The translations under genes were made by a program, and so were the position numbers. Below, in pieces: positions 1 to 45,884 of a stretch of DNA of 45,884 nucleotides. Position 1 is the first letter of the stretch. Each line of letters opens with the position of its first letter. The notes beneath the pieces were generated by a model, which ran no database searches, was not told where the DNA came from, and saw only the letters and a program-made list of their open reading frames with translations. The stretch is from Gemmatimonadales bacterium UBA6960 (GTDB lineage Bacteria; Gemmatimonadota; Gemmatimonadetes; Longimicrobiales; Gaopeijiaceae). The DNA lies in the NCBI GenBank assembly GCA_963580305.1, contig CAUZJY010000001.1:1-45884 (forward strand). The letters run 5' to 3'.

Positions 1-1
1 G

Positions 2-910
2 CGCGTGTGGATCGGCGGGAAGGACGTCACCGCCCTGCCGCCGCAGCGGCGCAACGTGGCGATGGTGTTTCAGAGCTACGCGCTCTACCCGCACAAGTCC
101 GTGCGCGAGAACCTCGCGTTCGGGCTACGCGCGCGCGGCACGCCGGGCGCGGAAATCGCGGCGCGCGTGGCCGACGTCGCGGAGGCGCTCGGGATCGGTC
201 CCCTCCTCGACCGCCGCCCCGCGCAGCTCTCGGGTGGGCAGCGCCAGCGCGTCGCGCTCGGCCGCGCCATCGTGCGCGAGCCACACGCCTTCCTGCTCGA
301 CGAGCCGCTCTCGAACCTGGATCCCGCCCTGCGGATCGAGACCCGGGCCGAGCTGGCCCGCCTCCAGAGGCGGATCGAGGCGACGATGCTCTACGTCACC
401 CACGACCAGGAGGAGGCGATGACGCTGGGTCATCGGGTCGCGGTCGTGAACGACGGGCGCATCCTGCAGATCGCCCCGCCGATGACGCTCTATCGGGAGC
501 CTGCGAACCTCTTTGTGGCGGGCTTCCTTGGCTCGCCCCCGATGAATCTGATCCGCGGTGCCGCACGCGAGGACGGAGGATTCGAGGCGGCCGGGGTCGA
601 GCTCGCGCGAGTGCGTCCGCCCGGGCGCGCGGGCGAGCCGCTCGTGCTCGGCGTCCGCCCGCACGAGGTACGCTGTGCGAGCGGCGGGGAAGGCGACGGC
701 CCGGAGGCGCTGGTGGAGCTGGTGGAGCCGCTCGGGAGCCAGACTATCCTGCACCTCGCGCTCGTCGGCGGCGACGCGGCCGGCCCCCTCACCGCGGTGG
801 TCACACCGGAGGGGGCCCCGGCGCACGGCGAGCGCGTGAGGATCCACCTGCCGGAAGAGCGGCTGCACTGGTTCGACGGCCGGGGGGAGCGGATCCGCGC
901 ACCAGTTTGA
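2..910 (+). CDS. ABC transporter ATP-binding subunit, sugar-import MalK/UgpC type (5' end outside window)
   Basis: ORF open to the window edge. Q-loop VFQSYALYPH, signature LSGGQRQRVALGRA, Walker B FLLDEPLSNLD, H-loop YVTHDQ, C-terminal MalK-like regulatory domain. Walker A lies upstream of the window. Confidence 0.9.
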   Translation, partial: RVWIGGKDVTALPPQRRNVAMVFQSYALYPHKSVRENLAFGLRARGTPGAEIAARVADVAEALGIGPLLDRRPAQLSGGQRQRVALGRAIVREPHAFLLDEPLSNLDPALRIETRAELARLQRRIEATMLYVTHDQEEAMTLGHRVAVVNDGRILQIAPPMTLYREPANLFVAGFLGSPPMNLIRGAAREDGGFEAAGVELARVRPPGRAGEPLVLGVRPHEVRCASGGEGDGPEALVELVEPLGSQTILHLALVGGDAAGPLTAVVTPEGAPAHGERVRIHLPEERLHWFDGRGERIRAPV

Positions 911-911
911 T

Positions 912-1307
912 CTACGAGGGGATCCGGAACGCCCCGAGGATTCTCTCGTCCAGAGTCGCCAGTCGAGAGGCCCGCTCTCCTGCCAGAGTGGAAACGTGTC
1001 CGTCGGTCGTCGCCGCCGGCGTGTCGGCCCAGTACCGGGAGCGAATCGGCCCCCAGGTGGTCGGTCAGGCGGACGCACGGCGGCCGGGTGCTGCCACGGA
1101 GCTGGGCCAAGAGCGCGCGCGCGGAGCCCACGTCTGGCGAGAGGTGCGCTTGGGGCGCGATCCGCACGAAGCGAGCTCCGTGATCGAGCACGTCGCCAGG
1201 ACATCCTCCCGCCCCAGGGTCGCCACCCACGCAGCAACGCTTTCGTGGTGCACGTGGGCGGTGTGCCCCAACGCCAGAAGGGCATTCACGTCGAGCAGAT
1301 ACGTCAC
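912..1307 (-). pseudogene. VapC-like PIN-domain toxin, disrupted by two frame changes
   Basis: GTG at 1307. N-terminus VTYLLDVNALLALGHTAHVHHESVAAWV..LATCSITEL in one frame. Middle GFVRIAPQAHLSPDVGSARALLAQL only in a second frame. C-terminus TTDGHVSTLAGERASRLATLDERI-stop (912-914) back in the first frame, which itself has a stop near 1062-1064. Confidence 0.6.
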
Positions 1308-1440
1308 GGAAAATCCGCCAGGAGCGCCCGGATCTGCGCGGAGGTGACGGCGGGGGTCCCCGGCGGGGCCTCCATGACCGGACGCCCGGTGACGGGATCC
1401 GTGGTGATCCGATGGTCGCCCGTGCCCCCGTGCGGCAGTG
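1304..1440 (-). pseudogene. Possible antitoxin remnant upstream of the VapC-like gene
   Basis: Reading frame ..ITTDPVTGRPVMEAPPGTPAVTSAQIRALLADFP-stop. Its TGA overlaps the VapC GTG (GTGA). The only ATG (1375) gives 23 aa and no start covers the full open stretch. Resemblance to antitoxin C-termini is from memory only. Confidence 0.3.
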
Positions 1441-1499
1441 ACGCAAATGGCGCGGCGCCGCAGGAACTTAGGCCTCTTTCGTTCGGGCCGAAGCCACCC

Positions 1500-1505
1500 T
1501 ATAAT
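1500..1505 (+). promoter_or_regulatory. Perfect TATAAT hexamer, candidate -10 for the malate synthase/isocitrate lyase pair
   Basis: TATAAT at 1500-1505, about 150 nt upstream of the malate synthase ATG. A consensus -10 is conspicuous in this GC-rich context. No good -35 was seen. Confidence 0.3.
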
Positions 1506-1658
1506 GCCCTTCCCCAATGCGCGTCCCCGCTTGCGATGACCGCGTATTCGCGGCCAGCGAAAAGAGGCCGGTTTTCGAGCGCCCGGGTCGGTGTGCCTGG
1601 GAAGTCCCCAAGGAACAGCGCCAGAGACAACGCCAGGGACAGGGAAGGCTCGGTAGGG

Positions 1659-3566
1659 ATGGCCAAGATTTTGACGACGAACGTAGAATACAGACCCGGG
1701 ATCCGGGAGCGCTATCCGGACGTCTACACGCCGCAGGCGCTCGCCGCCATCAAGGCGCTCGCCCCCTTCAACCGCGACCGGCTGGCCGTGATGGACGCGC
1801 GCATCGAGCGCCGCACAGCGCGCGCTCGTGCGCGCGAGCGCATCGAGTTCCTCGATCCGGACGCGCTCATCCCACGCACTCAGATCCGCGTGGGGGACGC
1901 GCGCCAAGGCAACTTTGCGGGCGGCGAGATCCCTGAGGATCTTGAGCGCCAGTGGATCCAGGGCACGGGGCCCGGCACGCGCCCCCGTGCCGCGACCGCC
2001 GAGGGGCTGCGCAACGTCGCGTACGCGCTGCTCTCGGGTGCGGACGGCTGGATGTTCGACGGCGAGGACGCGCTCGGCCAGGTCGAGACGATGTCGCTCG
2101 ACAACCAGCGCAATCTGAAGCTCGCGATCGCTTCCGACCCGCAGTTCCTCCAGGTGGCCGAGAAGGTCGCGGGCGAGATGAACGCCTGGGCCAGGGGGTT
2201 CTTCGGCCGCGAGATCATCGGGGACTTCGAGCAGCAGTCCGCTTTCACCACACGCATCTTCCGCCCGCGCGGGATGCACCTGGACGACCGGCACGTGCTA
2301 GAGGCTGACGGCACCGGACTGGGCGCCTCGATCGTCGATCTCGCGCTCTACGTGGCGAACAACCACGAGCGCCTCCGGAGCGAGGGGCGCTCGATCGTCC
2401 TGTACCTCCCCAAGTTCCAGACCGCCGAGGAAGCGGCGCTCTGGAACGACATGCTCTTCGCGCTCGAGGAGCAGCTCGATCTGCCAGAAGGCGCGCTGCG
2501 CTGCTACGTGCTGGTCGAGCAGCTTGAGGCCTCCTTCCAGCTGATGGAGATCCGCGCCGCTCTCGCGCCCCACTTCGTCGGCTTCAACACGGGACGCTGG
2601 GACTACATCAACAGCGTCTCCGACGCGATGGCGTGGGACCCGGAGTTCACCAACCCGAACATCGACGCGATCCCCATGACCTACGGGTACATGCGCGCCT
2701 ACGAGGACCGGGTCCGCCGCGCCGTGAACACCCCGGACAAGAACGGCCGCTACGCGCTCTGCCAGGGCGGGATCGATCCGACCATTCCGGTGGGCTCGGC
2801 GGCGGGGGTCGAGGCGGGAATGAAGAAGGCCGTAGCGGGTGCCGAGCGCGAGCAGCGCGAGGGGTCGAGCGGCAAGTGGGTCGCGCACTGGAAGATGGTG
2901 CACATCGTCCGGCCGGTGTGGGAGCGGGTGGGCGAGGCGAACCAGATGGGTCGCGAGTTCCCGCGCCTCACGTACACGCCCGCGGATGCGCTCGATCTCA
3001 CCCTGCTCGAGCCGGCGCCGCTGACCGTTGCAGGCGCCCGCGACCTGCTCTCGGTCGCGCTCCAGTACGGCAACGCCTTCGGCCGCGGCTACCAGGCGGC
3101 GGCGCTCAAGCCCGCCGACTCCTTCGGCAACGACGACGTGCTCTACCTGATGGAGGAGATGGCGGGCGGCGAGATCCGCCTGTCGATCCTCTGGGAATGG
3201 CTGCACAAGGGCGCGAAGCTCACTGCCGACGATCCCGCGGTCGGGGTCCGCGGGGGCGACCGCTTCACGCGAGAGCTCCTCGACCGTCTCATCAAGGAGG
3301 AGTACGACAAGCTGGTCGCGGCGAGCAACCGCGACGTCCACGACGACTCGAAGACGACTACACTGCCGATCACGCGGGCGATCGTTGAGGCCTATCTGGC
3401 CAGCGAGGTGAAGCCGCCGTGGTACCTCGACCTTCTGAACCTGAATCTGGACAATCACGACCTGGCCGTCGGCAAGGACCGCATCGGTCGTTTCCTCACT
3501 GCGTTCGACCGCGACGGCACCCGGATCACCGCCAACCTTGACTTCGGCGCCCTGACGCAAACTTAG
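1659..3566 (+). CDS. Malate synthase (about 635 aa, length between classical A and G forms)
   Basis: Start MAKILTT after a GGGAAGG/GGTAGGG SD-like stretch. Family blocks [69 protein letters not shown]. Sits directly upstream of isocitrate lyase. Confidence 0.85.
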
Positions 3567-3576
3567 GAGGACAGCA

Positions 3577-5844
3577 ATGAGTACTCTGGTAGAGCAGAAG
3601 ACCAAGGCCACCCGCGAGTGGATGGAGCAACCCCGCTTCAAGTACATCACGCGGCTGCACAGCGCGCGGCAGGTGGTGGCGCAGCGGGGCACGATTCCGA
3701 TCGACTACCCGGTCGCGCGCGAGGCCGCGACCGGATTCTACGCGCGGCTCCGCGAGCTGTTCGGGCAGAAGAAGTCGATCACGACCTTCGGTCCGTACTC
3801 GCCGGGACAGGCGTGCATGATGAAGCGAGTCGGGATCGAGGGAATCTACCTGGGCGGCTGGGCGACCTCGGCCAAGGGTTCGATCAGCGAGGACCCGGGA
3901 CCTGATCTGGCGAGCTATCCGCTCTCGGCGGTGCCGGATGAGGCGGCGGTGATCGTGCGCGCGCTGCTCGCGGCCGATCGCAATCAGGCGTTGCAGCGCT
4001 CGGGCATGAGCGAGGCGAAGCGGAACTCGACCGAGCCCTTCGACTTTCGCCCGTGGATCATCGCCGACGCGGATACCGGGCACGGCGGCGACGCGCACGT
4101 CCGCAACCTGATCCGGCGCTTCGTCGAGGTTGGCGTGCCGGGCTACCACATCGAGGACCAGCGTCCCGGCACGAAAAAGTGCGGCCATCAGGGCGGCAAG
4201 GTGCTGGTCGCCTCCGACGAGCAGATCAAGCGCCTCAACGGGGCGCGCCTCCAGCTCGACGTGATGGGCGTGCCGGGGATCATCGTGGCGCGCACCGACG
4301 CCGAGGCGGCGAACCTGCTGGACGGCTGCGGCGACGAGCGCGACCAGCCCTTCATCCTGGGCGCCACCAACCTAAAGGTGCCGCCCTACAAGAACTGCCT
4401 CCTCGCCATGATCCGCCGCTTCCACGCGGAGGGGATCGACGAGCTGCACGGGCACCTGCTCTACAAGATCACGGACGCGGAATGGGCGGCAGCGGACGCC
4501 TGGCTAGAGCAGGCCGGCGTGGCTGGATTGATTAAGCAGGGCGCGGCCACGGTCAAGAAGGAAGGCGAGCACCGCATCGACGCCGTCTTCGACGTCGCGG
4601 AGTCGCACCTGGTGGAGCGCTGGGAGATCGAAGCGGGGATGAGCACGTACGAGGACGCGGTCGCGGCGGTACTGGAGAGGGGCGGCACGGACGGCAAGGG
4701 GAAGAAGATGTCCATCGAGGAGTGGCGACGGTTCGCGAGCGGCGCGTCGTTCTACGCCGCACGCGAGCAGGCGCGCGCGCTGGGCATCGAGATCGAGTGG
4801 GACTGCGAGCACGCTAAGACGCCCGAGGGCTACTACCAGGTGCGGGGCGGCGTTCCCTACGCGATCGCCAAGTCGCTGGCGGCCGCGCCCTTCGCGGACC
4901 TGCTGTGGATGGAGACCAAGACCGCGGACCTCAAGGAGGCGCGCGAGTTCGCGGATGCGATCCACGCCGAGTTCCCGGACAGTCTGCTGGCGTACAATCT
5001 GTCCCCGTCGTTCAGCTGGGATACCACGGGGATGAGCGAGGACGAGATGCGCGCCTTCCCGGAAGAGCTGGGGAAGATGGGCTTCGTCTTCAACTTCATC
5101 ACCTACGGCGGGCACCAGGCCGACGGGGTCGCCGCGGAGGAGCTCGCCACCTCCCTCCAGGAGGAGGGGATGCTCGCGCTGGCGCGGCTGCAGCGCCGCA
5201 TCCGCCTGTTTGACTCGCCCTACAAGACGCCGCAGACGCTGGTGGGCGGTCCGCGTGGGGACGCCGCGCTGACCGCGTCGTCCGGCCGCACCGCGTCGAC
5301 CAAGGCGATGGGGAAGGGTTCGACGCAGGTCCAGCACCTGGTCCAGACCGAGGTGCCGACCTCGCTGCTCGAGGAGTGGCTGGCGATCTGGTCCGCGCAC
5401 AACGAGCGGGGAGATGTGCTCCAGGTGCGGCTGCGCCCCCGCCGCGCAGGATCGGACGAGTTGAAGCTCACGATCCACGCGGGGGCGGACAGCGACGAGC
5501 TGATCGCGAACGTGGTGTTCAACCCGATGGAGGACCGTCAGGGGCAGTGCATCCTGCTGGTGAGCGACCAGAATACGTTCTCGGAGGCGTACCGCAGGAA
5601 GCGCCTCATGACTCTGATTCACCTGTGGATCGTCCACCGCTACAAGGCGAAGGCGGTGCACTACGTGACGCCCACCGTGGACAGCGAGCGCCTGGCGAAC
5701 TGGATGAAGGCGCACGGGATATACGCAAATGTCAGCGCGAATGGCGGGCACGTCATCGTCGCGAACGTGGCTGAGAAGGGTCTCAGCCAGCTGCTGGCCA
5801 CCGACCGGGCGGCATTGGGCAAGCTGATCCGCAAGGAGAGCTGA
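3577..5844 (+). CDS. aceA: Isocitrate lyase, long ICL2-type form (755 aa) with extra C-terminal domain
   Basis: ICL signature [30 protein letters not shown], plus about 150 extra C-terminal residues as in long mycobacterial-type ICL2. AGGAGG SD before the ATG. Confidence 0.92.
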
Positions 5845-5969
5845 GCCCGAGGTCGGCGGCTCAGGGGCCGGCGGGCGCCGATGTGCGCTCGCCGGCCCTC
5901 GTCGTTCCCAGCTCCCGCGCGAGCTCCACGAACGCGGCCAGGCTCTCCGGGTTGGCCATGGCTCCCCGC

Positions 5970-6082
5970 GACGTCGGCCCAGAACCCCTCGGGATCGCGC
6001 ACCGACCACGCCCACGCGTCCGGGTACCCGGGTAGCGCGAGGCCGGGCGCTGCCGCTCCGCCCAGTCGAGGAAGGCGCCCAT
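5970..6082 (-). pseudogene. Short relic resembling the N-terminus of acetoacetyl-CoA synthetase
   Basis: MGAFLDWAERQR in one frame continues as GLALPGYPDAWAWSVRDPEGFWADV in another. This fits the F.DW...Y....WSV...FW..V pattern of AacS N-termini. Nothing homologous follows. Confidence 0.3.
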
Positions 6083-6140
6083 CCGCGTCCCCGCTGGGGC
6101 GTCCGGAGGGGGCTGCTAGAGGAGCCGGCCCATGCGGACG

Positions 6141-7244
6141 TCAGGCACGCGTGGCGTCGCCGGCCTCCGGGAGCGGCACGACGGGGCTCGCACCGTCGCC
6201 ACGCACGTACAGCGTCTGGGTCGGGTAGGCGAACTCGATCCCATCCTCCTCGAAGGCGCGGAAGACCGCGAGGTTGATCGCCTGCTGCGTGTCCATGTAC
6301 AAGTTGTAGTCCGGCACGAGCATGTAGTAGACGGTCTCGAAGTCGAGCGAAAAGGCACCGTACGCTTTGAAATGCGAGCGGTCGAAGCGGGTGTTTCCAT
6401 GCGCCTCGACCGCCGCGCGGACGATCTGCGGGATCCGCCGCAGCTTCTCCTCCGGTGTGTCGTAGGTCACGCCAACCTGGAAGATGGCTCTGCGCTCGCT
6501 CATCCGCTTGTAGTTCCGGATCCGGCTCGAGAGTAGATCAGAGTTCGAGAAGACGATCTGCTCGCCGGAGAGCGAGCGGATGCGCGTGCTCTTGAGACCG
6601 ACGTACTCGACCGTCCCCAGGAACTCGTTCACGATGATGAAGTCGCCCACGACGAACGGCTTGTCCAGCACGATCGAGAGCGATGCGAACAGGTCAGACA
6701 GGACGTTCTGTAGGGCCAGGGCGACCGCGATCCCCCCAATCCCGAGCCCGGTGACGAGCGCCGCCACGTCGATGCCGAGGTTGTCCAGCACGAGCAACAC
6801 GAGGAGCCCCCACACGGCGGTGCGCGCGCCGAAGGACATCGCGCCGATCGCGGTGGCCACGCCGGGGTCGACCTCGAGCTGCCGGGTGCGGTAGCGGTCG
6901 ATCAGATGCGCGAGCGCTGCGTTGGTCCAGAACGCGCCCTGGACGAGCAGGCCGATGACCAGCATGGCCTCGATCCCCTGCTCCGTTCCTGGAGAGACCG
7001 TGACGGTCTCTGACGCGAGCCAGAAGCCGACGAGGAGCAGGAAGAGCGTCTTCGTGCTCCGGAGGGTGCGGACCACAAGGTCATCGAAATCCGTGTGCGT
7101 GCGGTCGGCGATTGCCTCCGCCCGCGCGATCACGACGGCGACGGCGAGCCGCGCCGCACCGGCCGCTCCCAGGAACACGGCCAGGGCGATCACCCACTCC
7201 ACAGCGCCGATCCCCCAGAAGGTCCAATCGATCTCGTACGGCAT
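6141..7244 (-). CDS. Small-conductance mechanosensitive channel (MscS family)
   Basis: N-terminal TM helices, then the MscS core GIGGIAVALALQNVLSDLFASLSIVLDKPFVVGDFI..GTVEYVGLKSTRIRSLSGEQIVFSNS and a C-terminal alpha/beta domain. Strong SD GAGAGGAGG upstream. Confidence 0.9.
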   Translation of the reverse strand: MPYEIDWTFWGIGAVEWVIALAVFLGAAGAARLAVAVVIARAEAIADRTHTDFDDLVVRTLRSTKTLFLLLVGFWLASETVTVSPGTEQGIEAMLVIGLLVQGAFWTNAALAHLIDRYRTRQLEVDPGVATAIGAMSFGARTAVWGLLVLLVLDNLGIDVAALVTGLGIGGIAVALALQNVLSDLFASLSIVLDKPFVVGDFIIVNEFLGTVEYVGLKSTRIRSLSGEQIVFSNSDLLSSRIRNYKRMSERRAIFQVGVTYDTPEEKLRRIPQIVRAAVEAHGNTRFDRSHFKAYGAFSLDFETVYYMLVPDYNLYMDTQQAINLAVFRAFEEDGIEFAYPTQTLYVRGDGASPVVPLPEAGDATRA

Positions 7245-7351
7245 CGCTACCTCCTCTCGTCGAGCCTCGTTGGTCCATCCGTCTCACCCCGAGTGTCGAG
7301 GTGAGTGCCTGCGCCCCTTCACGTGCGGCGGTCCGTGTGCTATCGGTAGGT

Positions 7352-8746
7352 ATGGAGTCGCGTCTGCTGATCGTGTCCAACCGGCTACCGGTGACCGTCC
7401 GTGTCCAGGGGGGGCGCCCCGCGGTGCGCAAGAGCGTCGGTGGGCTCGCGACGGCGCTTCGACCGTGGCACGAGAGGTCGGGCGGACTCTGGATCGGCTG
7501 GCCAGGAGAAACTACGGGGCTCGACCGCTCCGGCGGGAGCGAGGTCCGTCGGCAGCTCGAGCAAGCGAGGCTCGTACCGCTCGAGCTGGACAAGGAGGAG
7601 GTCGAGGTTTTCTACGAGCACGTCTCGAACGCCGTGCTCTGGCCGATCTGCCACGACCGGATCGATCGCTTACCCCTCCGGATGGACGGCTGGGACGTCT
7701 ACGAGTCGGTCAACGCGCGCTTCGCGGATGCCGTCGCAGAGCACTGGCGCCGCGGCGACCTGATCTGGATTCACGACTATCACTTGTTGCGCGTCGCCGT
7801 GCTGCTGCGCGAGCGCCTCCCCAACGCACGCATCGGTTTCTTCCTGCACGTGCCCTTCCCGAATCCCGAGATCTTCTTCGCGCTCCCCACTCGCGCCACC
7901 CTGGTGGAGGGGATGATGGGGGCGGACCTGATCGGATTCCACACACAGCGCCACCATGGTCACTTCCGTGCCGCGCTCCGGCGCCTGTTCGGCGTGGTGA
8001 CGGACCGGAGGGGTGTGGTGGCTTGGAGGGGGCGACGGGTGCGGCTCGGGGTCTTCCCGATCGGGATCGACGCTGCCGATTTCGCGCGCCGCTCGGACTC
8101 TGCGCCGGTGCGAGCCAAGATGGCGGAGTACCGGGCGGTGGAGCAGCGACTCCTGGTCGGGGTGGACCGGCTGGATTACACGAAGGGGATCCCGCGCCGG
8201 TTGCTCGCGGTCGAGCGGCTGTTCGAGGCGCACCCGGAATGGCGCGAGCGCGTGCGCCTGATCCAGGTCGCCGTGCCGTCGCGCGACCAGGTGGGCGCGT
8301 ATCGCGAGATCCGGCGCGAGGTGGACAGGCTCGTGGGTCGCATCAACGGCCGGTTCGCGACGCCCAATTGGTCGCCCATCCACTACTTATACCGAAGCGT
8401 GGGAGCGGAGACGCTGCTCGGGCTCTACCGCACGGCCGACGTCATGCTCGTCACTCCTCTGCGCGACGGGATGAACCTGGTCGCCAAGGAGTTCCTGGCC
8501 GCGCGCACCGATACGGATGGCGTGCTGGTGCTGAGCGAGTTCGCCGGGGCCGCCGAGACGCTGACTGATGCGCTGATCGTCAACCCGTACGATATTGAGG
8601 GGACTGCGCAAGCGATCCACCACGCGCTCACGATGGAGCCGGCGGAGCGCAAGCGGAGGATGCGCGCGCTCCGCGCCAACGTACTGGAGCACGACGTCCA
8701 CCAGTGGGCCGCGCAGTTCCTGGACGGGCTGGCGGCCAACCGCTGA
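7352..8746 (+). CDS. otsA: Trehalose-6-phosphate synthase
   Basis: MESRLLIVSNRLPV.., GGLATAL, LWIGWPG, LWPICHD, IWIHDYHLL, FFLHVPFP, DLIGFHT, VDRLDYTKGI, TPLRDGMNLVAKEF, LSEFAGAA. The ORF-track ORF starts earlier at 7112, but homology begins at ATG 7352. Confidence 0.93.
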   Translation: MESRLLIVSNRLPVTVRVQGGRPAVRKSVGGLATALRPWHERSGGLWIGWPGETTGLDRSGGSEVRRQLEQARLVPLELDKEEVEVFYEHVSNAVLWPICHDRIDRLPLRMDGWDVYESVNARFADAVAEHWRRGDLIWIHDYHLLRVAVLLRERLPNARIGFFLHVPFPNPEIFFALPTRATLVEGMMGADLIGFHTQRHHGHFRAALRRLFGVVTDRRGVVAWRGRRVRLGVFPIGIDAADFARRSDSAPVRAKMAEYRAVEQRLLVGVDRLDYTKGIPRRLLAVERLFEAHPEWRERVRLIQVAVPSRDQVGAYREIRREVDRLVGRINGRFATPNWSPIHYLYRSVGAETLLGLYRTADVMLVTPLRDGMNLVAKEFLAARTDTDGVLVLSEFAGAAETLTDALIVNPYDIEGTAQAIHHALTMEPAERKRRMRALRANVLEHDVHQWAAQFLDGLAANR

Positions 8747-8756
8747 ACGACCGCCG

Positions 8757-9214
8757 GTACGGGAATCGCTGGTCGAGTCGGTGCGGCCGTTGATCGAGCC
8801 GCTCGCTGTTGTCAAGCATGTCGCCCTCGACTGGCAGCATTCGGATCTCGACATTGTGGCGGCGGGTGACACCCTCAAGGTGGAACAGATCCTCGTGAAC
8901 CTGCTCACGAACGCGGTCAAGTACACCAGCCCAGCGGCCGGATCGAGGTAGGATGCGGGCGGAGCGACGAGGGGGTGAAGCTGACCGTCCGCGATACGGG
9001 AATCGGGATCCCGCCGGAGCGGCTTGCCGACATCTTCGAGCCCTTCGTCCAGGTCGGCTGCTCGCTGACCGCGGGCCAGGAAGGCACGGGGCTCGGCCTC
9101 GCGATCAGCCGCGACCTGGCCCGGGCGATGGTAGGGGATCTGACGGTGACGAGCGACGTGGGGGTCGGCTCGGAGTTCACCCTGCTCCTGCCCGCCCACG
9201 AGGCGCGGAGCTGA
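8757..9214 (+). pseudogene. Histidine-kinase remnant: HATPase_c domain only, frameshifted, no H-box or sensor
   Basis: N-box EQILVNLLTNAVKYT ends in a stop at 8949-8951. A shifted frame continues GRIEVGCGRSDEGVKLTVRDTGIGIPPERLADIFEPF..GTGLGLAISR. The frameshift lies near 8930-8940. Homology starts right after the otsA stop, so DHp and sensor parts are absent. Confidence 0.7.
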
Positions 9215-10013
9215 CCAGCCAGCCGACGTCCACCGCGAACGACCAGACCAGTAGGGCGAGCGCCAGCGCGGCCGCGCGCACGGCGACCTCAGCTGGGACG
9301 GTCGGGCCCAGCGCGACGAGCAGCGCGACCCCCTGGACCACGCACACTGCCTTCCGCCGCCCGCTCCGTGGGAGCTGCCCGCCCACCACGGGCCAGACCG
9401 AGGCCGCCAGGACGAAGGCGTACCGGATCCCGCCGATCGCGAGCACCCAGGGGCCGACCCTCCCGCTCTGCCATACGAGGACCGAGAGCGACAGCAGCAG
9501 GGCCGCGTCCAGCTCCATGTCGAAGCGCGTCCCGAAGGCGGACGCGCTGCCCGTGCGGCGCGCTACCCGGCCGTCTACCCCGTCCAGCAGCAGCGCCGCG
9601 GCCGAGAGCGTGATGATCCACCACGCAGCGCGCTCATCCAGCACATCGGGGTGGAGCACGAGCGCGGCCACCGGCACCACCAGCGTCGCCCGCAGCAGGG
9701 TGACCCGGTTCGCGGGGCCGATCCCCGGACCGCGCGAGAGCCCGGGGAAGTTGAGAAGGACGAGCCCGGCGAACAGCGCGTAGAGGACCACGGAGTCGAG
9801 CAGGTGGCTGGTCGGGAGCCCCAGAACCCAGCAGGTTGCAGTGGAGACGGCCGCCAGCGGCGCCACCCCGAGCGCGAGATCGCGCCCGGGGCGGGCCGCG
9901 GGCTTGGGTCTGACCGGTTGGCGCGGGGGAACGCGCACCGAGGTGGCGGTCGTTATGGGGCCTTCCGACTCCAGCTCAGGACATTCGTGTCGAGCACCGG
10001 CACCACCCGACAA
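9177..10013 (-). CDS. CDP-alcohol phosphatidyltransferase family protein
   Basis: Complete motif DGRVARRTGSASAFGTRFDMELD (DGxxARx8Gx3Dx3D) in a multi-TM protein. The TTG start at 10013 is uncertain and would overlap the divergent dehydrogenase gene by 27 nt. Confidence 0.8.
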   Translation of the reverse strand: MSGGAGARHECPELESEGPITTATSVRVPPRQPVRPKPAARPGRDLALGVAPLAAVSTATCWVLGLPTSHLLDSVVLYALFAGLVLLNFPGLSRGPGIGPANRVTLLRATLVVPVAALVLHPDVLDERAAWWIITLSAAALLLDGVDGRVARRTGSASAFGTRFDMELDAALLLSLSVLVWQSGRVGPWVLAIGGIRYAFVLAASVWPVVGGQLPRSGRRKAVCVVQGVALLVALGPTVPAEVAVRAAALALALLVWSFAVDVGWLVSSAPRGRAGAG

Positions 10014-10985
10014 TTCTGGATCCGCTCACCCGGTCGCGGCGAGATCGTGTCGGCCGGGCTCCCCCCGCTCGGCGCCGACGAGGTGCTCGTCCGTGCGCTC
10101 TACTCCGGAATCAGCCGGGGAACGGAGTCGCTCGTCTTCAGGGGGGAGGTTCCAGCGTCCCAGCATCACGCGATGCGCGCCCCCTTCCAGGAAGGGGACT
10201 TTCCGGGACCCCTCAAATATGGCTACAGCAGCGTCGGGGAGGTACTGGAGGCTCCCGCACGGCTCGGCGCGCTGGTGGGACGCACGGTCTTCTGCCTCTA
10301 CCCGCACCAGGATCTGTACGCCGTTCCGGCCCGTGCCGTGACCGTGCTCCCGGAGGGGGTTCCACCGGAGCGGGCCGTGCTGGCCGCGAACCTGGAGACC
10401 GCGGTCAATGCCGTCTGGGACGGCGGAGCCTCGGCTGGCGACCGGATCGTGGTGGTCGGGGCGGGGGTGGTGGGGCTGCTCGTGGCCTGGCTCTGCCGGC
10501 AGATCCCGGGGACGGTCGTCACGGTGGTCGATCACGACCCGTCCCGTGCGACGGTCGCCCGCGCGCTCGGGCTGGGGGAGGTGCTCGACCGCGTCCCGCC
10601 GGACGCCGGCGCGGATCTGGTCGTGCACGCGAGCGGGGCGCCCGAGGGGATGGCCGCCGCGCTCGGCGCCGCCGGAGTCGAAGCGACCTTGCTCGAGCTC
10701 TCGTGGTACGGTAGCCGAGCGGTCCCGCTCCCCCTGGGCGAGGACTTCCACTCCGGGCGCATCACGATCCGGAGCAGCCAGGTGGGGCGCATCCCGCCGC
10801 TCTGGGCCCCGCGCTGGACGCACGCACGCCGCATCGCGCTCGCGCTCGAGCTGCTGCGCGACGGGCGGCTGGACGCGCTGATCAGCGGGGAGAGTGAATT
10901 CGAGGCGCTTCCCGAGGTGATGGCCACCCTGGCGCATGACGGTCGTGGGGTGCTGTGCCACCGCATCCGCTACCGGCTGCCCTGA
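9987..10985 (+). CDS. MDR-superfamily (zinc-type alcohol dehydrogenase-like) NAD(P) oxidoreductase
   Basis: LVRALYSGISRGTE N-terminal block and Rossmann motif IVVVGAGVVGLLVAW. Start set at GTG 9987 and uncertain. The upstream part of ORF 9651-10985 looks non-coding. Confidence 0.75.
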   Translation: MSSTGTTRQFWIRSPGRGEIVSAGLPPLGADEVLVRALYSGISRGTESLVFRGEVPASQHHAMRAPFQEGDFPGPLKYGYSSVGEVLEAPARLGALVGRTVFCLYPHQDLYAVPARAVTVLPEGVPPERAVLAANLETAVNAVWDGGASAGDRIVVVGAGVVGLLVAWLCRQIPGTVVTVVDHDPSRATVARALGLGEVLDRVPPDAGADLVVHASGAPEGMAAALGAAGVEATLLELSWYGSRAVPLPLGEDFHSGRITIRSSQVGRIPPLWAPRWTHARRIALALELLRDGRLDALISGESEFEALPEVMATLAHDGRGVLCHRIRYRLP

Positions 10986-11015
10986 TCGAGTCCCGTACCG
11001 GAAGGGAGTGGCACT

Positions 11016-11414
11016 ATGTTCAGCCTAAACGTTCGCGACCACGTCATGATCGCCCACAGCTTCACCGGCGAGATCTTCGGGCCCGCACAGCGCCTGCACG
11101 GCGCAACGTACGTGGTGGACGCGGCGTTCCGGCGGACCGAGCTGGACGCAGACGGGCTGGTGATCGACATCGGACTCGCCGGCGCGCGGCTGCACGAGGT
11201 GCTCGCCGCACTGAACTACCGCAACCTGGACGAGGAGCCCGCCTTCGCCGGCCGCAACACTACCACCGAATTCCTGGCTCGGGTCATCCACCAGCGGCTG
11301 GTCGAGGCGATCCGGGCGGGCGGGCTGGGGGAGGGAGCGCGCGGCCTCGCTTCGGTCAGCGTAACCCTGCACGAATCGCATGTCGCCTGGGCGTCATACG
11401 AGGGACTGATATGA
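11016..11414 (+). CDS. 6-pyruvoyl-tetrahydropterin synthase/QueD-family protein, atypical active site
   Basis: 132 aa. [28 protein letters not shown] matches the PTPS/QueD fold pattern, but the usual C...HGH block reads AQRLHGA. SD GGAAGGGAG upstream. Confidence 0.7.
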
Positions 11415-11460
11415 CGGTGGGCAAGCGCATGCGTGGCCGGCCCGCTCCCGGCGTGCCACC

Positions 11461-12531
11461 TTGAACGCCGGCGAGCTGCACTTGGTCGTCCCCGGTCCAC
11501 TCGACCAGCGGACGGGTGGCTACCTGTACGATGCGCGCATGGCCGCCGGACTCGCGAAGCTCGGCTGGACGGTCGAGGTCCATTCGCTGGACGGAGCTTT
11601 TCCGGAGGGTGACGAGCGCGCGGAGGCGAGCCTGACCGCGACGCTCGCGGCGATTCCCGACCGTGCCCGCGTGCTGATCGACGGGCTCGGAATGGGCGCC
11701 CTTCCCGGACCCGTGCACGCTCATGCCGGGCGGCTGCGCCTGCTCGGGCTCGTCCATCACCAGCTCGCCGACGAGACCGGGCTCCCGGAGAAGGAGCGCA
11801 CGCGGCTGGGGGCGCTCGAGCGCGAGGCGCTGGCCGCGTGCGCGGGGGTGATCGTAACGAGCACGTTCACCTGCGAGCGGCTAATCGAGTACGGAGTGCC
11901 CCGCGCGCTGCTGCGCGCGGTGCCGCCGGGAACGCAGCCCGTCCGCCCGGCCGCCGGACCGGGGACGGGACAGCCACCGCTGCTGCTGTGCGTCGCGACG
12001 GTGATCCCGCGCAAGGGGCACGACGTGCTGGTGCGCGCCCTCGAGCGGATCCAGGCGATGCCCTGGAGCTGCAGCTGCGCGGGCAGCCTCGACAGCGCGC
12101 CCGAGTATGCGCGCGCTGTGCTCGCGCAGGTGCGGACCGCCGGGCTCGAGGGTCGCATCGACTTCCCGGGCGAGTGCGGCGAGCTGCTGCTCGAAGAGCT
12201 CTATCACGGCACCTCGCTCTTCGTGCTGCCGTCGCACTACGAGGGGTACGGGATGGCGTACGCCGAGGCGCTCGTGCGTGGGCTGCCGGTGGTGGGCACG
12301 ACCGGCGGCGCCGTTCCGCACACGGTCCCCGCCCGGGCGAGCATCCTGGTTCCGCCTGGGGACGACGCCGCGCTCGCGGAGGCACTCGGCCATCTGCTCG
12401 CCGGCTCGGCTGGTGCGGCGCGGCGCGCCCGGCTCGCCTTCGCGGCGCGCCAGCACGCGCTCGAGCTCCCCGGCTGGGATCGCGCGGTGGACGTGTTCGC
12501 GCGCGCCCTGCTCGAGCTCGCCCCGGACTGA
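11461..12531 (+). CDS. Glycosyltransferase family 4 (GT-B, group 1)
   Basis: C-terminal GT1 core LFVLPSHYEGYGMAYAEALVRGLPVVGTTGGAVPHTV and N-terminal Rossmann-like half. TTG start is uncertain. Confidence 0.8.
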   Translation: MNAGELHLVVPGPLDQRTGGYLYDARMAAGLAKLGWTVEVHSLDGAFPEGDERAEASLTATLAAIPDRARVLIDGLGMGALPGPVHAHAGRLRLLGLVHHQLADETGLPEKERTRLGALEREALAACAGVIVTSTFTCERLIEYGVPRALLRAVPPGTQPVRPAAGPGTGQPPLLLCVATVIPRKGHDVLVRALERIQAMPWSCSCAGSLDSAPEYARAVLAQVRTAGLEGRIDFPGECGELLLEELYHGTSLFVLPSHYEGYGMAYAEALVRGLPVVGTTGGAVPHTVPARASILVPPGDDAALAEALGHLLAGSAGAARRARLAFAARQHALELPGWDRAVDVFARALLELAPD

Positions 12532-12537
12532 GGCTGC

Positions 12538-13353
12538 ATGGTCGAGCGCTTCACCGCCGACTGGCTGGCGTTGCGCGAGGCGGTCGATCACCGCTCGCGT
12601 CCCGAGGGGTTGCTCGTCCCGCTGCGCGCCTGGTGGCGGGCGCGTGGGGCGTCGCACGTGGTCGATCTCGGAAGCGGCACGGGCTCGAACCTGCGCTACC
12701 TCGCGCCACGGCTGGATCCGGGGCAGCGCTGGCGGCTGGTGGATCACGACCGCGAGCTGCTGCGCCGGGCGGGTGCCGGGCAGGTGGCGGGAGCCGAGGC
12801 GGTCGAGCTCGTCGCGGGCGACCTCGTGCGCGAGGGGATCCTGGCCGCGCGCGGCGCCGAGCTACTGACCGCGTCGGCGTTGCTCGATCTGGTTTCGGGG
12901 AAGTGGCTGGAGGAGCTGGTCGGCGCATGCGCGTCCGCGCGCGCGGCGGCTCTGCTCGCGCTCAGCTGGGACGGTGCCATCGAGTGGGGCGGGGCGTCCG
13001 ACCCGGACGATGCGCTCGTGGCCGAGGCGGTGCGCGCGCACCAGCGGCTCGACAAGGGACTCGGCCCCGCGCTCGGAGCCACGGCGGCGGCGGCCGCCGA
13101 GCGCGCCTTCGCGGCTGCCGGGTACCACACCGAGCTCGCCCCGAGCCCGTGGGTACTGGGCCTGGAGGGTCCCGGCGAGCGCGCCCTCGGGGTCGAGTTG
13201 ATCGACGGCTGGGCCCGCGCGGCCGCCGAGCAGCGCCCCGAGCACGCCACCCGGCTGCGGGCGTGGGGAGAGCGGCGGATGGCCGCGGTGAGCGGCGGAC
13301 CCTGCGCGCTCATCGTCGGCCACCTCGACCTGCTCGCACTCCCACCCGCATGA
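12538..13353 (+). CDS. Class I SAM-dependent methyltransferase
   Basis: Motif I VVDLGSGTGSNLRYL followed by the acidic loop LVDHD. Starts 6 nt after the GT4 stop. Confidence 0.75.
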   Translation: MVERFTADWLALREAVDHRSRPEGLLVPLRAWWRARGASHVVDLGSGTGSNLRYLAPRLDPGQRWRLVDHDRELLRRAGAGQVAGAEAVELVAGDLVREGILAARGAELLTASALLDLVSGKWLEELVGACASARAAALLALSWDGAIEWGGASDPDDALVAEAVRAHQRLDKGLGPALGATAAAAAERAFAAAGYHTELAPSPWVLGLEGPGERALGVELIDGWARAAAEQRPEHATRLRAWGERRMAAVSGGPCALIVGHLDLLALPPA

Positions 13354-14414
13354 GCCAAGGGGCGGTGCCGCACGGCGCGCGGCACCCCGGGTGGGCGCGC
13401 ATGCTCCCGCGCTTCGCGATCAGCGCCGGGCTGCTCGGCGGGCTCGCCTGGCTGCTCGACGCGGACGCGCTGGTCCGCCGCCTCATCGACCTCGATCCCT
13501 TCTGGGTGGTGGTGGGGCTCGCGATCTCGCTTCCGCAGATGGCGCTGCTCGCGCTGCGCTGGCGGCTCACCGCGGGCCGACTCGGCCTCGACCTCCCCTT
13601 CGGCACCGCGCTGCGCGAGTACTACCTCGCCACGTTCCTGAACCAGCTCCTTCCCGGTGGGGTGATGGGGGACGTGTCGCGCGCGTGGCGGCACGGCCGC
13701 GCGGGTCCCGGTGCACCGCCCCACGGGAGCGCGATCGCGTCGCCCGTTCCGGCTTCGGGGCTTGGGCTCGGCCCGGCCGCGCGCGCGGTCGTCCTCGAGC
13801 GGGCGTCCGGGCAGCTGGTGATGGCGGCGGCCGCGGTGGTCGCCCTCGGGAGCCTGCCGGTGGCCGGAGCGGTGCGCGCGCGCGTGCTGGTGATCGTGCT
13901 GGGCGCGGCAGCGGCCGTGGTGGTCGTGGCGTTCACGCTCGAGCGGGCCCGCGTCGCGTCCCGCCTCGCGAGCGCGGTGTGGCGCGACGTGCACGCGGCG
14001 TTGCTCGCGCGCGACGTCGTGGGCGCGCAGCTCGCCACATCCGTGCTCGTGCTGGGGACCTACGTGGCCACGTACCTTGCGGCCGCGCGCGCGGTCGGGC
14101 TCACCACTCCGTTCGCGGTGCTCCTGCCGCTCGTGCCTCCGGTGCTGCTCAGCATGCTGATCCCGGTGACGGTCGCGGGGTGGGGGATCCGCGAGGCGGC
14201 GGCGGCCGGGCTGTGGAGCCTGGTGGGGCTCACCGCCGAGGACGGGGTCGCGGCCTCCGCCGCGTACGGCCTGCTCGTCCTCGCCACCACCCTTCCCGGG
14301 GCGGCCGTGTTGGTCAGCGCAGCTCGAGGTCGAAGAGCAGATCCTCGCCCAGATGGAAGTGCCGGCAGCGCGGGCGGAGCGCCTGGTCCAGGCTCGCCAC
14401 CGGCGGAAGGGTGA
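13350..14414 (+). CDS. UPF0104 / lysyl-PG-synthase-TM-like flippase-like membrane protein
   Basis: ATG 13350 overlaps the methyltransferase stop (ATGA). Polytopic membrane protein with REYYLATFLNQLLPGGVMGDVSRAW and IPVTVAGWGIREAAA blocks typical of this family. The 3' end overlaps the convergent RibD-like gene by about 100 nt, so the true C-terminus is uncertain. Confidence 0.65.
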   Translation: MSQGAVPHGARHPGWARMLPRFAISAGLLGGLAWLLDADALVRRLIDLDPFWVVVGLAISLPQMALLALRWRLTAGRLGLDLPFGTALREYYLATFLNQLLPGGVMGDVSRAWRHGRAGPGAPPHGSAIASPVPASGLGLGPAARAVVLERASGQLVMAAAAVVALGSLPVAGAVRARVLVIVLGAAAAVVVVAFTLERARVASRLASAVWRDVHAALLARDVVGAQLATSVLVLGTYVATYLAAARAVGLTTPFAVLLPLVPPVLLSMLIPVTVAGWGIREAAAAGLWSLVGLTAEDGVAASAAYGLLVLATTLPGAAVLVSAARGRRADPRPDGSAGSAGGAPGPGSPPAEG

Positions 14415-15111
14415 GCGCCGGACGGCCGGAGCCGATCAGCAGCGGCGCGACGCACACGTGGAGCCGGTCGAGCGCTCCCGCCGCGACGAAGCGCGAGACG
14501 GTGACGCCACCTCCCTCGACCAGGATCCGCCGGAGCCCGTGCCCGCCGAGCGCCTCGCGCAGCGCCGCCGGCTCGAAGCCCTCCGGGCCAACCGGGAGCG
14601 CGAGCACGTCGGGGTCGGCATCGCTCGCCGCGCGACGCACCACCAGCGTGCGACCGCCGTCGCTGAACACGCCTAGGTCGCGCGCGAGCCTCCCGTCCGG
14701 GTCCAGGATCACGCGCACCGGATTCTCCCCCTCGACCTCGCGCACGGTGAGCCGCGGATCGTCGAGCGCGACCGTAGCGGCGCCCACGACTACGGCATCG
14801 ACCAGCGCGCGCAGCCGGTGCAGGTGGACGATGTTGGCCGGACCGGTGACGTAGCGCGAGCGGCCCCCCTCGGTCGCGATGCGCCCATCCAGGCTCTGGC
14901 CGAGCTGGCCGATCGCGAGCTCGGGGGGGAGCGCCACTGGCAGGAACAGATCGAGGAGCTGCCGCGCTTCCGGGGTGGGCTCGGGATGCGCGCGCCACGT
15001 GCCGGACGACTCGGTCTCGATCCACGCCGGGCCGGCCGAGACGCGTCCGGCGCCCCGTCCGCGCGCGGCGCGTACGAGCGTCCACGCGGTCTGCTCGTCC
15101 AACGCGGCCAA
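14314..15111 (-). CDS. RibD C-terminal-domain (pyrimidine reductase/DHFR-like) protein
   Basis: GQSLDGRIATEGGRSRYVTGPANIVHLHRLRALVDAVVVGAATVALDDPRLTV..NPVRVILD..ILVEGGGVT. Start uncertain (TTG 15111, TTG 15102 or CTG 15120), abutting the creatininase stop. Confidence 0.75.
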   Translation of the reverse strand: MAALDEQTAWTLVRAARGRGAGRVSAGPAWIETESSGTWRAHPEPTPEARQLLDLFLPVALPPELAIGQLGQSLDGRIATEGGRSRYVTGPANIVHLHRLRALVDAVVVGAATVALDDPRLTVREVEGENPVRVILDPDGRLARDLGVFSDGGRTLVVRRAASDADPDVLALPVGPEGFEPAALREALGGHGLRRILVEGGGVTVSRFVAAGALDRLHVCVAPLLIGSGRPALTLPPVASLDQALRPRCRHFHLGEDLLFDLELR

Positions 15112-15116
15112 GGCGT

Positions 15117-15926
15117 TCAGGCCAGCCGGTCGAGCGGGAAGGCGCGCGCGTCCGCGATTACCTCGGCAAGCACCCGGCCGTAGTGCGTGACCAGTCGCGC
15201 GCCGAGCGCGGCGTCGGCCGCGCGCGCATCGCCCACCGCACCAGATGGATTCAGGTCCCCCGCGAGCCAGGCGAACGAGGCGGCCCCCTCCGGCCCCAGC
15301 CACGTGAGCGTCCCCTCGAGCTCGGCGCCGAGCGAGCGCCCGTCCGGGCGCTCCTCGTGCACCAGATCCGGGCGCAGGTGCAGCATCATCGCGGTCTCGA
15401 GCAGTCCGCCGTGCAGCCCGTGGCGCCACTCCTTCTCGGCGATGGCGACGTCCTCGGGCCGCGGGAAGCGGAACCAGCTCGCCTTCACGACCAGCATGCC
15501 GTGCGCGTTGCGCAGCCGGAGCCCGGCCTCGTCCAGCGTCTGGCGGTTGCCGCCGTGGCTGTTGGAGAGCACCAGGCGGCGCACGCCGGCGGCCGCCAGC
15601 CCGTCTCCGATCTCTTCGATGAGGGCCCCGAGCAGCTCGGGCTCAAGCGACAGTGTCCCGGCGAAGCGCGCGTGCTCGCGGCTGGATCCGATCGGTTGCG
15701 GAGGGAGCGCCCATGCCGGGAAGTCGGCAGGGAGATGGCGGAACGCCTCGCCCAACAACCCGAGCCCGATGTCCAGGTCCGTGGAGAGCGGCAGGTGCGG
15801 CCCGTGCTGCTCGATCGCGGCGAGTGGTAGGACCACGACCGGATCGTGCTCGGCCAGGCGGTCGGCCTCTACGGTGGTGAGCCCGTGCCACCAGCGGATC
15901 GTGCCGAGATCGCCAGCCTCAGCCAT
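15117..15926 (-). CDS. Creatininase-family amidohydrolase
   Basis: Metal-site blocks LPLAAIEQHGPHLPLSTD, LSNSHGGN, HGGLLETAMML. ATG 15926 overlaps the FkbM stop by 8 nt. Confidence 0.85.
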   Translation of the reverse strand: MAEAGDLGTIRWWHGLTTVEADRLAEHDPVVVLPLAAIEQHGPHLPLSTDLDIGLGLLGEAFRHLPADFPAWALPPQPIGSSREHARFAGTLSLEPELLGALIEEIGDGLAAAGVRRLVLSNSHGGNRQTLDEAGLRLRNAHGMLVVKASWFRFPRPEDVAIAEKEWRHGLHGGLLETAMMLHLRPDLVHEERPDGRSLGAELEGTLTWLGPEGAASFAWLAGDLNPSGAVGDARAADAALGARLVTHYGRVLAEVIADARAFPLDRLA

Positions 15927-16707
15927 CGAGCCTGCCGTCGGATGGGTAGGAAGCGGGAGCGAGCAGCCGCGCGTAAACGTCCCCGGACGGCGCGTCGCCC
16001 GTGCCGCGCTCCAGCCAGCGGACCACTTCGGTCGGGCTGAGCCAGCGCTCGGAGACGAAGCGCCGCTCCTCGCCTCGGACCGCGTTGAGCTCGTAGCGGC
16101 CGAGCGCTTCGAGCCGCCGCACGCACGCGATCGGCACGTCGAGCGCGCCCGCCACGAACTCGAAGGAGAGGCCCGGGAGCGGGCGCGAGAGCCCGGCGAG
16201 CACCTCCGCCTCGAACCCCTCCACGTCGATCTTGCAGAAGCGGGGCATTCCGTAGGTGCCGATCAGCGCGTCGAGGGTCGTAACCGACACCTCGACCGTC
16301 TCCTCCCAGCGCACCTGGCGGAAGCTCGGGTTGGCCTCGGGGAGCGCGGTCGTCCAGCGCTCTGCGAGCGAGGAGACGGTGGGGGTGCGGTGGCTCACCG
16401 CGAGCCGTGCCGTGCCCGGCGCGCTCCCGACCGCTTCCGGGCGGATCGTCACGCCAGGGCGCCCGCCCACGAGGCGCACCAGCCAGCGGCGGATCTCCGG
16501 CTGCGGCTCGAGCGCGACCACCTGCGCGCCGAGCGCGCTGAACGCCGCCGCGCGGTCACCCACATGCGCGCCGACGTCGAAGACGAGGTCACCGGGGCCG
16601 ACCCACGGCCGGTAGAGCCGGCGCAGCCCGCGCTGCCGCCCCGGACGCCAATAGACGGCGAGTGACCGCAGGAGCCCTGCCCACCGTTCAACGCGGGGGG
16701 GTGCCAA
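15919..16707 (-). CDS. FkbM-family methyltransferase
   Basis: VFDVGAHVGD motif I and FCKIDVEGFEAEVLAG block characteristic of FkbM-type methyltransferases. TTG start overlaps the cytochrome b561 3' end by 20 nt. Confidence 0.8.
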   Translation of the reverse strand: MAPPRVERWAGLLRSLAVYWRPGRQRGLRRLYRPWVGPGDLVFDVGAHVGDRAAAFSALGAQVVALEPQPEIRRWLVRLVGGRPGVTIRPEAVGSAPGTARLAVSHRTPTVSSLAERWTTALPEANPSFRQVRWEETVEVSVTTLDALIGTYGMPRFCKIDVEGFEAEVLAGLSRPLPGLSFEFVAGALDVPIACVRRLEALGRYELNAVRGEERRFVSERWLSPTEVVRWLERGTGDAPSGDVYARLLAPASYPSDGRLDG

Positions 16708-17335
16708 CGCTCGTCACAGGCGCGGACGGCCGTTCGGACGACGGCTGCGCCGGGGACAGCGCGCCCCGCCCGATGGGCGGCCACATCCGGCCCAGGATCC
16801 CGTCCTTGACGACCCAATGATGGCGGAGCACCTCGGCGACGTGCACGCCGACTACGCCCACCAGGATGAAGACCGTGAAGCGGTGCACGAAGGAGGAGAT
16901 CACCGCGAGCCGCTCCATCCGCGGAATGAGCGGGGGCACGCCCAACGCGTCCAGGAGCTCGATCGGGAAGCCCAACCCGATCACGTGCACGTAGCCGCTC
17001 ACGGCCGCGACCACCATCAGCACGTACATGAAGGCGTACGTCCATCCCGCGATCCTGCGCTCGAGCGGGGGGACGCTCTCGGGCATGGGCGGCGCTCGAT
17101 GGGTAAGCCGCCACAGCACGCGCGCCAGGATCACCACGATCAGGACCGCACCCAGCCCTTTGTGGAAGATGTAGAGCGTGTCGATCGTGCTTTGCTCCAC
17201 CCCGGGGAGGGCCGCGAAGTCGCCGATCATGGCGGGCACGATCATAGCGATTCCCGCCGGGATCTGCGCCAGGAAGAGCAGTACGACCAGCCAGTGGAAG
17301 AAGCGGAAGCCCGCTCCGTAGCGTTGGACGGTCAC
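16688..17335 (-). CDS. Cytochrome b561 family (CybB-like) membrane di-haem protein
   Basis: RFFHWLVVLL, IFHKGLG and HRFTVFILVGVVGVHVAEVLRHH give four TM helices with conserved His. GTG start overlaps the upstream stop (GTGA). Confidence 0.8.
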   Translation of the reverse strand: MTVQRYGAGFRFFHWLVVLLFLAQIPAGIAMIVPAMIGDFAALPGVEQSTIDTLYIFHKGLGAVLIVVILARVLWRLTHRAPPMPESVPPLERRIAGWTYAFMYVLMVVAAVSGYVHVIGLGFPIELLDALGVPPLIPRMERLAVISSFVHRFTVFILVGVVGVHVAEVLRHHWVVKDGILGRMWPPIGRGALSPAQPSSERPSAPVTSVGTPPR

Positions 17336-19011
17336 GGCGCCTCCTGCGTTGCGCGCTGAAGGTGCGGCCGCGCGTGCGGCACCGCGGCGCCCCCGCTGTA
17401 CGCGTGCACGAACCAGCCACGGAACTCGTCCATGCGGTGCGGCTCCTGGTTCGAATCGGGACGGCTCCCCTCGCGGAAGCCCCAGTCGAGAAACGGCTTC
17501 AGCAGCGCCCGGTCGCGCGCGAAGACGTGGACCGGGACCGCGGCGCTCGTGGCGCCCGTGACCCAGGGGGCCGCCTCGTGGTCACCCATCACGATCAGCA
17601 GGGTGCCTTCGTCCAAGTAGCGCTCTACGTACCCGGTCATCGCCCGAAGCGAGTAGTCGATCGAGCGCGCGTACTGAGCGCGCAGTTGCTCGATGTCGAT
17701 CCACAGCTCCTCGGGCGGGTGCCCCTCCTGCCGAAAGGACTCGAAGCGGGAGCCGTCGCCGATCTCGTCCCAGTCCACCATGGGCAGGATCGGCGTCCAG
17801 GGAGCGTGGCTGCTCACCATCGCGGTCCCCACGAACTGCGGGCGGCCGTCGCCCCCGTGGCGCACGGTCCGGTGCAGGTAGGACCAGGTGAACTGATCGG
17901 GCATCGTGACCCAGTAGAGGGGCGGACCGCCGTAGGTGATGTTCGCGGCCGTGTGCACCTGGTCGTAGCCGAGCCGCACACCGTCCGGCCAGCTCATGGT
18001 GATCGCGGGCATGAGCGCGGCGGTGCGGTAGCCGGCGTGGCGGAAGTCGTCGACCATGGTCTCGCGGTCGCTCGCGAGCATCAGCTCGTAGCGGAGCTGA
18101 TTGGAAAGCCAGAGGCCGCTGATCACGGTCCCGTGTGCGTACCACGACTGCCCGCCCGTGGTCGGAGAGATCAGCGTCCCGGTCGCCAGGTAGAGGCCCG
18201 TCCGGCCGGCGCGTGCGGCGAGCGTGTCGAGACGCGGGCCGATCACCGCCGCGAAATCGGGGTCGTTCAGGACCGCCATCCCGTACGACTCGATGAACGT
18301 GAGGAGGACGTCACGCCCCTCGAGCCCGGAAAGGAGGCCGTGGACTCCGGCGTAGCTACTGGGGCTGGTGAGCTCGTCGGCGAAGCGCCTCTTCTCCTCC
18401 CGTGTCTCGCGCAGCAGCGCGGCCTGCGTACGGACGAGCCGCCCAACCGGGGCCGCCAGCCGGCTCTGGATGAGCGGGGTCGTGCCGGTCATGCCCAGGG
18501 CAGAGAAGGCCACCAGCGCCAGCCCGGCCAGCCGCGGCGCCATCCCCTTGCGAGGCCACGCGAGGGGCGCCCCCCGTGGCCACCCCGGGGGCACGTCGGG
18601 GGGAGCCAGCAGCCGGGCCAGCCCGAAGCTTGCTAGACCAAGGACCAGGAGGAGGAGGAGGAGGGTCGCCAGAGTCGCGACGAGCCCCATGTTTCCGACC
18701 GCCAGGTTGTAGATGGCGCTCACCAGATAGAGGTCGATGAAGAGATTGAGGGGACGGGCCAGGCTCACCTGGAAGACCAGATCCACGACGCCGACCAGCG
18801 TGACCAGCACGACCGCGATCGTTGCGCCCCACGCCAGCCTGACGCCCCAGGGCCGCCTTGGCAGCAGCGCCAGCGTGCCCACCAGGAACGCGGCTTCGAC
18901 CGCCAGCCATCCGCCGGAGATCGAGCCATCCGGCAGGACCGCCGCGGAGAGCCAGATGGGGGTCATCAGCAGGGCATTGACAACCACCCACGCAACTGTC
19001 AGCCTGAGCAT
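17332..19011 (-). CDS. Membrane-anchored alkaline-phosphatase-superfamily (sulfatase/LtaS/phospho-headgroup transferase-like) protein
   Basis: About 5 N-terminal TM helices, then an extracytoplasmic domain with VLLTFIESYG, SPTTGGQSWYAH, MVSSHAPW, LLIVMGDHE blocks. ATG 19011 preferred over the track start 19155, which would remove the divergent intergenic region. Confidence 0.65.
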   Translation of the reverse strand: MLRLTVAWVVVNALLMTPIWLSAAVLPDGSISGGWLAVEAAFLVGTLALLPRRPWGVRLAWGATIAVVLVTLVGVVDLVFQVSLARPLNLFIDLYLVSAIYNLAVGNMGLVATLATLLLLLLVLGLASFGLARLLAPPDVPPGWPRGAPLAWPRKGMAPRLAGLALVAFSALGMTGTTPLIQSRLAAPVGRLVRTQAALLRETREEKRRFADELTSPSSYAGVHGLLSGLEGRDVLLTFIESYGMAVLNDPDFAAVIGPRLDTLAARAGRTGLYLATGTLISPTTGGQSWYAHGTVISGLWLSNQLRYELMLASDRETMVDDFRHAGYRTAALMPAITMSWPDGVRLGYDQVHTAANITYGGPPLYWVTMPDQFTWSYLHRTVRHGGDGRPQFVGTAMVSSHAPWTPILPMVDWDEIGDGSRFESFRQEGHPPEELWIDIEQLRAQYARSIDYSLRAMTGYVERYLDEGTLLIVMGDHEAAPWVTGATSAAVPVHVFARDRALLKPFLDWGFREGSRPDSNQEPHRMDEFRGWFVHAYSGGAAVPHARPHLQRATQEAP

Positions 19012-19154
19012 CTCAGGGCCACCGATTCGCCTAGAATCTTCCCTCGCAAACCACCCGCGAGACCGCTCCAGGACCACTGCGCGTGCGAGCGCACGGAACA
19101 CCGGGCTCGGGCCCTCCGGACGTCTCTCCAGCGCGAACGATACCACCTGACCCA

Positions 19155-20264
19155 ATGGTGCACAAAGCGGAACGCGGACTGTTCGAGCTCCGGCAAGGGC
19201 GGGCGCTCTACGTCACCGATCCCGGCAGCTCGGCGCTGGTCGCGGCCGTGGAGGGGCTCACGGTCGATCGCCTCGAGCAGCTGCGCGAGCTCGGTATGGA
19301 CTTGCGGGTCGTGGTCACCCACCATCGCGGCCATGCGATGGGGCTCCCCAACGGTGGCCCCCCCCGCCACCTGAGCATTGCCCTGGGTCCGGCCGCCACG
19401 CCGGCGAGCATCCAGCGGTTGGCGACTGCACTGCGACCCACCGGCCACGTGGAGGCCCGGCCCGCCACCAGCGCCGAGGCGGCCGGTCTCGCGCTGGCAC
19501 GGTTCGGTCAGCTGCTCCCGACGGTCGTGAGCATGGCGCCCGATCCGATGCGGGTTGCGCGGCTGCTCGAGTGGATGAGCGACGCCACCGTATTGGACGT
19601 GAGCGCGACCGAGGTGGAGGCGCTGGTCACGACGCACGCAATCGAGGTCACGCACGTGGCCGAGGCCACTGTCCCCCTCCGGGATGCCGAGAGCGCACGC
19701 TTCATCTTCTTCCGTGAAGGTAACGGGTTCGTGCAGCACGTCGCGATCACGATCGGCGAGCGTGCCGAATGGCCAGATCCGTTGCCGGTGCGCGTCCACT
19801 CCGCGTGCCTCACCGGGGACATCTTCGGGAGCCTGCGCTGCGACTGCGGCGAGCAGCTCCACGGCTGTCTCTCGTACTTCGCGGAGCGCGGTGGCGGCGT
19901 ACTGGTCTACCTCGCGCAGGAGGGGCGCGGGATCGGACTCGGGAACAAGCTGCGCGCTTACGCGCTGCAGCAGGAGGGGCTCGACACGGTCGACGCGGAC
20001 GGGACGCTCGGGTTCGGCGCCGACGAGCGCCGCTACGACGCCGCGGTGGCGATCCTACGGCACCTCGGGGTCGAGCGCGTGCAGCTGCTCACCAACAATC
20101 CGGACAAGCTGCACGCGGTCCAGGAGGCGGGGATGACCGTGGTCGACCGCAAGCCGCTCCACGGCCGTCTCAACCCCCACAACGCCCGCTACGTCCACGC
20201 CAAGGTGCACCGGTCGGGGCATTGGTTGATGGATATGATCAACCGAGGCATCGCCGGCGACTAG
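19155..20264 (+). CDS. ribA: GTP cyclohydrolase II with degenerate RibB-like N-terminal domain
   Basis: C-terminal half VRVHSACLTGDIFGSLRCDCGEQL, YLAQEGRGIGLGNKLRAYALQ, LGFGADERRY, LLTNNPDK (Zn cysteines and the Tyr in RAY present). The N-terminal 190 aa align loosely to DHBP synthase but lack the acidic RENEGD-type motif. Confidence 0.88.
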   Translation: MVHKAERGLFELRQGRALYVTDPGSSALVAAVEGLTVDRLEQLRELGMDLRVVVTHHRGHAMGLPNGGPPRHLSIALGPAATPASIQRLATALRPTGHVEARPATSAEAAGLALARFGQLLPTVVSMAPDPMRVARLLEWMSDATVLDVSATEVEALVTTHAIEVTHVAEATVPLRDAESARFIFFREGNGFVQHVAITIGERAEWPDPLPVRVHSACLTGDIFGSLRCDCGEQLHGCLSYFAERGGGVLVYLAQEGRGIGLGNKLRAYALQQEGLDTVDADGTLGFGADERRYDAAVAILRHLGVERVQLLTNNPDKLHAVQEAGMTVVDRKPLHGRLNPHNARYVHAKVHRSGHWLMDMINRGIAGD

Positions 20265-20266
20265 TC

Positions 20267-20339
20267 GGGCGCTCAGCTTCGCCTGATACTTAGTCAGCCT
20301 CCGTGCGGAGGCTTTCACATCAGGCGAAGCTGAGCGCCC
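20267..20339. terminator. Nested perfect hairpin after ribA (21-bp outer stem, 8-nt inner palindrome arms)
   Basis: GGGCGCTCAGCTTCGCCTGAT (20267-20287) is the exact reverse complement of 20319-20339. Inside it, AGCCTCCG-TG-CGGAGGCT (20296-20313). No T-tract follows, so it may be a terminator, a REP-like element or a protein site. Confidence 0.5.
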
Positions 20340-20361
20340 TCCTCCCTCCTTCCGTTGCTCC

Positions 20362-20831
20362 GTGAGCCTCGGCCGCTACTACGACTGGCTCGGCCGCTTC
20401 CAGCGCATCGCGCGCTGGGTCAGCCGGAGCGGCGATCACATCCTCACCGTGCACCGGAAGCTCCGCTCGGAGCGCCCGGACGTTTCTCCCCATCACGTCG
20501 TGCACGAGCGGCTGCTCGATGCGCTCGGGCCGTTACACGATCCGCACGTGATCGACGCCGGATGCGGGCTCGGCGGCACGAGCTTCTACCTGCACGGCCG
20601 GATCGGCGGCCGCTACGACGGGATCACGCTGAGCCCCTCGCAGCACGAGCGCCCAAGATCCAGATCACGCGGGACGGGGCGATCTAGTTCTCCCCGCGAG
20701 GAAGCCGCGACTATCCGGCTCACAGCGTGCTGTATCCGGACATGGACATGATCACCTCGGTCGAGTCGCTTGGGGCGCACTATCTCAACGGCCCGCCCGG
20801 GTATCCGTTCGCACCCCGCACGGCGAACTAG
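20362..20831 (+). pseudogene. Decayed class I SAM-methyltransferase
   Basis: Good N-terminus up to motif I (VIDAGCGLGGTSFYL..YDGITLSPSQHER). Homology then breaks near 20650. A possible later block (DMDMITSVESLGAHY) is in another frame ending at TAG 20829-20831. Confidence 0.55.
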
Positions 20832-21173
20832 TGGCTTGTAACGGATAGTTGTCTAGTGTTCTAGCGGCTTCCTGCTGCTTCGCTTGAACTGACTCGGGGA
20901 GTGGGCGGATCGAGGCCTGAGCAGGTGGCCCGCTCAGGTTAACAGCAGAGCTGTTAGACTAGGATCGCGGGTCCGTGGCACAAGGACGTCGCCCCCGACA
21001 TGGTGGACCCACCTCAGCATCCGAGGGCCATCTACGTGGGGGCAAGTGCGACTTGGTACTGATGGGCGGGATACCACCGGAACCGGTTGGCGCGTTTCCT
21101 ACGGATGTGAACTGGGTCTAACCGCCGGATGGCGGAGCACGCGGTCCCGGAAGACGGAAGGCTGTCTCACCAT
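20832..21173. other. Lower-GC, CTAG-rich non-coding island with several stem-loops (unassigned)
   Basis: No credible ORF. Hairpins CCTGAGC-N9-GCTCAGG (20916-20938), TAACAGC-AGA-GCTGTTA (20940-20956), CCGCC-GGAT-GGCGG (about 21122-21135). Five CTAG tetramers inside the island, with two more just upstream (about 20684 and 20828). Confidence 0.4.
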
Positions 21174-22427
21174 CTAGTAGTACCGCTCCGGCATGTCCAG
21201 CATGATCCGCCGCCGGAGCAGCTCCAGCACCTGCGGCGTGCGCTTGCCCTCCTCGACCGCTTCCATCACCTCGCGGTCGAGGGTGACCTCCTCCGGCAGG
21301 TAACGCCGACACGCGCCGTACTCCTCCTCGTAGTCCTCCGAGGGGAATGCAAGGCGCATGCGCAGGCCCGAGCCCACCCGCTCCGTCGCGTAGAGCGGAT
21401 TCAGCCGCAGATCTCCCCGGAGCGGCTCGCGCGCACCCAGCGGGTGGGGCCGAAGCAGGCCCACTGTCCCGGCGGGTCGCGTCGCGACGATCGTGAGCGC
21501 GGGATCGGCGGCGAGCGCCTCCGCGTCCGAGCGGCGCGACAGGTCCAGCGGCCCGCCGGCTACGACGTCGTCCAGCAGCCGTTGCTCGGGGAAGAGGCGG
21601 GGCTCGAGCGACTCGAACAGATCGCGGTAGCCCTCGGGTGGAAGGGGCTCCCCGTGCGAGTGGCTCCACACGAGCTGGTTGTGGGCGTGTGTGATCACGA
21701 CTGCGGCGGCCTCGCTCGGCCCCCGGTCCACCAGCCGCTCCAGCTCGCCCACGAGCTGCCGCTTGGTCCAGATGTACATGAAGGCGTCCGCGCAGAGCGC
21801 GAAACGGAAGGCGCCTCTTGCCAAGGGGAGCGGTGCGTTCCCGTCGCAGCAGACCGGCTCGCAGCCGGGTGCTACGTAACGCGCCGCCAGCCAGAGCTTC
21901 GCGAAATAGAGATCCGCGATCACGGGCGCGTCGGAGAGCTCGAGGAGCACGCGCGTAAGATGCCCCGAGCCGCCGCACGCGTCGATCGCCCGCCCGCCGT
22001 TGGCCAGCACGGTTCCGCCCACCGCGCGCACGACCGCGCTCGCGGCCACGTACGAGGGGTCGGAGAAGCGGTACAGGAAGCAGTCGCCCTCGAGCTCCTC
22101 CGCGAGCGTCTCGGCGAGCTCGCGATAGGTGGTGTTGTGCCCGGCCGCGGCCTCGGTGAAGCGGGCCGCCCTCTCCTCGTCCTCGGAGACGAGCGCCCGG
22201 AACGCGCGGTCGGACTCGCCGGCTTCGATCGCCTCGCGCGCAAGGGCGGCGTTCGGGTGCAGGTGCATCACCGGAACCCCGCCCACCACGGGAAAGAGAC
22301 AGCAGTGGCAGGCGAGCACCCCCTCCAGGATCGCCTCGGCCTCGCGCACGTGGTGCATCGACTCGACCAGCTCGAGGCGGCTGCCGCAGTAGGGGCAGCG
22401 GAGGATCTCCAGCGTCTCAGGCCTCAC
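21174..22427 (-). CDS. Trm112-like zinc-ribbon fused to a class I SAM-methyltransferase
   Basis: LEILRCPYCGSRLE..LACHCCLFPVVGGVPVM (Trm112p-like), then IDACGGSGHLTRVL motif I. GTG 22427 overlaps the PIG-L stop (GTGA). Confidence 0.75.
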   Translation of the reverse strand: MRPETLEILRCPYCGSRLELVESMHHVREAEAILEGVLACHCCLFPVVGGVPVMHLHPNAALAREAIEAGESDRAFRALVSEDEERAARFTEAAAGHNTTYRELAETLAEELEGDCFLYRFSDPSYVAASAVVRAVGGTVLANGGRAIDACGGSGHLTRVLLELSDAPVIADLYFAKLWLAARYVAPGCEPVCCDGNAPLPLARGAFRFALCADAFMYIWTKRQLVGELERLVDRGPSEAAAVVITHAHNQLVWSHSHGEPLPPEGYRDLFESLEPRLFPEQRLLDDVVAGGPLDLSRRSDAEALAADPALTIVATRPAGTVGLLRPHPLGAREPLRGDLRLNPLYATERVGSGLRMRLAFPSEDYEEEYGACRRYLPEEVTLDREVMEAVEEGKRTPQVLELLRRRIMLDMPERYY

Positions 22428-23236
22428 GCGTCCACACCTTGCTCGAGCCGCTCGAGCACCGCCTCCGCCTCGCCGCCCACGTAGGCCCGCCGGAACTGCT
22501 CGCATGCGAGCAGCCGGAGCGCATCGTCCTCGTCGAGCCAGAGGAAGGGGCTGCCGGCGCCCACCTGCGTCCGGTGGCAGCGGATCGCGGCCAGCTTGCG
22601 CGGGAGCCAGGGCCGGACGTCCAGCGTGAGCGTCGGCGCGGGAGTGGCGACGCCGAACGCATCGGGCGAGATCCCCCAGAGCCCGCCGCCGTTCCGGGCG
22701 CCTCCGCGCGCGTGCGCCGCGTCCACGATGGTGCGTATCGCGCCGGGAGCGAGGCTCACGTAGTAGAGCGCGAGCACGCGGGCACCGGGGGTGGCGTCGA
22801 GGGTGGCCACCGCCGCGCTTGTGCGCTCGTGCACGCCGATGTGGTCGTCGTGCCAGTAGAGCCCGTCGGCGTCGAACGTGATCACCGCGTCCGGGCGCTC
22901 GCGCACGAGCACCGCGACGAGGTCGGCATCCAGCGCATCCGCCCAGCGCAGGCAGCCGTCTGCATGTCCGAGCTGCACCACTTCGGCCGCGCCCAGGACG
23001 CGCGCCGACTCCAGGAGCTCGGCGGCGCGCGCGGCGGCGACGTCCCCCTGGGGGACGAGCGCGGGATCGCTCACCGAGCCCAGCTCTCCGCGCGAGGCGC
23101 ACACGAGCACCACGCGCGCGCCCGCGTCGGCGGCCCGCGCGAGTGTCCCCCCGCAGGCGAGCGCCTCGTCATCGGGGTGCGCGAACACGGCGACGATCGT
23201 GTGGCCGGCGAGGGCCCCCCCTGCCGCGGCCGTCAC
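22424..23236 (-). CDS. PIG-L/LmbE-family N-acetylglucosaminyl deacetylase
   Basis: IVAVFAHPDDEALACGG signature, HADGCL, HDDHIGVH. GTG 23236 overlaps the GT4 stop (GTGA). Confidence 0.85.
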   Translation of the reverse strand: MTAAAGGALAGHTIVAVFAHPDDEALACGGTLARAADAGARVVLVCASRGELGSVSDPALVPQGDVAAARAAELLESARVLGAAEVVQLGHADGCLRWADALDADLVAVLVRERPDAVITFDADGLYWHDDHIGVHERTSAAVATLDATPGARVLALYYVSLAPGAIRTIVDAAHARGGARNGGGLWGISPDAFGVATPAPTLTLDVRPWLPRKLAAIRCHRTQVGAGSPFLWLDEDDALRLLACEQFRRAYVGGEAEAVLERLEQGVDA

Positions 23237-24258
23237 CGGCGCCCCCCGTCCACGACGGTGCGGTACACGGCCTCGTACTCGTCCACCATGCGCGCGACGC
23301 CGAAGCGCGCGACCGCGCGCTCGTGCACCCGGCGGCGGTCCAGCTCCAGCACGCGGCCGAGCCCGCCCACCATCTGCTCCAGGTCGTCGAAGACGATCCC
23401 GGTGACGCCGTCGTCCACCACCTCGCGTACCGCGCCCCTGTCGAGCGCGGCCACCGGAGTCCCGCACGCCATCGCCTCCGCGAGCACCAGCCCGAACGGC
23501 TCGCGCGCCTGGATCGGGTAGAGCAGGGCGCGGCCGCCCCCGTAGAGGCGCACCTTGGCGTCGTGGTCGGCCTCGCCGAAGTAGACCACGTTCACCCCGT
23601 CCACGTGCGGCGCCACGTGCTCGCGGTAGTAGTCCTCCTCGGCCGCCGCCAGGACCAGCTTCATGCCGGCGCGGCGCGCCACCTCGATCGCCTGGAGCAC
23701 GCCCTTGCCCTCGGTGAAGCGGCCCAGGAAGAGCAGATAGTCGTCCGGCCGTTTCTGGACAGGAAACCGGTCTGTGTCGATCCCATGCAGCACCGTCCCG
23801 ATCACGTTCAGGCTGTCGAGCAGCCGCGCCTGCTCCTCGGAGATGGCGACGAAGGGCGCCTCCAGGTAGCGCGCCCAGAGCCCGACCTCGGCGGTGGAGG
23901 GGGAGTGGTGGAGCGTCTGCACGATCGGCGTCGGGCAGATGCGCGCGAACGCGAGCGACATCGGGTAGTACGCGGCCTCGTAGTGGATCACGTCGAAGTC
24001 GTGCGCGCGCTCGACGGCGGCGGCCAGATTGAGCATCTCGTAGAGTTCCCATGGCCACATGTTCTCGTCGTGCCAGTACCCCTGCGCGTATAGGGCGTGC
24101 AGCTCGGCCGCGGTCACCGAGTCCCCGGTCGCGAACAGGGTGACGTCGTGGCCGCGCTCCACCAGCCCCTCGGTGAGCAGCGAGGTCATCGTCTCGACCG
24201 AGCCGGACTTTGGCGGCGGGATCGAGGTGGCGACCGGACCCACGTGCGCGATCCTCAC
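23233..24258 (-). CDS. Glycosyltransferase family 4 (GT-B)
   Basis: RIAHVGPVATSIPPPKSGSVETMTSLLTEGLVERGHDVTLFATGDS N-terminal block. LLFLGRFTEGKG and REPFGLVLAEAMACGTPV C-terminal GT1 core. GTG 24258 overlaps the upstream stop (GTGA). Confidence 0.85.
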   Translation of the reverse strand: MRIAHVGPVATSIPPPKSGSVETMTSLLTEGLVERGHDVTLFATGDSVTAAELHALYAQGYWHDENMWPWELYEMLNLAAAVERAHDFDVIHYEAAYYPMSLAFARICPTPIVQTLHHSPSTAEVGLWARYLEAPFVAISEEQARLLDSLNVIGTVLHGIDTDRFPVQKRPDDYLLFLGRFTEGKGVLQAIEVARRAGMKLVLAAAEEDYYREHVAPHVDGVNVVYFGEADHDAKVRLYGGGRALLYPIQAREPFGLVLAEAMACGTPVAALDRGAVREVVDDGVTGIVFDDLEQMVGGLGRVLELDRRRVHERAVARFGVARMVDEYEAVYRTVVDGGRR

Positions 24259-25373
24259 CCCATCGCCTCCTCGACGAGCCGGCCGACCACGCGGCGGCCG
24301 TCGAAGTACTCGTGCGCTATCTGCTCGGCGTAGCGCGCGTGGCGTGCGTAGTCGCTGTTGATTCGGTCGATCCCGGCGAGTGCCTGCTCGGATGTTGCGA
24401 ACGCCAGCAGCCCGTCGCCGTGCGGCAGGTGCTCGCTCCAGCCGGTGTCCTGCACGAGCGCGGGGCGGCCGGAGGCGAGGTAGCACTCGGTGCGGTCGCT
24501 GAACCAGCCCGAGCAGGTGGCGACGTACGTGTGCTTGGCCACACCGAACTCCGCGCGCGAGCGCTGGATGAACTGGCGATACCCCCAGGGCGTGCGCGAC
24601 ATCGCCATCGCGTCCACCGGATCCCAGCCGTGCTCCGCCAGGAGCGCGTGGGGGCCGTTCACGGCCATGCGAAAGCGCTGCTCGGTGCGTGACGGCAGCT
24701 CCAGGAAGCGCAGGAACTCCTGGTCCTTGTTGCCGTCCACGTCGGCGAAGCTCTCGATGCGCCAGGTCATCACGCTGGTGAAGCGGTCTCCGGCGGGCAC
24801 GCTCGCGTGCCACTGGTCGAGCGCGATCGGCTGCCAGGTCTTGCGCCACTGGAATTCTCCGGTCGGCACGGGCGACGCCGCCGTACCAATGTTCGCGCCG
24901 AAGGTGAAGAGGCGATCGAATCCGCGGAAGAACTCGACGTACCAGGGCTCCGCGTTCGCAATCGCGAGTTGCGTGAACCCGGGGTCCGAGTCGACGAAGG
25001 CCTTGCGCGGGATGGAGACATACTCGTCGCGCCAGAACCAGGAGCCGCCCGAGAGGTTCAGGAAGAAGTCGGCGTCGGCGCACCAGCGCCGCACCTCCTT
25101 AGCGCCCATCCCGTGATAGCTGCCGTCGTAGTTGACGAACGCCCAGCGGTCGCCCAGCCCGAACGGCTCGAGCGAACGGTGGATGAGCGCCGTGCCGTAG
25201 CGGGGATCGAGCGACTGCTCGTTCCGGACCGGGTCGTAGACGCACTCGCCCGTGTCCTCGATGTAGAGCACGTCGTGGCCGAGCTCACGCAGCGCCAGCA
25301 GGTACATGAGCGAGCACCAGGTGACGCCGCCGAACGGGTAGCGGGCGATGATCCCCGCCAGGACGACCTTCAC
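24255..25373 (-). CDS. GT-B-fold glycosyltransferase-like protein (CgeB/DUF3880-like), function unknown
   Basis: MKVVLAGIIARYPFGGVTWCSLMYLLALRELGHDVLYIEDTGE N-terminus. C-terminus FGVAKHTYVATCSGWFSDRTECYLASGRPALVQD resembles the Glyco_trans_1_2-type tail. Assignment is from memory. Confidence 0.55.
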   Translation of the reverse strand: MKVVLAGIIARYPFGGVTWCSLMYLLALRELGHDVLYIEDTGECVYDPVRNEQSLDPRYGTALIHRSLEPFGLGDRWAFVNYDGSYHGMGAKEVRRWCADADFFLNLSGGSWFWRDEYVSIPRKAFVDSDPGFTQLAIANAEPWYVEFFRGFDRLFTFGANIGTAASPVPTGEFQWRKTWQPIALDQWHASVPAGDRFTSVMTWRIESFADVDGNKDQEFLRFLELPSRTEQRFRMAVNGPHALLAEHGWDPVDAMAMSRTPWGYRQFIQRSRAEFGVAKHTYVATCSGWFSDRTECYLASGRPALVQDTGWSEHLPHGDGLLAFATSEQALAGIDRINSDYARHARYAEQIAHEYFDGRRVVGRLVEEAMG

Positions 25374-25395
25374 GCTGCTGCCGCTGGGGCCGGGG

Positions 25396-27261
25396 TCAGA
25401 CCGCGCGCAGGCCGGGGTCGTTCGCGGGCGAGGGCAGCGCGGCCTCCATCAGCTCGTCCACGGTCTCCGGCTCATCCAGCGAGCGGCCGATCGAGAGCCG
25501 CTCGCACATGCGCGCGTAGAGCGAGCTCGTGCGGAGCAGCTCCTCGTGGGTCCCCTGCGCGGAGATCCGTCCCCCGTCCAGGACGAGGATCCGGTCCGCG
25601 TCGCGCACGGTGGAGAGCCGGTGCGCGATCACGATCGTGGTGCGGCCGGCGCGCAGCCGCTTGAGCGCGGAGAAGACGATCTCCTCCGAGATCGCGTCCA
25701 GCGAGGAGGTGGGCTCGTCCAGGATCAGGATGGGTGCGTCCTTGAGCAGCGCGCGCGCGACGGAGAGCCGCTGGCGCTCGCCCCCCGAGAGCCCGCCCCC
25801 CGCCTCTGCGATCTCGGTGTCGTAGCCCCTGGAGAGCCGCGCGATGAAGTCGTGCGCGTGCGCCGCCCGCGCGGCCTCCTCGATCTCCTCGCGCGTGGCG
25901 TCCAGCCGGCCGTAACGCAGGTTGTCGGCGATCGTGCCCTGGAGCAGCAGCGGCTCCTGGGGGACGATCGCGATCCGGTCGCGCAGCGAGCGGAGCGCGT
26001 AGCGGCGCACGTCGACGCCGTCGATCAGCACCCGACCCTGGGCCGCGTCGTAAAGGCGGGGGATCAGGCTCACCAGGGTCGTCTTGCCCGCGCCGGTGAG
26101 CCCGACCAGCGCGACCATCTCGCCGGGGGCGGCCACGAAGCTGATGTCGTGCAGCATGTCCGTGCCGTCGGGATAGCGGAAGCCCACGTCGTCGAACCGC
26201 ACGGAGCCCACGAGCCGGTAGGCGTCGAGCGCGCCGGACTCGTCGAGCGGCTCCGGCTCGAGCGCCAGCGTGGCGCGCACGCGCCGCGCCGCCGCGAGCG
26301 CGTCCTGGAGCTGGCCGCTGGTGTGCGCGACCTCGGCGAGCGGCCCGTACACGGAGCCCAGGTAGGTGAGCACGACGATGAGCTGGCCGATCGTCATCTG
26401 CCCGCGGATCACCGAGAGTCCGCCCACGATCAGCACCAGCGCGGTGCCGAACATGGTGATCGTGCTCACCGTGACCGAGAAGATCGACTCCTGCCGGGTG
26501 ATCGCGATGCGGGCCTGCATCACCTCGTCGCCGGCCATACGATACCGCTTCAATTCGAAGGGCTCGCGCGCGAAGCCCTTCACCAGCCGCATCGCCGCGA
26601 ACACCTCGTAGAGCCGTTCCACCAGCCTGGATTCGAGCGACTTTACCCCCTCGATCCGGTGCACCAGCGTGTGCATGTAGTGGCGGAGCGAGAGGAAGAG
26701 GAACGGCACGACCGCGAGCGAGAGCAGCGCGACCCGGGCGTCGATGCTCGCCATCAGCGAGAACATCACGACCAGCGCGGCGGTCGAGGTGAGCAGCGGA
26801 AAGATTCCGCTCATCACCAGGTTGTCGATCGAGTACGAGTCGACGTCAATCCGGTAGACCGCGTCGCCCGTGTTGGTCGTGACGTGGTGGTGCAGCCCGA
26901 GGCGCTGCAGGTGCTGGAAGAGCTTGTAGCGCAGGTCGTAGACGAGCCCCTGCCCGGTCTGCACCTGCACCTGGGTGGCCTTGAACGTGACGAGCTGGTT
27001 CGCGAACGCGAGCGCCACGCCCAGCAGCGCGACGACGATGAGGAGCAGCACGCGCGTGTCCAAGTCCACGGGACCGATGCGCGCCGCGAGGAAGTCCGGC
27101 AGCGGGCGCCCGGTCAGCACGTAGTCGAGCACGAACGCGAGCGGCCAGGGCTGGAGCGCGCCCAACACGACCTCGAGGAAGAGCAGCCCCCCGAGCAGCC
27201 CCAGCCGCCCCCGGTAGGGGCGGAGGTACGGGGCCATCCAGCGCAGCAGGGAGGCGTTCAT
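25396..27261 (-). CDS. ABC exporter, fused permease-ATPase half-transporter (MsbA/type I exporter-like)
   Basis: Six-TM domain, then Walker A GLTGAGKTT, signature LSGGERQR, Walker B ILILDEPTSSLD, H-loop IVIAHRLS. ATG 27261 overlaps the upstream stop (ATGA). Confidence 0.9.
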   Translation of the reverse strand: MNASLLRWMAPYLRPYRGRLGLLGGLLFLEVVLGALQPWPLAFVLDYVLTGRPLPDFLAARIGPVDLDTRVLLLIVVALLGVALAFANQLVTFKATQVQVQTGQGLVYDLRYKLFQHLQRLGLHHHVTTNTGDAVYRIDVDSYSIDNLVMSGIFPLLTSTAALVVMFSLMASIDARVALLSLAVVPFLFLSLRHYMHTLVHRIEGVKSLESRLVERLYEVFAAMRLVKGFAREPFELKRYRMAGDEVMQARIAITRQESIFSVTVSTITMFGTALVLIVGGLSVIRGQMTIGQLIVVLTYLGSVYGPLAEVAHTSGQLQDALAAARRVRATLALEPEPLDESGALDAYRLVGSVRFDDVGFRYPDGTDMLHDISFVAAPGEMVALVGLTGAGKTTLVSLIPRLYDAAQGRVLIDGVDVRRYALRSLRDRIAIVPQEPLLLQGTIADNLRYGRLDATREEIEEAARAAHAHDFIARLSRGYDTEIAEAGGGLSGGERQRLSVARALLKDAPILILDEPTSSLDAISEEIVFSALKRLRAGRTTIVIAHRLSTVRDADRILVLDGGRISAQGTHEELLRTSSLYARMCERLSIGRSLDEPETVDELMEAALPSPANDPGLRAV

Positions 27262-30200
27262 CGCGAGGCCGTCGCGTCGGCGGGGTGCGGCTGGAGCCCG
27301 GGGACGGAGAGCGCGACCAGCTTGTCGTCGGCCGCGTCGGTCACGTAGAGCCAGCCGCTCGCAGGCGCGAACGCCACCCGGGCGGGCACGAGCAGCGTCT
27401 CGCCCGCCTCCACGCGGTACATGACGCCGTCCGGCCCGATGCGGCGCACTACCGCGTTGTAGGAGTCCGCGATAAAGAGCGTGAGCCCTCCGGCTCCGGG
27501 CAGCAGCGCGATTCCGGTCGGCGCCGAGAGCGCTCCCTCCGTCGCGGGAACGGCATCCGGCGCGTTGCCGAAGGCGCCACTCCCCGCGACCGTGCGGATC
27601 CGTCCGGTCGCCCGGTCGACCACTCGGATGCGGTTGTGGTGTGTGTCCGCGACGTAGAGATCGCCGTCGGGGCCGAGCGCGACGTCGCTCGGCATGAAGA
27701 GGCGCGCCTCGGTGGCCGACCGCCCGTCCCCGACGGGGCCGTCCTCGGCGACCCGGCCGTTCCCGGCCACCGTGGAGACCAGACCGGTGACGTGGTCGAT
27801 CCGGCGGATGCGGTTGTTCATGGTGTCCGCGACGTAGATGTCGCCGTTCGGCGCGCAGGCGACCGCGGAGGGCTGGTCGAAGGCGGTCTCGAGCGCGGGC
27901 AGCCCGTCCCCGTTCCACCCCGGCACGCCGGAGCCCGCGATGGTCGTGATCACCCCCGTCTCCCGGTCGATGCGCCGGATCCGGTGGTTCTCGGAGTCGG
28001 CCACGATCAGGTCGCCGTCGGGCGCGAACGCGATCCCGTCCGGCTCGGCGAGCTGCGCGCGCGCGGCGGGACCGCCGTCGCCGGTGAAGCCCGCGCCCCG
28101 TCCCGGATCGCCCGCGTAGGTCGCCGACGTGAGCGTGGTGGCGTCGATGCGGCGGATCGCGTCGCTGTGCGCGTCGGCCAGATAGATGTGCCCGGCCGGT
28201 CCGATCGCGAGCCCGCCGGGGGTGTCGAGCCACGCTGACATGCGCGGCCCGTACTGGATAACCTGCGAGATCGCGGCGTCGCGCAGCAGGAACGTGCTCG
28301 CGCCGAGCGAGAGGATCGTGAGCACGAACAAGGGGGCGCTCCGGAGCCCGTACGTGCTCAGGAGCGAGGGGGCGAGCAGCGGCGCGCGTGCGGGCTCGGG
28401 GCGGAGCGGCGCCAGCGCGAGCGCGGCCGAGACGCGCTCGAGCGCCTGGCGCACAGTGGCCGCAGCCCGCGCGGTGCGGGCCCAGACGAAGACCCCCAGA
28501 CCGAGCGTGAGCCCCGCGGCCGCGACCCCAGCGGCCGGCCAGCGGTACGCGAAGCCCGCGCTCGCCGCGACCGTGAGTGCGAGGCCGAGCGCCACCGCGG
28601 CAGCCACCCCGAGCGCGGTCGGGCGCAGGTGTGTCCCGATCCGGATCAGGCACTTCCCGTCCCGGTGCTCCTCGACCAGCGCGCGCAGGTCGAGCCACGC
28701 CCAGCGCCCGACCAGCACGCTCACGTCGCGGTCCGCCGACCAGCCGTCGTCGACCGCGACTGTGCACGCCGGACGCGCCCGGCGCAGCCGCTCGGTCAGG
28801 CGCGCGAGCAATCCCTCGACCGCCGCCCAGCGCTCGCTCCAGAAGCGGTCCTCGGCGGCGCCCCCTGAGGCAAGCAGCAGCCCGCGGCGGACGTCCCGTA
28901 CCCCTGGCCGGATCTCCATCGTCGGGCGTGCGGCTTGGGGACCGCGCACGACCTCCGGCGGCGCGAGCATTCCGCGTACGCGCCCCCACGCGCGCGCGAG
29001 CGGCTGCACGAAGTGCAGGTAGGCGATCGTTGCGCGGTGCCGCAGGTGTGAGCCGGGCACACCGCTCAGGTCCGACCGGAGCGCATAGGCCGCGTTACGC
29101 GCGAGCGTGACCGCCAGCCCGGCGAGCCCCGCGGCGAGCAGCGCGGGGCTCGCCCAGACGCCAGTCCCCGCCAGCCCGAGCGCCATCAGCAGCACTCCCA
29201 CGAGCACGAGGGTGAGCGAGAGTGCCTGCCAGCGGATCGAGTGCGGCATGAACGCGAAGGGGTGCACGTCGGTGCGGTAGACCGAGGGGAACGCGGCTGT
29301 CCCCCACACACCGGCGTTCACGCGCGTCCCCGCGAGCGAGCGCACGAAGGGAAGGGGCGAGTAGATGCGTCCGCGCCAGCGCATCTTCCCCTCGAGGAAC
29401 TGCTCGGGGTGATGCGCCATCAGCCAGGTCTCACCCTCGCCGTAGCCGACCTGCTGCCGCCAGTACGCGCGCACGCTGGCGCGGTGGTGGTGCCAGACCA
29501 GCGCGGCGGGAGCGAAGCCGATCCTCCACCCGCGCCCCTGGAGCTGCCAGCAGATGTCGACGTCGTCGCCGGCGCGCACGTAGATCGGATCGAAGCCGCC
29601 GACCTCGAGGAGCGTGGCGCGCCGGAAGGCCATGTTGCAGCCCGGGACGTGCTCGGCCGTGCGGTCGTCGAGCAGGACGTGCGTGGGCCCTCCCGGCGCA
29701 CGCGCGACGCACTGCGCGATGGGCGGATCGTCCGCGGGGACCACGTTGGGTCCGCCCGAGCCCACCACGTCGGGGGCGTCCAGCAGCGGCTGCATCAGGA
29801 AGGTGAGCCAGTCCGGGTCGGCGCGCACATCCGCGTCCGTGTACGCCACGATCTCCCCGGTCGCGGCCGCGAGGCCCACGTTCCGGGCCGCGCTGAGCCC
29901 CTGGTTCGGAGTGTCGATCACGCGCAGCCGGCCGTCAGTCCGGGCGTGGCGGCGCGCGATCTCGCCGGTGGCGTCGTGCGAGCCGTCGTTCACCAGGACG
30001 ATCTCGTAGTCCGGGTAGTCGAGCGCCGCGAGCGAGCTCAGGCAGTCCTCGAGCGTGTCCGCGGCGTCGTACGCGCACACGACCACGGAGACGCGCGGCC
30101 AGCGTTCCCGGACGGCGGTGGGATAGGGCGCGTCTGCGAATGCCGCAGCGACCGCAGCCGCGGCGGGCTTGGGCCGGCGCTCCCGGTCCACCAGCCCGAA

Positions 30201-31160
30201 GGCCCAGTCGTCCACCGCGCGTCCTCCCCGCCACCATTCGTCCGTCCAGGCGTACGCGACCGCGCCGCACGCGCCCTCCTCGAGTGCCGCGCGCACGTGC
30301 ATCTCGGTGATCGCGGCCTGCCCCTCCGCGCCCTCGCGGATGCTGTCCGCGCCTGCCTCGGCGAGCAGAAGCGGCTTGTGTCCGGCCAGGTGCTGGAGGC
30401 GCGCCAGGTAGGCCCGCAGCTCCGGTTCCCGGTGCAGGTAGATGTTGAACGCGCAGACGTCGAAGGAGGAGAGATCGAGGTACTCGGTGGGCGGGAAGTT
30501 CACATACGTGAACAGGCTCTCCGGCGCCGCCCCCTTGGCGTCCGCGTAGAGCTCGCGCAGAAACCGCTCGACCCGGAGCCGTCCGTGCCAGCGCACCACC
30601 CCGGCCGGGATCTCGCTGCCGAGCGCGAACAGGAGCGCCGCGGGATGGTCGCCGAGTGCGCGCACGTGGGCGACGAGGTCGCGCCGGATCGCGCGCGTGA
30701 GGCGGCGGTCGTCCAGGAACGCCACGTGCTGCGACCACGGGAGCCCCACCATGACGCGCAGCCCGTGGCGGGCGGCTTCATCGAGCAGGGCCGGGCGCGG
30801 GGGCGTGTAGACCCGGACCGTATTGATCCCGAGCGCCGCCATCGCGGCGAAGTCCTCGGCCACCCGTTCCGCCTCGGGAAAGTGGTCCCCCTTCCCGTCC
30901 GGGGCGAAGGTGCCGTAGCTGACGCCCTTGATCCGGAAGCGCTCCCCGCCCGCCGCGCCGCCGCCCGACCCCCGCCGAGCCTGGCCCGTCTCCCCCAGGA
31001 CGCGCAGGAACTTGCCGTCCACGACGACGCGGGCGGCGAGGCCGGCACCCCTCTGCGAGAGGGGGTCTGGGTGGCGTGGAATGGACACGAAGACGGAGTG
31101 CAGCTGGGGAGCGCGCCGGCGGCCGCCGGGACGGGCGGAGCGAGCGGTCCGGGGGAGCAA
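27258..31160 (-). CDS. 1300-aa fusion: TIM-barrel glycoside-hydrolase-like domain + GT2 synthase + multi-TM region + C-terminal NHL-repeat beta-propeller
   Basis: GH-like block RIKGVSYGTF..GINTVRVYTPP..LLLAEAGADS. GT2 block VSVVVCAYDAADTL..IVLVNDGSHD..AYTDADV..GCNMAFRR..DVDICWQL..WRQQVGYGEG. Several hydrophobic helices. Repeated ..DGDLYVADTHHNRIRVVD.. NHL-type units. TTG start at 31160 is uncertain. Confidence 0.8.
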   Translation of the reverse strand: MLPRTARSARPGGRRRAPQLHSVFVSIPRHPDPLSQRGAGLAARVVVDGKFLRVLGETGQARRGSGGGAAGGERFRIKGVSYGTFAPDGKGDHFPEAERVAEDFAAMAALGINTVRVYTPPRPALLDEAARHGLRVMVGLPWSQHVAFLDDRRLTRAIRRDLVAHVRALGDHPAALLFALGSEIPAGVVRWHGRLRVERFLRELYADAKGAAPESLFTYVNFPPTEYLDLSSFDVCAFNIYLHREPELRAYLARLQHLAGHKPLLLAEAGADSIREGAEGQAAITEMHVRAALEEGACGAVAYAWTDEWWRGGRAVDDWAFGLVDRERRPKPAAAAVAAAFADAPYPTAVRERWPRVSVVVCAYDAADTLEDCLSSLAALDYPDYEIVLVNDGSHDATGEIARRHARTDGRLRVIDTPNQGLSAARNVGLAAATGEIVAYTDADVRADPDWLTFLMQPLLDAPDVVGSGGPNVVPADDPPIAQCVARAPGGPTHVLLDDRTAEHVPGCNMAFRRATLLEVGGFDPIYVRAGDDVDICWQLQGRGWRIGFAPAALVWHHHRASVRAYWRQQVGYGEGETWLMAHHPEQFLEGKMRWRGRIYSPLPFVRSLAGTRVNAGVWGTAAFPSVYRTDVHPFAFMPHSIRWQALSLTLVLVGVLLMALGLAGTGVWASPALLAAGLAGLAVTLARNAAYALRSDLSGVPGSHLRHRATIAYLHFVQPLARAWGRVRGMLAPPEVVRGPQAARPTMEIRPGVRDVRRGLLLASGGAAEDRFWSERWAAVEGLLARLTERLRRARPACTVAVDDGWSADRDVSVLVGRWAWLDLRALVEEHRDGKCLIRIGTHLRPTALGVAAAVALGLALTVAASAGFAYRWPAAGVAAAGLTLGLGVFVWARTARAAATVRQALERVSAALALAPLRPEPARAPLLAPSLLSTYGLRSAPLFVLTILSLGASTFLLRDAAISQVIQYGPRMSAWLDTPGGLAIGPAGHIYLADAHSDAIRRIDATTLTSATYAGDPGRGAGFTGDGGPAARAQLAEPDGIAFAPDGDLIVADSENHRIRRIDRETGVITTIAGSGVPGWNGDGLPALETAFDQPSAVACAPNGDIYVADTMNNRIRRIDHVTGLVSTVAGNGRVAEDGPVGDGRSATEARLFMPSDVALGPDGDLYVADTHHNRIRVVDRATGRIRTVAGSGAFGNAPDAVPATEGALSAPTGIALLPGAGGLTLFIADSYNAVVRRIGPDGVMYRVEAGETLLVPARVAFAPASGWLYVTDAADDKLVALSVPGLQPHPADATASR

Positions 31161-31166
31161 AAACAG

Positions 31167-31185
31167 TCTATAGATACACCGGTGT
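31167..31185. promoter_or_regulatory. Two adjacent palindromes in the divergent intergenic region (possible operator)
   Basis: TCTATAGA (31167-31174) and ACACCGGTGT (31176-31185) in a locally AT-rich stretch just upstream of the giant synthase gene. Confidence 0.25.
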
Positions 31186-31289
31186 GGTCAAGGATGTCCG
31201 GTCAGGTGCGGCCGCGGGGCCGACCTCTGGCCACTCCGGCGCGGCCGTTGCGGCCACCCGGAGGGAGACAGCCCAACCGGAGGACGACC

Positions 31290-31391
31290 ATGGCTGACGA
31301 TCTGAAGGGCAAGGCCCGCCACGCAGGTGGGAAGATCAAGGAGGGCGCCGGAGAGGTGCTGGGGGACCGCAAGCTCCTGCGCTCTCCTTGA
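31290..31391 (+). pseudogene. Truncated CsbD-like stress protein (33 codons)
   Basis: GGAGG 6 nt before the ATG. MADDLKGKARHAGGKIKEGAGEVLGDRKL matches the first half of CsbD-family proteins, then diverges and stops at about half the normal length. Confidence 0.5.
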
Positions 31392-31422
31392 TACTCGCGC
31401 GGACCTCGGCAGATGTTGGCCC

Positions 31423-32031
31423 ATGGCGTCCGCCCTCCTCCTGTCAGCGGTCCTGCTGCACGCCCAGGTTCTCGGGGCCACTGTCTCCGGCCTGGTGACC
31501 GACGCGGACACCGGGGCGCCGCTTGCCGGCGCGGTGGTGGAGCTGCCCGACCTGGTACGGGTGGCGGTCACCGACGACGCCGGCCGGTACGAGCTCCAGC
31601 GGGTCGCGAGTGGGCCGCAGCACCTGTTCGCCCGCCTCACCGTCGACTCGAGCTACTGGGCCCTGCTCGTTCCGATGATCGTGTCCGGCGCGGGAATGGC
31701 GATGACCATGACCCCGGCCACCGCGGCGGCCATGTCGTCGGTGCGGCCGGACAAGGCGGGGGTGGGCTCCGCCGTGCTCAACAGCGCGCGGCAGGTCGGC
31801 GCCTCGATCGGGATCGCCGTCACGGGGGCGGTGGTGGCCTCGCGCCTCACGGCTGCGCTCGCGCTGGGAGCGCCTCGTCCGGTCGCCTTCGTCCGGGGGA
31901 TGCACGGTGGGTTCCTGTTCTCGGCCGCGAGCGCGTTGGCTGGCTCGGAGATCGCGTTCGCCACGCTGCGCGTGCACGTCGGCCCTGCGGTCCCCAGCAC
32001 TCCGGTCGGCGCGCCGATCCCGCTCGAGTAG
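31423..32031 (+). pseudogene. Chimeric ORF: TonB-dependent-receptor N-terminus fused in frame to an MFS-transporter C-terminus
   Basis: Signal peptide plus carboxypeptidase-regulatory-like domain (ATVSGLVTDADTGAPLAGAVVELP..TDDAGRYEL). Around 31628-31650 it switches to DHA2-type MFS TM helices (SYWALLVPMIVSGAGMAMTMTPATAAAMSSVRPDKAGVGSAVLNSARQVGASIG). Confidence 0.6.
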
Positions 32032-32058
32032 TCATCGATTTCCGCGCGGACCCCGGGA

Positions 32059-32301
32059 TTGCAGGAGCCGCGGCGGGGGTTTCCCGCTGAACCTGCGACG
32101 GAGAGACGACCGAAGCTGTCCTGCCGAAACACCCGCCTGGGCGCCGCCTTGCTCGGCACCGCGCTGTTCCTCGCCTGCGGCGGGGAGGAAATCGACGAGT
32201 TCGAGGAGACGACGGAGGACGTTCCGCCCCTGCCCCCGATCGCGGGCGACACGATGGGCGGAGATACCGTTCCGGGCGATACGGTCGGCACTGCGCCCTG
32301 A
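32059..32301 (+). CDS. Possible small acidic lipoprotein
   Basis: Lipobox-like LGTALFLAC-GGEE followed by an acidic, Pro/Thr-rich tail. TTG start with no clear SD. Confidence 0.3.
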   Translation: MQEPRRGFPAEPATERRPKLSCRNTRLGAALLGTALFLACGGEEIDEFEETTEDVPPLPPIAGDTMGGDTVPGDTVGTAP

Positions 32302-32401
32302 GCCGCACTCCGCGGCGAACAACACGACTGGGCCCCCGATGAGGGCGGCTTTCGCCTAGCTTGCCTTCCAGCGAGGTTGCGGAGATGACGGAGCTCCGCT
32401 C

Positions 32402-34255
32402 GTGAGCCTCGACGATCCTGCCTTCACCTTCGGCCTGGCGCTCTCAGGGGGGATGATTGCGCAGGTGATCGCCCAGCACCTGCGGGTGCCGGGGATCGTC
32501 GTGCTGCTGGTGGTCGGCGTCCTGCTCGGACCCGACGTCGCCAACCTGGTGCGACCCTCCACGCTCGGCGAGGGACTCCACCTGATCGTCGGGATCTCGG
32601 TGGCGGTGATCCTGTTTGAGGGCGGGATGCACCTCGAGCTGCACCGACTCCGGCACGAAGCGCTCGCCATCCGTCGCCTGGTCACCTGGGGAGCGTTCGT
32701 CACCGCGGCCGGGGGCGCGCTGGCCGGGCGCTACGTGATGGGCTGGCCCTGGCAGGTCGCGATCCCGTTCGGCATCCTGGTCATCGTCACCGGGCCGACG
32801 GTCATCACTCCGCTCCTGCGCCGGCTGCGGATCAAGCGCAACCTGCACACCATCCTCGAGGCCGAGGGCGTCCTGATCGACCCGATCGGCGCGATCGTCG
32901 CAGTGGTCGCGCTCGAGGTGGTGCTCGCCCAGGAGCTGCCGGTGGCTGCCCGCGGGCTGGTCGGCATCCCCACGCGCTTGTTGATCGGATTCGCGATCGG
33001 TGTGGTGGGTGGCGTCCTGATCGGACGCCTGCTCGCGTGGGAGAAGGTCATCCCCGAGCGTTATGCGAGCATCACGACGCTCGCGCTACTCCTCGGCCTC
33101 TATTCGCTTTCCGAAGCGATCATCCCCCAGAGCGGCATCATGACCGCGCCGATCGCCGGCATGGCGGTGGGGAACATGCCCACGCGCTCCAGTCAGGAGC
33201 TCAAGGAGTTCAAGGAGCAGCTCACCGTGCTGCTGATCGGACTGCTGTTCGTCCTGCTGGCAGCCGACGTGCGCATCGAGGAGGTGATGGGGCTCGGCTG
33301 GCCCGGGATCGCCACCGCCGCGCTGCTCATGTTCGTGGTGCGCCCGATCGACGTGGCCGTGAGTACGATCGGATCGTCGCTCACCCTCCGAGAGAAGGCG
33401 TTCCTCGCGTGGCTCGGTCCGCGCGGGATCGTGGCCGCGGCCGTGGCTTCGCTGTTTGCACAGGCGTTCACCGCGGAGGGGATGGCGGAGGGACGCGAGC
33501 TGCGCGCGCTGGTGTTCCTGGTTATCGCGGCCACCGTGGTGGTGCAGGGGCTTGGCGGAGGGCTGGTGGCGAGCCTGCTCGGGGTGCGGCGACCGTCCAA
33601 TCGGGGCTACCTGATCGCGGGCGCGAACCCGGTCGCGCGCGAGCTCGCCCGCGCGCTCCGCGCGTCGGGGCAGGACGTCATCCTAGTGGAGACTGACGGC
33701 GCCGAGGTCGCCGCGGCCATGCGCGAGGGGTTGCCGGTGCTTCAGGGAAACGCGCTCGAAGAGGACGTCCTCGAGCTGGGGGAGCTGGGGGCGCGGCGGG
33801 GCGTGATCGGTCTGATCCGCAACGAAGGCGTGAGTCTGTTGGTAGCCGAGAAGGCGCGCCGCGATTTCCGCGTCGAGACCGCGCAGATCGCGTTCCGGCC
33901 CGATCAGGCCTCGGTGCCGGTGGAGAGCGTGCGCGCGGTCCGCGCGCGCACGCTCTTCGGCATCGAGACCGACATCGGATACTGGTCGCGCGAGGTGAGG
34001 GCCGGCCGGGCGCGCAGCTGCAAGTACCGGCTCGCCGGGGAGAAGGAGCTGGAGCCTGCCGAGCTGGGAAGCGCGGGCGGAGCGCTCCCGCTCGTGATCG
34101 AGCGGAAGGGGCAGGCCGTACCCATCGACGACCAGACTCGCATTCGGCCCGGCGACGTGATCACCCTACTCCAGCACTCCGACGTCGTACGCCCACCATC
34201 GCTGCTGCTGGAGCCGGTCGGGGATCCGTCCCCCCTGACTTCGGCGGTCGAGTGA
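32402..34255 (+). CDS. Cation:proton antiporter (CPA1, Na+/H+ exchanger) with C-terminal TrkA-N/TrkA-C (RCK) domains
   Basis: Na_H_exchanger blocks GPDVANLV, ILFEGGMHL, IVTGPTVITPLLRRL, EAEGVLIDPIGAIVA, then GYLIAGANPVARELARAL..VILVETD and a TrkA-C-like tail. Confidence 0.88.
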   Translation: MSLDDPAFTFGLALSGGMIAQVIAQHLRVPGIVVLLVVGVLLGPDVANLVRPSTLGEGLHLIVGISVAVILFEGGMHLELHRLRHEALAIRRLVTWGAFVTAAGGALAGRYVMGWPWQVAIPFGILVIVTGPTVITPLLRRLRIKRNLHTILEAEGVLIDPIGAIVAVVALEVVLAQELPVAARGLVGIPTRLLIGFAIGVVGGVLIGRLLAWEKVIPERYASITTLALLLGLYSLSEAIIPQSGIMTAPIAGMAVGNMPTRSSQELKEFKEQLTVLLIGLLFVLLAADVRIEEVMGLGWPGIATAALLMFVVRPIDVAVSTIGSSLTLREKAFLAWLGPRGIVAAAVASLFAQAFTAEGMAEGRELRALVFLVIAATVVVQGLGGGLVASLLGVRRPSNRGYLIAGANPVARELARALRASGQDVILVETDGAEVAAAMREGLPVLQGNALEEDVLELGELGARRGVIGLIRNEGVSLLVAEKARRDFRVETAQIAFRPDQASVPVESVRAVRARTLFGIETDIGYWSREVRAGRARSCKYRLAGEKELEPAELGSAGGALPLVIERKGQAVPIDDQTRIRPGDVITLLQHSDVVRPPSLLLEPVGDPSPLTSAVE

Positions 34256-34291
34256 CCGTGTCCGCGCCGAGCACCCCGCGTGCGGGTCCCC

Positions 34292-35209
34292 TCAGGCCGT
34301 GGAATCGTTCGGTACGAAGAGCGGTGTGGTGAGGTAGCGCGCGCCGGAGTCGGGCGAAATGCACGCCACCCGGTGTCCGGTGCCCAGCTCGCGCGCGACG
34401 TTCAGAGCCGCCTCCACGATCGCCCCGCTGCTCATCCCGACGAACAGTCCCTCCTCGCGCGCCAGCCGGCGGGACACGTCGAAGGCGGTCTCCTCCCACG
34501 CCTTCACCATCCGATCGATGAGGGAGCGATCGAGGTTGGGCGGCACGAATCCCGGGCCCATCCCCTGGAACTGGTGCTGGCCGCGGGGCTCGCCATGCAG
34601 CACCGCGCTCCGCCCCGGCTCCACCGTGACGATCAGCACGTCCTCCAGCCGCTCCTTCAGGAAGCGCCCGACCCCGCTGATCGTGCCGCCCGTGCCCGAG
34701 CCGTACACGAACGCGTCGATGCGCCCACCCAGCGCTTCCCACAGCTCCGGAGCGGTCGTCTCGTAATGCGCGCGCGGGTTGGCGGGGTTGTCGAACTGGT
34801 TGGGGAGGAACGCACCCTGCTCGTCGCGGATCCGCTCTGCCTCGGCGATCGCGCCGATCATGCGGAGCTCCGGATCGGTGAGCACGAGCTTGGCACCGTA
34901 CGCCTCGAGCGTGCGCTTGCGCTCCTCGCTCATCTGCGCCGGCAGCGTGAGGATCAGCTTATAGCCCCGGGCCGAGGTGATCTGCGCCAGCCCGATCCCG
35001 GTGTTGCCCGACGTAGGCTCGACGATCGTGTCGCCGGGCTGGATCAGCCCGCGCCGCTCCGCGTCCGCGATCATGGCGAGCGCCGGACGGTCCTTGATCG
35101 ACCCGCCCGGGTTCATTCCCTCGACCTTGATCCAAACCTCGGCCATGCCGGGCTCCACGATCCGCTCCAGCCGGACCGTGGGAGTGCGTCCGATGAAGTG
35201 GTCGATCAT
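34292..35209 (-). CDS. cysK: Cysteine synthase (O-acetylserine sulfhydrylase)
   Basis: NPGGSIKDRPALAMI (PLP lysine), EPTSGNTGIGLA, GSGTGGTISGVG, GMSSGA. A CysM assignment cannot be excluded. Confidence 0.9.
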   Translation of the reverse strand: MIDHFIGRTPTVRLERIVEPGMAEVWIKVEGMNPGGSIKDRPALAMIADAERRGLIQPGDTIVEPTSGNTGIGLAQITSARGYKLILTLPAQMSEERKRTLEAYGAKLVLTDPELRMIGAIAEAERIRDEQGAFLPNQFDNPANPRAHYETTAPELWEALGGRIDAFVYGSGTGGTISGVGRFLKERLEDVLIVTVEPGRSAVLHGEPRGQHQFQGMGPGFVPPNLDRSLIDRMVKAWEETAFDVSRRLAREEGLFVGMSSGAIVEAALNVARELGTGHRVACISPDSGARYLTTPLFVPNDSTA

Positions 35210-35369
35210 GCGCGGCTCGCGCTGCGAGGAGGGCCGAGGAATCGGCGGTGGCGACGCCCAACAGGGCGATTCCGGTCAGGACCGGTCAAGGGCCGGTGGC
35301 ACCTTGCGCCCGCGCGGCTGGCGGGTCGATCTTCTGGCGTTCAATGCCCCTGTACGGCTTGGAGCACGC

Positions 35370-35447
35370 ATGATGCGCCGTCCGAACAACCGGAACAATC
35401 CCAATCGCCGGCTCCCCGGGAGTTGCCGGCTCGGATTGACTCCGTAG
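35370..35447 (+). CDS. Candidate asnB leader peptide, 25 aa, Asn-rich (MMRRPNNRNNPNRRLPGSCRLGLTP)
   Basis: GGAG 5 nt upstream of ATGATG. Five Asn codons (AAC AAC . AAC AAT . AAT) at 35385-35405. Stop at 35445-35447, 26 nt before the terminator stem. Confidence 0.55.
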   Translation: MMRRPNNRNNPNRRLPGSCRLGLTP

Positions 35448-35473
35448 CGGTACGCGGACAGATCCAAAGGCCG

Positions 35474-35510
35474 AGAGGCGGCTCCCCGCGGGAGCCGCCT
35501 CTTTCGTTGT
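35474..35510 (+). terminator. Intrinsic terminator/attenuator in the asnB leader
   Basis: Perfect 13-bp stem AGAGGCGGCTCCC (35474-35486) / GGGAGCCGCCTCT (35490-35502), loop CGC, followed by TTCGTTGT. It lies 56 nt upstream of the asnB ATG. Confidence 0.7.
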
Positions 35511-35565
35511 CGGATTGGCGTCGCCGCGGGAGCACCACCCCAACACGCAGCAGGGAAACACATCC

Positions 35566-37236
35566 ATGTGCTCGATCCTCGCCATCCTCGACATCCCCGG
35601 GGACGCAGAAGCGTACCGCGCACGCGCGCTCAAGCTGTCGCGGCTCCAGCGCCATCGCGGACCAGACTGGTCCGGGGTGGACGTCTGCCCGGGCGGGGTG
35701 CTCGTGCACGAGCGGCTCGCGATTGTCGATCCCGCCAGCGGTGCCCAGCCCCTGTACGGACCCGGCGAGCGGACCGTGCTGGCCGTGAACGGCGAGATCT
35801 ACAACCACCGCGAGCTGCGGAAGGAGCTGACGCAGCACTACCCGTTCCGCACCGAGTCGGACTGTGAGATCATCCTCGCGCTCTATCGCAAGATGGGCGT
35901 GGAGCTGCTCCAGAAGCTGAACGGCATCTACGCCTTCGTGCTGCGCGATCTCGACAGAGGGACCTGGATGGTGGTGCGCGACCCCATCGGCGTCGTGCCG
36001 CTCTATCTCGGATGGGATGCGCAGGGAGTGCTCCACGTCGCGTCCGAGATGAAGGCGCTCGTGCCCGTGTGCACCACCGTCCGCGCATTCCCACCGGGGC
36101 ACGTGATGGAGACCGGAGACGCCGAGCCGCGCCCGTATTACGACCGGGCCTGGCGCTCGTACGAGAACGTGATGAACGCGCCGGTTCCCGTCTCCGAGCT
36201 CCGTCCGGCGCTCGAGCGAGCCGTGCACGCACAGCTCATGAGCGACGTACCCTACGGCGTGCTGCTCTCGGGCGGGCTAGATTCTTCGATCATCGCCGCG
36301 ATCGCAGCGCGCTACGCGAGGAAGCGCATCGAAGAGGACGACCAGGCGGAGGCGTGGTGGCCGCGGTTGCACTCCTTCAGCGTCGGGCTCGAGGGCTCCC
36401 CGGACATGGCGTTCGCCGAGCGCGTGGCGGAGCACATCGGCACCGTGCACCACGGCTTCGTCTACACGATCCAGGAGGGGCTGGACGCGGTCGTCGACGT
36501 GATCCACCACCTCGAGACGTACGACGTCACGACCATCCGTGCCGCCACCCCCATGTACCTGATGGCGCGGCGCATCCGCGCCATGGGGGTGAAGATGGTG
36601 CTCTCGGGGGAGGGCGCCGACGAGGTATTCGGCGGCTACCTGTACTTCCACAAGGCGCCCAACGCGAAGGAGTTCCACGAGGAGACGGTACGCAAGCTCG
36701 ACCGGCTCCATCTGTTCGACTGCCTGCGCGCGAACAAGGCGATGGCGGCCTGGGGGGTCGAGGCGCGGGTGCCCTTCCTCGACGTGGACTTCCTGGACGT
36801 GGCGATGGCCATCGATCCGGCGCTCAAGATGCCGCGCAAGGCGGAAGGGCGGATCGAGAAGCAGGTGCTGCGCGACGCGTTCGCCGACATTCTTCCCGAG
36901 ATCGTCACCAAGCGGCAGAAGGAGCAGTTCAGCGACGGGGTGGGATACGGCTGGATCGACGCGCTCAAGGCCAACGCCGCCGTGCACGTTTCGGACGCGG
37001 AGATGCGGCAGGCGGCGGTGCGTTTCCCGCACAACATGCCCGACACCAAGGAAGCCTACTACTACCGCTCGGTCTTTGAGGGCTTCTTCCCGCTCTCGTC
37101 CGCGGCGCGGACTGTCATGGGGGGCAAGTCGATCGCCTGCAGCACTCCCGAGGCGCTCGCCTGGGACGCTGCGTTCGCGAGCGCGGCGGACCCCTCGGGG
37201 CGCGCGGTGGCCGGGGTGCACGTAGAGGCGTACTGA
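35566..37236 (+). CDS. asnB: Asparagine synthase (glutamine-hydrolysing)
   Basis: N-terminal MCSILAIL (catalytic Cys2), RGPDWSG, NGEIYNH, then synthetase domain LLSGGLDSS, SGEGADEVFGGY. Start at ATG 35566, not the track start 35515. Confidence 0.93.
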   Translation: MCSILAILDIPGDAEAYRARALKLSRLQRHRGPDWSGVDVCPGGVLVHERLAIVDPASGAQPLYGPGERTVLAVNGEIYNHRELRKELTQHYPFRTESDCEIILALYRKMGVELLQKLNGIYAFVLRDLDRGTWMVVRDPIGVVPLYLGWDAQGVLHVASEMKALVPVCTTVRAFPPGHVMETGDAEPRPYYDRAWRSYENVMNAPVPVSELRPALERAVHAQLMSDVPYGVLLSGGLDSSIIAAIAARYARKRIEEDDQAEAWWPRLHSFSVGLEGSPDMAFAERVAEHIGTVHHGFVYTIQEGLDAVVDVIHHLETYDVTTIRAATPMYLMARRIRAMGVKMVLSGEGADEVFGGYLYFHKAPNAKEFHEETVRKLDRLHLFDCLRANKAMAAWGVEARVPFLDVDFLDVAMAIDPALKMPRKAEGRIEKQVLRDAFADILPEIVTKRQKEQFSDGVGYGWIDALKANAAVHVSDAEMRQAAVRFPHNMPDTKEAYYYRSVFEGFFPLSSAARTVMGGKSIACSTPEALAWDAAFASAADPSGRAVAGVHVEAY

Positions 37237-37343
37237 GGAGAGACGGAAGGGGCCAGGAGCTCTTCTGCCCGATCTGGAACTGAGACGCGGCGCTACACCG
37301 TAGCCGTACGCGCGCGATCCTCCCCTCGGGGCCGACGATCCAG

Positions 37344-38302
37344 GTGCCGTCGGAACCGACGCTGCCGATTCCCCACCAGGAGCCGCCGTTCACGGTGCGC
37401 CTGCTCGAGCGGCTCCAGCGCCGTGGGCACCGGGTCCTCTTCTTCTGCCGCGACGACTCGGTCGCGGAGCAGGCCCGCGCGCTCGGGGTGCCGGCCGAGG
37501 TCGCGCACCTGGGCGGCCACGCCTCGGTCCACCACGCGGTGGGGTTCGCGCGCCAGCTGCGGCGGCACCGGCCCGACGCGCTCCTGCTCGGCACCTTCAA
37601 GAAGAGCTGGCTCGGGGCCTTGGGCGGCCGGCTCGCAGCGGTCCCGCGCGTGATCGCGCGCATCGGCCTCGAGACCGACCTGCCGAGTCGCGGCCCCTTC
37701 TACCGGATCGCGTTCGCGCGCTGGGTCGACCGCGTGGTGGTGAACGCGCGTGCGCTCCGGGGCGCCGTGCTCGCGAGCCTGCCGCGGCTCGATCCCGAGC
37801 GGGTCGTACTCGTCTGGAACGGCGTGGAGGAGCCCGTCCGACGGCATTCGCCGGGTGCGCTGCGCGCGCAGCTCGGGATTCCGCCGGGGGCGCCGGTCCC
37901 GAGGAGGCGGCGCTGCGCCGCGGCGTGCGCACGCTGGGGATTGCCGAGCGCGTCGTTTTCCTCGGACACCGTGAGTCGGTCGGCGACGTGCTCGATGCGC
38001 TGGACGTCTTCGCCGTCACCTCGCGCACCGAAGGGATGAGCAACGCCATGCTCGAGGCGCTGGCCGCCGGCGTTCCCGTTGTGTCGACACCGGTGAGCAG
38101 CGCGGCCGACGCGCTCGAGCCGCTCGGCGACGGCCGGCGGTCCGGACTGATCGTCGAGCCCGCCGCGGAGACCCTCGTGCGGCTGCTCGCCGATCGGGAC
38201 GCGCACGGGCGGATGGCGGAGGCGGCGCGCGCCCGCGCGCGCGACCGCTTCGCGTGGGAGGACAAGATCGATTGCTGGGAGGCGCTGCTGCTCGGCCGCT
38301 GA
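37344..38302 (+). pseudogene. Decayed GT4 glycosyltransferase (frameshifts plus internal deletion)
   Basis: N-half ..VRLLERLQRRGHRVLFF..VVNARAL..VWNGV.. in one frame. C-half GIAERVVFLGHRESVGDVLDALDVFAVTSRTEGMSNAMLEALAAGVPVV in another. About 40 aa around the usual GRL..KG block are missing near 37880-37920. The extreme N-terminus is also out of frame. Confidence 0.7.
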
Positions 38303-38310
38303 ACAGCCAT

Positions 38311-38343
38311 GGGGCCGGCAGGGAGGAGTTCCCTGCCGGCCCC
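38311..38343. terminator. Perfect 14-bp hairpin between convergent genes (bidirectional terminator candidate)
   Basis: GGGGCCGGCAGGGA (38311-38324), loop GGAGT, TCCCTGCCGGCCCC (38330-38343). A second 7-bp hairpin GTCCGCC-ATGG-GGCGGAC lies at 38365-38382. Confidence 0.6.
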
Positions 38344-38394
38344 ACGGATCGATCACACGGCTCGGTCCGCCATGGGGCGGACCCGAAGACGTGT

Positions 38395-38514
38395 TTACTT
38401 CTTCGCCTTCCTCGCCTTCTTGATCTTGCGGCCCTTCTTGGCCGTCTTCTTCGCCGTCTTCTTCGCCGGCCTCTTCGCCGTCTTGCGCTTTGCAGCTCGC
38501 TTCTTGGTAGCCAC
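38395..38514 (-). CDS. 39-aa lysine-rich, highly basic small protein (histone-H1-like tail composition)
   Basis: Not in the ORF track. GGAGG 6 nt before GTG 38514. Translation MATKKRAAKRKTAKRPAKKTAKKTAKKGRKIKKARKAKK-stop (TAA). The ORFs reported here in other frames and on the other strand look like artefacts of the AAG/CTT repeat. Confidence 0.65.
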   Translation of the reverse strand: MATKKRAAKRKTAKRPAKKTAKKTAKKGRKIKKARKAKK

Positions 38515-38557
38515 GTGAAACCTCCAGATGGTGGTGGTACGGCAAGCGACGTAATCT

Positions 38558-38587
38558 AATTTAGAAAGGGTCCGCCGAGGAATGCAA
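38558..38587 (-). promoter_or_regulatory. Sigma70-like promoter for the small basic protein gene
   Basis: On the minus strand TTGCAT (38587-38582), 18-nt spacer, TAAATT (38563-38558), preceded by an A8 tract (UP-element-like). Very AT-rich for this genome. Confidence 0.5.
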
Positions 38588-38835
38588 TATTTTTTTTCGG
38601 GGGAGATTGACAGACCCCTAGATCTAGTGACACCGCGGAACCCTTCGCCGAATCGTTGAGTCGAAGATCAGCGATCCTTGGGACCGCCGAAACCGAATAC
38701 GGATGTTTCTACCGCGAGGGCGAGTTGGAGGGTTGAAACGGGGGTGTCCCGCGGTATGTTGATCGCCCCTACCCGGGGGGCTCTCCGCCTCCACAGAACC
38801 GTCGTCGCAGGACTTGCAGGAGAAGGGAGAGGTCG

Positions 38836-39562
38836 ATGTTGGATCGTTCGGAGGTCGCCTTTCTCGAGGCGCTGCACCGGCGCGGAGCGCGCCGGCTCCA
38901 CAGGGTCACCTTCCGTAGGAACCGCACCAACATCTGGTCACTCGGCGGGAGCGGCACCGTGCTCAACCTCCACGAGGGCTACCGGCCAGCACCCCCCTCG
39001 ATTCTCGACGCATTCGCACTGATCGTGCGCGAGGCGGAGCGCGACACTCCGGCGTTCCGCGAGGCGGGTGCGGATCTGGCCGGGTCTCGCCCCCGCGCTC
39101 CGCGCCCAGCCGGTCTATCCCGGACCCTGCTGCGCGACGCCTGACCAAAAGCGCTACCTCCCCCGGCTCTACCTCTACCTGAACGACAGCCGGTTCGACG
39201 GCCGCCTGCCGCGCACCCTGCCGGTGCGCCTCAGCAATCGCTTCCGCACACGGCTCGGCCAGATGGTGCCCGGGATCGTCGCCGGACGGCGCGTAGTGCT
39301 CGAGATCGCGCTCAACGTCGACCTGATGCTCCAGGGGAACGGGCGCGAGCGGCTGGACACGCTGGTCCACGAAATGGCTCACGCCGCCGACTGGCTGTTC
39401 AGCGGCGGCGAGGGCCATGGCCCGAGCTGGCGGCTGTGGGCGCGCAGGGCGGGATGCCAGACGGTGGCGTGCACGGCCGCCCCGATCGTGCAGCGAGTGG
39501 ATCGGTCAGTGCGCGTCAGGCGGGTGCCGCCCCTCCCACTGGGAGCGCGTGAGGCGGCGTGA
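38836..39562 (+). CDS. SprT-like zinc metalloprotease, apparently split by a +1 frame change near 39060-39070
   Basis: GGGAGAGG SD before ATG 38836. The upstream ORF (..VTFRRNRTNIWSL..LNLHEGYRPAPPSILDAF..) overlaps a second ORF from 39068 carrying LNDSRFDGRLP, VPVRLSNRFRTRLGQM, DTLVHEMAHAADW (HExxH) and GHGPSWRLWARRAGC. Confidence 0.55.
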
Positions 39563-39565
39563 GCG

Positions 39566-40018
39566 CTAGCTGCCGACGCGGGCGTTGCGCTCGAGCAGCA
39601 GCCGGCGCACCGCCAGCGCGTCGCGCAGCGCCAGCCGGAGGAAATCGGTCTCGATCGGCTTGACCAGATAGGTGCGCGCTCCCAACTCCAGGCACTGGAT
39701 CGCGAGTTCGGGATCGTCGAGCCCGGTCAACATGACGACCGCGAGCTCGCGATCCCGCTCGAGGGCCCAGGAGAGGAACTCCACTCCCTTCATCCTGGGA
39801 AGCTTGATGTCGAGCAGCATCAGCTCGAATCGCTCCGCGCTCAGCCAGTGGTCGGCTTCCTCCGCGGATCCCGCGCTCCGCACCTCGTAGCCGAGCGCCG
39901 CCAAGATTCTCTCCAGCCCGCGCCGTACTCCCAGATCGTCCTCCACGACCAGGACCCGAGCGCTCGGGGGGGCGAGGGTGTCGAGCTCCTTCCAGCCGAG
40001 CGGCCGCGGCTCGGTCAC
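39566..40018 (-). CDS. Stand-alone response-regulator receiver (CheY-like)
   Basis: RVLVVEDD, phospho-acceptor context LMLLDIKLPRMKG, VVMLTG, YLVKP. GTG 40018 overlaps the stop of the preceding small ORF (GTGA). The track start 40063 is also possible. Confidence 0.8.
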   Translation of the reverse strand: MTEPRPLGWKELDTLAPPSARVLVVEDDLGVRRGLERILAALGYEVRSAGSAEEADHWLSAERFELMLLDIKLPRMKGVEFLSWALERDRELAVVMLTGLDDPELAIQCLELGARTYLVKPIETDFLRLALRDALAVRRLLLERNARVGS

Positions 40019-40209
40019 GGCACCACCATCCGATCCTGCCGCTCGACGTCCTCCATGCGCCACAGCTCGAGCAGCATGCGGTTGGTCTCGCGGGTGAGGC
40101 CGAAGGTCGCGGAGGAACGGCGCTCCGCCTCATGCTCGGCGGTGAGCCGCTCCGATCTGCAGTGGGCACGGAACCCCAGATAGAGTCCGCCGCCGCCGCC
40201 GCCGACCAT
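40015..40209 (-). CDS. Hypothetical 64-aa ORF coupled to the receiver gene
   Basis: Only support is position (between tkt and the receiver gene, stop overlapping its GTG) and a helical-looking C-terminus. The upstream in-frame stretch looks like a TM helix but has no ATG, GTG or TTG. Confidence 0.25.
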   Translation of the reverse strand: MVGGGGGGLYLGFRAHCRSERLTAEHEAERRSSATFGLTRETNRMLLELWRMEDVERQDRMVVP

Positions 40210-40383
40210 CGCGCTGGCGAGGAGCCACCAGACCCGGCGCCGCCGGCGCAGGCTGGCCCCGGCGCTCTGCCCGAGCTGGGCGTCGATCTCCTCCGCGCTC
40301 TCCAGCCGCCGGCGCGGCGCGGCACCGGCATCTCCCGGTCTCCGCCGGCCGGGACCACCCGGCCAAGCTGCCGCGAATCCGGC

Positions 40384-42426
40384 TCACGGCTGACCCACGG
40401 TCGCCCGTCGCCGTGCGACCAACTCGCGTGCGACCGCCGCCACCCGCGCGGGGGTGAGCCCGAGCTCGCGGTAGAGCACCTCGTGTGGTGCCGACGCTCC
40501 GAAGCGCTCGAAGCCGACCACGCGTCCTCCCTCGCCCACCCAGCGCTCCCAGCCCAACGGCACACCCGCTTCGACCGCCACGCGCACGGGAACGTCGGGG
40601 GGGAGCACCGCGCGGCGGTAGGCCTCGTCCTGGCAGGCGAACAGGTGCCAGCTCGGAAGGCTCACCACCCGGGTCAAGATCCCCTCCTCCTCGAGCTGGA
40701 GGCGGGCCTCGACCGCGATGTGCACCTCCGAGCCCGTGGCGATCAGGATCGCGTCCGGCGCCTCTCCGGACGCCTCGAAGAGCACATAGCCGCCGCGGTG
40801 CAGCCCATGCGCCGGCGCGGCGCCCTCGGTGCGCAGGTCGGGGACCTTTTGGCGCGTGAGCGCGAGGAAGGATGGTCCCTCCCTGTGCGCGAGCGCCGCC
40901 CGCCACGCCTCCACGGTTTCCGCGGGGTCCGCCGGGCGCAGATCCATCAGGTTCGGGATCGCGCGCAGCGCGGCCAGATGCTCGATCGGCTGGTGCGTGG
41001 GTCCGTCCTCGCCCAGCCCGATGCTGTCGTGCGTGTAGACCAGCACGACGGGCAGCTCCGACAGCGCGGCCAGCCGGATTGCCGGGCGCATGTAGTCGGC
41101 GAATTGCAGGAACGTGCCGCCGTAGGGGCGCACCCCGCCGTGCAGCGCCATCCCGTTCAGGATGCCGCCCATCGCGTGCTCGCGCACCCCGAAGTGGAGC
41201 GTCCGTCCCGCGGGGGTGGCGGGCAGGAAGCTGCCGGCCTTTTCGATGTCGGTCTTGGTCGACGAACCGAGGTCCGCGGAGCCGCCGATCAGCTCGGGAA
41301 TTACCGTGGCGAGCGCCTGGATCGCCTTCCCCGAGGAGTTCCGGGTCGCGTCCGGCTTGCCGCGCAGGTCCGGGAGGTCCGCGTCCCAGCCGTCCGGGAG
41401 GCGTCCCTCCGAGACGCGCTCGAGCTCGGCCGCATCCTCCGGGTGCGCCGCGCGATACGCGTCCATGCGCGCGCGCCACTCTCCCTCGAGCCGCGCGCCG
41501 CGCGGAAGCGCCGTGCGCCAGCTCGCCACCGCGGCGGGATCCAGCCAGAAGGGCTCGAGCGACGGATAGCCGAGCGCCTGCTTGGTGAGCCGGACCTCGT
41601 CCTCCCCCAGCGCCGCGCCGTGGGCGGAATGGTGCCCCGCCTTGTTCGGGCTTCCCCATCCGATCGTGGTGCGCAAGATGACGATGGTGGGGTGCTCGCT
41701 CTGCGCTGCGGCATCCGCCAGCGCGGCGTCCAGCGCGGCGACGTCGTTGCCGTCGTCCACGCGCAGCACCCGCCAGCCGTAGCCCTCGAAGCGCTTCGCG
41801 TGGTCGGTCGAGGTCGCCAGCTCGGTGTCGCCCTCGATCGTGATCCGGTTGTCGTCGAAGATCCAGGTGAGCTTTCCGAGCCGGTGATGTCCCGCCAGCT
41901 CGGCGGCCTCGTGGCTCACTCCCTCCATCAGGTCGCCGTCCGAGCAGAACGCCCAGGTGCGGTGGTCGATGACGGTGTGCCCCGGCCGGTTGAAGTGGTG
42001 CGCGAGCCAGCGTTCGGCCAGCGCCATCCCCACCGAGTTCGCGACTCCTTGGCCCAGCGGGCCAGTGGTGGTTTCGACACCGGGGGTGAGGTGGACTTCG
42101 GGGTGTCCCGGTGTGAGCGAGCCCCACTGCCGGAAGTTGATCAGCTCCTCGAGCGGCAGCTCGTATCCGGTCAGGTGCAGGAGCGAGTAGAGGAGCATGG
42201 AGGCGTGCCCACAGGAGAGTACGAACCGGTCTCGATCCGGCCAGCGCGGGTTCGCCGGGTTGTGCCTCAGGTGCCGCATCCAGAGCGCGTAGCCTGCGGG
42301 CGCGAGCGCCATCGGCGTGCCCGGGTGCCCGGAGTCGGCCCGCTGCACCGCGTCCATCGAGAGCACGCGGATGCCGTCGATCATGAGCCGCTCGAGGCGG
42401 GGCTCGGGGCGCGGGGGGAGCGTCAT
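40384..42426 (-). CDS. tkt: Transketolase
   Basis: [87 protein letters not shown] 42426 overlaps the leuS stop (ATGA). Confidence 0.95.
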
Positions 42427-44909
42427 GAGCTCACGACGAAGTTGACGAGCCGCTCCGGGACATACACGACCCGGCGGACCTCCGCGCCGTCCAGGTAGCG
42501 CGCGACGTTCTCGTCGCTGCGCGCCAGCTCCTCGACGGCCTCGCGCGGGGCGCCGCGGTCGGCGGTCACCGTCCCGCGCAGCTTCCCGTTCACCTGCACC
42601 GCGATGGGCACCCAATCCGAGCGCGCCTTGGCCTCGTCCCAGGTCGGCCAGTTCGCGCCCTCGAAGATGCTCTCCGCGTGGCCGAGCTGCTCCCACAGCT
42701 CTTCGGCGACGTGCGGACAGAAGGGCGCGATCATCACGATCAGCGGCTCCACCTCCCCGCGCGCTGCCTTGCGGCCGCCGGCGCGGACTGCGTTCAGGTA
42801 CTCCATCAGCGCGGCGATCGCCGTGTTGTACTGGAGTTCGGCCAGCTGTTCCGTGACCTGCTCGATCGTGCGGTGCAGCTTGCGCTCGACCTCGGGATCG
42901 GTCGCCGCCCCATCCTCGCGGAAGACGACGCTGTTCCAGAGCCGGTGCAGGAACCCGTAGGGGCCCTGGATCCCCTCATCGCGGTAGTCCCCTCCCTCCT
43001 CGAAGGGGCCGATGAACATCAGGTAGAGCCGGAACGTGTCGGCCCCGTTCTCTTCGATGATGGGATCGGGCACGATCACGTTGCCCTTGCTCTTCGACAT
43101 CTTGGCGCCCTCGCGGGTGATCAGCCCGTGGGCGCGGAACTTGGTGAACGGCTCCTCGAAGCTGAGATGCCCCAGATCGTGCAGCACCATGTTCAGGAAG
43201 CGGCTGTACATCAGGTGGAGCACGGCGTGCTCGTTGCCGCCGATGTAAGTGTCTACCGGCAGCCACTTCGCGGTGATCTCGGGATCGAAGGGGCGGTCGT
43301 CGAAGTCAGTGGAGGGATAGCGGAGGAAGTACCAGCTGCTATCCAGGAACGTGTCCGAGACGTCGGTCTCGCGGCGGGCCTCGCCCCCGCAGGACGGGCA
43401 ACTCGTACGATGCCACGACTCGTCGCGCGCGAGCGGGCTCACCCCCGTGTCGTCGGGCTTGAAGTTCTCGACGCGCGGGAGCACGACCGGCAGCTGGTCC
43501 TCCGGCACCGGTACCGCGCCGCACTGCTCGCAGTGCACGATCGGGATGGGCGGCCCCCAATAGCGCTGCCGCGAGATGCACCAGTCGTGCAGCCGGTAGT
43601 TGATGCGCCACTCGGCGAGCCCGTGCATGGCGAGCCAGTCCACGATCCGCCGCTTCCCCTCGAGCACGTGGAGACCGTCGAACTTGCCCGAGTGCACGAG
43701 GGTGCCGGGCCCCTCCCAGGCCTCGGCGAGCGGGGTATCCGGGCCCTCCTCGGGACCCGCGACCACGCGGCGAATCGGCAGACCGAAAGCGAACGCGAAG
43801 TCGAAATCACGCTGGTCGTGGCCGGGGACCGCCATGATCGCGCCCGTGCCGTACTCCAACAGTACGTAATCGGCGATCCAGACCGGAATCGGCTCGTCGG
43901 TCGCGGGATTGATGCAGCACGCGCCGGTGAAGACGCCCGTCTTCTCCTTCGTCTCGATCTTGCGCGCCACCAGGTCCTTGGCCACGGAGCGATCACGGTA
44001 CTCGTCGACCGCCGCGCGGTGCTCGGGCATCGTGAGCTCGTCGACGAGTGGGTGCTCCGGGGCGAGCACCATGTAGGTCGCACCGAAGACGGTGTCCGGG
44101 CGCGTGGTAAAGACACGGATGATGTCCCAGTCCCGGCCCGCCTCCGCGGAGCGCGGGACCCGCTCACCCCCTCGCGGCTGGAGCGGGAAGCGCAGCTCGG
44201 CGCCCTCGCTGCGCCCGATCCAGTTCTGCTGTGCCGTGCGGGTGGTCTCTGACCAGTCCAGCCACTCGAGGTTGTCGAGCAGCCGCTGCGCGAAGTCGGT
44301 GATGCGGAAGAACCACTGCGCGATGCGGCGCTGCTCGACCGGCGTCTCGCAGCGCTCGCACGCGCCCGCGATCACCTGCTCGTTGGCGAGCACGGTCTTG
44401 CACGAGGGGCACCAGTTGACCGGCGCCTCCTTGCGCTCCGCGAGCCCGGCCTTGAAGAGCTGGATGAAGATCCACTGCGTCCAGCGGTAGTACGCAGGAT
44501 CGGTGGTGTCGGCGGCATGCGCCCAGTCGAACATCCCCCCGATGCGCTTCAGCTGGCGCGTGAAGTTCTTGATGTTCGCGGGGATGAGGTCCATGGGATG
44601 GACCCCCTGCTTGAGCGCGAAGTTCTCCGAGTGGATGCCGAAGGCGTCGAAGCCGATCGGCTCGAAGACCTGCTCCCCGCGCAGGCGCCGGAAGCGGCCG
44701 TGTACGTCCGCCCCGGTGAAGGCGTAAATATTCCCGACATGCAGCCCCTCGGCCGAGGGGTAGGGGAACATCATCAGATTGTAGAAGGGCGCTTCGGCCC
44801 GACGCAGCTGCTCCCGGGTGAAGCGGTTCGTGCCACGCTCCTCCCAGCGCTGCTGCCACTTCCGCTCCACGGCGGAGGGGCTGTAGTCCTTGGGGTCTTC
44901 GTTATCCAT
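42423..44909 (-). CDS. leuS: Leucyl-tRNA synthetase
   Basis: 828 aa. [13 protein letters not shown] (HIGH-type), CP1 editing insert, KMSKSKGN (KMSKS), LeuRS-type C-terminal domain. Confidence 0.96.
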
Positions 44910-44920
44910 CAGCTCGCGGG

Positions 44921-44941
44921 GAATCCGGAAGGACCGGATTC
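44921..44941 (-). promoter_or_regulatory. Stem-loop 11 nt upstream of the leuS start codon
   Basis: GAATCCGG-N5-CCGGATTC, a perfect 8-bp stem. No obvious SD between it and the ATG. Function unknown. Confidence 0.25.
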
Positions 44942-45088
44942 AGGCCCGGTGTTTCAGGTGGGCCGGGGGATCGAAGAGCCGAACTCCTTGAGAAGCTGAA
45001 ACGTAAGCATGACCCGAGAGCGGTACAACGGAGCGACGGCGCGGGAATCCTCCCGTCCGCGGGGCCGCTTGTGCCCCGGTTCCCCCGC

Positions 45089-45884
45089 ATGCCCGGCCGC
45101 CTGAGCCGAGGCGTCCCGCGCACGCTGGCGGGCGCGCTCGCCGTCTCCCTCGCGGTGGTCGCGGCGCTCTTGGCCGCTCCTGCAAGCCGCCGGTTGGCGC
45201 TGTCCCTCGGGCTCCTCCTGCAGTGACGCGGTCGTGATCGTGGAGCGGCTCGGGATCATCGTCGACTGGAGCGGGGCCGCCGAGGCGATTTTCAGGTGGG
45301 CGTGCGAGCAGGCGATCGGGATGACCCTGACCGAGACCGTGATTCCCGAGGAGCAGCACGCGGCGCACCTGGCCGGCATCTGCCGCTTCCGCGGGGGTGG
45401 CGCGGGGACGATGGCGAACCGGCGCCTCGAGGTGGTCGATGGCGGGACGGCACGCGCTTTCCTGCCGAGGTGACCCTCGTGCCGCTCCGCACGGGGGACG
45501 AGCTCACCCTGGCCGCGTTCATCCCCGACGTCACCGATCGGCATGAGGCCGAGCACGCACTCAGCACCAGCGAGGAGCGCTTCCGACGTCTGCTGGAGAC
45601 CGCCAACGTCGTTCCCTGGGAGGCCCCGACTCGCGCAGCGTGCGGGTGACGTACGTGGGACCGCGGGCGGAGACGCTGCTGGGCTACCCCCTTGAGCGAC
45701 TGGTACCAGGAAGGCTTCTGGACAACCGCGTGCACGGCGAGGATCGTGAGTACGCGCGCACCCAGCTGGCGGCCGCCGCGGCCGGTGAGCTGCCGGGCGA
45801 GTTCGAGTACCGCATGATGCGCCGCGACGGGCGCGTGGGGTGGGTGCGCGACATTGTTGCCGCGGGCGTGACCCAGGACGGTCA
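45089..45884 (+). pseudogene. TM + tandem-PAS sensor protein, multiply frameshifted, 3' end outside window
   Basis: TM ORF MPGRLSRGVPRTLAGALAVSLAVVAALLAAP.. stops at 45224-45226. PAS1 (SDAVVIVERLGIIVDWSGAAEAIFRW..) is in another frame and breaks again at about 45440-45475. PAS2 (VTYVGPRAETLLGYP..HGEDRE..EYRMMRRDGRVGWVRD) is in a third frame. Confidence 0.65.

Follow-up and report, generated by a model that had tools for sequence, protein, structure and literature searches.

Why should enzymes that act on GTP-derived pyrimidines and pteridines be packed together with phospholipid-headgroup machinery? The question is raised by a locus in a stretch of 45,884 nucleotides (the window) from Gemmatimonadales bacterium UBA6960 (GCA_963580305.1 CAUZJY010000001.1:1-45884). 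A total of twelve ORFs were found at 9177-20264 (Table 1), namely the eleven genes counted in the original prediction, which had been made from the sequence alone, and the divergent GTP cyclohydrolase II (GCH II) gene. All of them are intact and belong to the families predicted; only the boundary was set too short, as the conserved unit runs on to ~31160 and is about twice as long, an extension that is new here. Families were assigned by Pfam, with other evidence added for the MDR, SAM-methyltransferase (MT) and AP-type calls, which lie below the Pfam cut-offs. The CDP-alcohol phosphatidyltransferase (CDP-OH) gene stands alone on the (-) strand, the genes from MDR to LPG_synthase_TM lie on the (+) strand with gaps of -4 to 46 bp, and those from AP-like to RibD_C lie on the (-) strand with gaps of -20 to 5 bp, the GCH II gene diverging from the AP-like gene with 143 bp between them. 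These strands and gaps agree with the three transcription units described beforehand, and independent gene calls on a matching Logan contig concur. The CDP-OH length of 253 aa is that of the Logan call, the ORF being open to 10013. As predicted, the ORFs scanned throughout the window yielded no ribH/ribE, folate, queuosine or RFAP-synthase domains; cofG/H was likewise absent, and a search for Rfam families gave none, the FMN riboswitch included.

Table 1. Annotated features of the locus and its extension, with positions counted from the first nucleotide of the window.
Feature	Position	Strand	Basis
CDP-alcohol phosphatidyltransferase family membrane protein (CDP-OH)	9177..9938	-	Pfam PF01066 (CDP-OH_P_transf), 65 bits
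MDR-fold (BchC / polyol-dehydrogenase-like) NAD(P) dehydrogenase	9987..10985	+	Weak ADH_zinc_N, NCBIfam BchC, PDB
PTPS-IV (T-fold) protein, orthologue of S. coelicolor SCO6650	11016..11414	+	Pfam PTPS, 81.7 bits
GT4 glycosyltransferase (GT4a)	11461..12531	+	Pfam Glyco_trans_1_4, 87 bits
Class I SAM-dependent methyltransferase-like protein	12538..13353	+	Weak Methyltransf_25; PGAP naming of homologues
LPG_synthase_TM / UPF0104 flippase-like membrane protein	13350..14414	+	Pfam PF03706, 114 bits
RibD_C-only pyrimidine reductase, without deaminase domain	14314..15111	-	Pfam RibD_C, 121 bits
Creatininase-family amidohydrolase (candidate formamidopyrimidine deformylase)	15117..15926	-	Pfam Creatininase, 211 bits
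FkbM-family methyltransferase	15919..16707	-	Pfam FkbM (Methyltransf_21), 49 bits; TIGR01444, 88.7 bits
Cytochrome b561 (PF01292) membrane protein	16688..17335	-	Pfam Ni_hydr_CYTB, 86 bits
Membrane-anchored AP-superfamily enzyme, LtaS/EptA/OpgB type (predicted)	17332..19011	-	N-terminal TM helices and extracytoplasmic catalytic domain, by model
GTP cyclohydrolase II with ~165-aa N-terminal degenerate RibB-like domain	19155..20264	+	Pfam GTP_cyclohydro2, 185 bits
Probable remnant of CMAS-like methyltransferase	20362..20751	+	Aligns to residues 14-113 alone of a 295-aa family
Trm112-like zinc ribbon and methyltransferase-like protein	21174..22427	-	Weak Trm112 and Methyltransf_25 matches
PIG-L family de-N-acetylase (MshB-like)	22424..23236	-	Pfam PIG-L (Logan gene call)
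Second GT4 glycosyltransferase (GT4b)	23233..24258	-	Pfam families; weak BshA, MshA similarity
Highly conserved protein	24255..25373	-	Conservation
MsbA-like ABC exporter (start codon not fixed)	25396..27252	-	ABC_membrane and ABC_tran
GT2 synthase, N-terminal glycoside-hydrolase-like domain, C-terminal NHL repeats	27258..31160	-	Pfam

Co-localisation of these genes in other genomes, on which the original prediction turned, was kept in two samples. One sample took the creatininase homologue as anchor and comprised 80 loci from Gemmatimonadota, Acidobacteriota and Gammaproteobacteria (at least three phyla) with several gene orders; here every other core gene is found no more than 10 kb from the anchor in 57-74 loci (RibD_C 74, FkbM 70, GCH II 68, AP-like 66, MT 63, PTPS and GT4 62 each, MDR 61, CDP-OH 57). 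The GCH II gene occupies at least three different positions with cluster membership unchanged. Most of an independent sample anchored on PTPS, comprising eleven organisms from Beta-, Alpha- and Gammaproteobacteria, Chloroflexota and Actinomycetota, also shows the gene set, again with varying order and kept membership. The set recurs in Methyloversatilis, Chloroflexota, Streptomyces, Agrobacterium (pAt), Methylosinus, Thiodictyon and Microbacterium and is often plasmid-borne; the Streptomyces cluster has no RibD_C within 14 kb, and the Agrobacterium cluster lacks the creatininase gene. This co-localisation is far beyond chance, and the cluster is a genuine one, shared by bacteria of many phyla.

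With S. coelicolor SCO6650 (PDB 3D7J) the PTPS-like protein shares 78% identity (E=5e-58), and it carries FGPAQ, the signature that defines PTPS-IV (PMC5445326) and that was found in 72 of 77 orthologues. The cluster is therefore the orphan PTPS-IV/GCH II/RibD_C cluster already in the literature: the SCO6650/SCO6655-type neighbourhood was noted earlier (PDB 3D7J; PMC5445326; PMC5041015), and its published form contains PF00925 and PF01872 (PMC5445326), so that the locus, for which the original prediction could name no characterised pathway, is not wholly unmatched. Relative to canonical PTPS, the catalytic Cys is replaced by Ala and HGH by HGA, leaving two of the three Zn histidines, whereas the T-fold Glu (HES) is kept. 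The predicted PTPS fold family is correct, but rearrangement of pterin side chains cannot simply be carried over to a protein with these losses. The MDR gene lies directly upstream of PTPS-IV in nine of the eleven PTPS-anchored organisms. Its product scores 23.8 bits for ADH_zinc_N (cut-off 31.8) and 51.7 bits for NCBIfam BchC, matches sorbitol, threonine and xylitol dehydrogenases in the PDB (E ~1e-6), and has homologues labelled ‘zinc-binding alcohol dehydrogenase’ by PGAP.

Three proteins have relatives acting on GTP-derived pyrimidines. GCH II matches NF006456 over its full length (324 bits) and keeps the Zn cysteines and Tyr105 of E. coli RibA (2BZ0); Tyr is found at this position in the window enzyme and in 71 other loci. 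Its N-terminal part has no Pfam match and aligns with the DHBPS part of M. tuberculosis RibBA, with the DHBP-synthase motif lost. The best PDB matches of the RibD_C protein are archaeal 2,5-diamino-6-ribosylamino-pyrimidinone 5'-phosphate reductases (6P8C, 2AZN). The creatininase family includes proven AFRPP formamidases, bacterial BrbF and archaeal ArfB (PMC9478397), in line with the deformylase relationship pointed out originally. The ribA- and ribD-like genes might have been the only such copies, serving riboflavin synthesis, but they are probably not housekeeping copies, because Agrobacterium (pAt), Streptomyces and Microbacterium carry them on accessory replicons, a deaminase domain is lacking, the N-terminal domain of GCH II has lost the DHBP-synthase motif, an FMN riboswitch is absent, and a review describes the third S. 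coelicolor RibA paralogue as having a function unrelated to flavins (PMC13151069).

The membrane genes, of which we found no mention in the published accounts of the PTPS-IV cluster consulted, are tied to these enzymes. The CDP-OH motif DGx2ARx8Gx3Dx3D is intact in the translation, and the gene diverges from MDR in 57 of the 80 loci. In Thiodictyon, RibD and CDP-OH share one operon with a 4-bp overlap; in Agrobacterium, ribA and CDP-OH are neighbours on the same strand 20 bp apart, a spacing consistent with one operon. The methyltransferase and flippase-like genes overlap by 4 bp, with like coupling in Chloroflexota and Microbacterium loci. This operon coupling of CDP-alcohol transferase and flippase-like genes to GTP enzymes is new here, and translational coupling, which joins lipid genes to GTP and pterin genes in several arrangements, speaks for the membrane link. 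The AP-type protein scores only 16 bits for Sulfatase, PF00884 being found in many homologues. Foldseek with its AF2 model (pLDDT 77) gave LtaP, LtaS, GacH, full-length MCR-1 and PbgA as top matches (E down to 6e-9), and E241, T284, H402, D477 and H478 are invariant. By this model the protein would be a head-group transferase of the LtaS/EptA type whose catalytic set is complete, a prediction that is new here; its phospho-donor and acceptor are not readable from sequence. The cytochrome b561 gene overlaps the genes on both sides and occurs in 30 of the 80 loci and in the Agrobacterium and Thiodictyon clusters.

The first GT4 gene follows PTPS-IV in 62 of the 80 loci and in eight of the eleven PTPS-anchored organisms. 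The SAM-methyltransferase scores 21 bits for Methyltransf_25 (cut-off 27) and has no match in PDB sequences; PGAP labels its homologues class I SAM-MT. Beyond the core, the CMAS-like family is full length in ~40 related loci, and 20362..20751 is probably a remnant of it, judging from its alignment. The zinc-ribbon protein accompanies the cluster in 32 of the 80 loci, PIG-L in 30 (TIGR03445 82.8 bits, under the cut-off) and the second GT4 in 28 (59-80% identity). The highly conserved protein at 24255..25373, without a Pfam, NCBIfam or PDB match, is found in 31 loci with a mean column identity of 83% (11 orthologues). The ABC exporter is 54% identical to a conserved neighbour family of 20 loci, and the GT2 synthase 57% identical to a GT2-GH family adjoining the cluster in 19; in the window, as in 19-20 loci, synthase and exporter directly continue the cluster. 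Genes mdoG-mdoH diverge from the AP-like gene in 15-16 loci of three phyla, and mdoH adjoins the cluster on a Methylosinus plasmid. That periplasmic glucan or polysaccharide synthase genes often stand beside the cluster is new here, and a glucan link is suggested by this adjacency in a minority of loci.

Our main reading, with a probability of about 50%, is that the locus encodes one specialised pathway in which a GTP-derived compound becomes a modified, exported phospholipid head group that is transferred onward. Directly observed are the protein families, the catalytic motifs that remain intact, the conserved coupling in operons and the distribution of the cluster; family chemistry suggests the first two steps, and steps three to eight, the acceptor and the role of cytochrome b561 are put forward as hypotheses. 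GCH II would open GTP to 2,5-diamino-6-ribosylamino-4(3H)-pyrimidinone 5'-phosphate, with the creatininase-family enzyme stripping any formyl left on a formamidopyrimidine intermediate, and the deaminase-less, archaeal-type reductase would convert ribosyl to ribityl (step 2). The always-adjacent pair of polyol-dehydrogenase-like MDR and Zn-less T-fold PTPS-IV may then remodel the ribityl compound (step 3), conceivably by oxidising the 2'-hydroxyl to an amino-ketone, as in the GTP cyclohydrolase I reaction, with ring closure to a neopterin-like dihydropterin phosphate. The resulting ribityl-diaminopyrimidine or pterin-like polyol phosphate would be decorated by GT4 and the methyltransferases (step 4), and the polyol or its phosphate coupled by the CDP-alcohol phosphatidyltransferase to diacylglycerol phosphate, giving an unusual phospholipid (step 5). 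The MprF-type flippase-like protein, with the MsbA-like exporter where present, could bring this to the outer leaflet (step 6), where the LtaS/EptA/OpgB-type enzyme would pass the phospho-head group to an extracytoplasmic acceptor, most likely a periplasmic glucan or exopolysaccharide (step 7). Cytochrome b561 may swap electrons with a redox-active head group (step 8). Several points count against this scheme: the steps after the reductase have no biochemical precedent, ribosylamine reduction followed by re-oxidation is an indirect route to a pterin, and the creatininase gene is missing in Agrobacterium yet found beside Tyr-type GCH II enzymes, which should need no deformylase. So do the lack of RibD_C from the Streptomyces cluster, the minimal cores without lipid genes and the unpublished remark on F420 (PMC5041015), the last two taken up below.

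Known systems resemble parts of the locus. A Streptomyces locus related to SCO6650-SCO6655, where SCO6655 is a GCH II paralogue, has CDP-OH, Zn-ADH-like, PTPS-IV, GT4, MT, flippase-like, creatininase and ribA genes in matching order; unlike the window it lacks RibD_C, FkbM, cytochrome b561 and the AP-like gene, and its GCH II lacks the N-terminal domain and carries Met in place of Tyr105. According to Spoonamore and Bandarian, the Met variant reportedly yields formamidopyrimidine. A CDP-alcohol phosphatidyltransferase with a multi-TM AP-superfamily enzyme recalls PgsA/PG with LtaS or OpgB and PE with EptA/MCR-1 or OpgE, as do the Glu/Thr/His/Asp-His set of the extracytoplasmic domain and the opgGH-type glucan genes adjoining in some loci. 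Sequence similarity of the AP-type protein to LtaS and EptA is below detection, and in place of glycerol phosphate or ethanolamine the head group would have a precursor made from GTP. With the GTP cyclohydrolase I/PTPS pathways and the pteridine glycosides (cyanopterin, tepidopterin, solfapterin) the locus shares a GTP-derived 2-amino-4-oxopyrimidine substrate, a T-fold protein and GT4-type glycosylation, with PIG-L nearby, and its GT4 may resemble the pteridine glycosyltransferases; GCH I is absent from the window, however, and the T-fold protein lacks the catalytic Cys and third Zn ligand. The GT4 and PIG-L pair is like PIG-A/PIG-L (GPI anchors) and MshA/MshB (mycothiol), and GlcN-inositol chemistry likewise involves a CDP-alcohol transferase with PI/PIP synthases among its relatives, flipping at a later stage and phospho-transfer by an AP-superfamily enzyme, but inositol-phosphate synthase is absent and the MshA, MshB and PIP synthase scores of the cluster proteins are far under the family cut-offs. 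The archaeal ArfA/ArfB/ArfC steps and bacterial BrbF also combine a GTP ring opener, a creatininase-family hydrolase and a deaminase-less archaeal-type reductase (PMC9478397), whereas the window has a Tyr-type GCH II in place of ArfA (GCH III), lacks lumazine, riboflavin and Fo synthases, and couples its genes to lipid and glycosyl enzymes.

The product of the core could instead be soluble: a pteridine or pyrimidine bearing glycosyl and methyl groups, which might be a cofactor or pigment resembling the pterin glycosides or else a compatible solute. The CDP-OH, flippase-like, AP-like and cytochrome b561 genes would then serve a separate envelope-modification function as mere frequent neighbours. 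Rhodobacteraceae SC52 has a minimal core (MDR, PTPS-IV, MT, RibD_C) without the CDP-OH, GT4 and AP-like genes, and Methylosinus one without CDP-OH; the product may therefore be soluble, and attachment to lipid is not a universal feature. Lone PTPS-IV genes also occur on Streptomyces plasmids. Cyanobacteria and Chlorobi make pteridine glycosides with GT4-type enzymes, and solfapterin bears GlcN, which would suit GT4 and PIG-L. We nevertheless consider this unlikely, as CDP-OH and flippase-like genes are coupled to or co-operonic with the GTP and pterin genes in several arrangements and phyla, CDP-OH and AP-like genes being present in 57 and 66 of the 80 loci, and neighbours kept together through rearrangement are rarely unrelated.

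It is improbable that the GTP module is an alternative archaeal-style supply of riboflavin or F420 precursors through GCH II, formamidase and reductase, in which PTPS-IV stands in for the missing deaminase or carries out some other precursor step and the other genes are unrelated. Agrobacterium, which carries the cluster, is not known to produce F420. In favour of this reading, S. meliloti and Brucella cannot make riboflavin without BrbF (PMC9478397), the RibD_C protein is nearest to archaeal riboflavin reductases, and PTPS-IV is said to act in F420 synthesis, citing unpublished work (PMC5041015). Such a supply, like housekeeping riboflavin synthesis, is disfavoured by the plasmid-borne, patchy copies in Agrobacterium, Streptomyces and Microbacterium, the dead RibB-like domain, the absence of ribH, ribE, cofG/H and an FMN riboswitch from the window, and the unrelated role given to the Streptomyces paralogue (PMC13151069); the tight coupling to GT4, MT, CDP-OH and flippase-like genes would also go unexplained. 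More doubtful still is a toxoflavin- or fervenulin-like secondary metabolite, derived from GTP and diffusible, which would act as a toxin, antibiotic or signal, with the membrane proteins serving for export or self-protection. Toxoflavin-type pathways begin with GCH II and RibD-like genes, and the plasmid location in several genera and the many methyltransferases would fit. Pfam detected no domain outside the families listed in any cluster protein, however, so nothing marks such a pathway; CDP-OH, LtaS-like and flippase-like proteins are lipid enzymes and not typical exporters; and the very high cross-phylum identity (PTPS-IV 67-82%, MDR 60-76%, creatininase 57-82%) would be expected of a conserved physiological role more than of a natural product undergoing diversification.

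The evidence therefore favours the pathway reading set out above and lends support to the membrane-anchored, modified GTP-derived metabolite originally proposed, of which we infer both product and anchoring. The cluster has been noticed in part before, and the locus plausibly represents an extended version, in Gemmatimonadota, of the orphan PTPS-IV cluster that S. coelicolor SCO6650-SCO6655 first brought to light.

A total of twelve intact genes were found between positions 9177 and 20264, bearing out the original reading of an intact gene set. The window has a G+C content of about 70%, and the genes were therefore called by codon-position G+C; the calls were cross-checked against independent calls on the identical Logan contig. 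Nine Pfam families were matched well over their cut-offs, in agreement with the families proposed at the outset, whereas the MDR-like dehydrogenase, the SAM-methyltransferase-like protein and the alkaline-phosphatase-superfamily (AP-like) membrane protein fell below the cut-offs and were assigned on other evidence (a PDB sequence search with the methyltransferase-like protein gave no match). The spacing of genes within the transcription units, ranging from -20 to +46 bp, agrees with the units originally drawn. Consensus scans of the window for promoters and terminators were uninformative, so these units were delimited from spacing alone.

Features annotated in the window, with the basis of each family call and, for the partner genes scored by tblastn, the number of related loci (out of 80) that carry them
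Feature	Coordinates	Strand	Basis of call	Loci out of 80
Left-flank genes	840-8746			
CDP-alcohol phosphatidyltransferase	9177-9938	-	Pfam and motif	57
MDR-like dehydrogenase	9987-10985	+	Below Pfam cut-off; other evidence	61
PTPS-like protein	11016-11414	+	Pfam; FGPAQ	62
GT4 glycosyltransferase	11461-12531	+	Pfam	62
SAM-methyltransferase-like protein	12538-13353	+	Below Pfam cut-off; other evidence	63
LPG_synthase_TM flippase-like protein	13350-14414	+	Pfam	
Overlap of flippase-like and RibD_C ORFs	14314-14414			
RibD_C reductase	14314-15111	-	Pfam	74
Creatininase-family protein	15117-15926	-	Pfam	
FkbM methyltransferase	15919-16707	-	Pfam	70
Cytochrome b561	16688-17335	-	Pfam	
AP-superfamily membrane protein	17332-19011	-	Below Pfam cut-off; fold search	66
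GTP cyclohydrolase II (GCH II)	19155-20264	+	Pfam	68
GCH II N-terminal domain (~165 aa)	19155-19650	+		
ORF, probably a decayed gene	20362-20751	+		
Upstream operon	21174-31160	-		
Conserved family-less protein (unk397)	24255-25373	-		

The flippase-like and RibD_C reading frames converge, and their tail ends share 101 bp. In loci L002, L007, L016 and L054, too, these genes have tblastn match ranges that overlap, there by 55-91 bp. For the 129-residue ORF beyond the GCH II gene, alignment is confined to the N-terminal third of a methyltransferase of the CMAS-like type, which is 295 residues long in about 40 related loci. The remainder of the CMAS-like gene was not detected in the 422 bp that follow, and the alignment suggests that the ORF is probably a decayed gene.

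The conservation of the gene set was examined in a creatininase-anchored sample in which one genome per species was kept, giving 296 relatives, from which the best 80 loci were taken with 10-kb flanks. By our count, these comprise about 27 loci from Gemmatimonadota (Longimicrobiales and Gemmatimonadales), about 48 from Vicinamibacterales and other Acidobacteriota, and three from Gammaproteobacteria including an Aquisalimonas isolate. The creatininase homologues share 57-82% identity across hundreds of sequence clusters. Partner genes were scored by tblastn with the window proteins, and many of the misses lie on short contigs. Gene order varies by lineage while membership is retained: GCH II is found either beside the AP-like gene or between the creatininase and RibD_C genes, and the AP-like gene flips its orientation between loci. 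A second, PTPS-anchored sample agrees; the cluster occurs on the Methyloversatilis thermotolerans chromosome, in a Chloroflexota metagenome-assembled genome, and on plasmids or chromids of Streptomyces fungicidicus, Agrobacterium tumefaciens (pAt), Methylosinus trichosporium OB3b, Thiodictyon, a Rhodobacteraceae strain and Microbacterium. The innermost core consists of the MDR, PTPS-IV, methyltransferase and RibD_C genes, with the GT4, CDP-alcohol phosphatidyltransferase and flippase-like genes as usual members, and GCH II, creatininase, the AP-like gene, cytochrome b and FkbM as frequent additions. The co-localisation claimed at the outset is therefore kept in relatives in both samples, with the gene order rearranged, and the cluster is real and non-random. 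When grouped at 90% identity, PTPS-IV sequences alone form at least 8000 clusters, and the gene cluster ranks among the more widespread bacterial pathways that are still uncharacterised.

Two further neighbours were observed in related loci. An EEP (Exo_endo_phos) family protein is absent from the window but recurs with the cluster in Vicinamibacterales, a subset of Gemmatimonadota and the Chloroflexota genome (L067:6878-7867, where the ORF has a hydrophobic stretch close to its N-terminus; L085:8854-9771; about 20-26 loci besides L067). A YceI-family gene adjoins the CDP-alcohol phosphatidyltransferase gene in Methyloversatilis (L082:7521-8105). A cytochrome b561 gene is the partner of yceI in E. 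coli, a pairing that may bear on the presence of cytochrome b561 in the cluster.

The PTPS-like protein is 78% identical to the S. coelicolor 'uncharacterized protein SCO6650' (PDB 3D7J, E=5e-58). Canonical PTPS and QueD (PTPS-I/II) enzymes carry a catalytic Cys and a His-His-His Zn site (CxxxHGH or CxxxxxHGH); in an alignment to C. elegans PTPS (2G64) the Cys is replaced by Ala and HGH by HGA, and the latter change is conserved among the orthologues. SCO6650 itself reportedly has no PTPS activity, according to Spoonamore and Bandarian. The orphan status of the cluster of PTPS-IV and a GCH II paralogue dates back to the Streptomyces enzyme studies of around 2006-2008. The protein in the window carries FGPAQ, as do 72 of 77 orthologues, and this motif is the signature of the PTPS-IV subfamily of COG0720, whose genome neighbourhood among 561 sequences includes PF00925 and PF01872 (PMC5445326). 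On the basis of unpublished work, PTPS-IV has been described as involved in F420 synthesis (PMC5041015), and the third RibA of S. coelicolor has been assigned a function unrelated to flavin synthesis (PMC13151069). The identity to SCO6650, the FGPAQ signature and the reported neighbourhood together place in the window a Gemmatimonadota member of a partly noticed, unexplained cluster. No paper in the searchable literature assigns a product or function to it, so the original statement that the genes match no characterised pathway holds for the product, although the soluble core had already been seen as an orphan neighbourhood. In six PTPS-IV homologues (P0361, P0370, P0373, P0382, P0414 and P0442; 370-855 residues), three PTPS-IV domains stand in tandem on one chain, which would form a T-fold trimer out of a single polypeptide.

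One alternative considered is that the GTP-related enzymes are housekeeping riboflavin genes. The GCH II matches the 376-residue NF006456 type over its full length and aligns to 2BZ0 through HSaCLTGD, RCDCG and KLRAY, with the Zn ligands Cys54, Cys65 and Cys67 and the catalytic Tyr105 (E. coli numbering) all present. This Tyr is found in 72 of the 73 loci scored, the window included, and is replaced by Met just in the Streptomyces fungicidicus plasmid locus (L087). The replacement is consistent with SCO6655, the GCH II paralogue of the SCO6650 region, which was reported by Spoonamore and Bandarian to release the formamidopyrimidine owing to a Met in place of the catalytic Tyr. In the window enzyme, residues ~93-165 of the N-terminal domain can be aligned with the portion of M. 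tuberculosis RibBA that is DHBP synthase, and the domain looks like a decayed DHBP-synthase (RibB) domain: it has no DHBP_synthase match in Pfam, a GH.E remnant is kept and, by reading of the sequence, the acidic substrate/metal motif is lost. The Streptomyces orthologue is without this domain. RibD_C is the sole match in the reductase, at residues 176-346 of a long ORF; no dCMP_cyt_deam (deaminase) domain was found by Pfam, as a bifunctional RibD would have, and the nearest solved relatives are archaeal 2,5-diamino-6-ribosylamino-pyrimidinone 5'-phosphate reductases. Pfam scans of ORFs across the window gave no domain of lumazine synthase (ribH), riboflavin synthase (ribE) or active DHBP synthase and no folate or queuosine gene, as had been claimed for ribE, ribH, folate and queuosine genes, and neither an FMN riboswitch nor any other Rfam family was matched in the window. 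The cluster is also carried on accessory replicons in several genera. We therefore reject a housekeeping riboflavin role as improbable, given the deaminase-less reductase, the N-terminal domain without a DHBP_synthase match, the lack of ribH, ribE and riboswitch, and the accessory replicons.

Three other explanations were set aside. The left flank encodes an unusually long malate-synthase-domain protein (908 residues), a 762-residue isocitrate lyase, an MscS channel and OtsA; a link of the cluster to otsA, mscS and these glyoxylate-shunt genes was rejected since the adjacency is confined to the window's contig and occurs in none of the 80 related loci. An inositol pathway, for which IolM and IolN gave matches, was rejected as these are weak and well under the BchC and MftE scores; no inositol-1-phosphate synthase domain was found in the window, and among mycothiol and GPI equivalogs MshB reached 82.8 bits (cut-off 224) and MshA 31-44 bits (cut-off 462). 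A role of the GT4 protein in a conflict system was likewise dismissed, its PF20706 match being 24 bits over 35 residues. The creatininase-family protein has the creatininase fold and metal-binding EQHGxHLP...D...H...E motifs, with MftE as its best NCBIfam match, below the cut-off; we regard it as a candidate AFRPP formamidase of the ArfB/BrbF type.

The membrane half of the cluster points to lipid chemistry. The CDP-alcohol phosphatidyltransferase has hydrophobic segments, a Pfam score of 65 bits and an intact DGx2ARx8Gx3Dx3D motif (DGRVARRTGSASAFGTRFDMELD), and it reached no substrate-specific NCBIfam equivalog model. The flippase-like protein matches PF03706 (LPG_synthase_TM, MprF-type) at 114 bits over the full profile length and is a predicted MprF-type flippase domain. 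In the window its gene has 4 bp in common with that of the methyltransferase, with similar coupling in the Chloroflexota and Microbacterium loci. In Thiodictyon the phosphatidyltransferase and RibD genes overlap by 4 bp, and in Agrobacterium the former adjoins ribA on the same strand with a 20-bp gap, consistent with a single operon. PDB sequence and profile searches with the AP-like protein gave no match. An AF2 model built with 27 homologues (pLDDT 77) has an N-terminal helical membrane bundle (helices 2-213) followed by an alpha/beta domain, and its best Foldseek matches, with probability 1.00, are LtaP, LtaS, the phosphoglycerol transferase GacH, full-length MCR-1 and PbgA. The predicted architecture is thus of the LtaS/EptA/OpgB type, a transmembrane bundle with an extracytoplasmic AP-fold domain. 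E241, T284, H402, D477 and H478 are invariant in the 27 homologues, and their spacing presumably resembles that of the Thr nucleophile and metal ligands in LtaS and MCR-1. Judged from sequence and model, the three proteins resemble a set for making a special phospholipid, flipping it and handing on its head group.

The original boundary was drawn too short, as the conserved unit extends upstream to about 31160 and spans 22 kb. The added portion is one tight minus-strand operon that encodes, in order, a GT2 synthase with a glycoside-hydrolase-like domain and NHL repeats, an MsbA-like ABC exporter, unk397, a second GT4, a PIG-L deacetylase and a Trm112-ribbon/methyltransferase-like protein. The last four genes recur with the cluster in about 30 of the 80 loci; for the synthase and exporter the figure is 19-20. 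In L034 and L058 the operon is contiguous with the methyltransferase, EEP phosphodiesterase, FkbM, creatininase and RibD_C genes. Divergent from the AP-like gene, mdoG-mdoH (MdoG Pfam E=9e-174) was found in another 15-16 of the 80 loci from three phyla (including L019, L031, L032, L037, L044, L055, L061 and L075), and mdoH adjoins the cluster on a plasmid of Methylosinus trichosporium OB3b (L088). Osmoregulated periplasmic glucans receive phosphoglycerol and phosphoethanolamine from phospholipids through the AP-superfamily enzymes OpgB and OpgE, and on this precedent a glycan is proposed as the final acceptor.

The family-less protein unk397 is 372 residues long, its mean column identity across phyla is 83%, and many of its Trp and Cys positions are invariant (an orthologue lies at L021:1349-2467). 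Nothing significant was found for it in Pfam, NCBIfam or PDB profile searches, its hhalign comparison with the two GT4 proteins was insignificant, and a single-sequence AlphaFold model (pLDDT 32) was useless. Faint, insignificant GT-B-like hints were seen at its C-terminus.

The proposal of a modified, membrane-anchored metabolite derived from GTP stood up to all tests run, and the gene set is conserved and non-random. We put the probability that the genes form a single pathway, membrane genes included, at about 0.8. That its starting point is the product of GCH II after reduction by RibD_C is nearly as probable, and attachment of the product as a phospholipid head group is likely at roughly even odds. 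As a chemical guess, the MDR and PTPS-IV proteins would oxidise the 2'-hydroxyl and then close the ring to a neopterin-like dihydropterin; the head group might be transferred to a glucan, and cytochrome b561 might have a redox role. The complete scheme is unlikely to be right in every part: a hitherto unknown phospholipid class of many phyla whose head group would be a glycosylated, methylated pterin or ribityl-diaminopyrimidine, made from GTP independently of GCH I by GCH II, an archaeal-type reductase, a polyol dehydrogenase and a Zn-less T-fold protein, the lipid then being flipped out, with cytochrome b561 as its redox partner and an LtaS/OpgB-like enzyme using it as donor to place a new phospho-substituent on periplasmic glucans or exopolysaccharide. 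Three observations sit awkwardly with the proposed pathway. The creatininase gene lies beside Tyr-type GCH II enzymes but is missing from the Agrobacterium cluster, the Streptomyces locus is without RibD_C, and in two organisms the minimal core occurs without lipid genes.

While the soluble core had been noticed earlier, the lipid head-group link, the LtaS-like transferase, the extended unit and the glycan-synthesis neighbours are new as far as we have found. Together these make the question of PTPS-IV and the extra GCH II experimentally approachable, and compact plasmid copies in tractable carriers (Agrobacterium pAt with a 10-gene cluster, L089; Streptomyces, Methylosinus OB3b and a 59-kb Microbacterium plasmid) make it directly testable. 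The cluster is tied to membrane-lipid enzymes and often lies beside periplasmic glucan or polysaccharide genes. If the model holds, it would represent a new class of phospholipid head group, a second way, independent of GCH I, of making a pterin-like ring from GTP, and a new substituent of the bacterial envelope.

Follow-up and report, generated by a model that had tools for sequence, protein, structure and literature searches.

A short, asparagine-codon-rich ORF and a set of alternative RNA pairings ending in a perfect hairpin, the predicted terminator, lie upstream of asnB in the 45,884-nt stretch of a Gemmatimonadota genome analysed here (the window). Together they most probably attenuate asnB transcription in the ribosome-mediated (leader-peptide) manner, in response to charged tRNA-Asn. 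Given its conservation in relatives, the element most likely turns asnB on when asparagine is short. All of the sequences compared are from metagenomes or MAGs. The gene itself, for a glutamine-hydrolysing asparagine synthetase B (35566..37236, + strand; NCBIfam equivalog NF006949, scoring 836.7 bits where the cut-off is 499), starts with an ATG at 35566, 56 nt past the tail end of the leader hairpin, and its protein begins MCS... and is 60-69% identical to the AsnB of many bacteria. The gene upstream, cysK for cysteine synthase A (34292..35209, - strand; TIGR01139, 408.6 bits), is divergent from asnB, which makes the hairpin a predicted terminator within the leader and not the end of an upstream gene; the divergent PALP-asnB arrangement is also present in relatives. 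A putative promoter of the leader-asnB transcript lies at 35304..35333 (+ strand), with TTGCGC at 35304-35309, an 18-nt spacer and GATCTT at 35328-35333, and in the alignment this promoter-like block (CTTGCGCGC ... TCGATCTTT) is kept in most close relatives while its flanks are not. An E. coli-type promoter scan did not call it, and a generic promoter/terminator scan of 34900-37500 made no calls. In L161 the GATCTT box stands 6 nt before the leader ATG, a near-leaderless look seen in that relative only.

The leader ORF (35370..35447, + strand), read from the sequence and conserved in relatives, has 25 codons plus a TAG at 35445-35447 and encodes MMRRPNNRNNPNRRLPGSCRLGLTP; its ATG at 35370 is followed by a second at 35373 and preceded, at a distance of 5 nt, by a GGAG Shine-Dalgarno-like motif (35361..35364, + strand). 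Its regulatory codon cluster, AAC AAC CGG AAC AAT CCC AAT (35385..35405, + strand), holds five Asn in seven codons, at 35385, 35388, 35394, 35397 and 35403, and so the ORF, its GGAG and its Asn run are as the original prediction had them. Across all six frames of the window the leader is the sole site with at least four Asn in seven codons, and no ORF of that density arose when the intergenic region was dinucleotide-shuffled 5000 times. In the window's genes 1.8% of codons are for Asn, and over that background the leader ORF is enriched some 11-fold. Asn leaders use AAU and AAC at about 1:1, as against 14% AAU in the window's genes, and an AAU-NNN-AAU is conserved in them directly before segment 1 of the pairing scheme.

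That segment (GCCGGCUCC; 35407..35415, + strand), the anti-antiterminator strand, begins about 2-4 nt after the last Asn codon (35403), and segment 2 (GGGAGUUGCCGGC; 35418..35430, + strand) has two possible partners, segment 1 and the terminator's 5' arm. Sequestration of segment 2 through a GCCGGC/GCCGGC pair had been proposed, and the two copies at 35407-35412 and 35425-35430 are indeed complementary, giving an inner 1:2 hairpin (35407-35430) of -12.4 kcal/mol. An outer stem, CAAUCC at 35396-35401 with GGAUUG at 35433-35438, encloses it in an extended hairpin, P1 (35396..35438, + strand), which reaches -19.4 kcal/mol folded alone and is the co-transcriptional MFE structure until segment 3 is complete. 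Complementarity and folding place segment 3, the terminator 5' arm (AGAGGCGGCUCCC), at 35474..35486 and segment 4, the 3' arm (GGGAGCCGCCUCU), at 35490..35502 (both + strand) around a CGC loop at 35487-35489, and the perfect 13-bp 3:4 stem, whose sequence occurs once in the window, has -28.9 kcal/mol. In the competing antiterminator GGGAGTTGCC (35418-35427) pairs with GGCGGCTCCC (35477-35486) over the 10 bp predicted, two of them G-U, at -22.6 kcal/mol. The fold comparison that the original prediction called for thus favours the terminator, the order of stability being 3:4 > 2:3 > 1:2, and folding of the leader beats 200 of 200 shuffles (z = -3.1).

The predicted hairpin and tail (35474-35510) are also borne out, although the tail itself, TTCGTTGT or UUCGUUGU (35503..35510, + strand), is only moderately U-rich, with five U (T in the DNA) in eight and interrupted. 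It is weaker than a canonical U-tract, and close relatives share such a short, interrupted tail (UUCGUUGU or GUUCCUUAU); a U-tract is, according to PMC3993855, reportedly required by the mycobacterial RNA polymerase. A generic terminator scan did not call the leader hairpin and tail, because the G-U extension shifts the tail window.

Folding of truncated transcripts starting at 35340 gives the 2:3 antiterminator when a ribosome footprint sits on the Asn codon at 35385, 35388, 35397 or 35403 (four of the five), and no 2:3 antiterminator when there is no ribosome or when it sits at the stop codon; by footprint geometry, segment 1 would lie under a ribosome whose A site holds the Asn codon 35403. 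Even without a ribosome the antiterminator of the window is favoured over P1 by about 5.5 kcal/mol, and so the switch must be kinetic; basal read-through into asnB could, on these energies, be high. When footprint-masked MFE folding was applied uniformly to 19 leaders it did not separate stalled from unstalled states, because a GC-rich 5' arm left free finds a pairing partner in almost all states.

The sequence of events would then be as follows, where we infer the start of transcription, the translation and stalling on the ORF, termination and read-through. The likely transcription start is some 30 nt before the small ORF, which a ribosome would translate while RNA polymerase proceeds. With Asn-tRNA(Asn) plentiful the ribosome would clear the five Asn codons and segment 1 would pair with segment 2 behind or ahead of it, so that the 3:4 hairpin and U-rich tail could form and transcription would end before asnB. 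With Asn-tRNA(Asn) scarce the ribosome would stall on the Asn codons, especially at AAU-CCC-AAU (35397-35405), and cover segment 1; the freed segment 2 would pair with the emerging segment 3 as the antiterminator, the terminator would come too late and polymerase would read into asnB.

AsnB scans of genome and metagenome contigs returned, among the matches listed, relatives of at most 69% identity, and closer ones were gathered via protein search and contig look-ups. The small ORF, the 1:2 hairpin, the 2:3 pairing and the terminator are kept in 11 of 12 distinct loci with an AsnB 71-89% identical, and so the proposed trp/his-type 1-2-3-4 layout keyed to Asn is supported to the extent that all of its elements exist and are conserved as a unit, its function being predicted from them. 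The leader ATG is retained in ten of the eleven relatives and the stop position is the same; the ORF has 22-26 codons in ten of them, and in L173 it has 17 from an ATG or 25 from a GTG. Indels inside the ORF are of 3, 9 and 3 nt, all multiples of three, and indels of 1-2 nt occur just downstream of it. The peptide N-terminus varies, and in the alignment the position of the leader Shine-Dalgarno is not conserved among the relatives. In the leader ORFs of eight relatives, picked without regard to Asn content, Asn accounts for 31 of 197 codons (15.7%), around 8-fold over the 1.8% background, and AAC and AAT are swapped synonymously at the same positions. Two relatives, L164 and L167, have just two Asn codons each, L167 having His-Pro-His in place of the Asn-Pro-Asn of the others.

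At the RNA level the inner 1:2 hairpin is 96.8% paired across nine relatives, the outer stem of P1 is 78% paired with three pairs changed on both sides, and the 2:3 pairing is 92% paired with nine of its ten pairs kept in all or nearly all of the nine relatives. Changes in segment 2 are solely A>G or C>U, which are wobble-compatible, and its pairing with segments 1 and 3 is in both cases preserved. The terminator is invariant except for the basal pair of the stem, which covaries between A-U and C-G, and the spacer between hairpin and asnB is the least conserved part, with no conserved promoter-like block. In L173 the element lies in a different synteny and still before asnB, and so the leader travels with asnB. 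The element was absent from the other Gemmatimonadota L001, L003, L005, L010 and L172 and from the cultured Gaopeijia maritima (L174; AsnB 69% identical), where a leader hairpin is present and an Asn-rich ORF is not, so that this species offers no ready test organism.

Beyond these relatives, in independent lineages, an Asn-rich ORF followed by a strong terminator, 19-31 nt after the stop, precedes asnB in L002 (Rhodothermota), L004 (Gemmatimonadales), L006 (Acidobacteriota), L054 (Dyella), L027, L095, L103, L108 and L111. The ORFs from Rhodothermota, Acidobacteriota and Gammaproteobacteria are unrelated in sequence to that of the window, and in other phyla, too, a segment upstream can pair with the 5' arm of the leader's terminator. 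Among the distant leaders are Asn runs like NNNANNNN combined with terminators of the canonical U7-9 kind, and tracts of U7-U9 are found in L002, L004, L006 and L111. Across 39 high-GC loci the Asn-rich ORF and the strong terminator go together (9/1/1/28, Fisher p = 4.6e-7), the last Asn codon stands 7-24 nt before segment 2 in every lineage, and the upstream segment of a leader fits its own terminator arm better than the arms of other lineages (permutation p = 0.0014). Taken singly, the leaders have modest duplex z-scores (+0.6 to -2.9). The covariance model R1 matched L002 and L004, weakly L108, and did not match L006, L111 or the Dyella-type leaders, which may either have diverged too far or be independent inventions. 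A further alignment, A3, was dropped as polluted by minus-strand palindrome matches. That the design recurs in unrelated sequences suggests that it evolved convergently.

Some loci did not enter this set. In L069 (Glaciecola) and L114 an Asn-rich ORF is found without a terminator, and was taken as chance in AT-rich upstream DNA. L051 (Flavobacteriaceae), with MLLANNNNNNTMP and a terminator, counts only as a possible case, its antiterminator complementarity being weak; a co-directional gene there ends 148 nt before the terminator.

A different account of the same conservation is that a translation-independent structured RNA, be it a riboswitch or a protein- or tRNA-binding leader, drives the terminator and the small ORF is incidental. 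The best conserved parts are segments 1-4 and not the peptide, the Shine-Dalgarno is not conserved and Gaopeijia maritima has its hairpin without an Asn-rich ORF, all as such an account would have it. However the relatives retain start codon, frame and stop position, with the ORF accepting indels in threes only as against those of 1-2 nt just downstream, and Asn codons are enriched 8-fold in the relatives and again in the unrelated leaders of other phyla; moreover there is no Rfam match, T-box included, and no conserved multi-stem junction resembling a ligand pocket was seen, and so we hold this account to be unlikely. To much the same low degree we would credit an attenuator that does depend on the ribosome but responds to general translation stress or another residue (Arg/Pro, antibiotics), or that works via Rho or translational coupling and not the intrinsic terminator. 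In its favour the U-tract is weak, Arg (21%) and Pro (11%) are likewise frequent in the leader ORFs, and two relatives have only two Asn codons; but the CGN and CCN codons of Arg and Pro are the default coding of GC-rich paired segments and sit inside segments 1-2, whereas the Asn codons, 11-fold over background in the window, directly precede segment 1, the place at which stalling counts. The controlled gene, too, makes Asn, and the distant leaders combine Asn runs with terminators of U7-9.

That the element is an independent small gene, for the 25-aa peptide or for an sRNA (about 170 nt) with its end at the hairpin, which merely adjoins asnB, seems less probable again. It does have its own putative promoter and terminator, and RNAs and peptides derived from attenuators can work in trans elsewhere among bacteria, as described in PMC6614838 and PMC7298713. 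Nevertheless, with no conserved promoter-like block between hairpin and asnB the gene must be transcribed through the element, which moreover accompanies asnB into another neighbourhood in L173 and has a peptide with a variable N-terminus; a role in trans would in any case add to the role in cis and not replace it. As to a chance ORF beside a chance palindrome, stable hairpins are common in GC-rich DNA and the duplex scores of single leaders are modest, but the Asn density was matched in 0 of 5000 shuffles, 11 relatives conserve the element and convergent copies occur in other phyla, and so by the conservation data chance is effectively refuted.

Textbook cases of ribosome-mediated attenuation cover Trp, His, Leu, Phe, Thr and Ile/Val, with Cys a recent addition, and the enterobacterial leader-peptide attenuators include trpL (E. 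coli/Salmonella), hisL, leuL, pheL, thrL, ilvL and ivbL. With the trpL type the asnB leader shares a short leader ORF with end-product codons clustered at or just upstream of segment 1, exclusive 1:2, 2:3 and 3:4 pairings, a (here predicted) terminator before the first biosynthetic gene and an energy order of terminator > antiterminator >= 1:2. In contrast to that type it is proposed to sense Asn, its gene is asnB, it has no sequence similarity to the Rfam leader families, its hosts are Gemmatimonadota, Rhodothermota, Acidobacteriota and Lysobacterales, and the Gemmatimonadota version has a weak U-tract; the stop codon in the window lies 15 nt beyond segment 2, whereas that of trpL lies between segments 1 and 2. 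A T-box with an Asn specifier (RF00230) in Firmicutes also couples Asn-related genes to tRNA-Asn charging by a choice between terminator and antiterminator, but it senses uncharged tRNA by RNA-tRNA pairing and works without a translated ORF. Two further systems are from high-GC bacteria. The Cys-responsive polycysteine ORFs of mycobacteria, as described in bioRxiv 10.1101/834739, are likewise short cognate-codon-rich ORFs before biosynthetic genes in a high-GC, non-model phylum, but they are leaderless and act on operonic expression, whereas the asnB leader is of the classical terminator/antiterminator design. The Corynebacterium ilvBNC uORF is, according to PMC10272879 and PMC11857589, also a high-GC leader-peptide attenuator, known first as a conserved RNA motif and given a three-hairpin model, but with branched-chain codons and of a different sequence family from the asnB leader.

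No family of Rfam 15 matched, in a permissive scan of 34900-35900 up to E<=10 or in a scan of the whole window at gathering thresholds; the weak Xoo2, Xoo5 and CrfA matches are noise far below threshold, and the T-box RF00230 gave no match in 34900-35900 (permissive) or the whole window. A permissive scan of ten distant Asn leader loci likewise yielded no real Rfam match. In the openly accessible full-text literature searched, no Asn or asnB attenuator was found described, in agreement with the original prediction, which was aware of none.

A wider claim, to which we attach little probability, is that Asn-codon leaders form a broad unrecognised attenuator class of at least two sequence families in at least four phyla, that their use of AAU makes asnB sense the tRNA-Asn decoding capacity as well, for example the queuosine state, and that the terminated RNA of about 170 nt might act in trans like rnTrpL. 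The understanding of the attenuation mechanism itself is unchanged. The recurrent Asn leaders are useful for studying the origins of attenuators, with cultured Dyella species as candidate test hosts, subject to confirmation of the leader in an isolate. An Asn-specific attenuator before asnB would extend the list of amino acids sensed in this way and would supply a small ORF and an RNA element missed by genome annotation and by Rfam. For Gemmatimonadota, Rhodothermota, Acidobacteriota and Rhodanobacteraceae it would be the first model of how asparagine biosynthesis is regulated.

The Asn-rich leader stands before a gene for asparagine synthetase B (asnB, start ATG 35566, plus strand; NCBIfam equivalog NF006949, 836.7 bits, cut-off 499), whose closest proteins carry the label Gemmatimonadota. 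The gene upstream is cysK (34292-35209) on the opposite strand, and since cysK and asnB diverge, the hairpin between them cannot be ending the transcript of a gene further upstream. On re-reading the window sequence the elements of the original prediction were recovered exactly as described: a Shine-Dalgarno-like GGAG (35361-35364, plus strand, as are all leader features), a leader ORF for the peptide MMRRPNNRNNPNRRLPGSCRLGLTP from the ATG at 35370 (second ATG at 35373) to the TAG at 35445-35447, Asn at five of seven consecutive codons (35385, 35388, 35394, 35397 and 35403), and a perfect 13-bp stem with loop CGC (35474-35486 with 35490-35502), whose sequence occurs once in the window. The perfect hairpin of the predicted terminator thus stands, but its "U-rich tail" does so less well, UUCGUUGU (35503-35510) having an interrupted 5 U in 8, and a generic terminator scan did not call the site 35474-35510. 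Within the leader GGGAGUUGCC (35418-35427) is complementary over 10 bp, two of them G-U, to GGCGGCUCCC (35477-35486) in the 5' arm of the stem, and GCCGGC at 35407-35412 is able to pair with GCCGGC at 35425-35430. No tRNA genes and no Rfam families at gathering score were found in the window.

These elements suggest a switch in which translation of the leader ORF would be coupled to transcription. Where Asn-tRNA(Asn) is ample, the ribosome would reach the stop codon at 35445, segment 1 (35407-35415) and segment 2 (35418-35430) would pair locally, and the two stem arms, segments 3 and 4, would then form the terminator and end transcription at about 35503-35510. Where Asn-tRNA(Asn) is scarce, the ribosome would stall on the Asn codons with its leading edge over segment 1, which begins 2 nt past the last of them, and the emerging segment 3 would be captured by segment 2, so pre-empting the terminator and allowing asnB to be transcribed.

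Transcription may start from a candidate promoter, TTGCGC-N18-GATCTT (35304-35333, plus strand), conserved in relatives and not called by an E. coli-type promoter scan. A conserved block there, CTTGCGCGC ... TCGATCTTT, is found in most close relatives (columns ~17-48 of the alignment A1) some 35 nt ahead of the leader start codon, and may be the leader-asnB promoter or an operator common to the divergent cysK. At one related locus (L161, 1290-1312) the leader ATG follows the GATCTT box after just 6 nt and lacks a Shine-Dalgarno sequence, and so the leader-ORF mRNA there may be leaderless or nearly so.

Two collection scans with AsnB gave relatives of at most 69% identity among the matches listed, and so contigs encoding AsnB 69-89% identical to that of the window were fetched separately. 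Alignment of the asnB upstream regions, a check proposed with the original prediction, finds the ORF and the structures kept in 11 of 12 distinct loci with AsnB 71-89% identical, the exception being L172, where 45 nt separate the end of an upstream gene from asnB. The leader peptides read MNRPALNPNNNPNRRLPRGRRPGLVP (L161), MICRANNRNNPNRRLPESRRPGCAP (L163), MTRDRNSWKNRLPRSRRPGFAL (L164), MTHDRNNWKNPNHRLSRSRCPGFGL (L166), MIRTDLNRNHPHRRLPRSRRPGCVP (L167), MTSNALLRNSNRRFPGGRRPGDNL (L168), MNRHALNLDNPNRRLPRGCRPGLVP (L169), MNRHAINLDNPNRWIPRGRRPGLVP (L170), MSRHALNLDNPNRRLPRGRRPGLVP (L171) and (..ANA)MNTNGRLPRSRRLGYAR (L173). The start codon is ATG in ten relatives and GTG in L173, and the position of the stop is conserved; the Shine-Dalgarno sequence is not. 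Inside the ORF the three indels are of 3, 9 and 3 nt and just past the stop they are of 1-2 nt, the signature of a translated frame. In eight relatives picked by AsnB similarity and not by Asn content, Asn accounts for 31 of 197 leader codons (15.7%), and the same Asn positions show synonymous AAC/AAT changes. L164 and L167 have two Asn codons each, and L167 has His-Pro-His where others have Asn-Pro-Asn.

The N-terminus of the peptide shows no conservation among relatives. Its C-terminal RRLPRSRRPG, which is conserved, merely spells out segments 1 and 2. A homologous leader is kept in L173 beside a different upstream neighbour, a YebC-family gene, which ties the element to asnB rather than to cysK. 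Over the nine sequences of A1, 96.8% of the cells of the inner 1:2 hairpin are paired, with five pairs varying on one side only. For the 2:3 antiterminator the overall figure is 92%, and nine of its ten pairs are conserved in every sequence or almost every one. The substitutions in segment 2 are all A>G or C>U, compatible with pairing to both partners, and the terminator stem is invariant apart from its foot, which covaries A-U / C-G; with the 3' partners displaced by 1-3 columns, pairing falls to 40-58%. Since these sequences are mutually similar, this is conservation with compatible variation and not strong covariation. A covariance model also scores the terminator on the minus strand (35475-35503, 28 bits), likewise in relatives, because its stem is almost perfectly palindromic; as the tail on that strand (UCGGCCUUUGG) is not U-rich, bidirectional termination seems unlikely.

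At a window GC of 70%, Asn codons are 0.8% of the triplets overall and 1.8% of the codons of 21 likely genes (86% of them AAC). Against this background the leader ORF is the sole site with at least four Asn in seven codons in six frames of the 45,884 nt. When the intergenic region was shuffled 5000 times with dinucleotides preserved, no short ORF with at least four Asn arose, and the 166-nt leader folds more stably than 200 of 200 shuffles (z = -3.1). Elsewhere in the window, 12001-14000 has the highest GC (0.764) and an AT skew (-0.219) markedly negative against its neighbours, and a short ORF for a basic Lys/Ala-rich peptide, MATKKRAAKRKTAKRPAKKTAKKTAKKGRKIKKARKAKK (38395-38514, minus strand), is nested in another frame within a longer minus-strand ORF (37700-38545), one that contains an acidic Glu/Gly-rich stretch. 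Leader ORFs use AAU 46 times against 48 for AAC, compared with 26 against 159 in window genes, and AAU-NNN-AAU-CG directly precedes segment 1 in the window (35397-35405) and in L002, L004 and L006 (alignment A4); this motif may reflect outer-stem pairing (AAUCC/GGAUU), shared ancestry or a tuning of decoding speed.

Computed for the window, the inner 1:2 hairpin has -12.4 kcal/mol, the extended hairpin P1 (35396-35438), whose outer stem CAAUCC/GGAUUG overlaps the AAU-CCC-AAU codons, -19.4, the 2:3 duplex -22.6 and the terminator -28.9 kcal/mol, which supplies the proposed comparison of terminator with antiterminator. MFE snapshots at growing transcript lengths prefer P1 from its own transcription until segment 3 is complete. 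At that length, with the ribosome absent, the antiterminator state is favoured by 5.5 kcal/mol over the state that retains P1, and once the transcript has its full length the terminator state is favoured by 6.4 kcal/mol over the antiterminator state. Simulating a ribosome as a 28-nt footprint on transcripts starting at 35340 and ending at the terminator loop gives the 2:3 fold, extended by GGCU/GGCC, when the A site is at Asn 35385, 35388, 35397 or 35403, and keeps 1:2 with no ribosome or one at the stop codon. The ranking 3:4 > 2:3 >= 1:2 is that of the textbook trp attenuator and makes the decision a kinetic one, which equilibrium folding cannot prove; a uniform masked-MFE survey of 19 leaders gave no discrimination between states.

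In the 450-nt regions upstream of 160 diverse asnB loci, Asn-clustered short ORFs occur mainly in high-GC genomes. The leader ORF or its Asn-rich part reads MMTIRLLNAKNRNRPLRRDRSRRPLA in L002 (Rubricoccaceae, Rhodothermota), MRTCSNANGRNSNRTPPGG... in L004 (Gemmatimonadales), MFGPNRNDPNSNPARWDGAGGSLL in L006 (Thermoanaerobaculia, Acidobacteriota), MSAGFNNRNSNNPNAPLRVDD in L027 (Gammaproteobacteria), ...LNNNANNNNRNRGRAGV in L054 (Dyella, Rhodanobacteraceae), L095 and L103, ...NINNRANNNANRWRARA in L108 and ...CNCNSNRND... in L111. All have a strong hairpin (-16 to -32 kcal/mol) 19-31 nt past the ORF stop with U-runs clearer than that of the window, U7-U9 in L002, L004, L006 and L111. In 39 high-GC loci, the window left out, Asn-rich ORFs co-occur with a strong terminator at most 160 nt from asnB (9/1/1/28, Fisher p = 4.6e-7). 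Each lineage has, 7-24 nt beyond its last Asn codon, a segment complementary to the 5' arm of its own terminator, and own pairs beat cross-lineage pairs by 3 kcal/mol on average (permutation p = 0.0014). A covariance model from Gemmatimonadota leaders matches L002 (E about 1e-6), L004 (E about 7e-4) and, weakly, L108, with no further match in about 1 Mb, whereas the Dyella-type core is GGCCCGC-loop-GCGGGCC, with its segment 2 (CGGGCC, GCGGGCU or GCGGGUC) directly before the stop codon, and so there are at least two sequence families of one design. The Dyella-type ORFs are of 40-42 codons with a C-terminal Asn run (L054 2770-2899, L095 1755-1884, L103 1757-1886, L108 1723-1846), and the amino-acid sequence of their N-terminal part (M.x[FY]LA[NS]H..K..A...VAA) seems to be conserved, an unusual trait among leader peptides.

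The distribution is patchy: the element is absent from other Gemmatimonadota (L001, L003, L005, L010, L174) and, among the asnB loci surveyed, from all Vibrio, Shewanella and enterobacterial loci and most Bacteroidota loci. L174, from the cultured Gaopeijia maritima (CP144380.1, AsnB 69% identical), has a 15-bp GC-rich hairpin (1438-1470) 30 nt before asnB, without a U-tract and preceded by an ORF with a single Asn codon, and could be a leader that has decayed or is regulated in another way. In a Flavobacteriaceae MAG of 42% GC (L051, 2876-2968) MLLANNNNNNTMP has six consecutive Asn codons, with a clean terminator 22 nt after the ORF and 33 nt before asnB. This may be a third, Bacteroidota version of the Asn leader, but its antiterminator complementarity is weak and the terminator could be that of the co-directional upstream gene.

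For the window clade the interrupted U-tract is the weak point for intrinsic termination; mycobacterial RNA polymerase, for one, is reported to require a U-tract (PMC3993855). Also weakening the attenuator reading are the poorly kept leader Shine-Dalgarno, the few Asn codons of L164 and L167, an antiterminator that equilibrium folding prefers even with no ribosome, and the patchy distribution. Overall the reading of the original prediction is supported by the elements, their geometry and complementarity, their conservation and their recurrence, and from such sequence evidence the element is most likely a functional, Asn-responsive attenuator of asnB of the leader-peptide type. It would work in the manner of the trp, his, leu, phe, thr and ilv leaders of enterobacteria, whose defining features, as far as computation can address them, it has apart from a clear U-tract, its tail being interrupted with only 5 U in 8. 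It belongs to none of the Rfam leader families nor to the T-box, and searches of the openly available full-text literature gave no description of an Asn-codon leader or asnB attenuator, in agreement with the first reading, which knew of none. Its nearest recent analogues are the mycobacterial polycysteine uORFs (10.1101/834739) and, in Corynebacterium, the ilvB uORF (PMC10272879). Asn is apparently an undescribed amino-acid specificity of the classical mechanism, in at least two sequence families and several phyla, and such an attenuator would fill a gap and be easy to test while leaving current understanding unchallenged.
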